Shown piece by piece: positions 1 through 64,000 of a stretch of DNA of 64,000 bases. The DNA lies in assembly GCA_051294375.1 (NCBI GenBank), contig CM119267.1:20089476-20153475 (forward strand). The letters run 5' to 3'. The translations under genes and the position numbers were made by a program. The notes beneath the pieces were generated by a model. It saw nothing but the letters and a program-made list of their open reading frames with translations. It made no database searches and was not told where the DNA came from. The stretch is from Paraspadella gotoi (lineage: Eukaryota > Animalia > Chaetognatha). Position 1 is the first letter of the stretch; each line of letters starts with the position of its first letter.

Positions 1-3000
1 AGCAATGGGAGAGAAGAGAGGAAAGGGGAAAGGAGGAAAGGGGGAGGAGGGAAGAAGGAGAGGAGCAAGGGGGAGGAGGATGAGAGGGAAGAGAGAGAAT
101 AGGGTGAAGGAGCGGGAGAAGAGCTGAAAAGAGAAGATTGCAGCATAGCACTCATCAAAATGTAAAATGTCTGATTGCGCCGTTTACTTTATCGGGGAAA
201 AAACTACATAATAAAACATTTTGTTTCAGGCGTCGAGCCTCTTGTAAATTATTATCTTTCGCAACGAAATAGAAAGATACGAAAAGGAGTTCAAAACATT
301 TGACATGGATAAAAATAATTGTGAATTCTAAAATCAATATTTTACGAAAAATTAAAAGTACTAAGAAGTTTAAATCTAAGCTCCGAAAGGAATAGTTTCA
401 CTAATTTTCCTTTTACATAACGATGACCATTAAATTAATCGGCTCTCTTTGTTTTTCCTTCTCCCCACCAACCTCGATCTGAAGTAATAAGCGTGACCAG
501 GGCGGGCGTTTTGGCCTTCCAAGAAGTCTCGCATGCCGAGTCTTGTTGGAGCAGACGATTATCTTGTCCAATCGAAGGCAGAGGTTTGAGTAACGTCTGC
601 AGTAGAGTGTGCTCGGGGCCTCACATTCCACTGCAATGGAGAGAAGTATAAATTAATATTATCTTTAAAGACTTAGGAAACGTCTATAATAACCAAATTA
701 TAAGTCGATAATTTAGGATCAGGAATAGGTTTAAAAGTTAAAATATCAACTAAGAATTTATAAAATTTTAACTAAAAAAAATATCCAGAGAGCTGGGTTG
801 ACGAACTCAAGATACGAAAAACTTGTAAATAACTAACATTTTGTAGTGTTCTCTGAGTTTACGTGTCGTTGGACAGAAATGCGGGAAAACACGCATCGAC
901 ATCGAGTAATTGCGTCCGCCTGAAGAAATGACATGAGAATTGACGAGTTAACGTAATCATGATCGAAAACAAACATATTCTTATTTTTTTCTTCGAGCAA
1001 ACAGAGATACCCGAACTGCACTTATTGCTTCGCTCGGTGAACTTTGGTCATCGTTTATCCTCCATCAGAGAGAGTCGACGTGCTCCTTAAGACGGCCTTG
1101 GATGTGACTCGATCACGTCCAGGACCTGTAGAAAGGAAATACAATGCTTTCGAGCGTAGGGGTATTGCTTGGTAGTATAGTGTTGAACGCACTTAGCGTA
1201 AAGAATGAAGTGAAAAATAAAACATGATTGATAATACCGGGTACTTGCTTAGACCCGTGACAAGAGACAAGTATTATTGTTATGAAGGTTTCAGTGATAG
1301 GACGTTGCAGATGCATAAGGCAGTCCACTGAAGCGCTTCGGATCAGCGTACATCATGTTAAGCGGGTTAGCGCCCCCGTCCCTGCTACTGCAGACGGACC
1401 AGAAGAGCGCACGGCTAGAACCCGACCTCTTGGTTTTGGGAGAGCGGAATGTACTTGCTCCGGCACAAAAATGGGCCGTGATGAACGGTTAGGTGGTTTT
1501 TATTCCACAATACATCCCTCCCGTAGAATGTCTGTTTGCGTTCTCAGTGAATATGTTTTGTTGGTGAAAGTGCATCACGCAAGCTTTGAGGCAGTGTGCT
1601 GATGTGTTGTGGACGGAAGTGCATCGCCAGGTTGAGGCATGTCGCCTGAAATTGTTTGGGTTGTTGCTGTGTGTTCGGAGTCGGGCTTCAACCAATGAAG
1701 AGCAGTAAATTATTGTTATGAGTTAGTGATAGAACGATTCATATAAGCGAGTCCTGAGCTTCGATGCAGGTGTAGCATCATAGTTACAGGCGGTTAAGCG
1801 CCGGTTACGTGGCGAGACGAGACACCGGCTAGAACCCGGCACCTTTTGGTTGGGTAGCGAAATGACTGTCCTCGCGAATGGCCTTGATAACGGTTGGTGG
1901 ATTTTATTCACATGGGACAAAAAAAAGAGATTCCAAAAAGCACAAAATGTACAAGGTGTGTGTAATCGACCGCGGATCCGGATCCATGTCTGTAGTCCGG
2001 CCTTGGGGGCATGTAAGTTGCAATGCAATCGCGGAGCTACATGTCCTACTCAGTTTTTCTGGGCTCTCGTGGGAAAGGTAGTTTCTTGACGACATGGGCC
2101 GACGGCGTAGGCCACAAGGCTTTTGAAGTGTTAAAAGTGACTGTGCGGCGGAGGTTCTGCTCTGTTACAGCCTAGATTTTTTATGTGGTTGATCGAATAT
2201 TGATAGCAATTACACGAAAAAAAAAAAAGATCAACAAGGTAAAATTTTAATTGAAAAAAAAAAGTTTTTATAATTCTCCCGTTTAATACCAGAAGAAAGG
2301 TAAAATGAATGTAGTAATTTATTAAAAAATTTAGAAGTAACATCTGAATTATTAGATAAATAAAGAATATTGTTTAAAAAAAGAAAGCATATATGATTGT
2401 AATAATAATATACGATTAGAAATACATAAACTTCATAAAATTATTAAAATAATTAAAATATGAAAAATAAAAAAATAGTGAAAACAGTGATTGCATCTTT
2501 AATAAAAGACTGGTGCCCACCAAAAGAATAGCGGGTGATGATGATACATGTTATAGATCGGGCGAGCGGCGTCGCCGAAAGTCGTCGGTGACGTAGGAGG
2601 CATCTTGTCGATCACGCGAGAGATCACGTAGTTGTTTAGGGGTTTGATCGTTGAAAAAAAAGAAGCCAAGAGCATATTTTTTTTTTTGTTTTTCAATAGA
2701 ATTTTATGATTTTTTTATTTCTAAGCAATCAGAAAGATTTTTAATTGGAATGAATAGAAAATTTAATCTTATATTTTTTTATATATTAAATGGATTTTTA
2801 AATTTGCAAATTTTATAATATTAAATTTCTAAAGTTCAATATCGGACGATTTTTCTTTAGCTCACGTCTCACCTATTTTGAGTCAGTTTAGAACATTAGC
2901 TCCCCACCCGCGCTACGAAAAGAGCTACTTGATAGGGTCGCCGACAATTAGATGCCCCTTTGTGCATTTGACCTGCAGAGACCAGAGGCTTACCGAATAG

Positions 3001-3630
3001 GATTCTTAAATTCACAAAAATTAAAAATCGAAAGGGAGGAAAAAAAAAAGAGAAACGGATTACTGAATAAGAAGATCAACGGCGAATTTGTTAACTCGAT
3101 TCAAATAAATGATTTTGGTTACAGATCGACCTCTTCTTCGCTCTCAACACTTTCAACTCCTTTGTTTTCATCGTTATGATACAGTAGTCCACTAGTCAGT
3201 ATAGCATTCTTGTCTGAACGGTATAGTGAGTAAACAGGCCAGCGGGATAAATACTTTGTTTATTGACATATCAAGACTAACGATTATTTCCGATCGGTAT
3301 TTTCATATGTCGTCAGTCCTTTAATGGGCATATGTTTTACGCATTGTCTGCTATTCTTGTTGCTCTAATAGTCCGCAGCTCGCGACCCCCTTTAAATCGC
3401 ATTTTAAATCTAGTCCTAAAATTCCTACCCTGTCTCAAACTTGTCCTTACTTTGACATCGTCGCGGGACGAGGGTGGACCATTTGACGAAAGTAAGACTT
3501 GACGCTCTGACTGATTGTCGGGTCGGCCTCAGATTCGTGAAGACGTCGAGGGAGGTCGCCACTTTACTGTCGAAATCGGATTGAGACTTTAATCCTCATT
3601 CGCATATTGCAGTAACTATCAAACAGAGCT
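1..3630. repeat. Noisy direct duplicate of 11139-14160 (middle exons of the M13 peptidase gene); probable second haplotype or assembly artefact
   Basis: Collinear throughout with 11139-14160 (e.g. the VNAYYFRS exon near 470-630 vs 11590-11750), differing mostly by scattered 1-bp indels typical of raw long reads. Confidence 0.85.
1258..1914 (-). mobile_element. Full-length TRIM, family 1 (LTR - ~180 bp internal - LTR)
   Basis: Two noisy copies of the 234-bp repeat (1258-1512 and 1696-1914). On the minus strand the 5' LTR end CTCTTCA is followed by T-TGGTTGAAGCCCGAC (PBS-like, 1680-1694). GGGAGGGA (PPT, 1515-1522) plus TG precedes the 3' LTR. Confidence 0.75.
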
Positions 3631-6600
3631 CGGAATATTCGCTAAATTCAAACATACATTGGAACAAGTGAATGGATTCCAATTTTTATTAAATAAACTT
3701 AATTTACCCCCAGAGGGCGTTCCGCTATGCGACGCAGGCTTCAATGGAGTCGCCATCTTGTGATAGGGAGCCATCACGTCGAAGACGTTGATGTGCATCG
3801 GAGGAACGATCCTGCGGATCTGGCGCGGGAATGATCAATAGATTGGTTGACTTACTGAATGTTTGATTAACGGATTTAATAATTGAATCATTGATGGATG
3901 GATGGATTATATACAATATATATATATCTATAATATATATATATACAAAAAAGAGAGGAGATTGAAGCCGAAACGACGAAAGGACGAAAAACGACGGTGA
4001 AGATGACGGCAAAAGACGAACTCATAAACACTGTCAATGATTTTTTTATTATAAAAACTTTTTTGACATAGTCGTAATAAACTTTCTTTTTCGTTGTTAT
4101 GTGTATTCAGAGGCAATTTTGTTCCTTCACCACATCTGACCACTAATTCTTTCTAACTCTGTGTGGGAAACTTTGCCCTAATCACTCTCTCTTTCTCTGT
4201 AGAGAACAGGCCCGACAGACACGACGCAAATGATTGACGGACGAAGGACGGAGAGAGCGAGTTCGTTATGACCCAGTTGACGGCGGACTGAAAATTGACC
4301 GTACGACTCATTCGCACTCGCTCTTCTTTCTCTCTCTCTTACCTGTTTCTCGCGGCCCTTTCTCTCTAATAATTTAGCTTGTAAAAACTGAAACCTATAT
4401 TGCCTATACAGATTTAATATAAAGCGAGTGAGATAGAGATAAGAGGAGAAAGAAAAACATAAAATTATAAATAAAATCAAACCATGCCATTTCAATTTTA
4501 TTATCAATTCCAAATTTCGAATGTCAGTGCGCCTGCAGACGTATTTGTGCTGGTCGACTTTTAGGAACTCAAATGATTCCAGAAGCAAAGAAACGAAGAC
4601 GACGACCAGAACTCTTTGTACTCTGTACCCTTAAGTGCGCCGATAGTACGGTAGTGGGTTTTTCTGTTTTGAAAAAATTGATTAAGAATTAAATCGTTAT
4701 TCATTCATCTGTTTACTAACTTTACAATAGCATTTCAGTGTCAAAAAGCGGCATATTAATCGTTGAAATTTGTCCCAGTTTTTTCCGTACGATGTTGAGT
4801 TTCCATACACTTTCCGTCTGGGCGCACTTCGTAAGTTCTGACTATTTTTTTTTTCTCAAAAACAAAATTTTTTAAAAAAAAATCAGGAATACGATAAAAA
4901 TTTAAGGTATGAACAAATTTTAAAATTCAAGTTTCTTTTAAGTCAAATCAATTAAGTTAAGATCAAAGTCATAACCCGCCAACAATTAGTACAGTATACA
5001 GAAGAAGGGAAGCGCTCTTTATGCTTTCTCTGAAAATTCAATCTGTTGTGAAGCAAGAGTCAAAGGAGAACCGGAAAGCATATTTCAGGGGTCATGACAA
5101 AATGTTTACAAAATAAATTAACATCCATTGTTCGATTTTTAAGAGGGATTGTGGTTTTTTTTTCTGTACTTTCCTGTGCGTTGATCTGAAAATATAATAC
5201 CACTTATTCAAAATCCTATGTATTAAAAAAAGAGGCGCCAGACGCAGAATTCAGCTNNNNNNNNNNNNNNNNNNNNNNNNNTTCTGCATTAAAAAATAAA
5301 AATTCGAAATTCATGGAAAAAATGACTTCCGAAGTGAAAGTAAGAGAATGAAGGGTATCAGTATTTAGGGGAGATCAATTAAAACATTTTCCAATAAATA
5401 TCTTGTCCTTGTTCGAATTTCAACAAGGAGATGGGACTTTTTTCTCCACTTTCCCGCGCGAAGAAAAATTAATGACTACTACCATTCAAATTCCTTTAAT
5501 GATAGACCCTTAAGCTTATGATATCATTTTTATCACTGGGTCCCCTTAAGAGCGGAAAAGTTAGTTAAGGTAAGAATATAAGCGTTTCCGCCCATTGATA
5601 CTTTTGATATAAAGCTCGATGCAAAATCATGCGGATGATATAAAGAACCATTTAGCATTTTTAATTTCTTATGGGCAAAAAAAATAAAAATCTCAGTTAA
5701 ATCTTTTATTTATAAAATTTTTAATCTCCAAAATCTCATTCCGTATTTTGGCTCGCGATATAAGCGTTAAGAACTGTTCATGTTGTTTGTTTAGCCATGG
5801 AGGGCTGTTGAGTGTTGACAGTGTATCGTGCGAACTGCGAGGAGAAAGTAGCGTCGCACGAAATTCCCTTTTCTCGAAGAAGAAAAGAATGGAGCAGGGA
5901 ATTTGGGTGAGGTAAGGGAGAGGTAAGGGAGAAACTAGGGTTTAAAGCTTTATTGGAGATCGATAGTAACTGTAAATTGCCTAAATGAAAATAATTTTAC
6001 AAGCAAATTTTTCTATCTGAAAAGAAGAAAACGAGCTTTTAAACTCTTGACGGTCCTTGTGCGCTCTCTCAATAAGAGCGCCCTGAAAAGGTACCGCAGA
6101 ATAATCCATACTATTTTAATCTTGGAAATAATTTTTTGGCATCTATATACCAGAGTCCGCACTACCAGGTCTCGAACCCTAGATGCAACACGCCAAAGTT
6201 CCTCTAGCCACGACAATGAGCCAAACTGGACCAAAGGAGAAAAGGTAAGGAGGGTTATTACGGACGGGATTTCATTCTTTTTTTTTTGTTGGACACGCGA
6301 ATCGCGAAGGAAAATCCGAGAAAAGTAAAAGAAGTAAAAAGAAAAGGAGGAGGAGGAGGAGGAAGAGGAGGAAATAAGAAGGCTGCCAAGAAGGCTGTCA
6401 AGTCAAGAATAGAGAAAGAAAACAAATGGGATAACTGTTGAAAGTCAACAGCTAACTGTTCACTGTTAACTTCTGATTGATTCGTAAAAAATACGCGCGA
6501 CATATTGATGAGTTGTATATTGATATTTTAAATATTGCTTTGTTGAAAGGTTCATGAGTCTTGAAATCTAAATCTCGACGGCGGAGGCGATTAAAAAAAA

Positions 6601-6726
6601 CAAAAAACAAAAGAGCGATTCTATAGATGTCGCTCTCTTTATTTCATCTTTCGAATCCCAATCACACTTATCTTTTTCCCTTCTTTCTTCGAACAAACGG
6701 GGAAAAAAGGCTCCTCTCTCTCTCTC

Positions 6727-6758
<32 letters not shown>

Positions 6759-6883
6759 GTCTCTCTCTCTCTCTCTCTCTTTTTCCCTCTCTTTTCTTTC
6801 CTCCCCTTCCTCCCCATTTTCCCGTTTCGCTCTTTATCTCCCTCCACCACGCCCCAACCCTCTTCTCCCTCCCTTCGACTCCA

Positions 6884-7882
6884 TCACTCGATGACGTTGC
6901 TCCTCTGCTGGGGAAACTCCATGCTGTGGGGCGCGCCCTCGTAGCTGGTGACGGGCGGGGCTCCGTAAGGATACATCCTCGGCGGATCTCGAGGATAGCC
7001 GGATCGTCCGGGGTAGCAGTTGACCTCCGTGTAGCTTGGTTCGGGTGGGTAAGCGAAGGACTCGGAGGCGTCGTAGAGGCGTTTGGCGGGAGGTTGGACG
7101 GTGCAGGGAAGGAAGAGGGGTCCTGGGAATGTGATGGGGGTGGAGAGAGTGAAACGGGTGAAAAGTGAAAGGGGGTTAATGAAAGAAGAAAAGAAAGAAA
7201 AAGTATGATCCAGTCTAAGAACTAAGAATTCTAAATTGAGTTAAATCGCCCAATCAAGTAAATAAAATGATGCACCAACTGAAAGAATAATCGAATGAAT
7301 GAATTGAATGAATTGAATGAATGAATTGAATGACTTGAATGAAGATAAAAATCACTCCTTCTCCCTCACCCTTCCCAGGCAGTTCGTTCATCTGCTTCTC
7401 CACTGGTCCGTGATGATGAGGATTCAACGGGGGCGCCAACACGTACAGCGACCCCACGGGTCCGTAGATGCAGTGTCCGCCGGCGGCCGGAGTGTCGCGG
7501 ACGCGTCCGAACACGATGCGCATCATGCGGCACGCCTCCAGCTGGTCGTGCTCGAAGGGGAAGGCCTCGAGGACGGCCGCTTGCCCGCGCGGGTCCGTGA
7601 CGTCGACGATGGCGCGAATGAGATGACGCAAGGCTTGGAGGCGTTGGCGTGGGAAGGGGATAGCGAGGAGGATGTACTTCACCTTGGGGAGGGGGGGGGT
7701 GGGATAGAAAAGATGAAGAATTCCACTGTAGAGTTAAATATTTTGTAATTAGCTAAATATCAAATATTATGTAATTAGCTAAATATAAAATTTTAAGCGA
7801 GAAGACTGTCTTTATGTTTGTCTGTCACTCTGTATCAAAATATCTGTTTTTCCTGTCTGTATCTCTGACTGTCTTTTGTTGA

Positions 7883-7935
<53 letters not shown>

Positions 7936-8773
7936 TCTCGTCGTTCAACCTCGCAACAAGTGATTGGCGCCATCCTCGTCTCCAGAATCTGCATGGCCGC
8001 CATTTTGTCGCAGCTCCGCCTGTAGGCCTGCAGCACTTGAACGGCCTGAAGTGAGGAAGGGTTAGTTTTGGTGAGGTTAACAACGTAGTAATGGATATGT
8101 TAATATGTTAATATTTCTGAATATTTTATTTTATGGAAGGTCATTAAAAAATTTGAAAGTTAACATGAAACAAAGACTAGATTGAGGCGCCTCACGTCCT
8201 TCAACGTTCAGCCAATCCCATTGGCTCAGAGGGGGAATGCACCATCCCAGGCGTTGCGTTCAATCCACAGTTCTAACGACTTCCCTCTGCATTGGCAAAG
8301 TGAGGGTCGGAGGCCCCCCAAAGTCAATGGTCATCAAAAGCAACTTGACTGTTGCCATAAGAATTTATTTACATCCGGAAATTATCCGTATTTACATATT
8401 CCATATTATAAATAATCGTAATTAATTAAAGTTCAATAAAAAAAAGCCAAAAAAAGAGATACTATAACGCTTTTCCCATAGTTCATCTCGCCAATCAGTT
8501 AGATGCCATGCCACTCGGAACATCTAACTTCTAAGTCAATCTTGCCCTTTTTTGATAAGGAAATCCCTACAGTTATTTCAAACCAACTTTCGACAGTCAA
8601 TTGCACAAGTCAAATCCTCCAACTCGCTCATTCTCGCACTCGCTACAGTACATCCTCGCCTGCGCTCCGGTGAAGTCGCCCTTGGAGTAGTAGAGATTGT
8701 CCAGCTGCTTGAGACATGAGCTGCTCTCCTGTCGCACGGAGGCGATCACCTTCTGGAATTGCTCGTCCCTCAT
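6884..8773 (-). CDS. DUF4476-domain protein resembling the PROSER1 N-terminus, with a Pro/Tyr-rich tail; 4 exons (8773-8660, 8045-7950, 7682-7370, ~7122-6884)
   Basis: Spliced translation MRDEQFQKVIASVRQESSSCLKQLDNLYYSKGDFTGAQ/AVQVLQAYRRSCDKMAAMQILETRMAPITCCE/VKYILLAIPFPRQRLQALRHLIRAIVD... aligns by eye to PROSER1 (MDKKSFEMVLDEIRK...GYFSSEQVVDLL...[22 protein letters not shown]). Exon phases are compatible. The last exon needs one frameshift to reach the stop at 6884. Confidence 0.7.
8188..8362 (+). mobile_element. Family 2 LTR remnant with intact A/B boxes and deleted twister core
   Basis: TGGCTCAGAGG (A box, 8222-8232), GTTCAATCC (B box, 8258-8266), then GGGTCGGAGGCCCCC and GTTGCCATAA shared with 42324-42534 and 39362-39458. 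Confidence 0.7.
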
Positions 8774-9568
8774 CTTCGTCGTCGAGGGCGGCGAGGCCGA
8801 GATTTTCGCGAGTTTGTAATTAGATAAAAAATATTTAAATAGTTAAAAAAAAAACAAACCGAAGAGAAAGACCTAAACGGGCGAGGAGTTAGATCTTCGC
8901 TTAGCCGAATTCACTAAAGACTCGAAGATTTGAGGATTCTTTGTTCATTTTCTAGTTGCTACGCGACGAGAGAGAGAGAGAATTCCCTGGGGTTAGAGAG
9001 AGAGAGAGAGAGAGACTCAAGAGCTATTCAAACTTTTTTGAATATTTTAATCTGACGACGATTTTGGATCGCAACAACGAATTTAAAAAAAAAAAGAAGT
9101 TTTCATACGAGACGCGATATATTTACTCATAAATTACAAAGATCACGAGTGTACAAAAATAAAATTTACAACCACGAACAACTGTACAAAAATAAAAACC
9201 ATTCAAATTTAAATGCAATTAATTAGTTTAAAAAAATGAATGACGTGGAAATGGAATATTCTTCGTCACTGTTTTTTTTTTTTTTTTATCGCAATTCTAT
9301 CAACTCTTCGCTTCTCTTTTCTAAGTCACGGCCTCTGGTCAAAATTCTCATCAGCTTCACTGACGACAATACATTAGCGAAAATTCAACTCAAAACTATC
9401 TAGATTCAACCATTTTCTTTAACGTATCAAGGAAGCATAATATTGTTAAAATATTAAAACAATGAAAAAATATTAATTTTGTTTATTGGGTTTTACAACG
9501 TGCCTAAACGGCTCGTCCATAGTTGACTGACCTACCGAACCTCACCCACCTCCCCTTCCCCACGACTT

Positions 9569-12500
9569 CTACCAAATGACGCATCGCTTTTCCGGCGCCA
9601 TTTTACTTCCGGTTCGGCAACCGAACGCGTCCTGGAATTGCGGCATGAGCGACGGCGGCGCCATAGTCCGTACGGATCCAGGGGCGTGGGGATCGGTCTT
9701 GATGCCAGATTCGACCGCCTCTGGTCGCGTCTTTTGGCACCAAACCTACGAGTGGTTGAGGTTGGGGAGGAAATGTTATATGCTAGAAATAATTACAAAT
9801 ACGATTTTAATTAAACAATGCATATTGTGTATATTCGTATTTAAAATTAATTTAAATTAAATTATAAGTATTACTCCGATGATCATTTGTCAACCTGGCC
9901 GTATGCGACGAAAAATGCCTGATCGACATCTAGCGGTACTCCCGGGAGTTGTTCCTCCTCGCCGGCCCCGGATTCTTTCCGACGGCGCAACCATCTCCGG
10001 CGGTATGCGTCGTAAGCGAGGCCGAGACCACCCGTGTCGGCGATGTTCTCACCCTGAGTAAGTTCCCCACGAACCTGCGGGGTTTAATCAACGAATTTTT
10101 CGATTTTTTTTTTTCTGCTTTAAAAAAATAAGTTTCGAATCCGTTTTTATGATTTAAAGGACTTGTTACTACAAAAATTCTCAACTGGCCGGTTAGCTCA
10201 GTTGGTTAGAGCGTGGTGCTAATAACGCTAAGGTCGAGGGTTCGAGCCCCTCACTGGCCATCAAAATATTTTACTTTTCACGTCTTTGGGGGAAAACGGC
10301 AGCAGAATTTTGGCAACTCGTGAAAAATCCGTTTCTCCGGTCAACTGGCACATTACGTATTTTAAAATCCGATCAATTCTAAAATTTTTAGCTGTCAGCT
10401 TGAGAAGAAAAATAATATATTTTTTTTTAGATTATGCTAAGTCAAAGTTTTAAATATGTCAAAGTCAAAGTCTTCACGGGGGGCTTTATAAATATATAGA
10501 ACATACTTGTAAACCGTTGACGTAGTATTTGTCGTAGTAGTCGACCATACATTCCGTCTTCTTCTTGAACGCCACCCACGAATCGTTCGTCCACCAAGTG
10601 TTCATTTTTCCTTCCAAGTCATATTTGGCGCCGCTAGAGGGATCGATTAATCGAGAGTCAGTGATCTTTTGTGTGATCAGTGATAGATTTGTATTATTAC
10701 CTATCGTCAAATGCGTGAGTTAGTTCGTGTCCTATTACGGTCCCGATGGCGGCGTAATTAAAAAACCTGAGGGGGAGGAACAATTAACTTTCATAATACA
10801 TATGATATATTTATACAAGTTCAAATAAACAATTTTAAAATAAACAAAATATCGTATTAAGGGTATAAAAAAATAAATTCAAATGCAGGCAAATGCAAAT
10901 GCAGGCAGTAGACGATGCTGATGGAGGGCATACCAAATATTAAACATATATTACCTATATTTTATATATTTTTATGGAATAAATAAAATTTTTTAACAAT
11001 TATGTGATATACTTTTTGCCTAGATGGTATATTACGGGAGAACTTATAGCTGATCTAACTTGTGCTCACATAGGAAGGTTGAGGTCGTAAAATGGACGCT
11101 GAAGAATTCCTGCCGGAAATACTATGGCGTTCCTGGGGAGCAATGGGGGAGAGAGGAAAGGGGAGAGAGGAAAGGGGAGAGAGGAAAGGGGGAGAGAGAG
11201 GGAAAGAGAGAGAGAAAGAGAGAGAATAGGTGAAGGAGCGGGAGAAGAGCGAAAAAGAGAAATGCAGATTAGCACTCACTCTAAAATGTAAATGTCCTGA
11301 TTGCGCCGTTTATTTATCGGGGCAAAAACTAATTTAATAAAAACATTTTTTTCAGGCGGCGAGGCCTCTTGGTAACATTATTTTTCGCAACGAATAAAAA
11401 CTACGAAAAGGATTCAAAAATTTGACATGATAAAAGAATTGTGATTCATAAAATCAATATTTACGAAATTTAATAAAAGTACTAAGAAGTTTAAATTAAG
11501 CTCCGAAAGAATAGTTTCCTTTTTTCCTTTTAATAACGATGACCATGAAATTAATTCGGCTGCTCTTTTTTTTCCCCTTCTCCCCCACCAACCTCGATCT
11601 GAAGTAATATGCGTTGACCAGGGCGGCGTTGCCTTCCCAAGAGTCTCGATGCCGAGTCTTGTTGAGCAGACGATTATCTTTGTCCAAATCGAAGGCGAAG
11701 TATTTGAGTAACGTCTGCAGTAGAGTGTCGCTCGGGGTCACATTCCACTGGCAATGGGAGAGAAGTATAAATTAATTATTATCTTTAAAGACTAGAAACA
11801 TCTATAAAACAAAATTATAAGTCGATATTAGAATCAGGAATAGGTTAAAAGTTAGAAAATATCATAAATATTATAAAATTTTAATAAAAAAAAATCCAGA
11901 GAGAGTGGGTTACCAACTCAAGATACGAAAAACTTTGTAAATAAACTTACATTTTGGTAGTGTTCTCTGAGTTTCGTGTCGTTGAGGACGAAATCGGGAT
12001 AACCGATCGACTCGATAATTGCGTCCGCCTGAAATGATGACGAATTGACGAGTTAACGTAATCATGATCGAAAACAAAATATTCCTTTTTTTTTTTCGAC
12101 AGAACAGAAGATCACCCGACCCTCACCTTTGCTTTCGCTCTGACTTTGGTCTCTTTATCCATCCAGTCGAGAGCGTCGACGTGCTCCTTGAAGACGGCCT
12201 TGATGTCCTCGATCAACTCCAGGACCTTAGGAAAGGAATACAATCTTTCAGCGTAGGGTACTCTGTATATAGTGTTGGAACATTAGCGTAAAAAATAAGC
12301 GAAAATAAATGATTGATAAATCGGGACATTGCTTAGACCTGAAGAGACAGTAATTATTGTTATGAGTTAGTGATAGAACCGTTCAATATAAGCAGTCCCT
12401 GAGCTTCGGATCAGGCTGTAACATCATGTTACAGGCGGGTTAAGCGCCCCGTCCCTCTAAACTGCCAGACGACCACCGGGCTAGAACCCCGGACCTTTGG

Positions 12501-15500
12501 GTTGGGAGGCGAATGACTTGCCTCCGGCACCAATGGCCGCTGATGAACGGTTGGTGGGTTTTATTCCACCATAGACCAAAAAAAAAAAAAAAAAAAAAAG
12601 ATTCCAAAAGCACAAAAATGTTACAAATGGTAAGTAAATCAACCAAGCATCGGTCCATTCCTGTAGTCGGGCATTGCATAAGTTGCAATGCAATACCGGA
12701 CTACATTCCTACTCACGTTTTTCTTGCTCTCTGGCGAAAAGTATTTCTTGACGAACATGGCGCCGACGGCCGTGCCCACAAGGCTCTTCGAAAATTTCAC
12801 GCAAGTGACTTTGCGCGGAGGCTTCTTGGCTCCTGTCACCGCCTAGATTTTATTATGGGTTGTGATATTGTACAAATTACAACGAAAAAAAAAAGATCAA
12901 AAAGGTAAAATTTAATTGAAAAAAAAAGTTTTTATAATTCCTCCCTTTAAACCAAGAAGGTAAAATACAATGTAGTAAATTTATTAAATAAATTTTAGAA
13001 GTAACATAATTGAATTATTAGATAAATAAAATATTTTTAAAAAAGAAAGCAATATATGATTGAATAAATAATATAGATTAAATACTAAAACCTTCATAAA
13101 ATTATTAAAATATTAAAATAGAAAAATAAAAAAATAGTGAAACAAGTAATTTGCAAATTTTCATAAAAACAAGACTGTCACCACCAAAAGAAAGCGGGTG
13201 ATGATGATACCAGGTTATAATCGGCGAGGGCGTCGCGAAAGTCGTCGGTGACGTAGGGCGCCATCTTGTAGATCACGCGAGAGATCACGTAGTTGTTTAG
13301 GGTTCTGGATCGTTGAAAAAAAAAAAGAAGCACAATTTATAATATTAATTTCTAAATTCATATTCGGACGATCTTTTCTTTTAGCTCACGGTCTCACGCT
13401 ATTTTATCCAGTTTAGAACATTGCTCCACCCCACCTCCTCGAAAAGAGCTCTTTAGGGTCGCGACAATATTGCCCTTTGTTCATTTGACTGCAGAACAGA
13501 GGCTTACCGAGATAGGATTTTAAAATTCACAAAATTAAAAATCCGAAAGAGGAAAAAAAAAAAGAAGATTACTGAATAAGAAGATCAACGGCGAATTTGT
13601 TACTCGAATTCAAATAAATGATTTTGGTTACCAAATCGACCTCTCTCGCAGTCGCTCTCTCTCGCTATCACACTTTTCAACTCCTTTTTTTCATCGTTAT
13701 GATACAGTAGTCACTAGTCAGTACTAGCATTCTTGTCTGACGTATAGTGAGTAAACACGGGCCACGGCATATAAGTTTGTTAATTGATATCAAGACTAAC
13801 GATTATTTCCGACTCGGTATTTCTATGTCGTCAGTCCATACTGCATATGTATTTACCATTGTCTAGTCTATTCCTTGGTTGCTCTAAATATCCCAGCTCC
13901 GACTCCCCCCTTTAAATCCGCACTTTTAAATTCTCAGTCTAAAATTCCTACCCTCGTCTCAAAACTTCGTCCTTACTTGACATCCGTCGCGGCGACGAGG
14001 TCGACCAGTTTGACGAAGTAAGACTTGACGCTCATGATGATGTCGGAGTCGGCCTCCAGATTCGTGAAGACGTCGAGGAGGTCGCCCCACTTTACCTGTG
14101 GAAATCGGATTGAGACTTTAATCTCATTCGCATATTGTAGTAATTATCAGACAGCTCGGTTACGCGCGAAGGAGAGATATTTTGGACTTGGGCGTACTTT
14201 TAAAAAGACTTTTAAAAAGACAGACGGAGTGAAGACAGACTGCCAACTTACGAATGTGAAATTTGATTTAAGATCGGCGAATGGAAATTTGTTGTAACTC
14301 TTTGTCGGATCTCGCTGCTCTGGGTCGTGGGGGAGCGGCGTGATCTGGAGTAGGAAAGGGATGGTTGATAATAATGACGGGGGAATCAAAAAATCACTCG
14401 GTCGCCGATAGTAGTGACAATTTATAATTTTATGGTGGACTAAAATCCACCAACCGTTCATCAGCGGCCATTGGTGCCGGAGGCAAGTCATTCGCCTCCC
14501 AACCCAAAGGTCCGGGGTTCTAGCCCGGTGGTCGCCTGGCAGTTAAGAGGGACGGGGCGCTTAACCCGCCTGTAACATGGTGTTACAGCCTGATCCGAAG
14601 CTCAGGGACTGTTTATATTGAACGGTTCTATCACTAACACATAATAATAATTACTGTCTCTTCACTTGCAATTTTTCTTCTGAAAATAAAACTCACGTTG
14701 GCGATTTTGACTTCGAAATCCCAGATGATCTTCATGAATTCCTCGGCGTCGGTGTCGTTCAGCCCCATCAACGTCCCGAGGCGTTGAGTGTAGTTGCGGA
14801 AGCCGACGCAACGGGTGCTGTTCGGTTCCATGTAGTATTCGGGGGAGTTGAGATGAAGACCATCCGGTGATATCTGGATGAGGGGGACGGGGAATATTTG
14901 CTGAGATGATATATATTTGATGAAAAAGGGCAGCAAGCAGCGCACTGTGCGCAGCGTGCTCACTGTAAATTAAAAAATAGTCATCATTATCGAACTCTCG
15001 GCCCGGCGACTATTTTCAGGGTATGGACGATCCTTTTGCGCAAAACAGCAATTTTTCGACACAATATTCCCACTCGACACCCTTACTCTCCACAACTGAG
15101 TCCACAACCGCGCCCACAACCGCGCCCACACTCGACTCACGTGCAGACGATTTCGCGTGGGTTCCTTCCCGTCGTCGCCCACGTAGTAGACAAAGAAGGG
15201 TGAGGCGCCGTAATCGAAGATGACGCTTTTGATGGCGGCGTCGAAATTCCACGACGCGCTGGTCCACGCCGATTTTCCGCGGGCGGCGTCGTAGCTCCAT
15301 CCGCCGAGGCGGGCGATGGCCTCTTCCAACTGTGAGGAGTGTGAGAGAGTTGGTGAGATGAGGGATAGATGTGAAGGGGTGAAGATATGCATGATATTAT
15401 TGGTACAAGTATAACAATTGTTCATTCATTTAATAAATAAGCTAACTTGCCCCAGACTTTGTACAGGCTTTGGTGGTTTAAGGCCTCACATCACTCTTAC

Positions 15501-16256
15501 AAGGATGAGGGAAAGACAAGGAAAGAGAGGAAGATAAAAGGAGGGAGAGGGAGTGAGTTAAAGAGTGAAGAAAAAAAACAAAAAAGTAAAGAAAAACGAA
15601 AGGAGATCAGGAATTTCAAATGAAATTTATTTAAATCAAATCAAGATGAAATTGAACGAAAAGAAATAAAACAATTTTGTTCCCTTAGACAAATCCGACC
15701 ACATTGATGCCCGGTGCACTTTTGAGGCACTTCTTAAAAAGAATATCGTACAATAATATAATCATATTGGTACCAATTTCATGATTGTATAATATACAAT
15801 GTATATCCCTCCCACCACTTTACTACTTTAAATCCCCAATCCATAGCCAACCATAGTCGTTCCCTCCTTGTCCATCTTTTCCGTATCCATGCACTGACGG
15901 TAGACGGTCTTGCAAATGTTGTTCGGCTCGTGGATGTCGTTGTTTTCCACGTCGACCTCGAGCATCTGCTGGAGTCGGTCGTCCGTCCGCTTGACGATGA
16001 CGTCGAAGTTGCCCCAGCTCACTTGGTCGTCGGGAATCTCGTTGCGCGACATCCATCCTGGGAAAAAAGATAAGGTGAGGTAAGGGCGGGAAAATTATAA
16101 GAAAAATAACTTGGAGAAACGAGACCGAGGGTGAGTAACCTATAAAAGAGTTTTAATGGTTAAGATAACTTTAATACACCTTACTAATATCACTCATTTA
16201 CTTAGCTCACTCTCTTCATGAACTCTTTCAAAAAAAAGTCAATCTCTGTCTGTCTG

Positions 16257-16306
<50 letters not shown>

Positions 16307-17159
16307 CACCTCCGCAAGAGTATTCGTAAAAGTCTTCGCAAGGATCGGCGGAGAAATTGATCTTAGCGCCGATCATTCCCGCCGCCTCGAAACAGTCGGG
16401 CGTCATGCATGTCGCCGGCCGTGTTCGGAAGTAATCCGCTGAACAAATTAAAAATTTAAAAAAAAAAACATTTAATATTACATATTTAACGTAGATGGTT
16501 GTCCAAAACGAAACTTTGAATTGAATAAAAGCACATCCAAAAATGTATTGTTGATATCCCGTGAGCCAGAATGGATGGCACAAAGTACTCAGAAACTAAT
16601 TAATATAAAAGTGAACTTATTGAATGTAAGTTTACCTAAGTAAGAAATTGGTACAACCAATACAATAATTATCCATTTAATAAATTAATTATCTTGCCTT
16701 ACAAGAAAATAACATAGGAGGACCCTGCGAGCTTTCAATCACAGTCCAGTATATGAACTCACAGAGTACCTGGCTTCCAACGAAGTGGTAAAATATTTTT
16801 CTATAAACTATTTCACTCGTGTAAAAGGCCCCGCTCCCGCAAGCTTTTCGTGACTGAAACTTGAGAGCAAGGAACTTTCAATCAATCAATCACTTTCAAC
16901 GAGACTCACATTTCAATGAGATCACTATGAGGACGACGCAGAGCGCCGTGCAGAGAGCGAGTAGGACGAAGGCGGCGATCTTGAAGAAGTTCTTGGCCTC
17001 TCGTCCTCCGTTCGGCTTCGCTTCCTCCTCGCCGACGCTGCGAACGGAAAGAAAAACGTGACGCGACTCTGCCGGCGAATCTACGGGCGACTCTTCGATC
17101 GACGGCGACGAAACGGGCGTCAAATTCGGGGCGCGGTGACGGACCACGCTTTGATACAT
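9569..17159 (-). CDS. M13 family zinc metallopeptidase (neprilysin / endothelin-converting-enzyme-like), multi-exon type II membrane protein
   Basis: N-terminal TM (IAAFVLLALCTALCVVLIVISL), ADPCEDFYEYSCGGW, VNAYY, NYAAIGTVIGHELTHAFDD (HExxH, ~10705-10765), GENIADTGG (~10020-10050), C-terminal DPHAPGSVR...CVIW*. Middle exons carry indels that look like sequencing noise. Confidence 0.95.
10187..10260 (+). tRNA. tRNA-Ile (anticodon AAT), antisense within an intron of the M13 peptidase gene
   Basis: GGCCGGTTAGCTCAGTTGGTTAGAGCGTGGTGCTAATAACGCTAAGGTCGAGGGTTCGAGCCCCTCACTGGCCA: complete cloverleaf with A/B boxes and T-runs just downstream. Confidence 0.95.
12340..12573 (-). mobile_element. Family 1 solo LTR (234 bp) with 4-bp TSD GACC
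   Basis: gacc|TGAAGAGAC...CCACCATA|gacc on the plus strand. Near-identical to 14431-14664 and 46262-46495. Confidence 0.85.
14431..14664 (+). mobile_element. Family 1 solo LTR (234 bp): tRNA-Gly-like head plus type P5 twister motif
   Basis: TATGGTGGAC...CTCTTCA. The tRNA-like part is GGCCATTGGTGCCGGAGG...TCGCCTCCCAA...CCGGGGTTCTAGCCCGG, and the twister motif lies at 14539-14612. No clean TSD here. Confidence 0.85.
14539..14612 (+). ncRNA. Candidate twister ribozyme, circularly permuted type P5 (family 1)
   Basis: GCAGT-TAA-GAGG-GA-CGGG-GCGCT-TAA-CCC-GC-[CTGTAACA TGG TGTTACAG]-[CCTGA TCCG AAGC TCAGG]-G-ACTGT. T1 is CGGG/TCCG, T2 is GC/GC, P5 is GCAGT/ACTGY. Confidence 0.65.
15446..15503 (-). 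ncRNA. Candidate minimal type P5 twister ribozyme (family 3), sense strand in an M13 peptidase intron
   Basis: CTTG-TAA-GAGT-GA-TGTG-AGGCCT-TAA-ACC-AC-CAAAG-CCTG-TACA-AAGT-CTGG-GG-CAAG. T1 TGTG/TACA and T2 AC/GT are compensatory relative to the other families. Confidence 0.6.
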
Positions 17160-17799
17160 TCTCGTTTCGTGGCGGGAGATGAAATATATATCGCGAAGGA
17201 CACGGGTCGGCGGAATGATATCGAAATTTTTTGTTGGTAGAAATTGAGAGGGAACTGGAATTTAACCCTTGGCTACGCTTTAAACCAATCTAGCCCCACC
17301 TTTTTGTTTATTTCAAAGTCAGTTCATACATTCTTTATCTGACAATCCGTTGTTTCCAATCGGATATCGGTTGCCCTATCTATTCTTCATTACCTCCCAT
17401 AATCGTTGGCCGGTAAAGGATCGTAATCCTTCTCTGGCTTCAACAGCTGCATCTCTTCGGACATTTGCGTCCCACGCCGAGGAGATGAATCAACTGTGTC
17501 TTCAATACATCGTCGCTTTGATATTCGACCGCTTTTTTTATTTATTACTGATGGATGGGTTTTTAAGTTGTTTATCTCGGTCAGCAGACAGCGGTGCGGT
17601 CAGCGTTCGTACAGCGATGCGGACTTTCTTGTCTCGACCGTTTCTAACACGAAGACGATGACGAACACGAAAATAGTCGCACGTAATTTTTTTTCAGGCG
17701 ACGACTAAAATTGTCTTAAGCAGAAGACCCCCCAAAAAAAACCAGTTTCGGAGGAACAGGTAAAGAGGCGGATTCTCGGTTCTTTCAGTTGCGTTGTGA

Positions 17800-17883
<84 letters not shown>

Positions 17884-19222
17884 GGGGGTTTAACTTTCAG
17901 GCCGATCGAGGGTTAAATTACGATGAAAAAAAATATATCGATCGGCTGATCGAATCGAAACGGATCGAGGATTGTGAAGCTTCTCCCGCGGGCGAACGAA
18001 TCGACCCGATTCTATTTTTAGATTGAGAGTTTAGCTCCGTAACTAAGTTCCATCAGAATTGCGGTTTTTTAAACAAAAGAAACGATTTCACTCCCTCGCT
18101 GATTATAGTAGTCATAATAGAAAAAAAAAGATAAACTTCTTAAATCTTTTTCATCTCTTAATAATCTTTTATAGGCCATCCGCATCGAAAAAAAAAAAAT
18201 TAAAGGCCAAATTATCGGACAAGATATCAATCCTCTTTTTGCCGCCAACGCACCTGAATGACGAGACCCTGTTGTTGTTGTACAACTCCGAGGTCGAAGA
18301 GTTTCCATCGTTGGTCGACGGCATTTTTTCTCCTTTTTCGTTTACGTCAGTTTTGTTTATATTTACCTTTTTTTTTTTAAATAAAAAACCGTTTCAGTCG
18401 ACGAAGGTTTCTTTTTTTTTTCCTCTTACAATTTTTTCCTCCTTGATTCCGGCCGCGAAGTTTCCTTTCATTCACGAAAAATAATGAAAATAAAAGGGAG
18501 AATATAAAGAGGAGTTTCGCGGTTCCATTCACGATCCAAGATTCGCGATTCAGGTTTTTTTTTCTTTATTTTTTCATTCCATTAACAACAAAAAATAATT
18601 TACTCGACTCGTCGGGAGAGCTCGGCCGAGGACCTCAACATCAACGCTCGTTCCGCCATCTAGGGATCTTCTTTTTTTTATTTTAAACTGAAAATGAAAT
18701 AAATAAATAAATAAAGTCAATTACGCTCGTCTTATCGGTTGTGATTTCTTATTCTAATAATCTTTATCTGGGTGGGATAATCGGGACGCAATGAAATGTC
18801 AGTAGCAAAAACAAGTGCACGGAACTTCCTTAAAACTTTTTGCGTTTCTTTCGAAGTTCAAGTTTAGATAGCGACATATCACATATGTATATTAAATACG
18901 ATCTTTTCTCAAATATGACGTCGCAAAGATCTTTGACTGGGCCGTAGAATCAAAACAAGAAAAACATAAAATAAATAAAGGAAAAGCGCGAAGTCTGATA
19001 AATAATTCTGTGAGAATTCTTGCAATGGATGGAAAGAGAAGGCAAGAGGAGAGAGAGAGAGAGATATTGAGAGGAGAGAGATTGAAGAGAGAGAGAAGAG
19101 AGAGAGAGAAGAGAGAGAGAGAGAAGGATATACCTGAAGGAGAGCAAAACGCAAAGTGATCGTAACGCCGAGCGTTCTTTTTTAAAAGGAAGAATAAAAG
19201 AGAATCTCTCTCTCTTTCTCTC

Positions 19223-19286
<64 letters not shown>

Positions 19287-19378
19287 CCTCTCCCTCATTA
19301 TTTTTTCTTCCTCTCATTCGATCTGATTACACGCGGTAAATGCGATTTAAAAAAAATTACTAAAAATTCGTCGAGAGA

Positions 19379-19814
19379 AAACAAGTTTGAGCAAACAATG
19401 TCGGATCTGCCTACGATGATTTAGCGGTAAGCAGCTAATCAGATGTAATTAATTTTTATTCCTAGTTTGGTGATCTTGCCTGCAAAATTATTTTTAAAAT
19501 AATTTAATAAAGTTAATTCCCTATGGTCACTTTCCGATCATCCGTTCCTAATCTTTACTTCCTGATTGCCGATTCCTAATTATTAAAGTATTGTTACCTA
19601 ACGTATTATTGATGCAATGATAATGATTTATTGATGCGATAATAGTAGATACGATAATAATCGATCGTTGACGTAATGATAATCGATCGTTGATCAATGA
19701 TACAATGATGTCCGATATATGTGTGAATATGAATGTGAATGCGTGAATGGACCGATGGACCGACAAAGTGAATTAAAGAGTCGGAATGTGCGATAAGCAG
19801 ATCCGACTAAAAAA
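19379..19814 (-). mobile_element. Helentron-associated non-autonomous element (HINE/DINE-1-like)
   Basis: Minus strand: T-run, subTIR AGTCGGATCTGC with nearby inverted copy, (GTCC)-like repeats, then 3' subTIR GCAGATCCGAC and CTTGTTT end. The same 5' end occurs at ~37095-37130. Confidence 0.6.
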
Positions 19815-19851
19815 TAGAATATGAAGGAAGACCTTTCTTAAGTCGAAGAGT

Positions 19852-19902
<51 letters not shown>

Positions 19903-20555
19903 CGAGAGAGAAGAGAGAGAGAGAGAGCGAGAGAGAGGAGACGTCAATACTTAAGACTTGATCGTCTGGGACAGCGGTGGCAGCCAAGACGGACGAAGTT
20001 GACAAATCACCCAAAATATTAATAAAAACTGACGGGGAACATAAAGATAAAAAAAGCGTTTTCAAATTGTGATGCCTCAAGATAAATTCGATTCTCAAGA
20101 AATAATTACAAATTTCCTGTGACATAAGGCTCCTTGGGAGGTGGAAGTTGGAAAAAATACAGGGTTATCTATTATCCTCGACACATATTCGAGAATCGAG
20201 ATAGTGCTCATCAGATAATCTAATAAAAAAAATAAATTAATCTAAACAAACAGACATTAGAATACATTATTAGAAAAAAATGATATATGTAGTACAAAAT
20301 TTTACATTTTAAAAATTTAAAATTCAAATTGAATTTGATACAGTACATATAATAAATAATAAAACTTGTATAATTTTATATTTAACGATTTAAGCTGACA
20401 AGATTATTAGTGCAAATTTAAAATTATTAATGAGCATTAATTTATCAGTCACTAATTACTGTTGACTTACTTATTTTTGTTAAAGTTTATTCGAATAATC
20501 TGTTAACTAAACATAACTTCGCTATAAAAAAGAATATAAAAGCCTCCAGAGCAAT

Positions 20556-20855
20556 TTTTTTTACAAGCGTTTGCGGGGGAGTTAAAAAAGTAACTCTATA
20601 AAAGGCGGAAGATGTTGATGATATTGGCGAGCCTTCACGCCGATTATTTCAGGAGGATAGACCTTTGGTAGGGTAGTCTGGTGATTTTTTATTTTTATTA
20701 AGAAAATTTTTTTACAAGCGTTTGCGGGGAAGTTAAAAAAGTACTCTATAAAAGGCGGAAGATGTGATGATATTTGGGAGCCTTCATGCCGATTATTTCA
20801 GGAGGATAGACCTTTGGTAAGGTAGTCTGGTGATTTTTTATTTTATTAAGAAAAT
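20556..20855. repeat. Two tandem ~150-bp direct repeats
   Basis: ttttacaagcgtttgcgggg...gtctggtgattttttatttttattaagaaaa occurs twice in a row. Confidence 0.8.
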
Positions 20856-21658
20856 TTTTTTCACGTGCTGTCATGTCGCAGACATCGTTAGCTTTCATAT
20901 GATACCTCACATGATGCATTAAAATTATTTTATGATAGCATTATGACATAAAAAAAATTGCGATAATTTTTTCTGGCAGTCCTCGTAGACACAGCTAAAT
21001 CTTATATTTACATTTGTAATAAGTGGGACCAATAAATTTTGATATATTGATGTATATATATCAATGTTGATCTTCAGTATCATAAATATTGACGAAAATA
21101 ATTTTTTTAGATTAATTTATTTTGAAATTTATTGTCAGAATTGATTTTTTTTTCATTAATTCAAATAAATATACAGCGGTCATGCACTGATTCCAATTCT
21201 GTTGGGTTTAGCACATAACGAAAAAAATAACTTGACGTCGTAGTCAGAAATAATAGCAATTATTCCAAATTTTTTCTTAAAATTTATTATCATTTTTGTT
21301 TCTGACTGTTTTTGCCAAACATGCCCTTTAAAATTAGAAAAATAAAGATTAGCTAATGAAACTACAAAGTCTTAGGTACATTTCGTTGCCGGAACAAAGA
21401 AAATTCATTGATATCATAGTTTCAATATGGAGCCTTGAAATACCTCATTTTCTTCGTAATTTACCCCTTTATTGATAAGAGCCTTGTATTATAATAAAAA
21501 ATGAAAACAATAATTTAACCATACAGCTACATGCATTAGCGTGTTATTGAAAGATTGTAGTTGTTTTTAAATAAATTTTTTTGTGATAATCCTTTTGTTT
21601 GTTGTTTAAAATAGATTAGAGGAAAAACTAAATTTTTTCGCGCTTTAACATTTATTTT

Positions 21659-22948
21659 TTATTGAGCCTACTGGCGAAGCCGGTTCAGGCTCGATATTGA
21701 TTCGGGTGAGCTTCTTTGTGACGTTCGTCGTCGTCGTCGTCGGCGCGTCACGCATTTTTATATAAAAACTACTACGCTTTTATAGTTTTGGCTGTGACTT
21801 ACCGTTTTTTTAAATAAAAATTATATAAATTATCAATGAAGTTTTATAAAAGTGTGCGATCATAGTAAGTTAAAAATTTAGATATGGTTTCTCATCTTGA
21901 AATAGCTCTGAAATTTTATATTAATATTGGATTCAAGTATTTTTTGTTTGAATTTCCACTTCATTATGATTTACTGCAATATGCAAATGAAATTATAGTA
22001 CTCATTATAATATCCAAATTAGTATATAGAAATGGCTTAATCTAATTTACATATTGCAGTATATAATATTGAAGATGAAATTCAAAATTTTTTTTAAAAA
22101 TCTATAATAAAAATGGTAAATCAAAGGACCTTTTTAATGAGAAGCTATATCTTAATTTTAATACAAATAAAAATAAAATCTTTTACAAGCTATGATTGGA
22201 AAAATTGTAAAAATTTCTAATTGTAAACAATTGTAACATTTTTTTTATTCTTTTATTTCTTTAAATTATATATAAATTTTTTTCTTATTTTTGTCAGTAG
22301 CTGCCTTTTCTGAACCCTTTAAACGAGTTTTCATTCATACAATCAATGTCAATCTCATTCATTTTTAATAATATGCAAAAAAATAAGGTTTTCAACCTCA
22401 TTTTGAATTAGATGAACAAAAGACTTCAGTCTTATTTCAGTTGAAAAAAAAATAGAAAGTTAATTGATGCTTAATCACACTCTAATAAAACAATTTTATT
22501 TTTATCACGCCACTTTTTTTCTTAATACAAAATTCCAAGTTTATTTCCGAGATTTTGTGATTTTTATTTTTTTCTTTCTAAAAACTTTTATTATTATTTA
22601 TTTTTCTCTCTATATTTCTCTCTCAATAAACTCTCTGTCGCTCTCTCTCTCTCTCTTTCTCTTCTCTAATTAACTCATCGCATCAATGAATGACTAGCAT
22701 CGCATCAATGAATGATTATCATCGCATCAATGAATGACTATCATCACATCAATAAATGATTATCATCCGATCAATGAAGTACTATCATCACATCAATGAA
22801 TGATTATCATCGCATCAATGAATGATTATCATCGCATCCATCATTGGTTATCATCGCATCAATCCTTGGTTATCATCGCATCAATATTTGGTTATCATCG
22901 CATCAATATTTGGTTATCATCAAAAGCAGGCTCGATCCCTATTGCTTT
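21659..22948 (+). mobile_element. Possible HINE-like element containing a ~21-bp minisatellite
   Basis: T-run then ATTGAGCCT (21661), inverted AGGCTCGAT (21687), (CGT)n, and a 3' AGGCTCGAT (22928). The (TCATCGCATCAATGAATGATTA)-type array lies at 22675-22920. Confidence 0.45.
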
Positions 22949-22950
22949 TA

Positions 22951-23259
22951 AATTTTTTTATATTGGTTTAAGGGAGAGAGAGAAGGAGGGAGATATTAAC
23001 TTATGTTACTTTAGTTTTTCACTTCTATTCACTGTTGTACATTGCCAAATGTATTGATCTCTCTCTCTCCCTCTCTTCTCTCTCTCTTTCTTTTTCACCA
23101 ATCTCAAATTCACTCACTCTCCTTCCCTTCCCTCACTTTCTCCTGTCCTAACATCTGACCACCGTCCTTTACTCAATTTCTTTGTTGGAAACTCTCTCAC
23201 TCTCTCTCCCTCAATATCTCCCTCCTCTCTCTCTCCCTTAAACCAATATAAAAAAGTTT
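22951..23259. mobile_element. MITE-like element with ~45-bp terminal inverted repeats
   Basis: tttttatattggtttaagggagagagagaaggagggagatatt at the left end and aatatctccctcctctctctctcccttaaaccaatataaaaa at the right end. Confidence 0.65.
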
Positions 23260-23276
23260 GTGAAAGTATCTTTTTC

Positions 23277-23320
23277 AATGCTGATGAAGACTCGAAAACT
23301 AGAGTCGAAACTTGTCCATT
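23277..23320 (+). ncRNA. Minimal type I hammerhead ribozyme of the Penelope-like-element kind
   Basis: AATG-CTGATGA-A-GACTC-GAAAACTA-GAGTC-GAAAC-TT-GTC-CATT: full core, helix I AATG/CATT, helix II GACTC/GAGTC, tiny helix III, GUC cleavage triplet. Confidence 0.8.
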
Positions 23321-24943
23321 ATATAAAAAATAAATGTTGTTAAAGCGCGAAAAAATTTAGTTTTTCCTCTAAAATTTTTTTTAATATTAATATATATAGC
23401 TAATGGGCATTATGCAATTGTTTTTAATTTTCACCTGAAGATGACCACAATTTAAAAATCTGATAATACAGTCTTTTAGCCCTATGTCAGTAGTTTTTAA
23501 ATCAGGGGAACAAAGTTTGAACTCCTAAATTTTCATATTTAAATCATATGTTTTTAAGGTTGCTACATGATTTTTTACTTCTTTTTTTTCAACGGTAACG
23601 GAACAACTTGCTTTCAAGGCATATCGCGTCTATGCGCGTCTACGTAAGTCAATTTTAAAAACAGATTTGGATTCCTCAAACGCATATTTACTAGTAACCT
23701 GACGACATCAAGTGACGGAAGTTTGGTTCTCTTATTATATCAAAAAGAAAAATTAATTCTAATATTTTTAGTTAATATCTATCGATTTCAATGAAAAAAA
23801 AGGCACTAGATATATTGCATGTGATTGAACAATGTTATCGCAATAATAATCTTATTAATTTTATGTATTTTGTAAGTATTTTAAGTATTTTTATTCAGTG
23901 AGTAAAATACAACTTTTTTATTTCGTAATTTTTATCTCGGACGCTTAACGCCAGACGTCCCTACCTTTGGTGAACCACTGATCGGAGTTTCAAGCACATA
24001 GTGTCGTACGCGCGTCGACGTTTCTATGAGTTTTGCAGAAGAAGTTTGAATGGCCTTGTCAAAAATTAAATGATACCCCTCGAAGGCTGAGTTCGTCAGT
24101 CTATTTCTGATCAAAGTAAAATGTTATGCAATTTTTGTGTAATAAAAACCTTACAACTTGTAATTATTTTCGGAAAAAACTAGCATTTGTTGACAAATTT
24201 GATCAAAATATTATTCGTTGCTTTCTTAAGACGCAGTTTCCAACTACTGCACCTCGTGGGAAAAAAAATACTCTCAAGAATTTTTTTTAAACAGAAAAAA
24301 AAACCTATGAACTCCGAAGGATAAAATAAAAAGCGATTTTTTTTTTCAAATAAAATTTTTTTTCTTTTCGTTTATAAAAGAATTAAAAAAAAAAAGAAAA
24401 ACGTCTTACATATCTATTGTTCTTATGTCGCAGATGTCGTCGTTTTTGTCGTAGTTTTCGTTGTTCGAGATGGCTTTCTAACTTATTGGAATTTATACAG
24501 TATATAAAAATACAGTTTATAAAAATTACAAAATTATTCGTTTAGTTAGAATTATCGTCTTGACGTTTGCGATAATGCTTATACAATTGGGTGAATAAGA
24601 TGTAAATTAAACCAAATCGTATTTTTATTTATTGTTCCAATGCTCCTCTAGTTTTTCATCGTCATCGTCACGATGCTTATTGTCCTCGTCATCTTTGTCA
24701 GTCTTTTCGCCTTTGACTTTGTTCTTTTTTTCCAGATTGTACCCAATTGTCACTGCAATTCCATCAGGTATGTCTCGAATCAAACCATCGGGAATTCCGT
24801 TGTTTTCATCGATAAAACTTTTGTCATTTTCGTTGACATCAATGTCGTTTTGCGGGAGCAAAAAAAAAAGAAAAAGAAAATGCAAAATGATTTTATTTTT
24901 TGGTTTTTGGTCACTGAGTGAGAAAAGAAGGGCGTCGTCGTTG

Positions 24944-24979
<36 letters not shown>

Positions 24980-25499
24980 TCCTCGGCTTCGCAATCATAA
25001 TCGTCGTCGTCGTCGTCATCGTTTCCTCTTTATTCGTCGTCATCGTCTTCACGCACGACACAACTCGGGGCAGTCGTCATCTTTGTCGTCTTTATTCGTC
25101 TTCATCATCATCACGAAGCCGAGACATCTTCAACAGTCGGCATCAATTAAAACTGTTGTTGTTGTTGTTGATTGTTGTTTCCATTCCATTTTGGATTTAG
25201 TAGACGACTAGGTCCAAAACGTTTCGTCGAACAACTTAAATTTTATTAACAATATCATTTTTTCCAGAACTCAAAAAAATTATATCTATCAATATATATT
25301 TGAATTTAAACACAGTTAAATAAGTTTGAATTGTTAGTCTTTTTGAACCGTAATTCGGATGTCCAAAAACTGGTTTTATTCTAAAAGGTTTAAACGATAA
25401 ATTATTGAATTTATCAATAAAATTGAAGCTTTTATTCAAACATTTTTTTCGCCATAAAAGGATTTTTTTTCTTTTGAGAAGCTTCAAACATTCTCTCCA

Positions 25500-25530
<31 letters not shown>

Positions 25531-25829
25531 TCTTATCGTCTGCGCCTTGTTCCTTTGAACAAGCTTCTGCACTTAATTTTTCCCTCCCCAAAAAGAAAGC
25601 AAAAACAAACATAAAAAAAAAAAAATCTAATTTAACAACAAACAAAACAGTTCGAAATTCAGGGTACATAATAATTTGTAAAATAATTGGTAAATAATTA
25701 ATTTTTAAGGAAAGAAACGATAAAGTTGAGAGAAAGGGGAAGAGTGGAGGAGTGAGAGAGAGAGAGGGGTGGAAAGAGAGAGAGAAATGGGGAAAGAGAG
25801 AGACGGGAAAAGAGAGAGAGAGTGGAAGT

Positions 25830-25932
<103 letters not shown>

Positions 25933-26192
25933 CAATGCGACGTGTTTCACCCAGTAAATCACACAATGACGAACCAAATTCCAACAAGAGCTATTAGGTT
26001 TTATTACTACAAACTTTTGTTATGTTTTAAATTATATTTTCTCTCCTTTGTTCTTTTGTTATTTTTTCCACCAAATTAATTCACCGTCGATGGAAATATT
26101 TGCGTTTTTCTTCACCTGGAGTTGAATTTTTGACACTATCTTTATCCAAATTGGAGGACGCTCGTTGAGTTAAAGTGGAGAGTTGAAAAAAA

Positions 26193-26254
<62 letters not shown>

Positions 26255-29200
26255 GAGAGGATTAATAAATGAAAAGCGAAAATATTTCTCAAAATTATTC
26301 CTCAGAAATAAGAATTATTATCCCGGTTCCGCACCAGGGATAGTTCAGTGCCACCTGGACGTGGGTGCCGCGCCAGTTCCGCGCCAGTTCCGCGCCTGCT
26401 CTGATTCAGGTCCGCGACAATTTAGAATGAGGTGCATGTTTGCTTTAGCGCTAATTGCTATTTCGTTAAGTTATTTAAATTTAGTTGACATTTCAAAAAA
26501 TCCTCTCGTCTTCAGATTTTACTCTTAACTAACCAACACTGTGCAGTGTGCAGTGTGCAGTGTGCAGTGTGCAGTCAATTGCTTTAGAGGCGATCGATCG
26601 ACGATAACCATTGCCATTTCGAATTCCCATCCACCGAATTATAATTGCTCGTTCTCAACTGAATCCCTAATCTACCCTATCTAGACGTCTAGTGTCTAAT
26701 ATCATTTTTCGAATTCTAAGTAACAAAACAGAGCTTGCGTTCCATCGCAGTATCCAAATGCTCTAATCACCGCTTCTAGGTCATGCCTCTCGTCCGTTCA
26801 CTTTCACGTTTTGTTCTTCTTTCACAACCCGACATTTCTGGAAAATCGAGAATCCAGATTCTGACCAGAAAAAAAAAATTGCGTCTCGTAAAAAGAAGAA
26901 TCGCGGAATCCGAAAGATTTTTTGATTCGGAAGATGAAAGGTCTTACATCCGGGGAAGTAGGCGTAAAGATCTTACTTTGGGGGGACGGTGATTGGTGGC
27001 GGTGAGTATGGTAAGGGCGGTGAGCACTGAGCACTGAGCAGTGAGATGTGAAAAACAAGGAAAGAAGAGAAAGGAAAAAAATAAGAGAATCGTAATAATG
27101 ATACAATAAAAAAAAAAACAACACTGACTTCCTATTCCCAAAATGAGTTATTAGATATAATGATAAGTAAAAAATTTTTAAGAAAGCAATATATATATAT
27201 TTATAGAATATAGATTAAAAGGTAAATCTTTCATAAAATATAAAAATAAAAAAATAAAAAATAGTGAAACAAGTAATTTGAAAATTTTCATATTGGTTAT
27301 ATTGGTTGTACCAATTTCATAGGGAAGACCAAGAAACGAAATTTACAATTACATAGTAGAAAAGGAAAAAATTAAAAAAATGAATGCTAAAAAATATTAA
27401 TAATACAGTTAATAATTGAAAAATAGAAATAACTTGTATAAATAAAAATAAATATTAAGACTTTATGAAATTATCTCCGGAAAGAGGGGGGGGGGTTGGC
27501 GAAGAATCTTCGATGGAGGAAGAAGATCTTTCCTTCAAAATTATTCAAATGTTGTTGACGCTGCACCCCGAGCTTAAAGCAACGCAGGGAAAAAAAAGAC
27601 AACTTTATTTGGATTAATAAAAAAAATATTTAATAAATTCGATGAATAATATAATTTTATCTGGATAGGCGAAATTAAACAACAAATATACCAAAGGAAA
27701 AAAAATTAATAATTAAAACGATCTTTTTAAATAATATTTTTAAAATATGATAAATTTAGATCAAAAGTTTGATAGAACCCAACAACACCCAAGACTCGCC
27801 GTGCTCAAGGAAGAAAACAGGAGTTTCGCGGCGAAAATTCCTACGAATTAGAAAATAAATTAAGTTGAACGAAATAAATTTAACGATGATTTGGACTTTT
27901 ATGGTTGGGAATCTTTTCTCCGCGCGCCCAGTTGTCCTTTTCATGGTCCGAAGCGGACATCTTTTTTTTAAAAATAATTTTTGCAATTATATTTTCTACC
28001 TACATAGACGACACTTACGACTCCCCGGTCGATGGTTAATAATTATTATTGATCATGAAGCGGAAAAGGACGAAAAACAAGTTATTTAAATTAGTTAATT
28101 GTTATATTGGATTTCAATGTTTTAAAACGAGTTGTTGATAAGTAAAGAGTGACGATGATTGCTCTTAATCTTATAAATAATTTTAAACTTTAAAGTTAAA
28201 CGCGTGACAGGGAAACCTCACAAATTGATGGCGGCTTTTCAAAGCTGGAATTCAGAAGAAGAAAAATTTGGTTAATTCTTTGTGTTTTTTTTTTTCCGCC
28301 GCACTGCGTCGAAATCGCCGCGTGGTCTCGCGCCACCTGGGATGTTCGAGGCGGAGCATTCTCGGCGGCGGCTGTCGCTGCCGCTGACGCTGCTCCGCTC
28401 CGGTCGTTGTTGATTTCGTATTTTTGTTGGAGTCTTCTAACAAATAGGGAAAAATTTCTATGTGGCCACAAAGTATAAACAATTAAACATTCTGAAAAAC
28501 CGCCAAAGACTGCCGAAAATATTGAAAGGACAAAACTAGCACCAAAAACACTGCAAAAACAACGTCACCTACAAAGAAGAAGACGATTGCAAATTGTGGA
28601 AGGGGGCAGTAAACTCTGTTTTTCGCTAATAAAGAAAAGGTCGAACAGATTAAGATTTACGAGTCTTTTATGGTTTTATATCCGTCAATAGAAATTACTT
28701 GCAAAGTATTTTGCGTTTCTCACTGATTATTTGTATTTCGTAAGATTCAATTAGTTTATGAAGAGGTTGTGAGGGATGTACCACCTGGCAGTAATTAGAG
28801 AAAGGACAGGTGAAGAAAGAGTTATTTAGTAAAACTAAAAGTTTAAATTTTTTTTTGTGACAACTGTTCATTTGTTTTTTCATCGGATGGTGAAGTCGCT
28901 TCTTGGACGATCTTAACGACATCTAGCATTCCGTATAAGTATATATATATAGCAAAACCAAAAAACAAAGGAATTTTTTAAATTTTCTTAACAATATTTT
29001 TTTTCGGTCAATGTTTATTTCACTTATTAGTTTAAACTAATGAATATTTTTCTCTTTTGAGATTGATTACTGGAACAGATTCACTCTCTGTTTAGTGTTT
29101 AGTTCTCGTCGGCATCGTTTTCATTGTCCAGATCAAAACTTATGCGTAAATGTTTCTGTAAAATTTAGTATGTACGTATGGTTGTAATAAAAAAAATAAA

Positions 29201-29618
29201 ATCGACAACCTTTTGAAAAGTATCACGTCGGTTAATTCTTTAAACCATTGGTGGACATTTGTTGAAAAAGAATTAGCAATAATTTAAAAAAATGCTTATC
29301 CTAGTTGACCTTTATGAATTACAGTTCTTCTTTTATTTCTGGGTAATAAGTAAATCTTGGTCTTAAGACTTAATATAACTAAATAACTTCTTAATATTAT
29401 ATTATTATTCCGTTTCGTAAAGCCTTTACGGCGCTGATTAATTTCTTAACCGACGACGCGTTCGAATGTAGTAGTAACTCGTTTTTTTTAAAGCGAGGTT
29501 ATATTTTTAAACTTAGCGAGACAAATAAAACACTTTTTTTTTAACCTATTAATTTAAAATCAGATTTAAAAAAAAATCGTTACTCGTAAATAAGAAACGA
29601 AAGGGGAAAAAAAGCAGA

Positions 29619-30700
29619 ATGGAGCAGAGTTTCCGCGAAAGTCACGTGATCGACGTCCACAGAGAGGACGCCAAGCAACAGTCTATGGAACTCGAGCTTA
29701 TGTTGAAGGAAACCAACGACAACAACAACAGAAACGATAATCGAGGAAGTCAGTTTTTTTTTTGTTTTTTTTTTCTTCTTTTTTTTCTCATTTCTATAAA
29801 AGAATTTCATTGTGCTCACGCTGACCTACCCCACTGGTGATTGTGAAACTGTTATGGTCATGCTGCTTGAACACAGGCTGAACAATTGAGCAATGAATCG
29901 ATTTCGAGATTCAGCCGGGAATATTTTCTTTTGCGTTTTCAGGGAATTTCTACAAGGATGGTGTGAATGTTAACCAGGATGGTAAGTTTTTTTATACTAG
30001 CATAGCATTATATTTGAAAAAAAAGTAACATAAAAGCAGTTATATACATTATAACATTATAAACATATAAGCCCTATTGGAAAACAGGTTGTTTCGCTAT
30101 AAATATCATAATGCTAACACTTCAACTCTTAACTATTGACTCTTAACTAAACAAAAAAAATAAAAAAAAAATAAAAAAAAAAAACTAAAAAAAAAATTTA
30201 AAAAAAATTTTAAAAATAAAAAAATTAAAGCAAAAATAAAATAAAATAAAATAAAATATAAAAATTCAAAATCAAAAATATCTAAATCTAAAAACAAAAA
30301 AACTTTTAAAAAATTTTAAAAAAAACATAAAAAAATGCCCTCACCAAAAAAAAACAAAAAACAAAACAAAACAAAACAAACCCTGGCAGAGGAAGAAGCC
30401 ATTGATGAGCAACCTAAGAAGGACGGCGAACCGACGGCCAAACGGAAGAAAATCAAAGGCTGCGCCATCGCCGACATCGTCATGGGCGTTCTCTTTATCG
30501 TCTTCGGCTGCTTCTTGGCGCCCATCATTGCCATCGTCATGGGCATCGTTGCCATCTGCACCAAAAACGACGACAAGGCCTACGTCTTCGCCGCCGTCGG
30601 ACTGGGATTCGCAATCGTCTCGGTCATTGTAGGGATCGTCGTCATCGCCCTCTTGGTCGCCATGGCCTCTGTATTCGATACGTTTTTCGGGTGGGCGTAG
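29619..30700 (+). CDS. Small membrane protein with two to three hydrophobic segments (dispanin/DUF4190-like), 2 exons
   Basis: Exon 2 encodes GCAIADIVMGVLFIVFGCFLAPIIAIVMGIVAICTKNDDKAYVFAAVGLGFAIVSVIVGIVVIALL. It is a clear paralog of 46738-48022. Confidence 0.7.
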
Positions 30701-30711
30701 TAAGGTAAGAC

Positions 30712-31195
30712 GAGAAATGTGGGACGTTAAGCTGGGATATGTGAAATGTTAGAAAGGGAAATGTGGCACGTTGAGAAGGGAAATGTGGGACGTTAAGCTG
30801 GGATATGTGAAATGTTAGAAAGGGAAATGAGGCACGTTGAGAAGGGAAATGTGGGACGTTAGTCTGGGATATGTGAAATGTTAGAAAGGGAAATGAGGCA
30901 CGTTGAGAAGGGAAATGTGGGACGTTAGCTGGGATATGTGAAATGTTAGAAAGGGAAATGGGCACGTTGAGAAGGAAATGTGGGACGTTAGGCTGGGATA
31001 TGTGAAATGTTAGAAAGGGAAATAAGGCACGTTGAGAAGGGAAATGTGGGACGTTAAGCTGGGATATTGAAATGTTAGAAGGGAAATGTGGCACGTTGAG
31101 AAGGGAAATGTGGGACGTTAAGCTGGGATATGTGAAATGTTAGAAAAAGGGACTTGTGGAAAGTTTAAAGGGGAAATGTGAAATGTTGAGAACTG
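30712..31195. repeat. Tandem minisatellite, ~66-bp unit built from three ~22-bp subunits, ~7 copies
   Basis: gaaatgtgggacgttaagctgggatatgtgaaatgttagaaagggaaatgtggcacgttgagaagg repeated. Confidence 0.9.
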
Positions 31196-32761
31196 CAATG
31201 TGAAATTGTATATTCAAATGCGTGGCGGAAGAGTTTTAACCGAGACTGCCGGCAATTTCCCTCAGTCAACAATACAGCGCGAGCACTTTCCGATACAAAA
31301 GTTACGCGTTGTGCACTGTCGAGTTACTCGTGTAGCCAAAAAGATGAGCATGTTAACTCACAATAGTTTCAGCGGTGCTCCCAGATTGGAAGTTGTAAAA
31401 ACCGTGCGTAACGGACGGTAAAGTGTAAATCGAATTTCCCTTTTTTGTTTTTTTCATTTACAAATGTGAATAAATGTGTCACTCTCTCCTTACCAAAGGA
31501 ATAGTACAATTAAATATCTAGTATATTTTTTTTTACTCATCTTTAATTCTGTTCACAACTTTTGTCGATCCCCCTGATCTGCGGAATTAAGGCAAGTCGA
31601 CGGGGAAGCTCAATGGACGGGGAGTTGTCACCGGGAGTCCAAAGGGAGTGTAACAAGAAAATCGGTGAAGGGAAGCAGTGGATATGGGCGCGCGGAAAGG
31701 ATGGGTCAAAAGAGACGTCTAGTTATTAAGTTTTAGTGGGTTAAAGAAAATTATGTGGGAGATTGTATTAACATTGTTTGAGCACTTAGCTCTACACTAA
31801 TTTGTACCTTATAGATTTCACTGGGCGAAGCCATTTCACTCTCAAAAATAAGAATCAATCCAATCACGAGATTTTAATAAAATAATCAGAGCAGAGCAAC
31901 AAGAGTGAGCTATTGAGAAATAAAGAGAGCCAGAGAGAGAGAGCTACAGATAGAGCTCAAGCTGTACAAAAATAATAATTTCAATGATTAGAATTCATTT
32001 CAAAGAGTTACAATATTTCATCATGTTACCTAATGTTTCCTGGGCAATCTCCTAAAAGTTTAACATCTACTTGCCCTTTTATACTTCTTTAAATTTAAAT
32101 AGACAATTAAAAACGACTTTCGACTTTTGAGAATACTACCAATAATTGGATCAGAAAGGTCTCGTCCAATCAGATTTAAGAACTAAATATCAACCAATGA
32201 AATCATAGAATAGAGGACGAGTTTTGAGAATTTAAGCTATTAACGTTATTGGTATTCCATATAAAACCGAATATTAATTTCGAAAACTAATTAAATATTT
32301 CTAAACTATTTAACAATTATATATAATTTTTTTATAGATTAATTTCATTATCTCTATGGAAATAAAAAATTTCGACGTTGTTTTAAAACAAACAACGTCG
32401 ATTTTTTTATTTCAAGGTCAGAAATAAATATATTTTACTTTTCTAGCTATTTAAAGAATATACGGGATTTAAATGCTACGTTTTTTTTTAATATAAAAAT
32501 AGGAGAAAGAAAAGAGCGAAAGTTACGATCCGATTGTATTCGAAATTTTTTGATAAATACACATTTGTCGAAATCGCCTCCATTCCGGATTTCATGATTC
32601 CAGGAAAAAGAGCAATTAGCAATTCGTATTTAATACATCACAAAAGTCTGCTAGCATCGGATACTGAATAGATATTGACATTACATTAGCTAGAAACAAA
32701 ACCAGTGCCCTTCTATTTTTTTCAATCCGCGTTCTACAACGGTCAACAAGAAAAACGATCT

Positions 32762-33805
32762 TCAAAAGGCGAGAACGATATCTTCGTCGGGTTTGCAATC
32801 TCGTTTCATCTCGCTTCTAAAGCAAGTGGCGGCGCACTTTTCGTTGAACACGTCGTATTTGAAGCACTTTCCCTGATGGAGGCCCTTATTGCAGTAGGCG
32901 TGGCTCTCGACGTCCTTGCACTCGAACCTTTCTCCATTCTTCTTTTGGAGACGACAGGTGTTCTCGCACATTTTGCGTCCGTTGGACGTGGCGCAGATGA
33001 GATTGGTAAAGTCGTACCTCGCGAGGCAAAGGTCCGGACGAAAGTCGTGCCCGGCCTTGGCTTTTTCTTGGGATTCGGGGGGAATTATATATTATAATAT
33101 TATAATATAATTATAATACGGCACTCTCATACCTCATACCTGAACTTAATTTCAACCCTTATAGTTATATCTAACTTAAATTTTTTTTTTCCGAAAGCTT
33201 AACTTAATCTTTAATTCTAATCCTTATCAGTAATTTAACACCTAAGTTAATCCCTGAGTACAATCTTAAATCCTTGACCTTAATCTCTAACCTTATCTCC
33301 TAACCCTAACCCTAACCAAAACACTAACCAAGTCCCTAACATAATCCTAATTTTTCACCTAATATTGGGTTCAATTAGATTAATTAGATTAATCAACTGT
33401 ACTACAGTTGCAACTATTGACGTACTGTTGGTGTAAGTTACCGTTTTCCCTGATTCTGTAGCAAGAGGCGGGGCAATAAGTGTCAAGCCCAACGCCAACG
33501 TTCTGGCATTGATCAGCGTGGCTCCTTCGATCTTTATAGTTCCGCCAAACGGTGGTGCAAAAGCTGGTGGTGTCTTGGAAATTGGCTGGGAAAATTCGTT
33601 AAAGTTATTAATTACGTACTTAATAATTAATCATTACTTTTGACACTATGTTCTACTTACAGTGCGGGTATACAAACATCGAGTCGANNNNNNNNNNGAG
33701 AGAGAGAGAGAGAGAGATCAGAAAACACGTTCTGAGCATTAAAGCAAGTCTATCGACTGACTGACCTGCGACCAAAAGCAAACAAAAGAACAAGGTTTTC
33801 GACAT
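32762..33805 (-). CDS. Secreted cysteine-rich protein with ShKT-like repeats, multi-exon
   Basis: Signal peptide MSKTLFFCLLLVA, then FCTTVWRNY...CQNVGVGLDTYCPASC, CLARYDFTNLICATSNGRKMCENTC, CKDVESHAYC...CFKYDVFNEKCAATC. The repeated CxxxC endings resemble ShK domains. Confidence 0.6.
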
Positions 33806-35287
33806 CGTCCCGATATATTTGTCAAATTTTCTCTCACGAGTTAGATTTCGGAGGCTCAAGATTGAGAAGTCGCGCTTGAGAGGGTAGGATCTCCCGGAGA
33901 CCCTTTTTATAGTTCCATCGCCGGTCGTGACCTTTTTTTCGGTCACGAATTTTCGCAGAAACTAAACCCAAAACCGGATCCGTTGTTCGTCCACACCGTC
34001 TTAATTTCGCGTCGCTTCGATGAGTTTTAATGCCGTTTGATTAACCCCAATTATGAGCCCAGGCGGGTTTTCGAAGGATTTCTTGTCACGATGGTTCGAG
34101 GGAGACCAAAGTAGATTTTTTAAATAATTTTAAATATTTCTGTTTTTATCGAGTGGAATTAGATAGACCTTAATCCTTATAGTAGATAAAGTCATAATGT
34201 ACGTGTTCTTCTCATAATAAAAGATATTCGAAGTCAGACGTTTTTTTTTATTTCTGCGGTAGGTTTACGGTTCGCTTTATCAAAAAGGAAATTTTTTTTA
34301 GCTTACTTTGTGACAATATTTCTATTTCTAGATGTTTCTAGATCATTTTCGTCGAATTGTTCCTGAGATAATTTGTTTGACTTTTGTACAACGAATTTTA
34401 TTATTGAAATGCAGACATGTTTCGACCCAACAATTACGTGTCTTCCTCTTCGAATTGTTCAAAAAGTGATAATAAACGAGCGATATCAATCAAGCAATTT
34501 TCAATTCTTACTTCGTGTCAAACGAAACTAAACTCACATATCTCAACTTTCCGTCTTTTTTTGGAATCTCTGCTGTTCATGAAGATAGTATGAGCAAAAA
34601 TGATCAAACAAACAAAAGTTTGTTAAGACGATAATTTAATCGATTAAGAAAAGATTAAGAAAATATTAAGAAAAGATTAAAAAAAGATTAAGAAAAGATT
34701 CTTTCTTAAGGATAGTCGTAGCAATGAGGTGGCGCTAGAGGGCCTTAATTTTTCCAATTCTGTTTTTGCCACATTGGCCGAATTTAGTAAATATGATATT
34801 AAAAATTACTAGTAAATTTTATTTTTATCCTTATTTCTATCTATTTCATATGTACGTACGTAAATCCTCACATTGTTGTGGACATTTTTGTGGAGAGGGA
34901 CCAGTTGTTATATAGCAGGCTATTTACGGTTTGATCTTAAATTCTATAATTCTACTGATTTTCTTGCCAAAGACCGAAGAATTTTTTATGGCAGAAAGAT
35001 TTCATTCCTAATCAGGTTTTTTCAAGAGTGGAATGAAATTGTCTGCTGTTGATAGTAATTAACCCAGCCCTGTCCAATGAAGGCTTGGTACTTTCTGAAC
35101 AAAACTTGAAGACCGCGGAACAAAGTACATGCGGTAACAGTTAGTTAAAGGAAATATATAGATAGATAGATGGAAATAGAAAGAAAGAAAGAAACAAAGA
35201 AAGAAATATAGAAATAAAGAAATAAAGAAATAAATAAAGAAAGAAAGAAAAAAAAAAGAAAGAAAAAAGAAGAGAAAGAAAGAAAGA

Positions 35288-35842
35288 AACAAGAACGGTA
35301 ATTCCAAAGTGCCGCGGTGACTTTATTTTCAAGTGTATTTCCCATTGATCATATGATATGACATGACATGACATGACATGAAAAAAAAAATTTTTGCCCG
35401 TTTATTTATGACATGCATTGCATCAAAATTCCGTCTTTTAATCTTATAGTTTTAGCAATTCCTGAAGGCGGCCTAGCGTCACTTAGATTTGAGGTTTTTT
35501 CTGTCTTCACAAATAAGCAACCAAATGGGGGAGAATGGGGACCTGCTTGCTTCCCGAAGTCCCGTGATTGAATTGCCGTCTCATGTGGACGGAGTTGCTT
35601 GACTCTGTTCCCTGATCTCTTTTTTCTTTTCCTTTTTTTGTTCACGTTTATTGTTGACATAGGATTTTTTTGCAACCATTCCAGCAATTATTTTTTTGAT
35701 CTGTTTTCTTTCAGAAAAAAAAATATAGGCAAATTGTATACATTTTTAACGTATGTGGGACAGACGGAAGGACAGACATACCGATCGACGGACCGACCGA
35801 AAAGTGACTTATAAGATGAGTACTCGCGGCGCAACTAAAAAA
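35288..35842 (-). mobile_element. HINE-like non-autonomous element (second family); partial copy at ~59835-60050
   Basis: Minus strand starts TTTTTAGTTGCG, has (GTCC/GTCT)-like repeats and ends CTTGTT. About 200 bp are shared with 59835-60050. Confidence 0.55.
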
Positions 35843-36342
35843 GAAAGAAAGAAATAAAAATTTTATCACTCGAATAGTAGAAAAGTGTGAGGTCGTAATA
35901 AACTTCTAATATTGCATTGGCAATTTTTCAATTAGTGAGAATAAGGATTTTTAACGTGACCTCAATTTGCTTGGCTTCTTGTTTTATTCTTATCTTGATA
36001 CATCATGCATCATCACCTCGAGTTTCTTTAAGTTAGATGGCGACTTAAGCTAACATCAACTTCATTTTAACAAGTTTAATATAATGAAGAAGGGAGAAAA
36101 CTTTAGAAAAAAAAATACAACAAACGAAGTCGGAAAGAAAAAAAAATGCGAAAAATGAAACATAAACAATAAAACAATCGAATTAACAAACAAAATCAAT
36201 ACTAAAGATAAGAATCGGGGATGTTTGGTTGACTGCAACGCGACTGCCAAATAGCAAAGGAAAGATGATGACGATGCCGAGATCGAATCAGCGAACCTGG
36301 TTTCCATGGCAACGATCTTTTCCCTCGTATATATCGGCGATT

Positions 36343-36465
<123 letters not shown>

Positions 36466-36609
36466 GATTAAAGAATAAAAGTTTCAGCAGTTTTATTTAT
36501 TTTTGAACTTAGTCTTAGGGTAGGACTAAGCTCTGACGAAAAAAGCCCGAGGTTTTTTTAATATATTCTTATACCGGNNNNNNNNNNNNNNNNNNNNNNN
36601 NNAAAAAGA

Positions 36610-37130
36610 GAGAGATACTCATTTTCACTCAACTAATTACCATTGAAACTTGATTATCCTGTTCAAATCACACACTTATCCTACCAATACAAAATTCCAG
36701 GTCATCATCATCCACTCATGAGCAATTGGTGTTTAAATAAGTGAATATATTTTTTGTTTTTTCCATTTACAACTCATTCTCACTCGGCACGATTCCATCG
36801 AAACTTCATAATCCAGCTCAATCACACACTTACCATATCCTCACACAAATTTCATTTAAAATCCATCCAACAAAACACGAGTATTGGTGTTTTTTGGCTA
36901 AGGAGTGGGACGGACGGACGGACGGACGGACGGACGGACGGACGGACGGACCGGGACGGACCGACGGAACGGACGGAAGAACAGACGGACGGACATCATT
37001 TTTTTTTGCATAATTTATCAATATTTCGATGTCTGACATGATATAGTGTGTGCCCGACAGGGGCGGACCGACGGAACGACAAAGTGAGTTATAGAGTCGG
37101 ATCTGCTGATATAAGCAGATCCGACTCAAA
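36610..37130 (-). mobile_element. HINE-like element with (GGAC)n microsatellite
   Basis: 5' hairpin GAGTCGGATCTGC...GCAGATCCGACTC shared with 19379-19814, and (GGAC)n at 36908-36960. The left boundary is uncertain because of a gap. Confidence 0.5.
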
Positions 37131-37530
37131 TAGAACGGATCCTCTATTGAAAAATGTTGAATTTTTTTTTTAAGGCAGATTTCGCACTACACTCACAATG
37201 TTTGGATCAATAATAATAACTAAAACGTTTTAACATATTAACATAATTAACATTTAATTACAGAGAATAAAAAAATCATGAATTTTTACGTTTTTTCCCA
37301 TTGTAAACGCTGAAGATGACAGATTATTTTGATAACCATGTTTATATTTTTGATTCAACTTTTTAAGAAGAAAATCTGAATCTTTATTAAAAGTTAAAAT
37401 TTTTTTTTAAAATTTACTATTTTATAAGAATATTATTAAAATATTTAACTAAATTCTGTTCCCGAGACAATATGAACAAATATTTTTTTTTTGTTTTGAA
37501 ATGCTTCACTTCTACTGTATATTATACAGT

Positions 37531-37767
37531 AGAAGAGACAGTTTATAATAGTTATGTGTTAATGACAAGAACCGTTCAATATAAAGCAGTCCTGAGCTTC
37601 GGATCAGACTGCAACAACATGTTACAGCGGGTTAAGCGCCCCGTCCATCTTAACTGCTAGCAGCAACACGCGAGCTAGAATCCGGACCTTTGGGTTGGGA
37701 GGCGAATGACTTGGCCTCCGGCACCATGGCCGCTGATGAACGGATTAGTCGATTTTAATCCACTATA
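37531..37767 (-). mobile_element. Family 1 solo LTR (diverged or noisy)
   Basis: Collinear with the 234-bp consensus. Confidence 0.8.
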
Positions 37768-38259
37768 GTAGAATAAAATAAAATGAAGTTTGACCATCAA
37801 AATCTCAACTTTTAACATCTCTGAAATAGTAACTACAGTGTCCCAATGGTACAGTCAGTTAACTTTTACATATTGGTGGGGAACTTTGTTATATGTTATT
37901 CTGAGAATAACAATGTCAAGATAAGTTCTTAATTCTTTTATGATACTATATTCGAATTCAATTTTTTATATAATTTTCCTTTGCAGAACATTCAAATTTA
38001 AATGAGTCATCATTTCTCCTTTTTAATTTTTAGATAATTTTTTACTGGGGAGAGACCGGGGTTTAAATTTTTTAAATTTTACGAGGCTAGCCTCTCTGTT
38101 TGTTCAGTATAGATTGGAAATCAAATCCAAATTATCATTTGCATAATCTATAATGAACTTAGTAAAATATTTTTTCCTTAAAATTAAACTTTTTTTTAAT
38201 TGCTTCATAAAAGTGACACATTTACAAATTATATTAAATAAGTATACATAAAATACATT

Positions 38260-38499
38260 TGAAGAGAACAGTAATTATTGATAATGTCAATGACAGAACC
38301 GTTCAATATAAGCAGTCCCTAGAGCTTCCGGATCAGGCTGTAACGACCCATCGTTACAGGCGCGTTAAGCGCCCCGTCCCTCTTAACTGCCAGACACCAC
38401 CGGGCTAGAACCCCGGACCTTTGGGTTGGGAGGCGAAATGAACTTGCCTCTTGGCACCATGGCCGCTGATAACGGTTTGGTGGATTTGAGTCCACCATA
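38260..38499 (-). mobile_element. Family 1 solo LTR with 4-bp TSD CATT
   Basis: catt|TGAAGAG...CCACCATA|catt. Confidence 0.85.
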
Positions 38500-39361
38500 C
38501 ATTTAACATTAACGTATTTAAGCAAGTGCTCATTTAGGGTATTTATCTAAATTATATTACTTATTTATGCCACTTATTTATTACACCTTTTAGTTTATTT
38601 TATAATATATTCGCTTCCAACTTTTAGTTTACTTTAAATTCATGACAGTTTCAGTTTACTAAACATTTACGTCAAGATTTATGTCAGTTATTGTCATTGG
38701 TGATTGGTTATTTACGTCTTTTTTACGTTAGTCAATTTACCCAAGTCATTATAGTCAAATTATACTTATCATTTTTTAAATCATTTGTCCTTTAGATTCA
38801 TATGTCATTTTTAGTTAGTGTTTAGAATGTCAGTACTGGTTTATTTTGTTGCATCAGCGGTCACTATCAGTCTATACGTCTTTTTTGTGCTATATATCAT
38901 TAATAGTATAGATACAATAAATTTTTATTGGGTCACGGTCATCATTATTGGCGACATTTCATTAATTTATTGTGTCAATATCGTTATATACGTCCAATTC
39001 TCTCCATGCTGTATGGTCTTTATTATTTATTAGGTCACGGACATCGTTAAGTCATTACGTCATTTTTTTATATGCTGTAAACTTAATGTTTTTAGATCAT
39101 GCATAGTAGTTAGAAGAGTGATGAAAGATAAGTATTTTTTTGCTGCTTTTGTATATGATAATTAAAAAAAAATCAATGCATTTTAAAAAATCTTTTAGCA
39201 TTAAAGTATAGAAAATTGTATTTCTTTATTTTCTTTATTTCTAAAATTTAAATTGATCTTTTTAAAATTTCGGATTTTTCAAGAAAAAAAAAACTTTTAT
39301 AAAATATGGTTATTGTGGCGGTATATTCAATGAATATTTATTATATAATATATAATAATAT

Positions 39362-39597
39362 TATTCATACTGCCTCACTGAAAGGTCGGAAGCCCCCAAA
39401 GCCAACAGTGAGATGCCCCATTCCAAGGCATCACAAGGCAACCCCGTGTTGCCATAAGTTGGTGAGCCCTACTAAATCAAACACGCAACCTTTCAGGGTA
39501 CGCTATGGACAAACGCCTATGCCCTGCTGCTTTGGGTACATTTATGACAAACCGCTATGCCCTGGGTACGCCTACGACAACTCCTATGCCCTTATGT
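39362..39597 (+). mobile_element. Family 2 internally deleted LTR followed by PBS and probable internal region
   Basis: TATTCATACTGCCTCAC is joined through TCAC to TGAAAGGTCGGAAGCCCCC...GTTGCCATAAG, followed by T-TGGTGAGCCCTAC (tRNA-Trp-like PBS) and three GGGTAC..TATG..CAA..CTATGCCCT repeats. Confidence 0.6.
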
Positions 39598-41705
39598 TTT
39601 AATATTTTTTTATTTCTTTTTATTAATGCACTTATTTTATACAAAATTAAAAATTGAAATAATTATATACTATTTCAAAAATATGTAATTTAAAATTTTT
39701 TTATGTGAATCCGTAAAATTATGTAATGCTAACAGAGAGAAATCTCGATGGAAAATAAGCTTCACTATCCTTTGCCGCTCTATTACCCACTGATGAAACG
39801 CATCGCCGACTGAATTTGCTCCATAAAGTCACCTCGCACGTTGGTAGAGACCTCGTCGATGGCGTCGGCGAAAAAATCGGCGTCGAAATGTCGCCGAATC
39901 TCGCGTCTGAGAAGGCTCGTTGTCGACCTGACGGAGCTCGGCGATCCTTTGGCCGCAGTGGGCCGCCGATGGTTTATTCCCATTCAATTTAAATTGCATG
40001 AGAGCATCCCTAACTTCCGCGATGAATTTCGAATCTCGGCATCCAATAGAAGAGCAGAAGAATAAATCTTTTCTTGCGCCGGTGAAGCGTCGTCATCTGA
40101 CGAAAGAATGTCGACGGCGTGGACATCCATGTCCAGTTGGAATGCGTCGTCAACTGAAGAGATCTTTTTTTTTTCACCATTGGCCTAGGGAGTGTAGACT
40201 CAGAGCCGAGAAGAGTGAAAAGAAAGAAAGAAAGAACAGTTGAAGGAAAGGTCATAAGAATGAGAAAGAGTTAAAAAGAAATGAAAAATTAAATTCATTA
40301 TTTTTTTGTTATAATTAAAACTTTGAATTGCAGTTAAGGAAAACAAACCTTTGTTATTTTAATATCATGATTAAAATATTTCTTGGTTTAGACGTTCTAT
40401 TTCTTTTTTAGGTGATGTATCATTCCCCATTTCATCTTCAGACGGTCATGAATCAATTAAAAAACCAACGAAAAGATGGTCCGATTCAACTGGTTTAATT
40501 TAGTCCTATCAAAAATTAGTTGACTAAATTTTACTTTCGCCGACCGGGATTTTGGAGTATTTTGAAAAATCATTTAAAAATATTTATTTTAAATAAAAAA
40601 AAATTATTACCTAATTACGCCTAACCCTAAACCACCCTTAACCCTAACCTTAACCAGAAGCTTTCGACGGACGTAAGGATCCGGCGGAGTCTTCGGGACT
40701 GCTTTCATTGCGATTAGGGATCCTTGGACTAGCGACGATGCCGTCGAACGTATTTTGGAAACGTTGACGGATTGTGCATTGCCGCTCCTTGTCGAATACT
40801 GGCAGTGAGATTGAAGTCCGGTTTCGACTCGTTTTACTTCTTCATCTTTGCGTTTTTTGGCTGCTACCGAACTTTGTGAAGCCTTCCTTCGACTTTAACG
40901 CCGTCATTTGGGCCATCTGCGGCGACGAATAGGAACGGGAAGATGTAAGCGCGCCAGCAATATTGTCGTCGAGAAACTCAAGCGTCCGAAAGCCGTCTTC
41001 AGCGGGACTCCCCTTTTGGCGTCTTTTGTGGACTTCGTCGTTTGTTTGTAAGACGAATTTTGATTCGCGCTAGTGCGGTGGACGAGAAAGATATTGACAA
41101 CTTCACGGCGACCCAACACTATACCCTCTCCCAAAATGCCACCGAGATGTTTAGAGAAACTCTTCTTCAAAGCGGACTTGTCTTTAGTCCCGACGAGCCA
41201 TCCTTAGTGGACTGTAGCAAATTCCTCATCACCGCATGTAATTGTTGTTTTAAAGAATGATAATGATAGAAAATATACGGCAGATACTTCACATATCATA
41301 ACCAACAAATATATTAAAATGAGTTGTTATTATTGTTTAAAGTATTTTAATAGAAAAGCGAGTATTATTTAATAATTAAAAAATACATTTTTCTTTCATA
41401 CTGGAGTTTTCTCGTGACTCGTTAATCTCATTTGCATATTCGAGTAAGCTGGTCCAGTGTACTAACCTTTTGAGCATACAGTACTACGTCAGTCGAGGTT
41501 CGAATTAGCATTATAATGTACAGTGTGATCATATCTGCAAGGTTTTTTGAAAATCCGAGTTAGCTTCTCGGTTACCAGGAGCGTTTATATGTTTGGTAGT
41601 CAGATTTGAACGAAAATCTTCATTGAAAAAGTCTTCCTCGATCTCTAAGAACGACGTACGACCCTACTTAGGGTCTTAATATGCAAAAACCTTTTTTCGA
41701 GGAGG

Positions 41706-41753
<48 letters not shown>

Positions 41754-41801
41754 GAAGCTGTCAATGGTCATATGAACTAAACAATAAGAGCCATACAGAA
41801 C

Positions 41802-41836
<35 letters not shown>

Positions 41837-42323
41837 GAGCTCTCGAATTGTTCATGCGATTTGCTTTCATCTAACTAATATTCAATTTTCTCCGTAAACA
41901 AAAAGGACGGATCGATGAGCGACAAGAGCATTTTATTCACCTCAAGCCTGAAAAGTCGCCCTTTTTTCCCCGAATTATGTTTTTATGATATTTTTTCATC
42001 ACAATGTTATTGAACAATTTTGCATTATATATAACTTACAAGCCTTTTGCTGTATATAATGACGAGACGAATAGTTTCGGAGAAAATAATAATCCATGAA
42101 AATCTGATTTATTCCTAAAAATGCAAAACTGCTTCGTAATTAATCAAATGTTTAAATTCATAAACGTAACTTTTTAATTGATTCAAAGTTATTCTACCGT
42201 ACTAAAGCTGAAAACATCGCTTTAAAAGTGTATACACATATTTGTAAGAATATAAGTTTTCAAAGGTAATCACAGGATTGTGCCCACGTAAACGCCCTAC
42301 GAATTATAAGAGCAAAAAGAGTA

Positions 42324-42534
42324 TGTTATGGCAACAGCCGGGTTGCCTGTGATGCCCGTTGGGATGGGGCATCTCACTGTTGGCTTTGGGGGCTTCCGAC
42401 CCTCAGTGACGCATCCAGTCACTGGCACGGTTACCCTAGGACGATCTCGCTTTGCCAACGCAGAGGGATGGTGTGTTCCCCCTCTGAGCCAATGGATTTG
42501 GCTGAACGATGGTGGACGTGAGGCGGTGTGAATA
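42324..42534 (-). mobile_element. Family 2 solo LTR (B box deleted) carrying a complete type P5 twister motif
   Basis: Minus strand TATTCACACCGCCTCACG...TGGCTCAGAGG...GTTGCCATAACA (TA...CA ends). Confidence 0.75.
42379..42459 (-). ncRNA. Candidate type P5 twister ribozyme (family 2)
   Basis: GTTGGC-AAA-GCGA-GA-TCGT-CCTAGGG-TAA-CCGT-GC-[CAGTGAC TGGATGC GTCACTG]-A[GGG TCGG AAGC CCC]C-AAA-GCCAAC. The copy at ~54810-54840 reads GA-CCGT and CCGC, which improves T1 and P2. Confidence 0.75.
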
Positions 42535-42804
42535 TACCGCCACAATGTAATCTAAAAAGAGTCAAAATTGTATCAACTTTTAGACTGATTTTTTTTACAT
42601 ATTTGATTGCTTTTGCGATTTTGCTAATAATCAACAGTTACGGTAAAGAAAGCCGATGTTTTTCTACGAAATTGTTCATTTTTATTTTATTTTATTCCAT
42701 CTTTCTCGACCTGGTGTCTCCATTCTGATGTCGTCTGTTTTTTTTTTTACAGTTATGTTATGTTAAATCCTAATTGACTTCAAATTGCGCGTTTTCACCG
42801 CCAG

Positions 42805-44968
42805 ATGGCGAACTTGCGTCGGATCGCGTGCGTCGCTTCGCTGATCGTCTTTTGTTCAACTTTCTTCGTCCTGTTATTCCACCAAACTCCGCCGTCTTTC
42901 GCCGATCGACTTTCGTGGAGCGGAAGGTTCTTCAGAGGTTGCTGCAAATGCGGTGAGTGGTGGCTGCGCCGGGGAAGGGGCGGTGAGCCACGAGTTGAGA
43001 TGGTGAGGTGTGAAAAATTTTTCCAAAATTTACTGGAACTATTAACAAAAGGGGAAAATAAGACTTGTAAATCGTGTGAGGGATGCGGTGAAAGTTTTAA
43101 TGAGTTTGATTGTTATCGGTTTCGCTCTTTTAAAAATTCGCTAATTTTTTTTTTTACCTAGCAAACGTTACATCAACGAAAATCACACCGACTCCCAAGG
43201 AGGAAATAGTTGAATTTGGAAAGTAATAAAAATTATAAACTAAATCTAATCACGTAATTGTTCGTTTTTATCATTGTTGGAACGACGACAAATTTGTCAG
43301 AATCTCAAATTTAGAATTTCGTCTCTAATAAATCTAATTCGAGCTCAAGAGCTCTCCTCACTATTAGTACAGTATTACTAGCTCCACGAATATCCTACCA
43401 TTTAATCTTTTCTCTTAATGACAAGCTTTATCGAGCTGCTAGTTCTCAAGCTTTTCTCTCTTTTCCTAGTTACAAAAACCAATATCTTACATTTCAATCT
43501 TTCCTCTCTTTCTCTAGCCACGCCTATCTTCTACCACTCAAGCTTCCATCTCTTATTCCAGCTACACCGAGCTCCTACCGCCTTTCGCTCCACTTCGCTT
43601 CCCTCGCTGCTCCAGCTGCGCCGNNNNNNNNNNNNNNNNNNNNNNNNNNNNNNNNNNNNNNNNNNNNNNNNNNNNNNNNNNNNNNNNNNNNNNNNNNNNN
43701 NNNNNNNNNNNNNNNNNNNNNNNNNNNNNNNNNNNNNNNNNNNNNNNNNNNNNNNNNNNNNNNNNNNNNNNNNNNNNNNNNNNNNNNNNNNNNNNNNNNN
43801 NNNNNNNNNNNNNNNNNNNNNNNNNNNNNNNNNNNNNNNNNNNNNNNNNNNNNNNNNNNNNNNNNNNNNNNNNNNNNNNNNNNNNNNNNNNNNNNNNNNN
43901 NNNNNNNNNNNNNNNNNNNNNNNNNNNNNNNNNNNNNNNNNNNNNNNNNNNNNNNNNNNNNNNNNNNNNNNNNNNNNNNNNNNNNNNNNNNNNNNNNNNN
44001 NNNNNNNNNNNNNNNNNNNNNNNNNNNNNNNNNNNNNNNNNNNNNNNNNNNNNNNNNNNNNNNNNNNNNTCGCTCCACTTCGCTTCCCTCGCTGCTCCAG
44101 CTGCGCCGTCGTGGTTCCTTCTGGACATCTTCTTAACACTTCCGTCGGGAATCGAATCGACGGACACGAGTGCGTCTTCAGACTCAACGGATCTCCGACC
44201 AAAGGATTCGAGTGAGGATTAGAAAGAGAAAACTAAAGTTTGTTTGTTTATAAACAACGGTTTAAAAAAAAAGGAAACGTTTCGACTCTAATTTTCGAGT
44301 CTTCAAAAGCGCTGTTAAAGAGTCGAAACAGGTCCGTTTTCTTTAATAAAGACCTTTTGTATGTTAACAAATAAACTTTGACATTTTCTCTAACTAAAAC
44401 GCATCGAAAAAGAAAGTCTTGCCACAATGTCATACCAGATGCACTTTTAGGGTTCCAGTCTTTACTAGCTGTGTGTTTCCGCTGACCCGATGAAAACAAT
44501 TCCATCTTTCATTGACAATGAGGCTGAAAGACATAGTTGGCATGGTACCCTTGGTATTCAGCCGCTGAAGATTACCGAAAGAAAAACGGTACTGAGGTGA
44601 TTCCGCGGTTCCGCTATAGATCGAAGCTATGCACAGTATTGTATTGTACAGTACTGTATTGTACACCGTGACCATGCTTTAATGCTTTAATGTGCCATCA
44701 ATCGGACGAACGGTTTTAAAACGCCCCCATCCGGGACACCCGCCCTCTTTCCAACAGACGTGATGTCGGTAAACGGACGAACTTTGTATTCACCGTGTGG
44801 TCGTCGAGGACGACGTTGAAGGGGCTTGCACGACTCGTCGAAGAATCGAAGCCGCTGCCGAGAGCGGTCATCCTTAGGGATCGACAATTGCTGCAGAAGA
44901 GTTACGAGAAGAAGTTGATTTCCGATTGTCGCTCGTTTGAGAGGCGCAGTTAGCGGGAAGGCGCTCTG

Positions 44969-45039
<71 letters not shown>

Positions 45040-45401
45040 ATCGTCTTCTCTCTCTCTTCTCCTCTATCTCTCTCTCTCTCTATCTCTTTCTCTTCTCTCT
45101 CTCTCATGTTTCTGTCGATTTGGTTGTCTGTTTTAATGTTCGGTAAAATCATTACTAAAAATGGATAATGCATACATATATTACTGATGAAAAAGAACAT
45201 AGAAACTCCCCCCGCCCCTTCCTTGCACGCAGGGAACCGCGCTGCTCTTCACCGCGGGCCTGGAGAATCTCCTTGACGTCAACCGTCTCTTCTTGACGGA
45301 GACGGGCGTCAACGTCACGAAAATGAACATGACGCTGACGACGGGATTCTACGCGATGGCGATGGTCAGAAAGGCCTGCAAGCGGTGAGGCGTACGGGGC
45401 G

Positions 45402-45468
<67 letters not shown>

Positions 45469-45895
45469 TTACTTACTTTAATTACTTTACTTTTCTTTTT
45501 TCTATACTTTTCTTTTTTCTATACTCTTCTTTTTTCTATACTCTTCTTTTTTCTATACTTTTCTTTTTCCTATACTTTTCTTTTTTCTATACTTTTCTTT
45601 TTTCTTTTCCTCTTTCTTCTTATTTATATTTTGAAATTATTTTTTTTTCATTTTGTTTAGAACATCTATTTTCGGTCTGAGTCCCGAAAACTATTGCGAC
45701 CGACCAAAAATCAAGGACGTTCCTTATCATTACTTCGAAAAGTCGAAAGTTAAGGAATGCCAGACGATGAAATCCAGGAAATCCTCTCGTAAAATTGGCC
45801 ATCGTTTCTTCCTCGAAAAGAAGCTTTACCGACGATGGGCTACAATTTACAATTTCACATTTTACAATCCCTCGTGGAACATTTCTACTCAATGA
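42805..45895 (+). CDS. GT29 sialyltransferase, ST6GalNAc III-VI-like, multi-exon (contains an N gap)
   Basis: Type II anchor (IACVASLIVFCSTFFVLLF), sialylmotif L CSSCAVVVPSGHLLNTSVGNRIDGHECVFRLNGSPTKGFE, motif S LTTGFYAMAMVRKAC, motif III PYHYFE, and VS HRFFLEK (compare HRFITEK). Confidence 0.9.
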
Positions 45896-46261
45896 TATGA
45901 TTGAAGTAAATTTCGTAACTCAAAATTGTTTTATAATGCAATCTATTCAACTATTATGAACCGCCAGACTTTTACAAAAATGTTCGATTATTCGCATCTC
46001 TCAAATTTGTGAAATTATATTTTCGTTAACAATTTATTCAAAACGATGCAATTTGAATTCACACGTTGAAGATATTGTGCCTCGTTTACTTTATGGTCAT
46101 TTTACTATTTAAAGCCAATTCATTTTAGAGTCAATATGGAGGTATTTCCATGAAAAAATATATTCATTAATTTTTCGGAGAAAACCTTCACATTTACAAA
46201 TTTCCGAAGGTGTCTCCGCTGTTTCATCAAAGCTACCTGTTTGAAAGATTTTCATTAGTAA

Positions 46262-46495
46262 TATGGTGGACTAAAATCCACCAACCGTTCATCAGCGGCC
46301 ATTGGTGCCGGAGGCAAGTCATTCGCCTCCCAACCCAAAGGTCCGGGGTTCTAGCCCGGTGGTCGTCTGGCAGTTAAGAGGGACCGGGCGCTTAACCCGC
46401 CTGTAACATGGTGTTACAGCCTGATCCGAAGCTCAGGGACTGCTTATATTGAACGGTTCTGTCACTAACACATAACAATAATTACTGTCTCTTCA
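46262..46495 (+). mobile_element. Family 1 solo LTR (234 bp) with 4-bp TSD GTAA
   Basis: gtaa|TATGGTGGAC...CTCTTCA|gtaa. Confidence 0.9.
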
Positions 46496-46737
46496 GTAAC
46501 AAATAAAAATGAGTAATATTTTTTTTCTCGGAAAGTTACTGAAAATAGAAATAAAAGTTTCGTAATAATAGATATCCGATAGCTCCAATTAAAAATCCGC
46601 GTTGGGAAGATAGAATATAAAGATTTCATAGAGCTCAGAACCAAACATAAAATATGTTTTTTTACAATCATACTTCCAGCCAAGAGAAACGCTTTTTGTT
46701 TTAATTACAAGGTTTCATTTGGGCAAACTGCCGAAAG

Positions 46738-48022
46738 ATGGATACGTACGAAATTACGTTCGCAACCGCGGTCTCCAAAAACAAAAGCGCCAATCAGGAA
46801 AATGATGATGGTTAGTTGAGAACGTAGAATAAAAATGCTTGAAAATATTATCAACGAATCAATTGAAAGTAATTCATTATCTTAACCGTTATTAATTTTA
46901 ACTTAATCGCTACTAACATTAATAAATACGTAAAACATTTCTCCCGAAACCAGAGACGATCAAACAGCAGCCCATGGGTCACAACTCGCCACCTGTCGTT
47001 CGCGAACGAAGGCTGAGACTTTTCGCGCAGACGGACATGTATTGCGGCGTTCTCTGCTTATTTCCCGCGGCCATTTTGCTGCCGTTGGTGGCGCTCGTGC
47101 TTGGGGCGGTGGCTTGCAAATTACGAAATAAAAACGTGGACAAAGCGTACATGGTTGGAAAGTTAATGGCGGTTAATGGGATGTTATTCAAATGAGAAAT
47201 AGGATGGGGGATCGAGTGTACTACAAAAATTATTAAAAGTTTTTTAATCGTTTGCAATATTCAAACTGCGTAATGTTTTAACAATTTTTTCATGAAGAAG
47301 ATTTCAAGCGTCCCCTTTCCTACTTGACATAACAAGTACTTGACGTTTATGACTCAATACAATTACAAAAAAACAAAACAAAACAAAAAAACAAACTTAA
47401 TACAGCGGCGAGGAATTAATTTCTATTTTTCCTACTTCTTTCCTTACTAATTTTTTTTTCTTTTCTTTTATTCCCCGCCCCCTCCCCCGTCCCTCCCCCA
47501 CACCCGGTCTTCATCCTAACTCTTCCTTCACCACGACAGTTAGCCTGCATCGGTCTCGGCTTCGCCTTTCTCTCCATCTTCGTCGGAATCGGTCTCATCA
47601 TCTTCGGAATCCTTCTCCTCATATCTTACGCCTTCCGAATTCGTTTCATGGGACCGGGAATCGACAAAGCGCTCGGATTGGACAAAGACGACGACTCGGG
47701 AAACGAAGGAAAAAATGATTCCTTTCCGCACAGTGGCGGCGATGGCGATGGCGGCGGCGGCGGCGGCGACGGCGGAGGTGGCGGTGGAGACGGTGGCGGC
47801 GACGGCGGCAGCTGGTATACTTTGCCTCCGCAACCTTCCTTTCCGTCCCGTCCTAGCTTACCTTCCTTGAGCTTGGATAGCTGGGTCAAATTAAAGCGTC
47901 AAGTCGCTAGCGCTAGCGCTCCCGTTCACAACGCTGCCGATCGTATCGGCGTCGACGTTGCGGTGATGCTCCTCTGTTTGGCGATTTTCGTCTTCGCCGC
48001 GAGGGGGAGTTGGAGAACGTAA
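46738..48022 (+). CDS. Membrane protein paralogous to 29619-30700, extended by a Gly/Asp-rich linker and an extra C-terminal hydrophobic segment; 3 exons
   Basis: AQTDMYCGVLCLFPAAILLPLVALVLGAVACKLRNKNVDKAYM/LACIGLGFAFLSIFVGIGLIIFGILLL...GGDGDGGGGG...VAVMLLCLAIFVFAA. Confidence 0.7.
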
Positions 48023-48619
48023 GATAGAGATTAGGTTTTTGGTTTATTTGTGAGGGCGGAAGAGTTTGAACGTTAAACGTATATATATAGTATACATCAC
48101 TTTTATATGCAATTTATATTAAACGAAATAAAAAAAATTAAAAAGCTCGTTACAAACAAACTGGTTAAATTGTTTCTTCAATTGCGTTAAAGTAGCCGTT
48201 AGGATCTTGGAAAATTAAAATAAAGATACAAAAAAATGTTTTAGCATTTTAATATTTTCTATTTTAATCTCCTTAAGCAAAGGGGCTCTTTGACTACGGC
48301 TATTCTTTTATATCCAATAAATGTTTATCATCACTTCTTAGAAAACGCTTATAAAATTACCTCATAATCACAACTTTTTTTTTTCATTAAAATTAGGTTA
48401 ACCTAGACCCGGATGTTGAGCCTAAATTATGAGATAGAACTTTAAGTTTAAATCTAGCACACCTTAAAGCCAGAACAAACAAAAGAAGAAAATTAAAATC
48501 GCTGCATCCGCGTCGAGGTGAAAAAATTAAACAAAGAGCGTAGTTTTTAAAAAAAAGGGTATTCCCCTTCGACCGCGAGATGGCAGAGTTTCGTCTGGCG
48601 ATNNNNNNNNNNNNNNNNN

Positions 48620-49688
48620 NNNNNNNNCCGAGGAGGATTTTTGGGTCAATGGTTCAAAGTGGGTCGAGGAAATCCTGTAAGGGAGGAGGTGAGAGGAGAA
48701 AATATTCTCCCGGGAAAATAACTTTGAGAGAACCGTACAGATGTGACAGAAGGGCGAGTTGAATCGTCTACGTTGTCCCGCTTTTAACGCTTTTCGCTTT
48801 GGAATTGGCACGGACTCTACGAATGGCTTTTATTGGGGCCAATCTCGACAAACAAAGACGTGAAATACATAGTATGCATTAACATGTTTTTTTTTTAAAA
48901 TAGATTGAAAAAACGAACAATCAGCATTATAAAGTGTTAGTGAATTGCATATTGTATATGAATGAGGATCTTCTTTAACTATTGACCAGTTGCTAATAGT
49001 TTTCAGCCCATGTTAATTAATTAATAGAATTATTGAAAAAATCTTTGAAGAAGAGGAGAATATAAGTTTTTTAGTACATAAGGAGAATTATCAATAGTAA
49101 CATAATTACATCTCACCCTCGATCTGGTTCGGCTGCAAATCTTCAGAGCCGGCGTCGACGAGACGTTGCATCCCGAAGACTCAAGAGGGGAAGGAGTCGC
49201 ACGAGTCGCAGAGTCGCCGACGACGTCCGTCAACTTTCGCCAAATCCGGAATCTTCAACCCGGGATCGGATATTCGGAATTGAGGGGCGGACTGAGTCAT
49301 TTTAGGGGTTGGTAAGAGGGGTTTTTAAAGGGGGAGAGGGATGGAGAAGGGATGGGGGGAGCGAGAGAGAGGGATGAAGAGAGAGGAAAAAAGAAACAAA
49401 AAGAAATAAAAGAAAGGAAAGATAAAGGGATGTTAAGTTCGAATTTAAATATATTATTTAGTATTTAAGTTTAATACAAATTAAAAATAACTAAGCCAGT
49501 AACAGAAGTTGTTAAAAATGGATCGAAAGACTTCGGAAGCTATCTTTAATTGAGAACTCGAAAAAGACTATGAACAAAAACGAAGAGAGCCGAAAAACCA
49601 GTGTTCGTCGTGGAAAAATGAAAGGAGAAGGCCGAAACTTTTACAAAATTTCTTAGGATGGATAGAGAGAGAGAGAGGAGAGAGAGAG

Positions 49689-49720
<32 letters not shown>

Positions 49721-51845
49721 GAGAAAGGGGGGGGGAATCACGTGAGAATATGAATAAAAAGTGATCATGTGAAAATGGAAAAATATACTCCAAAGGTCTT
49801 CCTGTTACTCTAAAACGGGCAATTAGAATTGATAAATTTCACTAAACGTATTGCACAATGTATAGTTTAATGGCGATTGGTAAGAAACGTGAGATATTTT
49901 AGAAATATTTAGGCTTACTCTGTGGAGCGAGCTTCGAATTTTCATCTTTTATTTCTACATTCTCTTAATTATTCGAGGTTTTTTAAAGGACAAGATTTTC
50001 AAGTTTTCCCTTTATTTCTCGTTCCTCATTTCAGTTCATCCGTTTTCCCTCATTTTTCAGAGACGACGACGACGAATAAGACGACGACTTTGTGAGTTTT
50101 AATCTATTCGGCCTACGCGATCCAGAAGCTCCACTCGCAAGGTGCACCCAAGAAGGAAGCAAAAAAGATGGTGATGAAGCTGGAAACATATGTTGGAATG
50201 AGTTCGCCTTGAACATATTAAAAATATTAACCCAAAAACAAACAAACAAGGAGAAAAGATATCAGATTGTTTGCGTTATAGCACGTCGGGAAAAAATTGG
50301 ATACAACCAATATAAATTATCCATTCATTTAATAAATAAGATATCCTGCCCCTGAACTTTGGACAGGTCCTGCAAGTTTTAAATCAAGACTCTGTGTGCG
50401 ATCTTTCAACATTCACACATTCACGAAACATTCCATTCAGTCAGTTCAACAGCCACATCACATGATGCAGGCGTTGTTGTTCCATCCACAGTCCTACGCT
50501 TTCCTCTGCGTTGGAAAAGCGAGACGGTCTAGGGTAAACCGCGCCAAACCCACTTTTTGTTTTGTTTTTTAGATATTTTATTTAATACAGTGAAAGGATG
50601 ACGAGGGTGGTAATGTCGCGTCGTTGCCAATCAGCGTGATCATTGTTTTTCCGATGAGACGAAGGCGAGACCATCTGGATTTCTTGGTCCGGCTCTCTCG
50701 CAAATCCCATTGAACACTCGTCGAGGACGCCCAAGCGCAGGCAGAGGGGCGCACCTGAGGAAAGAGTCACGAATATTTTTTGAGCCAACAAAAGGGAATC
50801 GAGGGGCTTGACTCAAGTTCGTTTCAACTACATCCCCTCTGTGATAAGGCTTAAGTGGCTGAAGAATGACTATCCGTAACTTCTTTAACCTCTAGCAGCT
50901 ATGGAAGCGGGTCTGGGCTTGAACCAGGCTTTGAGGGTTTTCACGCGCGCCAGGCGGCTTACGGCCGTCCTACGCTTCGCAGAGGGTAGGTACGGGTTGG
51001 GATTGAACCAGTACTGTGGTCTGAGCTGATAGTTTACTCATGAGCCACCGGGTCACAAACTGAAAAGTTGTCATTGATTCTTAGGCGGGGTGAACTAGGC
51101 AATGCGCCGGACTACATGCCCCAGATTGTAACCACCCTGCACTGCTTCCAGTGGAGGGAGGGGAGCAATGCTTCAGCTAGACCAAGAGCTGGAATCAGAA
51201 GGTTGGTAATACGCTCGACAGGATGGGCTCACGGCAGTGTGGATAAGGCGCTAGTGGGCTGAAGATGACTATTCGTAATTCTTTACTCCTCTAGCACTAT
51301 GGAAAGGGTCCTGGGCTTGGAACCAGAGATCTGAGGGTATTTCGCCGCCCAAGGCGGCTTACGGCGGTCTCGCCGCTTCCGACAGGGTGGTACCGGGTTT
51401 TGGTGATTGAACCCAGTACTAGTCGGTCATGAGCTGATGGTTTACTCAATGGAGCCACGGTCACAACTGAAAGTGTCCATTGATTCTAGGCGGGGGTGAA
51501 CCTAGGCGAATGCCCGATCTATCAAAATCACCGCTGAAAACAAGCTACAATCCACAACAACAACAACGGAAACTCCTTTCGCGCGCCTCCATTTTTCATC
51601 CTCACCAGTTGCAGATGCATCCGCAGCAGGTGTATTGTTCCAGATGGCGATGATGATGCTGGGCCCATGAGGCTTTGGCCTTGAACTCGCCCTCCGATCC
51701 GCGTCTGATCGTTCAGGTCGGGAGGCGTGGTCTTGTATTCCAGGGACCGCTTGGTGGCGCGGAAGGCTGCTCGTGTTCGCCTCTGCGTCAGGAGAAAATG
51801 GTTTAAAAATAAGATGTAGTTTAGCGTCGATACGGTCGTCATTGG
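48620..51845 (-). repeat. Left arm of a ~3-kb inverted duplication (partner ~54195-57250) with noisy copies of the CD225-like gene and the lipocalin 5' exons
   Basis: 49115-49300 is the reverse complement of 56500-56690, 50030-50800 of 54550-55800, and 51520-51845 of 54195-54500. Confidence 0.85.
50840..51521 (-). mobile_element. Full-length TRIM, family 4 (LTRs 50840-51114 and 51238-51521, ~120-bp internal)
   Basis: Two ~280-bp direct repeats absent from the homologous arm (~54500-54520). On the minus strand the LTR reads TAG...ATC(C)ACA, the PBS-like TGCCGTGA lies at 51229-51236, and GGGGCA+TG precedes the 3' LTR. The head has TGGCTC.. and GGGTTCAATC, followed by a twister motif with CTGG TTCC AAGC CCAG. 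Confidence 0.7.
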
Positions 51846-52231
51846 AACTAAGTACACCGGTGCCTAAAGAAGATGGATTCATGGATAAAGAGAATGGAAT
51901 GCATCAGCCAATGATTGAGTCTGGCGATTGGCGAGGCTATCTAAAACCTGCGGGGCTCTTAACTAGAATTTTTATCGGCGAGCCCGGTTGCTGAGTAAAA
52001 AAATGGAGTAATTCGAGGGTAAGGCCCGCCGCTGCATCTGTAAGAGTTTGCCGGCGAAAGCTGGCAGATCTGATGTAGTTAGACTCGTTGGCACTTTTTC
52101 ATGCCCAGCCTCCATGCGGGTCTACAAAAGTATTAGGGCGGAAGAAGGATGGGGAATTAGTTTGTGTAAAATTTAGCAAATCTTTCTGATTTATTGGGGG
52201 AAAAAAATATTTTTCTTAATGTGGGTTTTAC

Positions 52232-53664
52232 TAGTGTTCCGATAACACGTTTAACTGTTAACGGTTATTAACGGTTAAAAATAATTTTAACTTAACGGCG
52301 TTAATATATTGCATGTGTTTTAAGCACGTTAAATAAATTCGGTTAATTTTCAAATGTGTTTTTTTTTCATATTTTGGGTATGAATCTTTAAATTAAAAAA
52401 AAACCTAATTTTTTTTTTTTTTCTTGTTCTCTCTTATTCTCCTCTCCGCCTTCTTCTCTCTGTCACTTCTCCCCCTTCTGCCAAGCTGATTGGTCGATTC
52501 CGTTCGTCGCTTGAACCAATCAGGAATTCGGCGATTTCATTCTTCGCTTGATCCGATTGAATTTTGGTGGCTGTGATACTTCTGCGATGCTTCTTCTCCA
52601 ATTTTTCCCATGCTTTTTTCCCTTTGTTATTTTGCTTTCTCCTTTTTTTCTATCTCATCTCCCTCTTATTCTTTCTCCGCCTTTTTTACTCCTCCTGTTT
52701 CTTTCTTTTTTTTCTCAGCTTTTCCCCTTTTTCTTTCCCACCTTTCTTTTTTCTCGCTTTTTTCGCCCTTTTGCTTTTGCCTTTTTCCTTTTTTTTGCCC
52801 TTTCATGAATAAATGTATTCAATTTTAGCTTAAAATAATAATCCCTCTTATTTTAACTTTTTCTCTCTTTTTCTTTCCGCTCTTTAAAATTAACAATGAA
52901 GGCAAATGAAATTAATACGAATGAATGAAAAAAATGAATAAAAAACGCAAATAAAAAAATTATTATAAAAGATTTAAAAATTAATAATAGAAGGAAAACT
53001 GAATCTTAAAAAGACATAAAAAAGATAATGATGATAATAGAGCTTTTTAATCTAAACTAGCAAAAATATTTATTTAATTAATCAATAAATATTTTGATCA
53101 ATGCGATAAAACTCAACGAGTCTATATTATATTAAATTTATATTTTATATTATGAGTCGAAACTGACCATTGGTCATAGTTTAATGAAAGACTAACAACA
53201 GAAAAAAGCGTTTAAGAACTAACAACTACTAAAAATAATGGGGAAATAGAAGAAATAGAGAAGAAAAAGAGTAAAGCAAAAGAAGTACGAAAGAAGAGCA
53301 AAGCAAAATATAGAAATTAGAATTTGATGGTATCGTCATTCTTATTGTTTCGTTGTGTTATGAGATTAGGCAAAAAATTGATTTGGTTTGTGTTATAAAA
53401 CAATTTTATTTGAATAAAGATAGACATGTATTCGAGCTCTTGTTTCAAGTCTTTATCACAACGCGCATTCAAGGAGCCAGAGTTAAGGAGAGAAATACGC
53501 TTGATTAAAACTTTATTTGTTTTAAAATCTTAATATTTTAAATTTAAAGTTAATCTATGAAATATTAACGATCTTAACGGTTAATTCCGGTTAAAATTGT
53601 TAGTTTTAACGGTTTAGCAAGCGAAATTTCCTAAATAAATTAAACGGTTGATCGTGAACTACTA
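52232..53664. mobile_element. Possible hAT-like MITE with TTAACGG-rich subterminal repeats
   Basis: TAGTGTTCCGATAAC at the left, GTTGATCGTGAACTACTA at the right, and (T)TAACGGTTA repeats at both ends. The sequence is noisy. Confidence 0.4.
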
Positions 53665-54246
53665 TGGTTTCAGACAATTTTTTGCTGAATTTAATATTTC
53701 TACAGTAAATATTTCTATATTTCACTTACTCGTATATTCGCTTCTCGAATACTATTTGGAAACTACGAGGATAACCGCCTGTCCAGAGAGACCGCAACGA
53801 GGCTTTTAGTGTCCTAGGGATAACCCAGGAGACTGAAACACGGGCAACCACGGCGTTGGTCTCAGATAACTTAGTCTTTGCCCGTTTTTATAATCAAGAG
53901 TGACGGCAAACTAAAAAAAAAAAAAAAATTAAAAACGGTGACCTCGTCTTAGATAGCGAGAACACTTTTTGGCCGCGACTTCAGATTTCGGCCAGAATGA
54001 CCAATTAGGGAATGTGCGATGATCTTTTCGATGATTCTTCCGGTATTTTATTAGGGCGTCCGAGACGGTCGTCGTGTATTGACGATACAACGTCGTTGAT
54101 CGTTTGCGTTTTTGGTTACGCTTTTCGGTCGTTATTGATGGTCGTGCGTCATCGATAGCTCCGCTTTCGGCCGCCGCCGACGATTCCATCCCCGTATCGA
54201 CCTAACTACATCTTTATTTTAAACCATTTTTCTCCTGGACGCAGAG

Positions 54247-55720
54247 GCGAACACGAAGCAGCCTTCCGCGCCACCAAGCGGTCCCGTGGAATACAAGACC
54301 ACGCCTCCCGACCTGAACGATCAGACGCGGATCGAGGCGGTCAAGGCCAAAGCCTCATGGGCCATCATCATCGCCATCTTGGAACAATACACCTGCTGCG
54401 GATGCATCTGCAACTGGTGAGGATGAAAAAGTGGAGGCGCGAAAGGAGTTGTCGTTGTTGTTGTTGTGGATGTGGTAGCGTTGTTTTCAGCGGTGATTTT
54501 GGAAGAGTGAGGCCGAGGGGATTGTATTGAACTGAACTTTGAGTCAAACTCGATTCCCTTTTGTTTGGCTCAAAATATATTCGTGACTCTTTCCTCAGGT
54601 GCGCCCTCTGCTGCGCTTGGGGCGTCCTCGACGAGTGTCAATGGGATTTGGAGAGAGCGGACAAGAAAGCCAAGATGGTCTCCGCCTTCGTCGTCATCGG
54701 AACAATGATCACGTGAGTTGGCAACGACGCACATTACCACCCTCGTCATCCTTTCACTTGTATTAAATAAATATCTAAAAAAACAAAACAAAAAAAGTGG
54801 GTTTTGGCGCGGTTACCCTAGGACGGTCTCGCTTTTCCAACGCAGAGGAAAGTCGTTAGGACTGTGGATGGAACACAACGCCTGAGTCAATGTGATTGGC
54901 TGAACTGGACTGAATGTGAATGTGTGAATGTGTGAATGTGTGAANNNNNNNNNNNNNNNNNNNNNNNNNNNNNNNNNNNNNNNNNNNNNNNNNNNNNNNN
55001 NNNNNNNNNNNNNNNNNNNNNNNNNNNNNNNNNNNNNNNNNNNNNNNNNNNNNNNNNNNNNNNNNNNNNNNNNNNNNNNNNNNNNNNNNNNNNNNNNNNN
55101 NNNNNNNNNNNNNNNNNNNNNNNNNNNNNNNNNNNNNNNNNNNNNNNNNNNNNNNNNNNNNNNNNNNNNNNNNNNNNNNTTAAATGAATGGATAATTTTT
55201 ATATTGGTTGTATCAATTTTTTCCCGACGTGTATAACGCAAACAATCTGATATCTTTTCTCCTTTGTTTTGTTNNNNNNNNNNGAACACTACGCCTGAGC
55301 CAATGGGATTGGCTGAAAGATGATGGACCTGAATGTGTGAATGTGAGATTGTGTGAATGTGTGAATAGATCGCCACAGAGTCTTGATTTAAAACTTGCAG
55401 GGACCTGTCCAAAGTCAGGGGCAGGATATCTTATTTATTAAATGAATGGATAATTTTTATATTGGTTGTATATATCGTATATATTGTATGTATATATATA
55501 TATATATATATTATATATACATATATTGTATATAACGCAAACAATCTGATCTCTTTTCTCGTTTGTTTTGTTTTGTTTTTTGTTGGTTAATATTTTTTAA
55601 TATGTTAAGGCGACTCTCCAACATTTTTTCCAGCTTCATCACCATCTTTTTTTGCTTCCTTCTTGGGATGGCACCTTGCGAGTGGAGCTTCGTGTGATCG
55701 CGTGGCCGAATAGATTAACT
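54247..55720 (+). CDS. CD225/dispanin-family (IFITM/PRRT/SYNDIG-like) membrane protein; start not resolved
   Basis: Combining both noisy copies gives KASWAIIIAILEQYTCCGCICNW/CALCCAWASSTSVNGDLERADKKAKMVSAFVVIGTMIT, matching the CD225 pattern (CC in the first hydrophobic segment, GD.E.A...+..A). Confidence 0.6.
54806..55367 (-). mobile_element. Family 2 LTR fragments with (ATTCACAC)n expansion, truncated inside the twister motif, spanning a gap
   Basis: Minus strand TATTCACAC...CAGCCAATCCCATTGGCTCAG...GTTCCATCCACAG...GCGAGACCGTCCTAGGGTAACCGCGCC. Confidence 0.6.
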
Positions 55721-56120
55721 CACCAAAGTTCGTCGTCGTTGTCGTCGTCGTCGTCGTCGTGAAAAATGAGGGAAAAGGGATGAACTGAAATGAGGAACGA
55801 GGAATAAAGGGAGAAAACTTGAAAAATCTTGTCCTTTAAAAAACCTCGAATAATTAAGAGAATGTAGAATAAAGATGAAAGATCGAAGCTCGCTCCACAG
55901 GAGTAAGCCTGGCTGTTGTACGCCTAAATATTTCTAAAATATCTCACGGTTTTGTACCAATCGCCCATTGTAACTATTACTATTTGGTGCAGATAAGTTT
56001 AGTGAAATTTAGTCAACTTCTAATTGCGCCGTTTTAAGGTAACAGAAGGACCTTTGGAGTATATTTTCCATGTTTCACGATGATTCACTTTTTTATTCTA
56101 TTCTCACGTGATTCCCCCCC

Positions 56121-56151
<31 letters not shown>

Positions 56152-56261
56152 CATCCTAAGAAATTTGTAAATGTTATCGGCCTCTCTCTTTCATTTTCAC
56201 GACGAACATTTGTTTTTTGGCTCTCTTCGTTTTTATCATAGTCTTTTTTCAGTCTCAAAAG

Positions 56262-59200
56262 ATGGCTTCGAAGTTTTGGATCCATTTTTTAACAACTCTG
56301 TTTACTGGTTAGTTATTTTAATTTGTATTTAAACTTAAATTACTAAATAATGATATTTAAATTCGAACTTAACATCCCTTTATCTTTCTTTCTTTCTTTT
56401 TGTTTTCTTTCTTTCTCTCTCTCTCTCCCTCTCTCTCTCGCTCCCCCATCCCATCTCCATCCCTTCCTCCCCCTTTAAACCCCTCTTACCACCCCTAAAA
56501 GTGACTCAGTCCGCCCCTCAATTCGAGATATCGAATCCCGGGTTTAAGATTCCGGATTTGGCGAAGTTGACGGACGTCGTCGGCGAACTCTGCGACTCGT
56601 GCCGACTCCTTCCGCCTCTTGAGTCTTCGGGATGCAACGTCTCGTCGACGCCGGCGTTGGAAGATTTCAGCCGGAACCAGATCGAGGGTGAGATGTGAAT
56701 TATGGTTAACTATGATAATTCTCCTTAGTTTGTACTAAAACTTATTATTTTTTCCTTGCTCCTTCAAAGATTTTTCTAAATAATTCTATTTAATTTTTAA
56801 TTTCAACATGGGCCTGAAAACTATTTAGCAACTGGTCCAACTAGTTTACAAGAGATCTCATTCATTATTACAATATGGCAGTTCACTACAAAGCTACTTT
56901 TTATAACAGTGCCTGATATGTATTCTTTTTCATCGTACTTGTTCAAAAAAAAAACATGTTAATGCATACATAATATTTGCACGGTCTTTTGTTTTGTCGA
57001 ACATTTGGCCCCAATACAACGATTCCGTAGAGGTCGGGTGCCAATTCCAAAGGCGAAAACGGTTAAAAGCGGGGACAGACCGTGAGAGAGCAGAATTCAA
57101 AGCTCGCCTTTCTTCCCGGATCTGTCTTGAGGTGGTTTCTTCAATAAGTTAATTATTCCCGGGAGAATATTGTCTCCTCTTCTACTCCTCCCTGTGTGAC
57201 AGGATTCCTCGGACCACTTGTTTTGACACATTGACAAATGACAATTGACCATTGATCCATATGACGAATTGACCCATCTTGATTTAGAACATTGAGTTAG
57301 GAAGAAAAAAAAACAATTCATTAATTTTTTTTTTAATTCTTTTATTCCTTTCATTCCATCTTTCGTTTCCTTTTCTACATTCAATTTAATTCATTCTTTC
57401 ATTCATTTTAGGCAGTCAAGTCAGTTTTTTGAAGCTCAAATCACGTCGATGTTACCCTCGCGACATCTTTAAAACGGTCTCCAAAACCCACCCACCCACC
57501 CACCTTGTTATCCACCCCCGATCACCGCCCTGGAAAACTGGGTATGATGGCCTACTACGGTCGACCGACGGTCTTCTCTCAAAAACTCTTTTTACGCTGT
57601 CACCTGGAATTTTCTCAGTTTTTGCGGACGTCGGAGAATTCACGTCACTGTGAAGACGAGTAAGAGAAAGAAGAAATAAAGAGAGAGAGAGAGGAGATAG
57701 AGAGAGAGAGAAGAAGGAAGTTGAAGAGACACCGACCACAGAGATAGAGGGGAAAGGAAGAGAAAGTTTTTATTGTGAAGGGAGAGGAATAAGCGAGAGT
57801 AAATAATATAAATAAATAATAAATAAAATAAATAAATAAATATAAATAAATAATAAATATAAATAAAATAAATAAATATAATAAAATAATATAATAAATA
57901 AATAAATAATAACATAATTAAATTATAATATAAAATAAATAAATAAAAATAATAAAATAAAGAAATAAAGAAAGAAAGAAAGTAAGAGAAGAGAAGAAAG
58001 AAAGGAAAACAAAACAAAACTAAAACTCATTCATCATAAATTAGAGCAGTTTGAGTTTAGTTTTGACAACGATTTTATTTAATTCAATTCAATTTAATTT
58101 ATATCACAATCATAAAACTTTAAAATACAGTTCAGATTCCATTAAACTTTCTCCCCCTCCCCCCGTTATCATACTTTTCATCCACCTTCCCTCACCCATC
58201 CGCCCCTTTTCCAAAGCCACCCCCATCTTCCCGACCGCCCTCCGCGTCTTCCAATGCTCCACCTTCGGATTCCTCGGCGACCTCGTCTGGCGATCCGATT
58301 GTCCGAACCTCAACTTCGATCTGGAGATTCTCTCCTTAGGCGTGTTCGGACCGAGCCTCTCGCCGCTCGTCAAGCCGGTCGTCAAGAGCCTCGTGCCTCA
58401 GTTGAATATGGACCAAGTCCAGGTCATTTGTTTCCCTTTGATTCGATGAATGACATATCGAAATTGGTTGAATTAAGTTAGTGTTATTTGATCGAGGGAG
58501 ATTTTTTTTATTTATTTGTTATCATTTTTGGTTCCGATTCCATATGCGATTTATTTTTTCTTTATTTTTAGATTTATTTTTGCATTTATTTAATTTTTTT
58601 TTTATTTGTTTTGTTGTTTCTTTTTTTAATATTTTTTTAATTTATTAATTTCGTAAATTTTTATTTTTTAATTTTTTTAATAACTTTAATTTATTTATCC
58701 GTTTATCTATAAATTTGCTTGTTTCGTTCATTCATAAATTGCCTAATTAAAATTCTTGTTTTTTTGTTTTTTTGTTTTGTTTTTTTTTGAATGACTATTC
58801 GATCAATTGATTTTTTATACTTTATTAATTTTTTTATCGATTTATCGAATCAGATTCGAGTCATCGCCGCCAACGATGACGACGACGACGACGACGACGA
58901 CGACTTTCTCGTTCTCTACGGATGCGAACTTCCGTTGGAGGACGGGACCTGCGCGAAGGGAGGCATCAACGCTCTCGCACTCACCAGATCCGCCCGGGTA
59001 AGGAATTATCGAGGTGTGAGAGATTTAGGGAGAATCGTAAGCAGGGTATGCATCGTCTTAACCACTTCGCTTACCACTTCGGTAGTTCATTCATCCACTC
59101 CCTCACTGGACCCGTATGTTCGTACGTTATTCGCTTTATTCACCGAGTTTCTAGTTCATTCATCCGCTCATTCCCTTGCTCGTTAGTTCGTTCATTGTCA

Positions 59201-59494
59201 CATTGCCCGGAGTACGGATTTTTTCGCCTTTCTATCGATTCACTAACTGGTCTGTTCGTTCATCGAATAATTCACGAGTCTGTTTCGTTCGTTCGTTCAT
59301 TCGCTCATCCCCTTTCTACTCATTCACTTATTCAGTTTTGTTCGTTCACTCGCCAGGTCTCTCCCTCCACGGAGGCGAAGATTCGCTCGATCGTCGAGAC
59401 CAAGACTTGCGTGGACTTCGAGACGTCGATGAAGCGAATGCGACAGGGAAGAAACTTGGAGTTTTATAAGCCGGAAGAGGAAGAACTGTGGGCG

Positions 59495-59497
<3 letters not shown>
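56262..59497 (+). CDS. Secreted lipocalin, retinol-binding-protein/purpurin-like, multi-exon
   Basis: Signal MASKFWIHFLTTLFT/VTQSA, then CNVSSTPALEDFSRNQIEG..W (compare RBP [21 protein letters not shown]) and FLVLYGCELPLEDGTCA...LTRSAR (compare AVQYSCRLLNLDGTCA...FSRDP). Confidence 0.7.
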
Positions 59498-59528
<31 letters not shown>

Positions 59529-60584
59529 GAGGAGAGAGAGAGAGGAGAGAGAGACGAGAGAGAGAGAGAGAAAATGAGAAAATTGTTCTCTTGCCAAAAT
59601 ATAGGCAATTTGATGTGTATTTCTGAGGTGAAAACTAGATATGTCACCGCGAGTATTTCTTTTTTATTCGACCAAAAATAAAATATCAGCGCCGTTATTT
59701 TTTTTTTTTTTTTTGTTCTTATAACGTTGCCAGAAATAGAAACAAACAGAAAAAATATATATTTTTTTTTTGGTCAAAAGATTGAAACATTAAAAAAACG
59801 TTAGATTAAAAAAAATAGAAAAAAAGAAAGAAAAAATAAGAACGGTAATAACAATGTGTTGCACCGCAATGACTTTATTTTTACTTTACCTTTGATCACA
59901 TCATATGACATGACATGAAATGACTAAAAAACTTTTTTTGCCCATGTATTTATGACCTGCACTGCATCAAAATTCCGTCTTTTATTCTTTATAGTTTTAG
60001 GGATTCCTGAAGGCAGCGCTAGCAGTCCCTTAGAGTTGAGGTTTTTTCAAAAAAAAATTAAATGAATTAATAAAACAGGGGATCGTATCAGCGTCCGCTC
60101 GCGCCAACGTGCTAAAAAAACGGGTCTGTTCTCGTACTCGCGCGCGCCTGTTTACATAATTTGGAGTGATGTTTGGGCAAAAAAAAAAGTCTCTGGTCGA
60201 ATTCGTTGGTGGTTTTCATCGAGAGAAGAAAAGATAAGAATCTCTTTTCTCTTTTCTCTGTTGTTTTAAGTCGATATCTTCGTCTTAAACCCATCTTCGC
60301 TTTGACTCTATCCCCTTTTGTCTCTCTCTCCTGCACCTCCATCACCCACTCAGCTTTCTTCAGACTTTGGAAGTTCAAATAATCTTCCTCGTTCCTTTCT
60401 TTCGATCTTTGTCGTTTACTTATTTTCCTTTTTTTTTTCACTTTAGTATCTGGATTGATCCGCCCCCTTTGCACTTAGGCTTTATACTTTTCTCTTTATT
60501 TAAATATTAAATATCTTAATAACAAAAGAAATCAATTATTTTTTTAAGTTTAAAAATTAATTAAATAAAAATTAATTAAATAAG

Positions 60585-60685
60585 GTTAGGGATAAAGTTA
60601 AGGATTAGAGTTAGGGATAAGGTTAATGGTTAAGATTAGGGATTAGGGTTAAGGTTTGAAATTAGGTTGTGGTTTGGGATTAAGG
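60585..60685 (+). repeat. Degenerate (TTAGGG)n-like tract; similar (CCCTAA)n-like tracts at ~33230-33360 and ~40620-40655
   Basis: ggttagggataaagttaaggattagagttagggataaggttaatggttaagattagggattagggttaagg. Confidence 0.5.
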
Positions 60686-61338
60686 TGAAAGATTAAATTA
60701 TATGTTTGGTAATAGATTAAAATCAAATATTAAAATAAAATCAACTTTAAGGATTAATGACAGAAATGGGGCGCGTTTGAAAAAGAGAGCCTTTTTTCTT
60801 CTTCATTTTTCCTGAAAATCTATGATATCTCCAGCTTATTCAATTCTTGGAGATTTTTATCATAACCTTCTTTCACTTTTTTTCTATTCAAAATCTTCCA
60901 CTTTAGCGATTTTCTTTTTTCTTTTTTCATTGATATACTTAATACTTTTCCAATTTGCAATGTCCGCAATGAACCTTAATTGTTTGAATTTTATTTTTAG
61001 TGCCATTAGTGCAATTAGTCTTGCTCAATACTCATTTATTGTTTAAATGTCATATTGTTTCAAATCGTTTAATCTTCTTATTGTCTTAATTGTCAAATTG
61101 TCTCTTTTATTTCAGAAAAAAAAAATAATTCTTTTTTCTTAAGTCTCTCCCCACTTTTCCTTTTTCTTTTAAAAGCCTCTCCTGCTCATTGTTCGCATTT
61201 TCCTCTCATTTTCTCCCCCTCCGTTCGCATATGCAACCCTTCGTTTGCATATTGATCCCCTGACGGCATCTCATCTCGTCAGTCACGACTTGTTTCAGGC
61301 TTTCAGCCCATTTTAAGCTTTTGCACAATGCCGAGGTT

Positions 61339-61370
<32 letters not shown>

Positions 61371-61891
61371 TAACCTCGTTACTGCCTTTTTTGTCGGGTG
61401 AAATTGAGATATTATTTCGCAACAAAATAACGCAACTTGGCAGATTAAAATTAAGAAATAGCCTTTTTAGATATATAGTCACAAACTTTATATTACAAAA
61501 TATCGAACGTTTTGATGTTTGTATAAATATCACGTTGAGAAAATTGATATTTACAGCAAGAAAAGAGCCTAGACAAAAGTGACATGAATGTGGCGCCGAT
61601 TCTGAGAAAATTTTCTCAGACAGACGACATTCCTTAATATCGCGATGGTTGAGTTTAATAGATTTAAATCGTTATTATTATCGTCGTCGTCGTCGTCGTC
61701 GACGATCAAATTGAAAAGAGCCAGAATCCCGGGTGCGGAGGCGCTATGGGGTCTCTCATTAATTACTTCGTTCTGCGTGAAGTCTTGCGTTTCAGAAAGA
61801 GAGAGATAGAGAGGGAGAGAGAGAGAGAGAGAAAAAGAGTGAGATAGAGAGCGCGATACTAAAAAAAAAAATTAAATTAAAATTAAACTTT

Positions 61892-61923
<32 letters not shown>

Positions 61924-62908
61924 NNNNNNNNNNNNNNNNNNNNNNNNNAAGCAAGGAAAGAGTGATATATTTAATTTCGATGATCGTAGTGAGTGGTTAG
62001 TTTAAATGCACTAAGTTCGATTTACTTTTTTTATTTTTTACAATAATTTCCCATTAGTATAATTGAACTGATAGATTGAAGTTGAAATTTTTGTGTGTCG
62101 GTAAGACCACACACCAAACCCACAACGTGATGACGTAAGCTTGAATAATAGAGTTTAGTGGGAAACGGTACCAGTGGACAATGATTTAAATGAAAAAATA
62201 TATGAGTCACATTTAACTTGGAATCTTTTTTCTATTTATATTTTAACCCTATGACATAGGGATTGAGAATTGAAATTTTTGGTGAGCCGGTAGAAAGTGA
62301 GTGAAGAAGTAGAACTATAAAGTTTTTGACGGAATGTCAAGTTGAAAAAATTATGCAAGTTGAAAATAATGATGCAAAGTTAAAAAAATCGTTAAAAGCA
62401 TAAGGTCGTCACTTATTGCATAAAAAGAGAGGAGCAGAGAGGAGAGAAAGAGAGAGTGAGAGAGAAGAGAAGAGAGTGAGAGAGAAAGAGAAGAGTGAGA
62501 GGAGAGAGAGAGAGAAGAGACATAAAATAAAAAAAGTCTTAAAAGACTCAAGATCGAGTCCAGAGCCCACTATCATAGCAAAATTAATGAAAAAATCCGG
62601 AAAAGAAACAGAAGAATCATGCGATAACGAATTTGTTGATGGTACTAGTAATTGATTGAGGCTAATACTAATTGACTGATGTATAGAATTTATTGATGTA
62701 ATAGAATTGATTATTGATTCGAGTGATAACAATTACTTGATGCGATGATAGTCCATTCACTGCTGTGAATGAATAGTCATGATCCAGTGGATGCGCATGA
62801 TTGATCATTATATGATGCGATGAGTTGTCAATCATTGATGCGATGAATATCAACTAAAAAACAAACAAATGCGTGTATGATGAAGGAGAGAGAGAGAGAG
62901 AGAGAGAC

Positions 62909-62950
<42 letters not shown>

Positions 62951-62978
62951 AAGAGAGAGAGAGAAAGAAAAAGAGAGC

Positions 62979-63019
<41 letters not shown>

Positions 63020-64000
63020 AAGACAATAAAATCCACGAAAAATCTCGGATGAAAATAAGGGATTTGTTATTGAATAAAAGCCGAATAACTGGCAATGAAC
63101 TAAAAAGTTTTTAGAAGGAAAAAATAATCAAGAATTTTTCCCCAAAAACAAACGATCCAACGCAAAAGCGATACGACAGCATAAGGGACAGACCAACCCA
63201 CAGAGAGAAAAAAACAGAGAGACAGAGAGAGAGGAGAAAAAGAGAAGAGAGAGAGACAGCCGCTGCAGAGAAGAAGAGAAAGCGAAAGAGGATATTAATA
63301 ATAATTAAAAAGAGAGAAGAGAGAAGAAGCTCTACAGGCCCCTTTAAACCTCGTTATAACTAAATCAGCACGTACTTATGGCGCACGAGTACGTGAGGCT
63401 TATATACTAAGGACGCGGGTTCGTGGCCTGTTCGCGATATTTATTTACAATTCTCCGTGTTACTTACTTATTTATATGTAAAAAAAGAGAGAGAAGAAGA
63501 GAGAGAGACAACGCTGCAGGACCGGAACTTCTATATATAAGGAGAAGAGCGACTATATAAAACACGTTTTTGTTTTGTAAATAAACATAAAACATAAGAT
63601 TATGATAGAGAATTATTAAGATCTTAATCCACTATATGAAGAATCAACAACCTAAATGAATCACACCTTTCAGAAGCCATGATTGCTAAAACCGAAAAGC
63701 TAAACCGAAAACGGACCGGGCTTTGCCGCCTGCGCTCGATAATAGAGGGATATGTTGTATTGTCTTTGTATAAAAAATAACAAAACATTTAATTAACTTC
63801 CTGACTCCAATACATCGAGAAATTAATCTATTAATATAATTATATATTATATAATTATTAATTAATTAATCTATTAATTAAAATTAATTAATCAATTAAT
63901 TAATTATTTCGTAGGATCCGACATAAGATATATGTTAAGATTATGACACAAGAAATTTAAAAAACAGAAAATGAAAATAAACTGTAGAGAGAAAAATTGA

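Follow-up and report, generated by a model that had tools for sequence, protein, structure and literature searches.

LTR retrozymes have been described as plant elements in which each LTR carries a type III hammerhead ribozyme, with LTRs of 300-400 bp, a tRNA-Met PBS, a polypurine tract, 4-bp target duplications, solo LTRs and a probable Gypsy helper; the double cleavage of their transcripts would leave no R repeat, and the model of a retrozyme RNA circle comes from these elements (Cervera, Urbina, de la Pena 2016, PMC4918200). Animal retrozymes have been described without LTR features: those of amphibians are tandem non-LTR repeats that lack a PBS and a polypurine tract, and their type I hammerheads have a helix that is inadequate in the monomer, is capped by a palindrome and pairs between two copies (PMC7229834). 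Hammerheads with a 1-bp stem and a palindromic tetraloop cleave as dimers, and retrozyme RNA is circularised by RtcB (PMC7229834). Twisters in retroelements have been tied to non-LTR RTE elements, as in Perere-3 of Schistosoma mansoni, where weak-P1 twister T-variants of type P1 lie at the 5' end of the retrotransposon and inserted copies have their 5' end at the cut site (Liu et al. 2021, PMC8501958).

The 64-kb stretch of DNA analysed here (the window) contains copies of a 234-nt repeat that is very probably the LTR of a non-coding LTR retrotransposon (TRIM) of ~650 nt, which we call family 1, and that carries a predicted type-P5 twister-like fold (Table 1). Its closest relatives in design are the Helenus TRIMs and TRIMp3 (Kojima 2024, PMC10886601), with which it shares a non-coding sequence below 1 kb, two LTRs, a PBS, a polypurine tract, a tRNA-like LTR segment with a GGTTC box B, many solo LTRs and 4-bp duplications such as those of animal Helenus families. 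The full family-1 copy of 654 nt also fits the total length of Helenus TRIMs, ~300-1300 bp (PMC10886601). The family-1 LTR differs from these in starting with TA at its 5' end and in the twister downstream of its tRNA-like part, whereas no ribozyme is reported for Helenus and the word 'twister' does not occur in the accessible text of that paper (PMC10886601); a non-exhaustive search of 108,717 supplement characters with eleven short motifs turned up no LTR of a twister-like kind. With plant LTR retrozymes, family 1 shares a self-cleaving motif in each LTR (here predicted), 4-bp duplications, a PBS, a polypurine tract, solo LTRs, a probable Gypsy helper and a putative double cleavage that would leave no R repeat (PMC4918200). 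It differs in having a twister-like fold, a 234-nt LTR, an intron-rich and probably animal host and a circle that is putative, and in its tRNA-like head, since the accessible account of the plant elements describes no such LTR part (PMC4918200). That the host is probably an animal is judged from its introns, a membrane-anchored M13 peptidase and the 4-bp duplications; three protein searches that used single exons as queries gave no match, and the Atlas returned nothing beyond generic M13 clusters. Family 1 resembles Perere-3 in that a retrotransposon carries a twister whose P1 is weak. In contrast to Perere-3, the predicted cut lies in the middle of the LTR, and insertions end at the LTR termini.

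Table 1. Positions of the family-1, family-2 and family-3 features in the window; twister-like parts are predicted.
Feature	Position	Strand	Basis or remark
Focal solo LTR, 234 nt, of tRNA-headed TRIM, termini TA...CA	14431..14664	+	contig loose ends, copy comparison
5' hairpin of LTR	14433..14452	+	fold prediction, z -3.4
5' arm of predicted 8-bp helix, partner 14619-14626	14453..14460	+	mean pair probability 0.73-0.98, three copies
tRNA-like segment, 72 nt	14464..14535	+	ARAGORN, 80% threshold
P5	14539-14544/14607-14612	+	sequence, fold prediction
P2' GAGG	14547-14550	+	
General-base G14551 and A14552 (GA)	14551-14552	+	sequence; roles from PMC5408937
T1' CGG	14553-14555	+	
Self-complementary 6-nt linker, P1 position	14556-14561	+	
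U^AA, predicted cut 14562^14563	14562-14564	+	
P2 strand CCC, 3 nt	14565-14567	+	
T2 GC	14568-14569	+	
P3 hairpin, 8 bp	14570-14588	+	
P4, 5 bp, A-U closing pair	14589-14606	+	fold prediction
L4 loop UCCGAAGC	14594-14601	+	
GT-AG intron of M13 peptidase gene, holds focal LTR antisense	14345..14696	-	spliced contig junction
Full two-LTR copy, 654 nt	1262..1915	-	gap-rich, probably unpolished sequence
5' LTR of full copy	1915-1696	-	
Internal part of full copy	1695-1513	-	
PBS-like word of full copy	1694-1683	-	
Polypurine tract of full copy	1522-1513	-	9 purines in last 10 nt of internal part
3' LTR of full copy	1512-1262	-	
Solo LTR, sense in M13 peptidase intron	12340..12573	-	4-bp target duplication; intact twister-like fold
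Solo LTR	46262..46495	+	4-bp target duplication; T1 mismatch
Solo LTR	38260..38499	-	4-bp target duplication; diverged twister-like fold
Solo LTR	37532..37767	-	4-bp duplication with 1-nt shift only; diverged twister-like fold
Family 2, two-LTR TRIM	50840..51524	-	gap-rich sequence
Family 3, solo LTR	42327..42544	-	4-bp target duplication
Family 3, type-P5 twister fold, 8-nt self-complementary linker	42459-42379	-	

The LTR context is the main point that an earlier, preliminary description of this DNA missed. Contig loose ends cluster at 14429-14431 and 14664, the ends of the focal LTR, and 4-bp target duplications are exact in 3 of the 5 clean copies (P ~1e-6) and present with a 1-nt shift in another; the focal copy has no exact one. 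A TGG-starting PBS stands 1 nt beyond the terminal CA, a junction also seen in contigs of runs X1, X9 and X10, and its word probably matches the 3' end of tRNA-Trp. One contig bridges the internal part and the LTR end. The polypurine tract is known from one error-rich copy, 1262-1915, which is the window's only full copy of family 1; X10 contributes two small pieces, neither of them over this two-LTR stretch. The flanks of the full copy match those of the solo LTR at 12340-12573, so that both occupy the same site. Clean copies are 96.6-97.9% identical to one another, and the family is young and abundant. Rather than a true LTR, the repeat of 234 nt might be a SINE derived from a tRNA, or a ribozyme-bearing pseudo-LTR of the Penelope type: it has a tRNA-like head, dispersed copies that are mostly monomeric, a 5' terminus of TA instead of TG, one head-to-tail joint in X1 and a focal copy without target duplication. 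Fixed ends with 4-bp duplications and no A-rich or simple-repeat tail, the 33 nt of element that precede the tRNA-like part, the TGG-starting PBS just past the terminal CA and the polypurine tract ahead of the second repeat make such an origin very improbable. A Helitron or HINE, considered for an 8-bp inverted repeat and a terminal hairpin, was set aside in view of the PBS, the polypurine tract and the duplications.

The segment at the head of the LTR, upstream of the twister cut site, has a 7-bp acceptor stem, an AGGTC variable loop, CCC at the anticodon position, a box A-like stretch (14472-14483) and a GGTTC-type box B (14516-14526), and it is likely, judging by these sequence features, to serve as a Pol III promoter. 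Its D and anticodon arms are degenerate and its box A deviates from TRGCY/YGG; ARAGORN at the 80% threshold, a setting at which the window gives 33 calls, labels it a 'possible pseudogene' tRNA-Gly(ccc), and both ARAGORN at default settings and the Rfam tRNA model miss it. Neither of the two clean LTRs checked has a T4 run on the element strand. The predicted 8-bp helix that begins upstream of the segment encloses both it and the twister. As for transcripts, we treated X9 as an RNA run; this is a guess, and the run does contain a spliced M13 junction, a contig whose loose end at 14697 equals 14315-14344. The ratio of internal to LTR depth is ~0.07 in X9 versus 0.04 and 0.15 in DNA runs, which gives no sign there of abundant unit-length RNA, contig depth being a poor measure of it. 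An argument from orientation bias was dropped, as the M13 gene holds one antisense and one sense copy.

We use 'twister-like' as the label for 14539-14612 (+), which is known here from its sequence and predicted fold. The type-P5 order, P5-P2'-GA-T1'-P1-NAA-P2-GC-P3-P4/L4-P5', is found in full, as the preliminary description had it from its reading of the letters and as our own reading and fold scan bear out, and the cut had been placed at the right position. The order itself, the catalytic G and A, T1, T2, L4, P3 and P5 are shared with the type-P5 twister (Rfam RF02684; PMC5408937). Both pseudoknots can form, T1 with three Watson-Crick pairs and T2 as GC:GC, and the U and A-A positions of L4 match the twister pattern. 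In a fold scan the window yielded 4 loci whose T1 is perfect, while 40 local dinucleotide shuffles averaged 0.05; under stricter P4/P2 terms it yielded 2 loci, and none of the 40 shuffles gave any. In read contigs, no variant at or above 3% affects G14551, A14552, U14562, A14563 or A14564; within the core (G14551, A14552, U^AA, T1 and T2) such variants are limited to 14553 and 14597. Over the whole 74-nt twister they occupy 5 positions versus 15 in the remaining 160 nt, so that the twister is not clearly lower. Together these features support a type-P5 twister-like variant with a short P2 and without an ordinary P1, and the fold probably cleaves under some condition.

Compared with RF02684, the focal fold has a self-complementary 6-mer in place of P1, a 3-nt P2 strand and a 5-bp P4 closed by an A-U pair. 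The preliminary description was right that there is almost no P1, but its linker of 5 nt becomes 6 nt, 14556-14561 and fully self-complementary, because T1 of the twister has three Watson-Crick pairs (PMC5408937); the best hairpin of this linker within one molecule is predicted at +5.6 kcal/mol, which leaves no intramolecular P1 helix. P2 falls below the four-base-pair standard, with two pairs and either a bulged third or a C.A mismatch. The A bulge proposed earlier is one of two readings, the other being a 2-bp P2 with the mismatch, and their predicted energies are the same (-18.9 and -19.0 kcal/mol). One structural study, cited in PMC5408937, suggested that an altered P2 length disrupts the active site. 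Two other landmarks are not canonical: P4, with 5 bp, and the pair that closes L4, which is A14593-U14602 here, G-C in families 2 and 3, and an essentially invariant G-C in the twister consensus (PMC5408937). The T1 mismatch noted earlier in the copy at 46262 is seen in the sequence. Imperfections of P1, P2 and P4 are tolerated in natural twisters, including P2 deletions and bulges, in data that cover type-P1 twisters only (PMC11662667). Rfam returned only tRNA-Ile and no twister for the whole window at the gathering threshold, no twister for the window at E<=5, and neither a twister (RF02684, RF03160, RF03154) nor a tRNA for a 261-nt LTR region at E<=10; the scans of the window gave no hammerhead match.

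Folding predictions bear on two competing structures. In the focal copy a slipped fold, in which T1' is paired with the P2/T2 strand, has a predicted probability of 0.73-0.92, and the native monomer secondary structure lies ~8 kcal/mol above it; this slipped misfold dominates the predicted monomers and counts against activity. The other is an alternative stem, 14538-14547/14560-14570 (6 bp, a 1x2 loop and 3 bp), which in the preliminary description would sequester the cleavage site and could act as a switch; such a conformational switch would keep the ribozyme off until a signal or the flanks released it. On paper the stem is feasible: combined with P3 and P4 it scores -19.1 kcal/mol, the same as the native secondary structure when pseudoknots are left out. 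Across 21 constructs (three copies, seven lengths), however, its predicted probability is 0.00-0.08, with a mean pair probability of 0.00 for the complete LTR and no more than 0.08 for nascent fragments, and a different misfold is more stable by 7 kcal/mol. In three runs the majority allele at 14538 (54-79% of depth) removes the stem's outer pair, and an inner pair is broken in the otherwise intact copy at 12340-12573. A switch of this kind we regard as highly improbable.

Two further families in the window have the same general design. In family 2, both LTRs combine a type-P5 twister fold with a tRNA-like part, and a PBS-like word lies at 51236-51225; Rfam scores it as Twister-P5 at 19.6 bits (E 0.13), below the gathering threshold of 37.6. 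Family 3 is represented by a solo LTR; a related LTR end lies at 39456, and the same PBS word comes after it, at 39460. P2 differs among the families: it is a plain 3-bp GCC/GGC in family 2 (51371-51354), and at 42446 and 54828 the P2 strand is 4 nt long and includes a C.A mismatch. The family-3 bulge 'ACC against GAGT', on which the earlier idea of a shared bulged-P2 subtype rested, was not recovered by exact or fuzzy scans, and with P2 differing among the families such a subtype lacks support. The T1 triplets also differ by family, each with its match (CCG/CGG, UCC/GGA, CGG/CCG or UCG). Common to the three families is that self-complementary linkers stand where P1 would be, with three different palindromic cores. 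A palindromic inner 4-mer occurs in 6.6% of the words in the window, so that three such linkers would arise by chance at ~2e-4 if independent, a figure to be read as post hoc, for families that may share an ancestor, and with one of the two 6-nt family-2 linkers one mismatch away from self-complementarity.

A covariance model built from three family-1 copies gave 18 matches, among them the 7 family-1 copies; family 3 (E 0.12) and family 2 (E 4.5) scored only weakly and are not used as proof, and a MAFFT alignment of the three families gave no common register. Candidate relatives elsewhere were rejected. Among at least 119 T1'/UAA loci in viral contigs, an L4-like word occurs in 2 of the 119 listed, about the chance level, and the one locus inspected has no P4; of 48 such loci in metagenomes, one has a 4-bp P4 but lacks P2. 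All of these were put down to chance. BLAST of all 167 listed viral and metagenome loci against the LTR gave no match at E<=1e-3.

The linkers suggest a way in which the missing helix might be supplied. A duplex of the linker with itself is predicted at -8.3 kcal/mol versus +5.6 for the intramolecular hairpin, and the secondary structure of a swapped dimer at -48.1 versus -36.4 kcal/mol for two native monomers. P1 is thus likely, by analogy with dimeric hammerheads, to form between two ribozymes. Lunse et al. are said to have described, in 2017, dimeric hammerheads of type I in Penelope-like elements. Two slipped monomers (-52) still beat the swapped dimer, pseudoknots being uncounted, and the dimer of lowest predicted energy (-63.2) differs from the native swap. 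In the model we favour, RNA polymerase III would initiate within the 5' LTR, at its tRNA-like segment, and carry on through the 3' LTR. The linkers from both LTRs would then pair as a 6-bp P1, and each active site would combine the 5' half from one LTR with the 3' half from the other. Cleavage at both U^A sites would release ~420 nt without terminal repeats, a host RtcB-type ligase would circularise this RNA, a host tRNA would prime at the PBS, and a Gypsy-type reverse transcriptase and integrase would copy the element and integrate it, producing a 4-bp duplication. Cleavage of solo LTRs would be inefficient, and because of this tens of thousands of them could be tolerated in introns in either orientation. 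That the twisters of both LTRs act in this way, as a two-copy ribozyme that cuts unit-length RNA for circularisation and reverse transcription, is a proposal to which we give an even chance; the dependence on two copies is in itself just as finely balanced, and the circular route, which is drawn from other retrozymes, falls slightly short of that.

Two other accounts have to be weighed against this one. The twister might be active as a monomer, a natural 'mini-twister' in which the 6-nt linker bridges T1' and the cut site, which is the reading closest to the preliminary description and would still leave the element an LTR retrozyme-like TRIM. The fold has every catalytic residue and both pseudoknots, engineered twisters can do without P1, in agreement with what had been said of them earlier (PMC5408937), and P1/P2 imperfections did not reduce cleavage in ~1,950 natural type-P1 twisters (PMC11662667). 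In those tests, however, the cut strand was free, while the focal linker tethers it by 6 nt; a monomer leaves three different palindromic linkers unexplained, and its native secondary structure has the ~8 kcal/mol deficit relative to the slipped fold. An intact sense copy, 12340-12573, moreover sits inside a host intron; cleavage within introns can be tolerated. On balance, activity as a monomer appears rather unlikely.

It also seems unlikely that the twister is a disabled or near-silent passenger of a TRIM that moves by the ordinary route of LTR strand transfer, with Pol III transcripts that stay uncut, even though several observations lean that way: three departures from the consensus, no Rfam match, a misfold that dominates the predictions, no clear extra conservation of the twister and no RNA enrichment in X9. 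The motif search of the published Helenus consensus LTRs found no twister-type loop, and such TRIMs can therefore move without one. Against this, the family is young and abundant and keeps its core residues save at 14553 and 14597, and three diverged LTR families retain a twister with matched changes in T1.

If the two-copy model is right, the double twister would sense a complete element, so that a circle-ready unit would arise only then and pre-mRNAs with solo LTRs would stay uncut. We suggest tentatively, and with more doubt than confidence, that an obligate double twister operates in several families of Pol III-driven LTR retrozymes, with P1 forming only between the LTRs of one transcript. 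The accessible full-text literature, which includes few subscription papers, yielded neither a twister in an LTR or TRIM nor a dimer-dependent twister, and such elements would be without precedent in two ways, as LTR retrozymes that use a twister and as LTR retrozymes outside plants, and would hold a natural dimeric twister. It would join two known designs, give eukaryotic twisters a concrete role and imply that the class of ribozyme is interchangeable in LTR retrozymes. The P1-less form is missed by descriptor and Rfam searches, and such twisters may therefore be undercounted. In RNA circularisation vectors, a twister gated by pairing would moreover offer a simple building block.

The elements at 14539-14612, within the 234-nt repeat of family 1, stand in the order of a type-P5 twister, as the preliminary description had it, and reading the sequence bears this out for all of them (see table). 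In a descriptor scan of the window, four loci show a perfect T1, versus 0.05 per shuffle (40 shuffles), and the two other LTR families of the window with such folds, families 2 and 3, carry T1 triplets unlike those of family 1 that are each complementary to their own partner, which supports the twister fold. Rfam does not recognize the focal motif as a twister, and the motif departs from the consensus in that P1 is absent as a hairpin, the P2 strand is only 3 nt long and the pair closing L4 is A-U where the consensus, in the available part of PMC5408937, has G-C. The focal motif is a real feature, and its ribozyme is twister-like; we do not class it as a canonical member. The A bulge earlier assigned to P2 is only one of two readings with equal scores, the other being a C.A mismatch, and so is not established; a bulged subtype common to the families falls away because the P2 of families 2 and 3 differs from that of family 1; the ACC/GAGT motif attributed to family 3 was looked for in the window and not found. 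The T1 mismatch reported in the 46262 copy is real, as confirmed by sequence, and is absent from variants at or above 3% in read contigs. A G>A change at 14597 in L4, which would weaken T1, makes up 11.5%, 1.7% and 4% of the depth in the public sequencing runs X1, X5 and X9, and is possibly a subfamily or CpG decay.

Positions and layout of the features in the window
Feature	Position (strand)	Details
234-nt repeat, family 1	14431-14664	5' to 3': hairpin, 8-nt arm (pairs with 14619-14626), 72-nt tRNA-like segment, twister, 38-nt tail
Focal twister-like fold	14539-14612	P5, 6 bp, with P5' closing at the 3' end; P2' GAGG; G14551-A14552; T1' CGG; linker; U14562^A14563-A14564 (predicted cut 14562^14563); P2 CCC; T2 GC; P3, 8 bp; P4, 5 bp, loop UCCGAAGC
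Two-LTR element, family 1	1262-1915 (-)	two repeat copies around 183 nt
Second two-LTR element, family 2	50840-51524	type-P5 folds
Solo LTR, family 3	42327-42544	4-bp duplication; type-P5 fold
Family-3 LTR end and same PBS word	39456-39469	
Family-3 LTR variant	8188-8360 (+)	no twister core between P5 and P4; extra upstream sequence
Family-3 twister fragment	50513-50545 (+), 54805-54850 (-)	P5 to T2, within another repeat, both copies
Short tandem repeat, internal part	1599-1672	~48 nt; read contigs, joints 1649 to 1617, 15 letters between
tRNA-Ile(AAT) gene, genuine	10187-10260 (+)	in M13 peptidase intron, opposite strand to gene
Two small membrane-protein exons	30320-30700 (+), 46926-47192 (+)	DUF4190 matches below Pfam cutoff
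Direct duplication and two minisatellites	20550-20861, 22653-22951, 30692-31206	duplication 151 nt; periods 22 nt and 66 nt

Judged by its sequence, the repeat is an LTR. BLAST finds seven copies in the window, three clean ones being 96.6-97.9% identical; contigs of the public runs place its ends at 14431 and 14664, and the 3' tail terminates in CA. Exact 4-bp target duplications flank three of five clean copies (P about 1e-6), and at a fourth the duplication appears once it is shifted by 1 nt; none was seen at the flanks of the focal copy. In the two-LTR element at 1262-1915, the 183 nt between the repeats start with a PBS-like word and end in a polypurine tract. In X1, 14,327 contigs lie on the repeat, with a summed depth of ~2 million versus ~80 on the flank, and X5 gives a similar ratio; because summed contig depth is not a copy number, we read this solely as 'order of ten thousand'. 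ARAGORN calls the tRNA-like segment a 'possible pseudogene' tRNA-Gly(CCC) solely at its 80% threshold, which yields 33 calls across the window. In read contigs its acceptor stem stays paired despite common variants at 14532 and 14535, and another at 14478 brings back the A of tRNA position 14. One X1 contig joins 14665 to 14430, with two LTRs head to tail and 2 letters between; a tandem LTR insertion or the trace of a circular template may explain it.

The 1262-1915 element and the solo copy 12340-12573 have matching flanks. Window 1-3633 shares ~80% identity with 11139-14154, broken by many gaps, and short-read contigs do not cover the 1-3600 stretch outside the element; this stretch therefore probably derives from unpolished long reads of that one locus, which would be represented by a full allele and a solo one, or would have been collapsed in assembly. 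A second large pair, 48645-50440 and 57235-55329, shows similar identity and gaps. Such duplicates are probably haplotigs or gap fills from long reads that were left unpolished, and mutations read from them are unreliable. The LTR-PBS junction is free of this assembly noise because it is present in contigs of X1, X9 and X10, the last a second organism. An empty and a filled family-2 insertion site lie at 54192-54944 and 50405-51835; no clean target duplication is readable there, the empty site having ~15 extra bases.

In its anatomy as read from the DNA, the family-1 element fits the Helenus TRIMs (miniature non-coding LTR retrotransposons), which, in the accessible part of PMC10886601, have a probable Gypsy helper; it shares with them the PBS, the polypurine tract and the 4-bp duplications of their animal families, and its tRNA-like segment resembles the one in their LTRs. 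That part of the paper does not mention a twister, and no LTR with one came up when the supplement was searched by motif; nor did our literature search find a twister combined with an LTR or TRIM, or a dimer-dependent twister.

What the three families have in common is not a bulge but a self-complementary linker between T1' and the cut site, in place of P1, of 6, 6 and 8 nt in families 1, 2 and 3, with differing palindromic cores; of the two family-2 copies, both error-rich, one carries a mismatch in it. An inner 4-mer that is palindromic occurs in some 6.6% of window words, a comparison made post hoc among families that may be related. The family-1 linker is predicted to form a self-duplex at -8.3 kcal/mol versus +5.6 for a hairpin. 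Amphibian hammerheads whose stem is 1 bp long and whose tetraloop is palindromic need to dimerize for efficient cleavage (PMC7229834), and natural twisters of type P1, the type covered in PMC11662667, tolerate defects in P1, P2 and P4. For the alternative stem once proposed as a switch, folding of whole LTRs predicts a probability of 0.00 and folding of nascent fragments no more than 0.08. The main monomer competitor is instead a slip pairing G14550-G14556 with C14565-C14570 (predicted probability 0.73-0.92, focal copy), which is ~7-8 kcal/mol more stable than the native secondary structure with pseudoknots uncounted. Relative to two native monomers, a domain swap is predicted to gain 11.7 kcal/mol, yet a pair of misfolded monomers is still 4 kcal/mol lower, and the predicted dimer minimum is a structure other than the native swap; the modeled energies therefore allow, and do not prove, the dimer model.

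The element would work like an LTR retrozyme. Transcription by Pol III would begin upstream of the cut site of the 5' LTR and within that LTR; no T4 run occurs in the two clean LTRs checked. In one transcript, linker pairing would bring the two twisters together, and both sites, ~417-428 nt apart, would be cut. Because the double-cut product would lack a terminal repeat, it would need to circularize, as argued for plant retrozymes in the available text of PMC4918200, before tRNA-primed reverse transcription rebuilt two LTRs. Against this route, X9 shows no excess of internal over LTR depth relative to the DNA runs, a weak test with contigs of an unspecified library. Read-contig variants show no clearly higher conservation of the twister part than of the rest of the LTR, which also counts against the proposed mechanism.

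The focal LTR lies antisense in a GT-AG intron (14345-14696) of an M13 peptidase gene with exons on the minus strand from ~16094 to 9572, and the spliced junction of that intron is present in an X9 contig. The host is an intron-rich eukaryote and probably an animal; searching proteins with one exon at a time gave no lineage, and the Atlas matches were generic M13 clusters. The 12340-12573 copy, its motif intact, sits in another intron of this gene in the sense orientation.

Follow-up and report, generated by a model that had tools for sequence, protein, structure and literature searches.

The motif on the minus strand from 15503 to 15446 of the window, which is the whole 64,000-nucleotide stretch of Paraspadella gotoi DNA analyzed here, is best read, with moderate confidence, as a diverged copy of a type-P5 twister-like motif. 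According to this reading, the copy belongs to a very high-copy repeat that likely represents the 3′ end of a Penelope-like element, and it lies some 50 bases from the end that the repeat copies have in common; its design is that of a self-cutting RNA, predicted to cut between U15480 and A15479, that favors dimers. The order of the parts, the invariant bases, both pseudoknots, the high copy number, the better-paired majority of copies, and the loop-less palindrome are direct observations. The type-P5 twister class reportedly goes back to Roth et al. in 2014.

Along the strand, a P5 arm is followed by the P2 3′ strand, GA, the T1 3′ strand, a linker, and UAA, and then by the P2 5′ strand, the T2 5′ strand, a 5-nt junction, the P4-L4 hairpin, and the second P5 arm (Table 1). 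This is the sole copy in the window with a whole core. The invariant UAA, the GA, and the G-U..AA..C of P4/L4 are all present in the order of type P5. All partners named in the available text of a crystal-structure review are in place (PMC5408937), and so are the U.A, A.A, and A.G partners. P4 consists of two C-G pairs, a U.U mismatch (15465/15454), and the invariant G-C pair; the initial annotation had recorded this mismatch correctly as T-T. It had also assigned four pairs to T1, three of which are sound Watson-Crick pairs, whereas the fourth corresponds to the U.A pair that crystal structures, as excerpted in the review, place inside L4 (PMC5408937). The cleavage site is predicted by analogy with the site given in excerpts of PMC8501958. 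A contig of run X1 over 15458-16236 has 0 differing letters, and thus neither T1 strand is an assembly error; the P4 mismatch base 15454 lies outside every listed locus-specific contig. The annotation was silent on two further features of the motif. P1 is not closed as a hairpin, as it is in type P5, and P2, with 3 nt on its 5′ side, contains either a C.A mismatch or a bulged A, and hence one imperfect pair, in place of the four base pairs of the type-P5 definition.

Table 1. Coordinates of the ribozyme parts, the host intron, and the other pieces of the element in the window.
Feature	Position	Strand	Remarks
Host intron	15330..15851	-	GT..AG, 522 nt; M13 peptidase gene
P5 5′ arm	15500..15503	-	4 bp with 15446-15449; letter-by-letter pairing
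P2 3′ strand	15493..15496	-	letter-by-letter pairing
Invariant GA	15491..15492	-	predicted general-base G, 15492; A of A.A pair, 15491 (roles from excerpts of PMC5408937)
T1 3′ strand	15488..15490	-	3 Watson-Crick pairs with 15460-15462
Palindrome in P1 place	15481..15486	-	6 nt, without loop
UAA	15478..15480	-	Rfam alignment
P2 5′ strand	15475..15477	-	3 nt; 2 Watson-Crick pairs plus C.A, or third pair around bulged A
T2 5′ strand, AC	15473..15474	-	2 pairs with 15457-15456
Junction CAAAG in P3 place	15468..15472	-	5 nt
P4-L4 hairpin	15452..15467	-	includes T1 5′ strand 15462-15460, AA, and T2 3′ strand
P5 3′ arm	15446..15449	-	letter-by-letter pairing
AT-rich 3′ tail of element, short terminal hairpin	15398..15445	-	end common to window copies
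Short piece of element 3′ end	15760..15785	+	same intron, opposite orientation to twister; read by eye
Second sense-strand intronic copy	16640..16790	-	tail, both P5 arms, upstream part; ribozyme core deleted
Tail-only copy	27292..27322	+	
P4-L4 plus tail copy	50298..50400	-	ribozyme 5′ half missing; probably same locus as 55.4k copy
Tail piece adjoining N gap	55180..55225	+	probably scaffolding duplicate of 55.4k copy
Majority-type P4-L4 (perfect P4) plus tail	55375..55470	+	ribozyme 5′ half missing

Rfam's best ribozyme match for an 81-nt stretch is Twister-P5 (RF02684) at 9.1 bits and E 7.8, scored for the intronic copy only, against a gathering cut-off of 37.6 bits. The covariance-model search proposed by the initial annotation returned Twister-P5 at a score far below the cut-off. 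At the gathering level only a tRNA matched, and E-value scans of a 401-nt stretch and of the whole window found no twister. The minimum-energy fold of the 58-mer is another fold (z -0.14). These results leave some room for a chance resemblance between the repeat and the twister consensus, as does a relaxed descriptor with free T1/T2 letters, which matches the window once (15446-15503) and yields 245 loci in 2,370 shuffled windows (0.10 per window). Of these 245 loci, 14 have the compact form of the descriptor. In a simulation of 2.29e9 positions (~17,900 windows), the compact form matched 86 times, with 3 matches of the grade of the intronic copy (P5 of 4 bp) and 0 of the grade of the family (P5 of 7 bp, or perfect P4 plus P5), although all these chance rates flatter the motif, the descriptors having been written post hoc with the motif known. 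A single copy, in a scan of many windows, is suggestive and not decisive. For the family, a chance origin is highly improbable, given the empty family-grade simulation, a majority form that improves the fold, and letters that match a natural twister subtype. The family very probably derives from a twister.

Viral contigs were scanned with patterns and the matches then checked for pairing; 84 of 94 parsed canonical type-P1 loci (95 returned) were fully paired. T2 AC/GT is fully paired in 16 of 20 phage loci, and 18 of the 20 match twister-P1 at E<=1.6e-5. T1 CCA/TGG is fully paired in 82 of 105 phage loci, 15 of which also carry AC/GT, and phage twister L038 has the same five junction letters, CAAAG. 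A short P2 was considered as fatal to a twister and rejected. Among five phage loci with a 3-nt P2 strand, a parser following the P1 order found one convincing; of the other four, Rfam placed three among the type-P5 twisters, with scores over its cut-off and a P2 of 3 bp, and one of these three has the same P2 5′ strand as 15475-15477. By comparison of sequences, AC/GT, CCA/TGG, the CAAAG junction, and a 3-bp P2 are ordinary natural variants. Since each departure has a phage precedent, the core of the family represents a naturally occurring twister subtype in which a single P2 pair is imperfect. In mutational scanning of a rice twister, most pseudoknot pairs could be swapped and many P1, P2, and P4 mismatches were tolerated (PMC5113685; PMC9901934, in its available text).

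Contigs of five runs from three studies (including X1, X5, X8, and X9) were aligned to the region. Summed contig depth at 15462 exceeds the flank 10,965-fold in X1, 27,213-fold in X5, and 20,767-fold in X8, all DNA runs; summed depth does not equal copy number, though it agrees with about five independent pieces in the 64 kb of the window. Depth thousands of times that of the flank bears out the membership in a repeat family that the initial annotation had proposed. The majority letter at 15454 (95.5-99.9%) makes P4 perfect, that at 15462 accounts for 96-99.9% of depth, and the majority has one base fewer at 15488 (90-99.8%). As a result, the majority T1 is CCA/TGG with the palindrome directly next to it, and P5, inferred from the letter at 15445 and the loose-end majority beyond 15503, has 7 Watson-Crick pairs plus G.U. 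The majority is therefore predicted to fold better than the intronic copy, with a perfect P4 and a P5 of 7-8 bp. Because no other letter is listed at 1% or more of contig depth over 15465-15503, the whole family shares the AC/GT T2, the short P2, and the palindrome. The sole common variable site of the majority is 15450 (6-27%), in an unpaired junction. No covariation was seen between copies, and the X1 variants of 1-4% look like unpaired decay.

The intronic copy departs from this majority in several ways. One P4 pair, by the U.U mismatch at 15465/15454, and half of P5 are lost; the letter at 15462 differs, so that the letters on both sides of one T1 pair are changed; and a base inserted between T1 and the palindrome shifts the P1 register by one. 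This insertion at 15488 is nearly private to the intronic copy, and its 3′ junction was found in four samples. Non-majority depth at 15462 is so small (783/397,314 in X5 and 282/280,348 in X8) that the ACA/TGT T1 must also be nearly private. None of 26 phage matches with ACA/TGT is fully paired. The ACA/TGT T1 has probably arisen through decay, its pairing being fortuitous. The initial annotation had named, as a result that would speak against it, other copies failing to preserve the T1/T2 pairings; in sequence, the majority keeps both paired, as CCA/TGG and AC/GT. The letters of the motif also read as it described. The double compensation, however, does not stand as a special adaptation, AC/GT being family-wide and ACA/TGT nearly private.

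The other tail copies lie where they had been annotated, although the tail marks the same element as the twister and not a further repeat family. Of the 58 bases that the intronic copy and the 55.4k copy share, 8 are different, and the ribozyme core is incomplete in two of the three longer loci of the window. The 50.3k and 55.4k copies sit inside an inverted duplication, the alignment of which opens 126 gaps over 1,989 columns, and are probably one locus assembled twice. A composite at 55.3-55.5k was considered as a twister with a long P1 and rejected because its P2 is weak and because it falls outside the descriptor. Three other copies of the repeat upstream of the twister piece there share one fixed start and end before the twister, so that this repeat probably represents an element of its own. 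Short frames had suggested a GIY-YIG-like end in the upstream repeat, but this impression found no support. Pattern scans of metagenome, viral, and prokaryote loci gave no homologue outside the source organism: the family core pattern matched 3 metagenome and 9 viral loci, all without the twister 5′ half, and the family architecture with a 6-nt P1 matched 4 prokaryote loci, 0 of them paired, and 0 viral loci.

The unusual feature of the family relative to natural twisters is, from comparison of the sequences, the loop-less palindromic P1 and not the pseudoknot letters. The six nucleotides form a self-duplex at a calculated -9.1 kcal/mol against +5.6 kcal/mol for the hairpin, and no variant of the palindrome is listed at 1% or more in the contigs. 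All 12 fully paired phage type-P5 twisters found have P1 hairpins within linkers of 14-22 nt, in scans whose main linker pattern allowed 3-20 nt. According to the available text of two reports, the helix III of hammerheads in Penelope-like elements is tiny and palindromic, and these ribozymes act as dimers within tandem repeats (PMC4209133, PMC6765202). By analogy, we infer that the palindromic P1 of the family follows the same dimer design. A 6-nt palindrome is expected by chance at ~2-6% by our own arithmetic, which counts against such a design.

The same repeat may instead cut as a monomer, with P1 reduced to one A-U pair and a 4-nt loop, or absent, and with an incidental palindrome. P1 is reported to be dispensable in split constructs (PMC5408937, in its available text; PMC5113685), with a near wild-type rate on P1 deletion (PMC5408937, likewise), and thus a lone monomer may cut. 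The tolerance of P1, P2, and P4 mismatches (PMC5113685) fits a monomer as well. Neither the window nor the contigs showed a genuine tandem with two cores: an apparent tandem at 54.8-55.5k repeats its flank, contains N gaps, and looks like an assembly duplicate, and a few contigs pass from one piece into another element end. The folding energies, a palindrome with no listed variant of 1% or more, and the lack of so short a linker among the phage type-P5 twisters found argue against cutting as a monomer, which we regard as rather unlikely.

In the favored, dimer-based reading, the palindromes of two copies in tandem, pseudo-LTR-like transcripts would pair and supply P1 for both. Multimeric element RNA would then be cut efficiently and single copies weakly, a behavior like that of the palindromic Penelope-like hammerheads. 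If reverse transcription began at the 3′ end and broke off prematurely, truncated tails would be dispersed by the thousands, and the intronic copy would be one truncated passenger.

The window pieces have a common end ~50 nt beyond the ribozyme, whereas their other ends vary. Relative to 15462, depth at 15487 drops to 0.40-0.54, and X1 depth along the 16.7k copy toward the 5′ side of the element falls from 333,614 through 76,953, 12,312, and 1,403 to 95, a gradient that is partly an effect of alignment (clipping at the indel and an 80% floor against a diverged copy). Contigs of four runs connect the 5′ side of the twister to the upstream part of the 16.7k copy. The shared end and the falling depth fit the 3′ end of a 5′-truncating retroelement with the twister on its sense RNA. 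High copy number, 5′ truncation, and a shared 3′ end are all present, yet these features are not specific to Penelope-like elements of the Naiad type. The 83 scanned ORFs, among the window's 113 of at least 95 aa, yielded neither a reverse transcriptase nor a GIY-YIG nor any further transposon domain; truncated copies are not expected to hold a GIY-YIG/reverse transcriptase ORF. The carrier is probably the 3′ end of a Penelope-like retroelement.

For a tRNA-derived SINE, the three twister-bearing pieces gave a single isolated B-like match and nothing resembling an A box at tRNA spacing. By eye, no LTR pair, primer-binding site, or polypurine tract was seen in the window fragments, and no target-site duplication was evident. 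The LTR, primer-binding site, and paired A/B boxes that the initial annotation had suggested looking for were not seen in the twister-bearing pieces, the first two as judged by eye. A pattern search of seven repeat pieces gave no hammerhead core. Twisters at the 5′ end of elements are described for Schistosoma in excerpts of PMC8501958, and truncated RTE twisters are mentioned as unpublished in the available text of PMC7761336. Such a 5′-end role was considered and does not fit the family, since a type-P5 cut there would discard half of the ribozyme.

The family may also be a non-autonomous derivative that inherited a dead ribozyme and spread without cleavage, as a DNA-type element or a passive tail. 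Some DNA elements end in a short hairpin. The end of this element has one too, and the imperfect P2 and missing P1 hairpin are family-wide, covariation among copies is lacking, and two of three longer window loci are without part of the core. Against this stand a majority that keeps all invariant bases and pairs better, the natural occurrence of a 3-bp P2, and a depth polarity that fits 5′ truncation. A dead ribozyme is unlikely.

The place of the motif in the host gene is well defined. As first annotated, the 58-nt twister-type motif is on the sense strand of an M13 peptidase intron. This follows from the strand reading, the GT..AG borders, and the Pfam matches to Peptidase_M13_N in the flanking exons (4 of 19 frames have Pfam matches, and the gene runs on the minus strand). 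It follows also from a contig of run X9 that joins across 15330-15851 and is thus spliced; X9 is taken as RNA by guess only, and its repeat depth is not readable as expression. A protein search with one exon found nothing. The window comes from an intron-rich eukaryote.

The initial annotation had proposed that the motif cuts the peptidase pre-mRNA co-transcriptionally. An active, compensated ribozyme that tunes the output of the gene, as CPEB3 does according to excerpts of PMC10274809, would suit the sense orientation, the predicted cut site 150 nt upstream of the 3′ splice site, the T1 paired through two changes, and the insertion recovered in four samples; in vitro, T1 tolerates the exchange of most of its pairs (PMC5113685). 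P4 and P5 are nevertheless worse than in the majority, P1 is one base out of register, and ACA/TGT has no fully paired phage counterpart. A spliced contig exists, and the other sense copy in the gene, at 16.7k, is without a core, so no partner is available in cis within the gene. The listed contigs gave no accumulation of ends at the cut site, although contigs do not reveal RNA ends. Moreover, one accidental compensation is expected among thousands of copies. Control of the M13 gene by this copy thus finds no support, and an active, compensated ribozyme that tunes the gene is very unlikely. Judged by its sequence, the intronic copy probably has slow cleavage or none, without effect on the peptidase mRNA, and its place in the peptidase intron is probably incidental. 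As a worn copy, the 15446-15503 locus alone is of modest importance.

To our knowledge, most eukaryotic twisters have no known function. A bolder and more tentative proposal, possible but short of an even chance, is that a Penelope-like lineage exchanged its hammerhead for an obligate-dimer "double twister" present in thousands of copies, and that sense-intronic copies survive mainly since lone or damaged ones cannot cut. If true, it would account for the escape of these ribozymes from Rfam and for the genome's tolerance of thousands of them within introns in sense orientation.

The CPEB3 ribozyme belongs to the HDV-like class. Like CPEB3, the motif is of a self-cleaving type and on the sense strand of an intron; unlike CPEB3, which excerpts of PMC10274809 describe as conserved and single-copy, it is one diverged copy among thousands. 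With type-P5 twisters (RF02684, clan CL00120) the family shares the strand order, UAA, GA, the L4 pattern, the invariant G-C, T1 and T2 pairing, a short junction in the P3 place, and an open P5. It differs in its loop-less palindromic P1, its 3-nt P2 5′ side with an imperfect pair, its 9.1 against 37.6 bits, its setting in a high-copy eukaryotic repeat, and a cleavage that is predicted only. The Perere-3 T-variants of Schistosoma mansoni (RTE clade) are likewise retroelement-borne twisters in hundreds of copies, whereas, in the available text, they are of type P1, at the 5′ end of the element, with P1 completed by the target site (PMC8501958); here the twister is of type P5 and near the 3′ end.

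Naiad elements have tens of thousands of 5′-truncated copies and no canonical hammerhead, according to excerpts of PMC8557442. Naiad and Chlamys Penelope-like elements resemble the family in their very high copy number, in copies that are strongly truncated at the 5′ end and have the 3′ end in common, and in the lack of a canonical hammerhead; the likeness is one of copy pattern, and the available text mentions no twister (PMC8557442). No published twister in Naiad, nor any palindromic dimer twister, was found in a search with Roth et al. 2014 and supplementary lists of eukaryotic twisters (including that of PMC8501958) outside its range. The closest counterparts in design are the type I hammerheads of Penelope-like pseudo-LTRs, which, in the available text of both reports, have an internal cut site, a tiny palindromic helix suited to dimers, and single motifs that truncated copies have scattered by the thousands (PMC4209133; PMC6765202). 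Unlike them, the family is of the twister class, has no linked Penelope ORF here, and showed no clear tandem layout in the window or the contigs. If the dimer design holds, two unrelated ribozyme classes would have converged on a dimer-gated design in the same retroelement niche.

In the twister repeat, the high-copy family with a type-P5 twister-like motif, part of the ribozyme has been lost internally in two of the three longer loci, with breakpoints at 16697-16698 and 55403-55404. One of these two loci sits on the sense strand of an intron in the M13 peptidase gene that also hosts the studied copy, which hints at selection against active sense twister copies.

At 50.4k/55.3k, the twister repeat is adjoined by a third, strongly folded repeat. 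Its 221-nt sequence has a computed fold of -92 kcal/mol (calculated without a shuffle control), and the repeat has a hairpin at its 3' side and a 5' start that is fixed in three copies. A second repeat, of ~235 bp, is young, with 85-98% identity within five copies and a noisier sixth copy. A- and B-box-like motifs spaced 44 bases apart occur in both copies scanned, and the repeat is probably a tRNA-derived SINE. The window also contains two large duplications, one of them inverted, which display 80-91% identity and as many gap openings as mismatches. These are probably noisy long-read gap fill and not real paralogues.

Repeats, duplications, and other features of the window
Feature	Position (strand)	Remark
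tRNA-Ile (AAT)	10187-10260 (+)	within M13 gene region, strand opposite to gene
Two small membrane-protein frames	30320-30697 (+), 46926-47192 (+)	weak DUF4190 matches
Tandem array	30708-31206	period ~66 bases
~235-bp repeat	12339-12573 (-), 14431-14664 (+), 46262-46496 (+), 37532-37770 (-), 38260-38499 (-), 1696-1909 (-)	six copies
Strongly folded third repeat	42326-42546 (+), 8170-8360 (-), 39310-39457 (-), 54805-54944 (+), 55284-55375 (+), 50400-50546 (-)	
Large duplication 1	1-3633 vs 11139-14159	
Large duplication 2	48645-51835 vs 54192-57235	

On phage contigs, L025 and L031 each consist, as whole loci, of two type-P1 twisters in direct tandem, separated by a 6-nt linker. Four other natural twisters (L057, L058, L060, and L059) have a P2 helix of 3 bp, whereas a twister review suggests that the length of P2 is fixed (PMC5408937).
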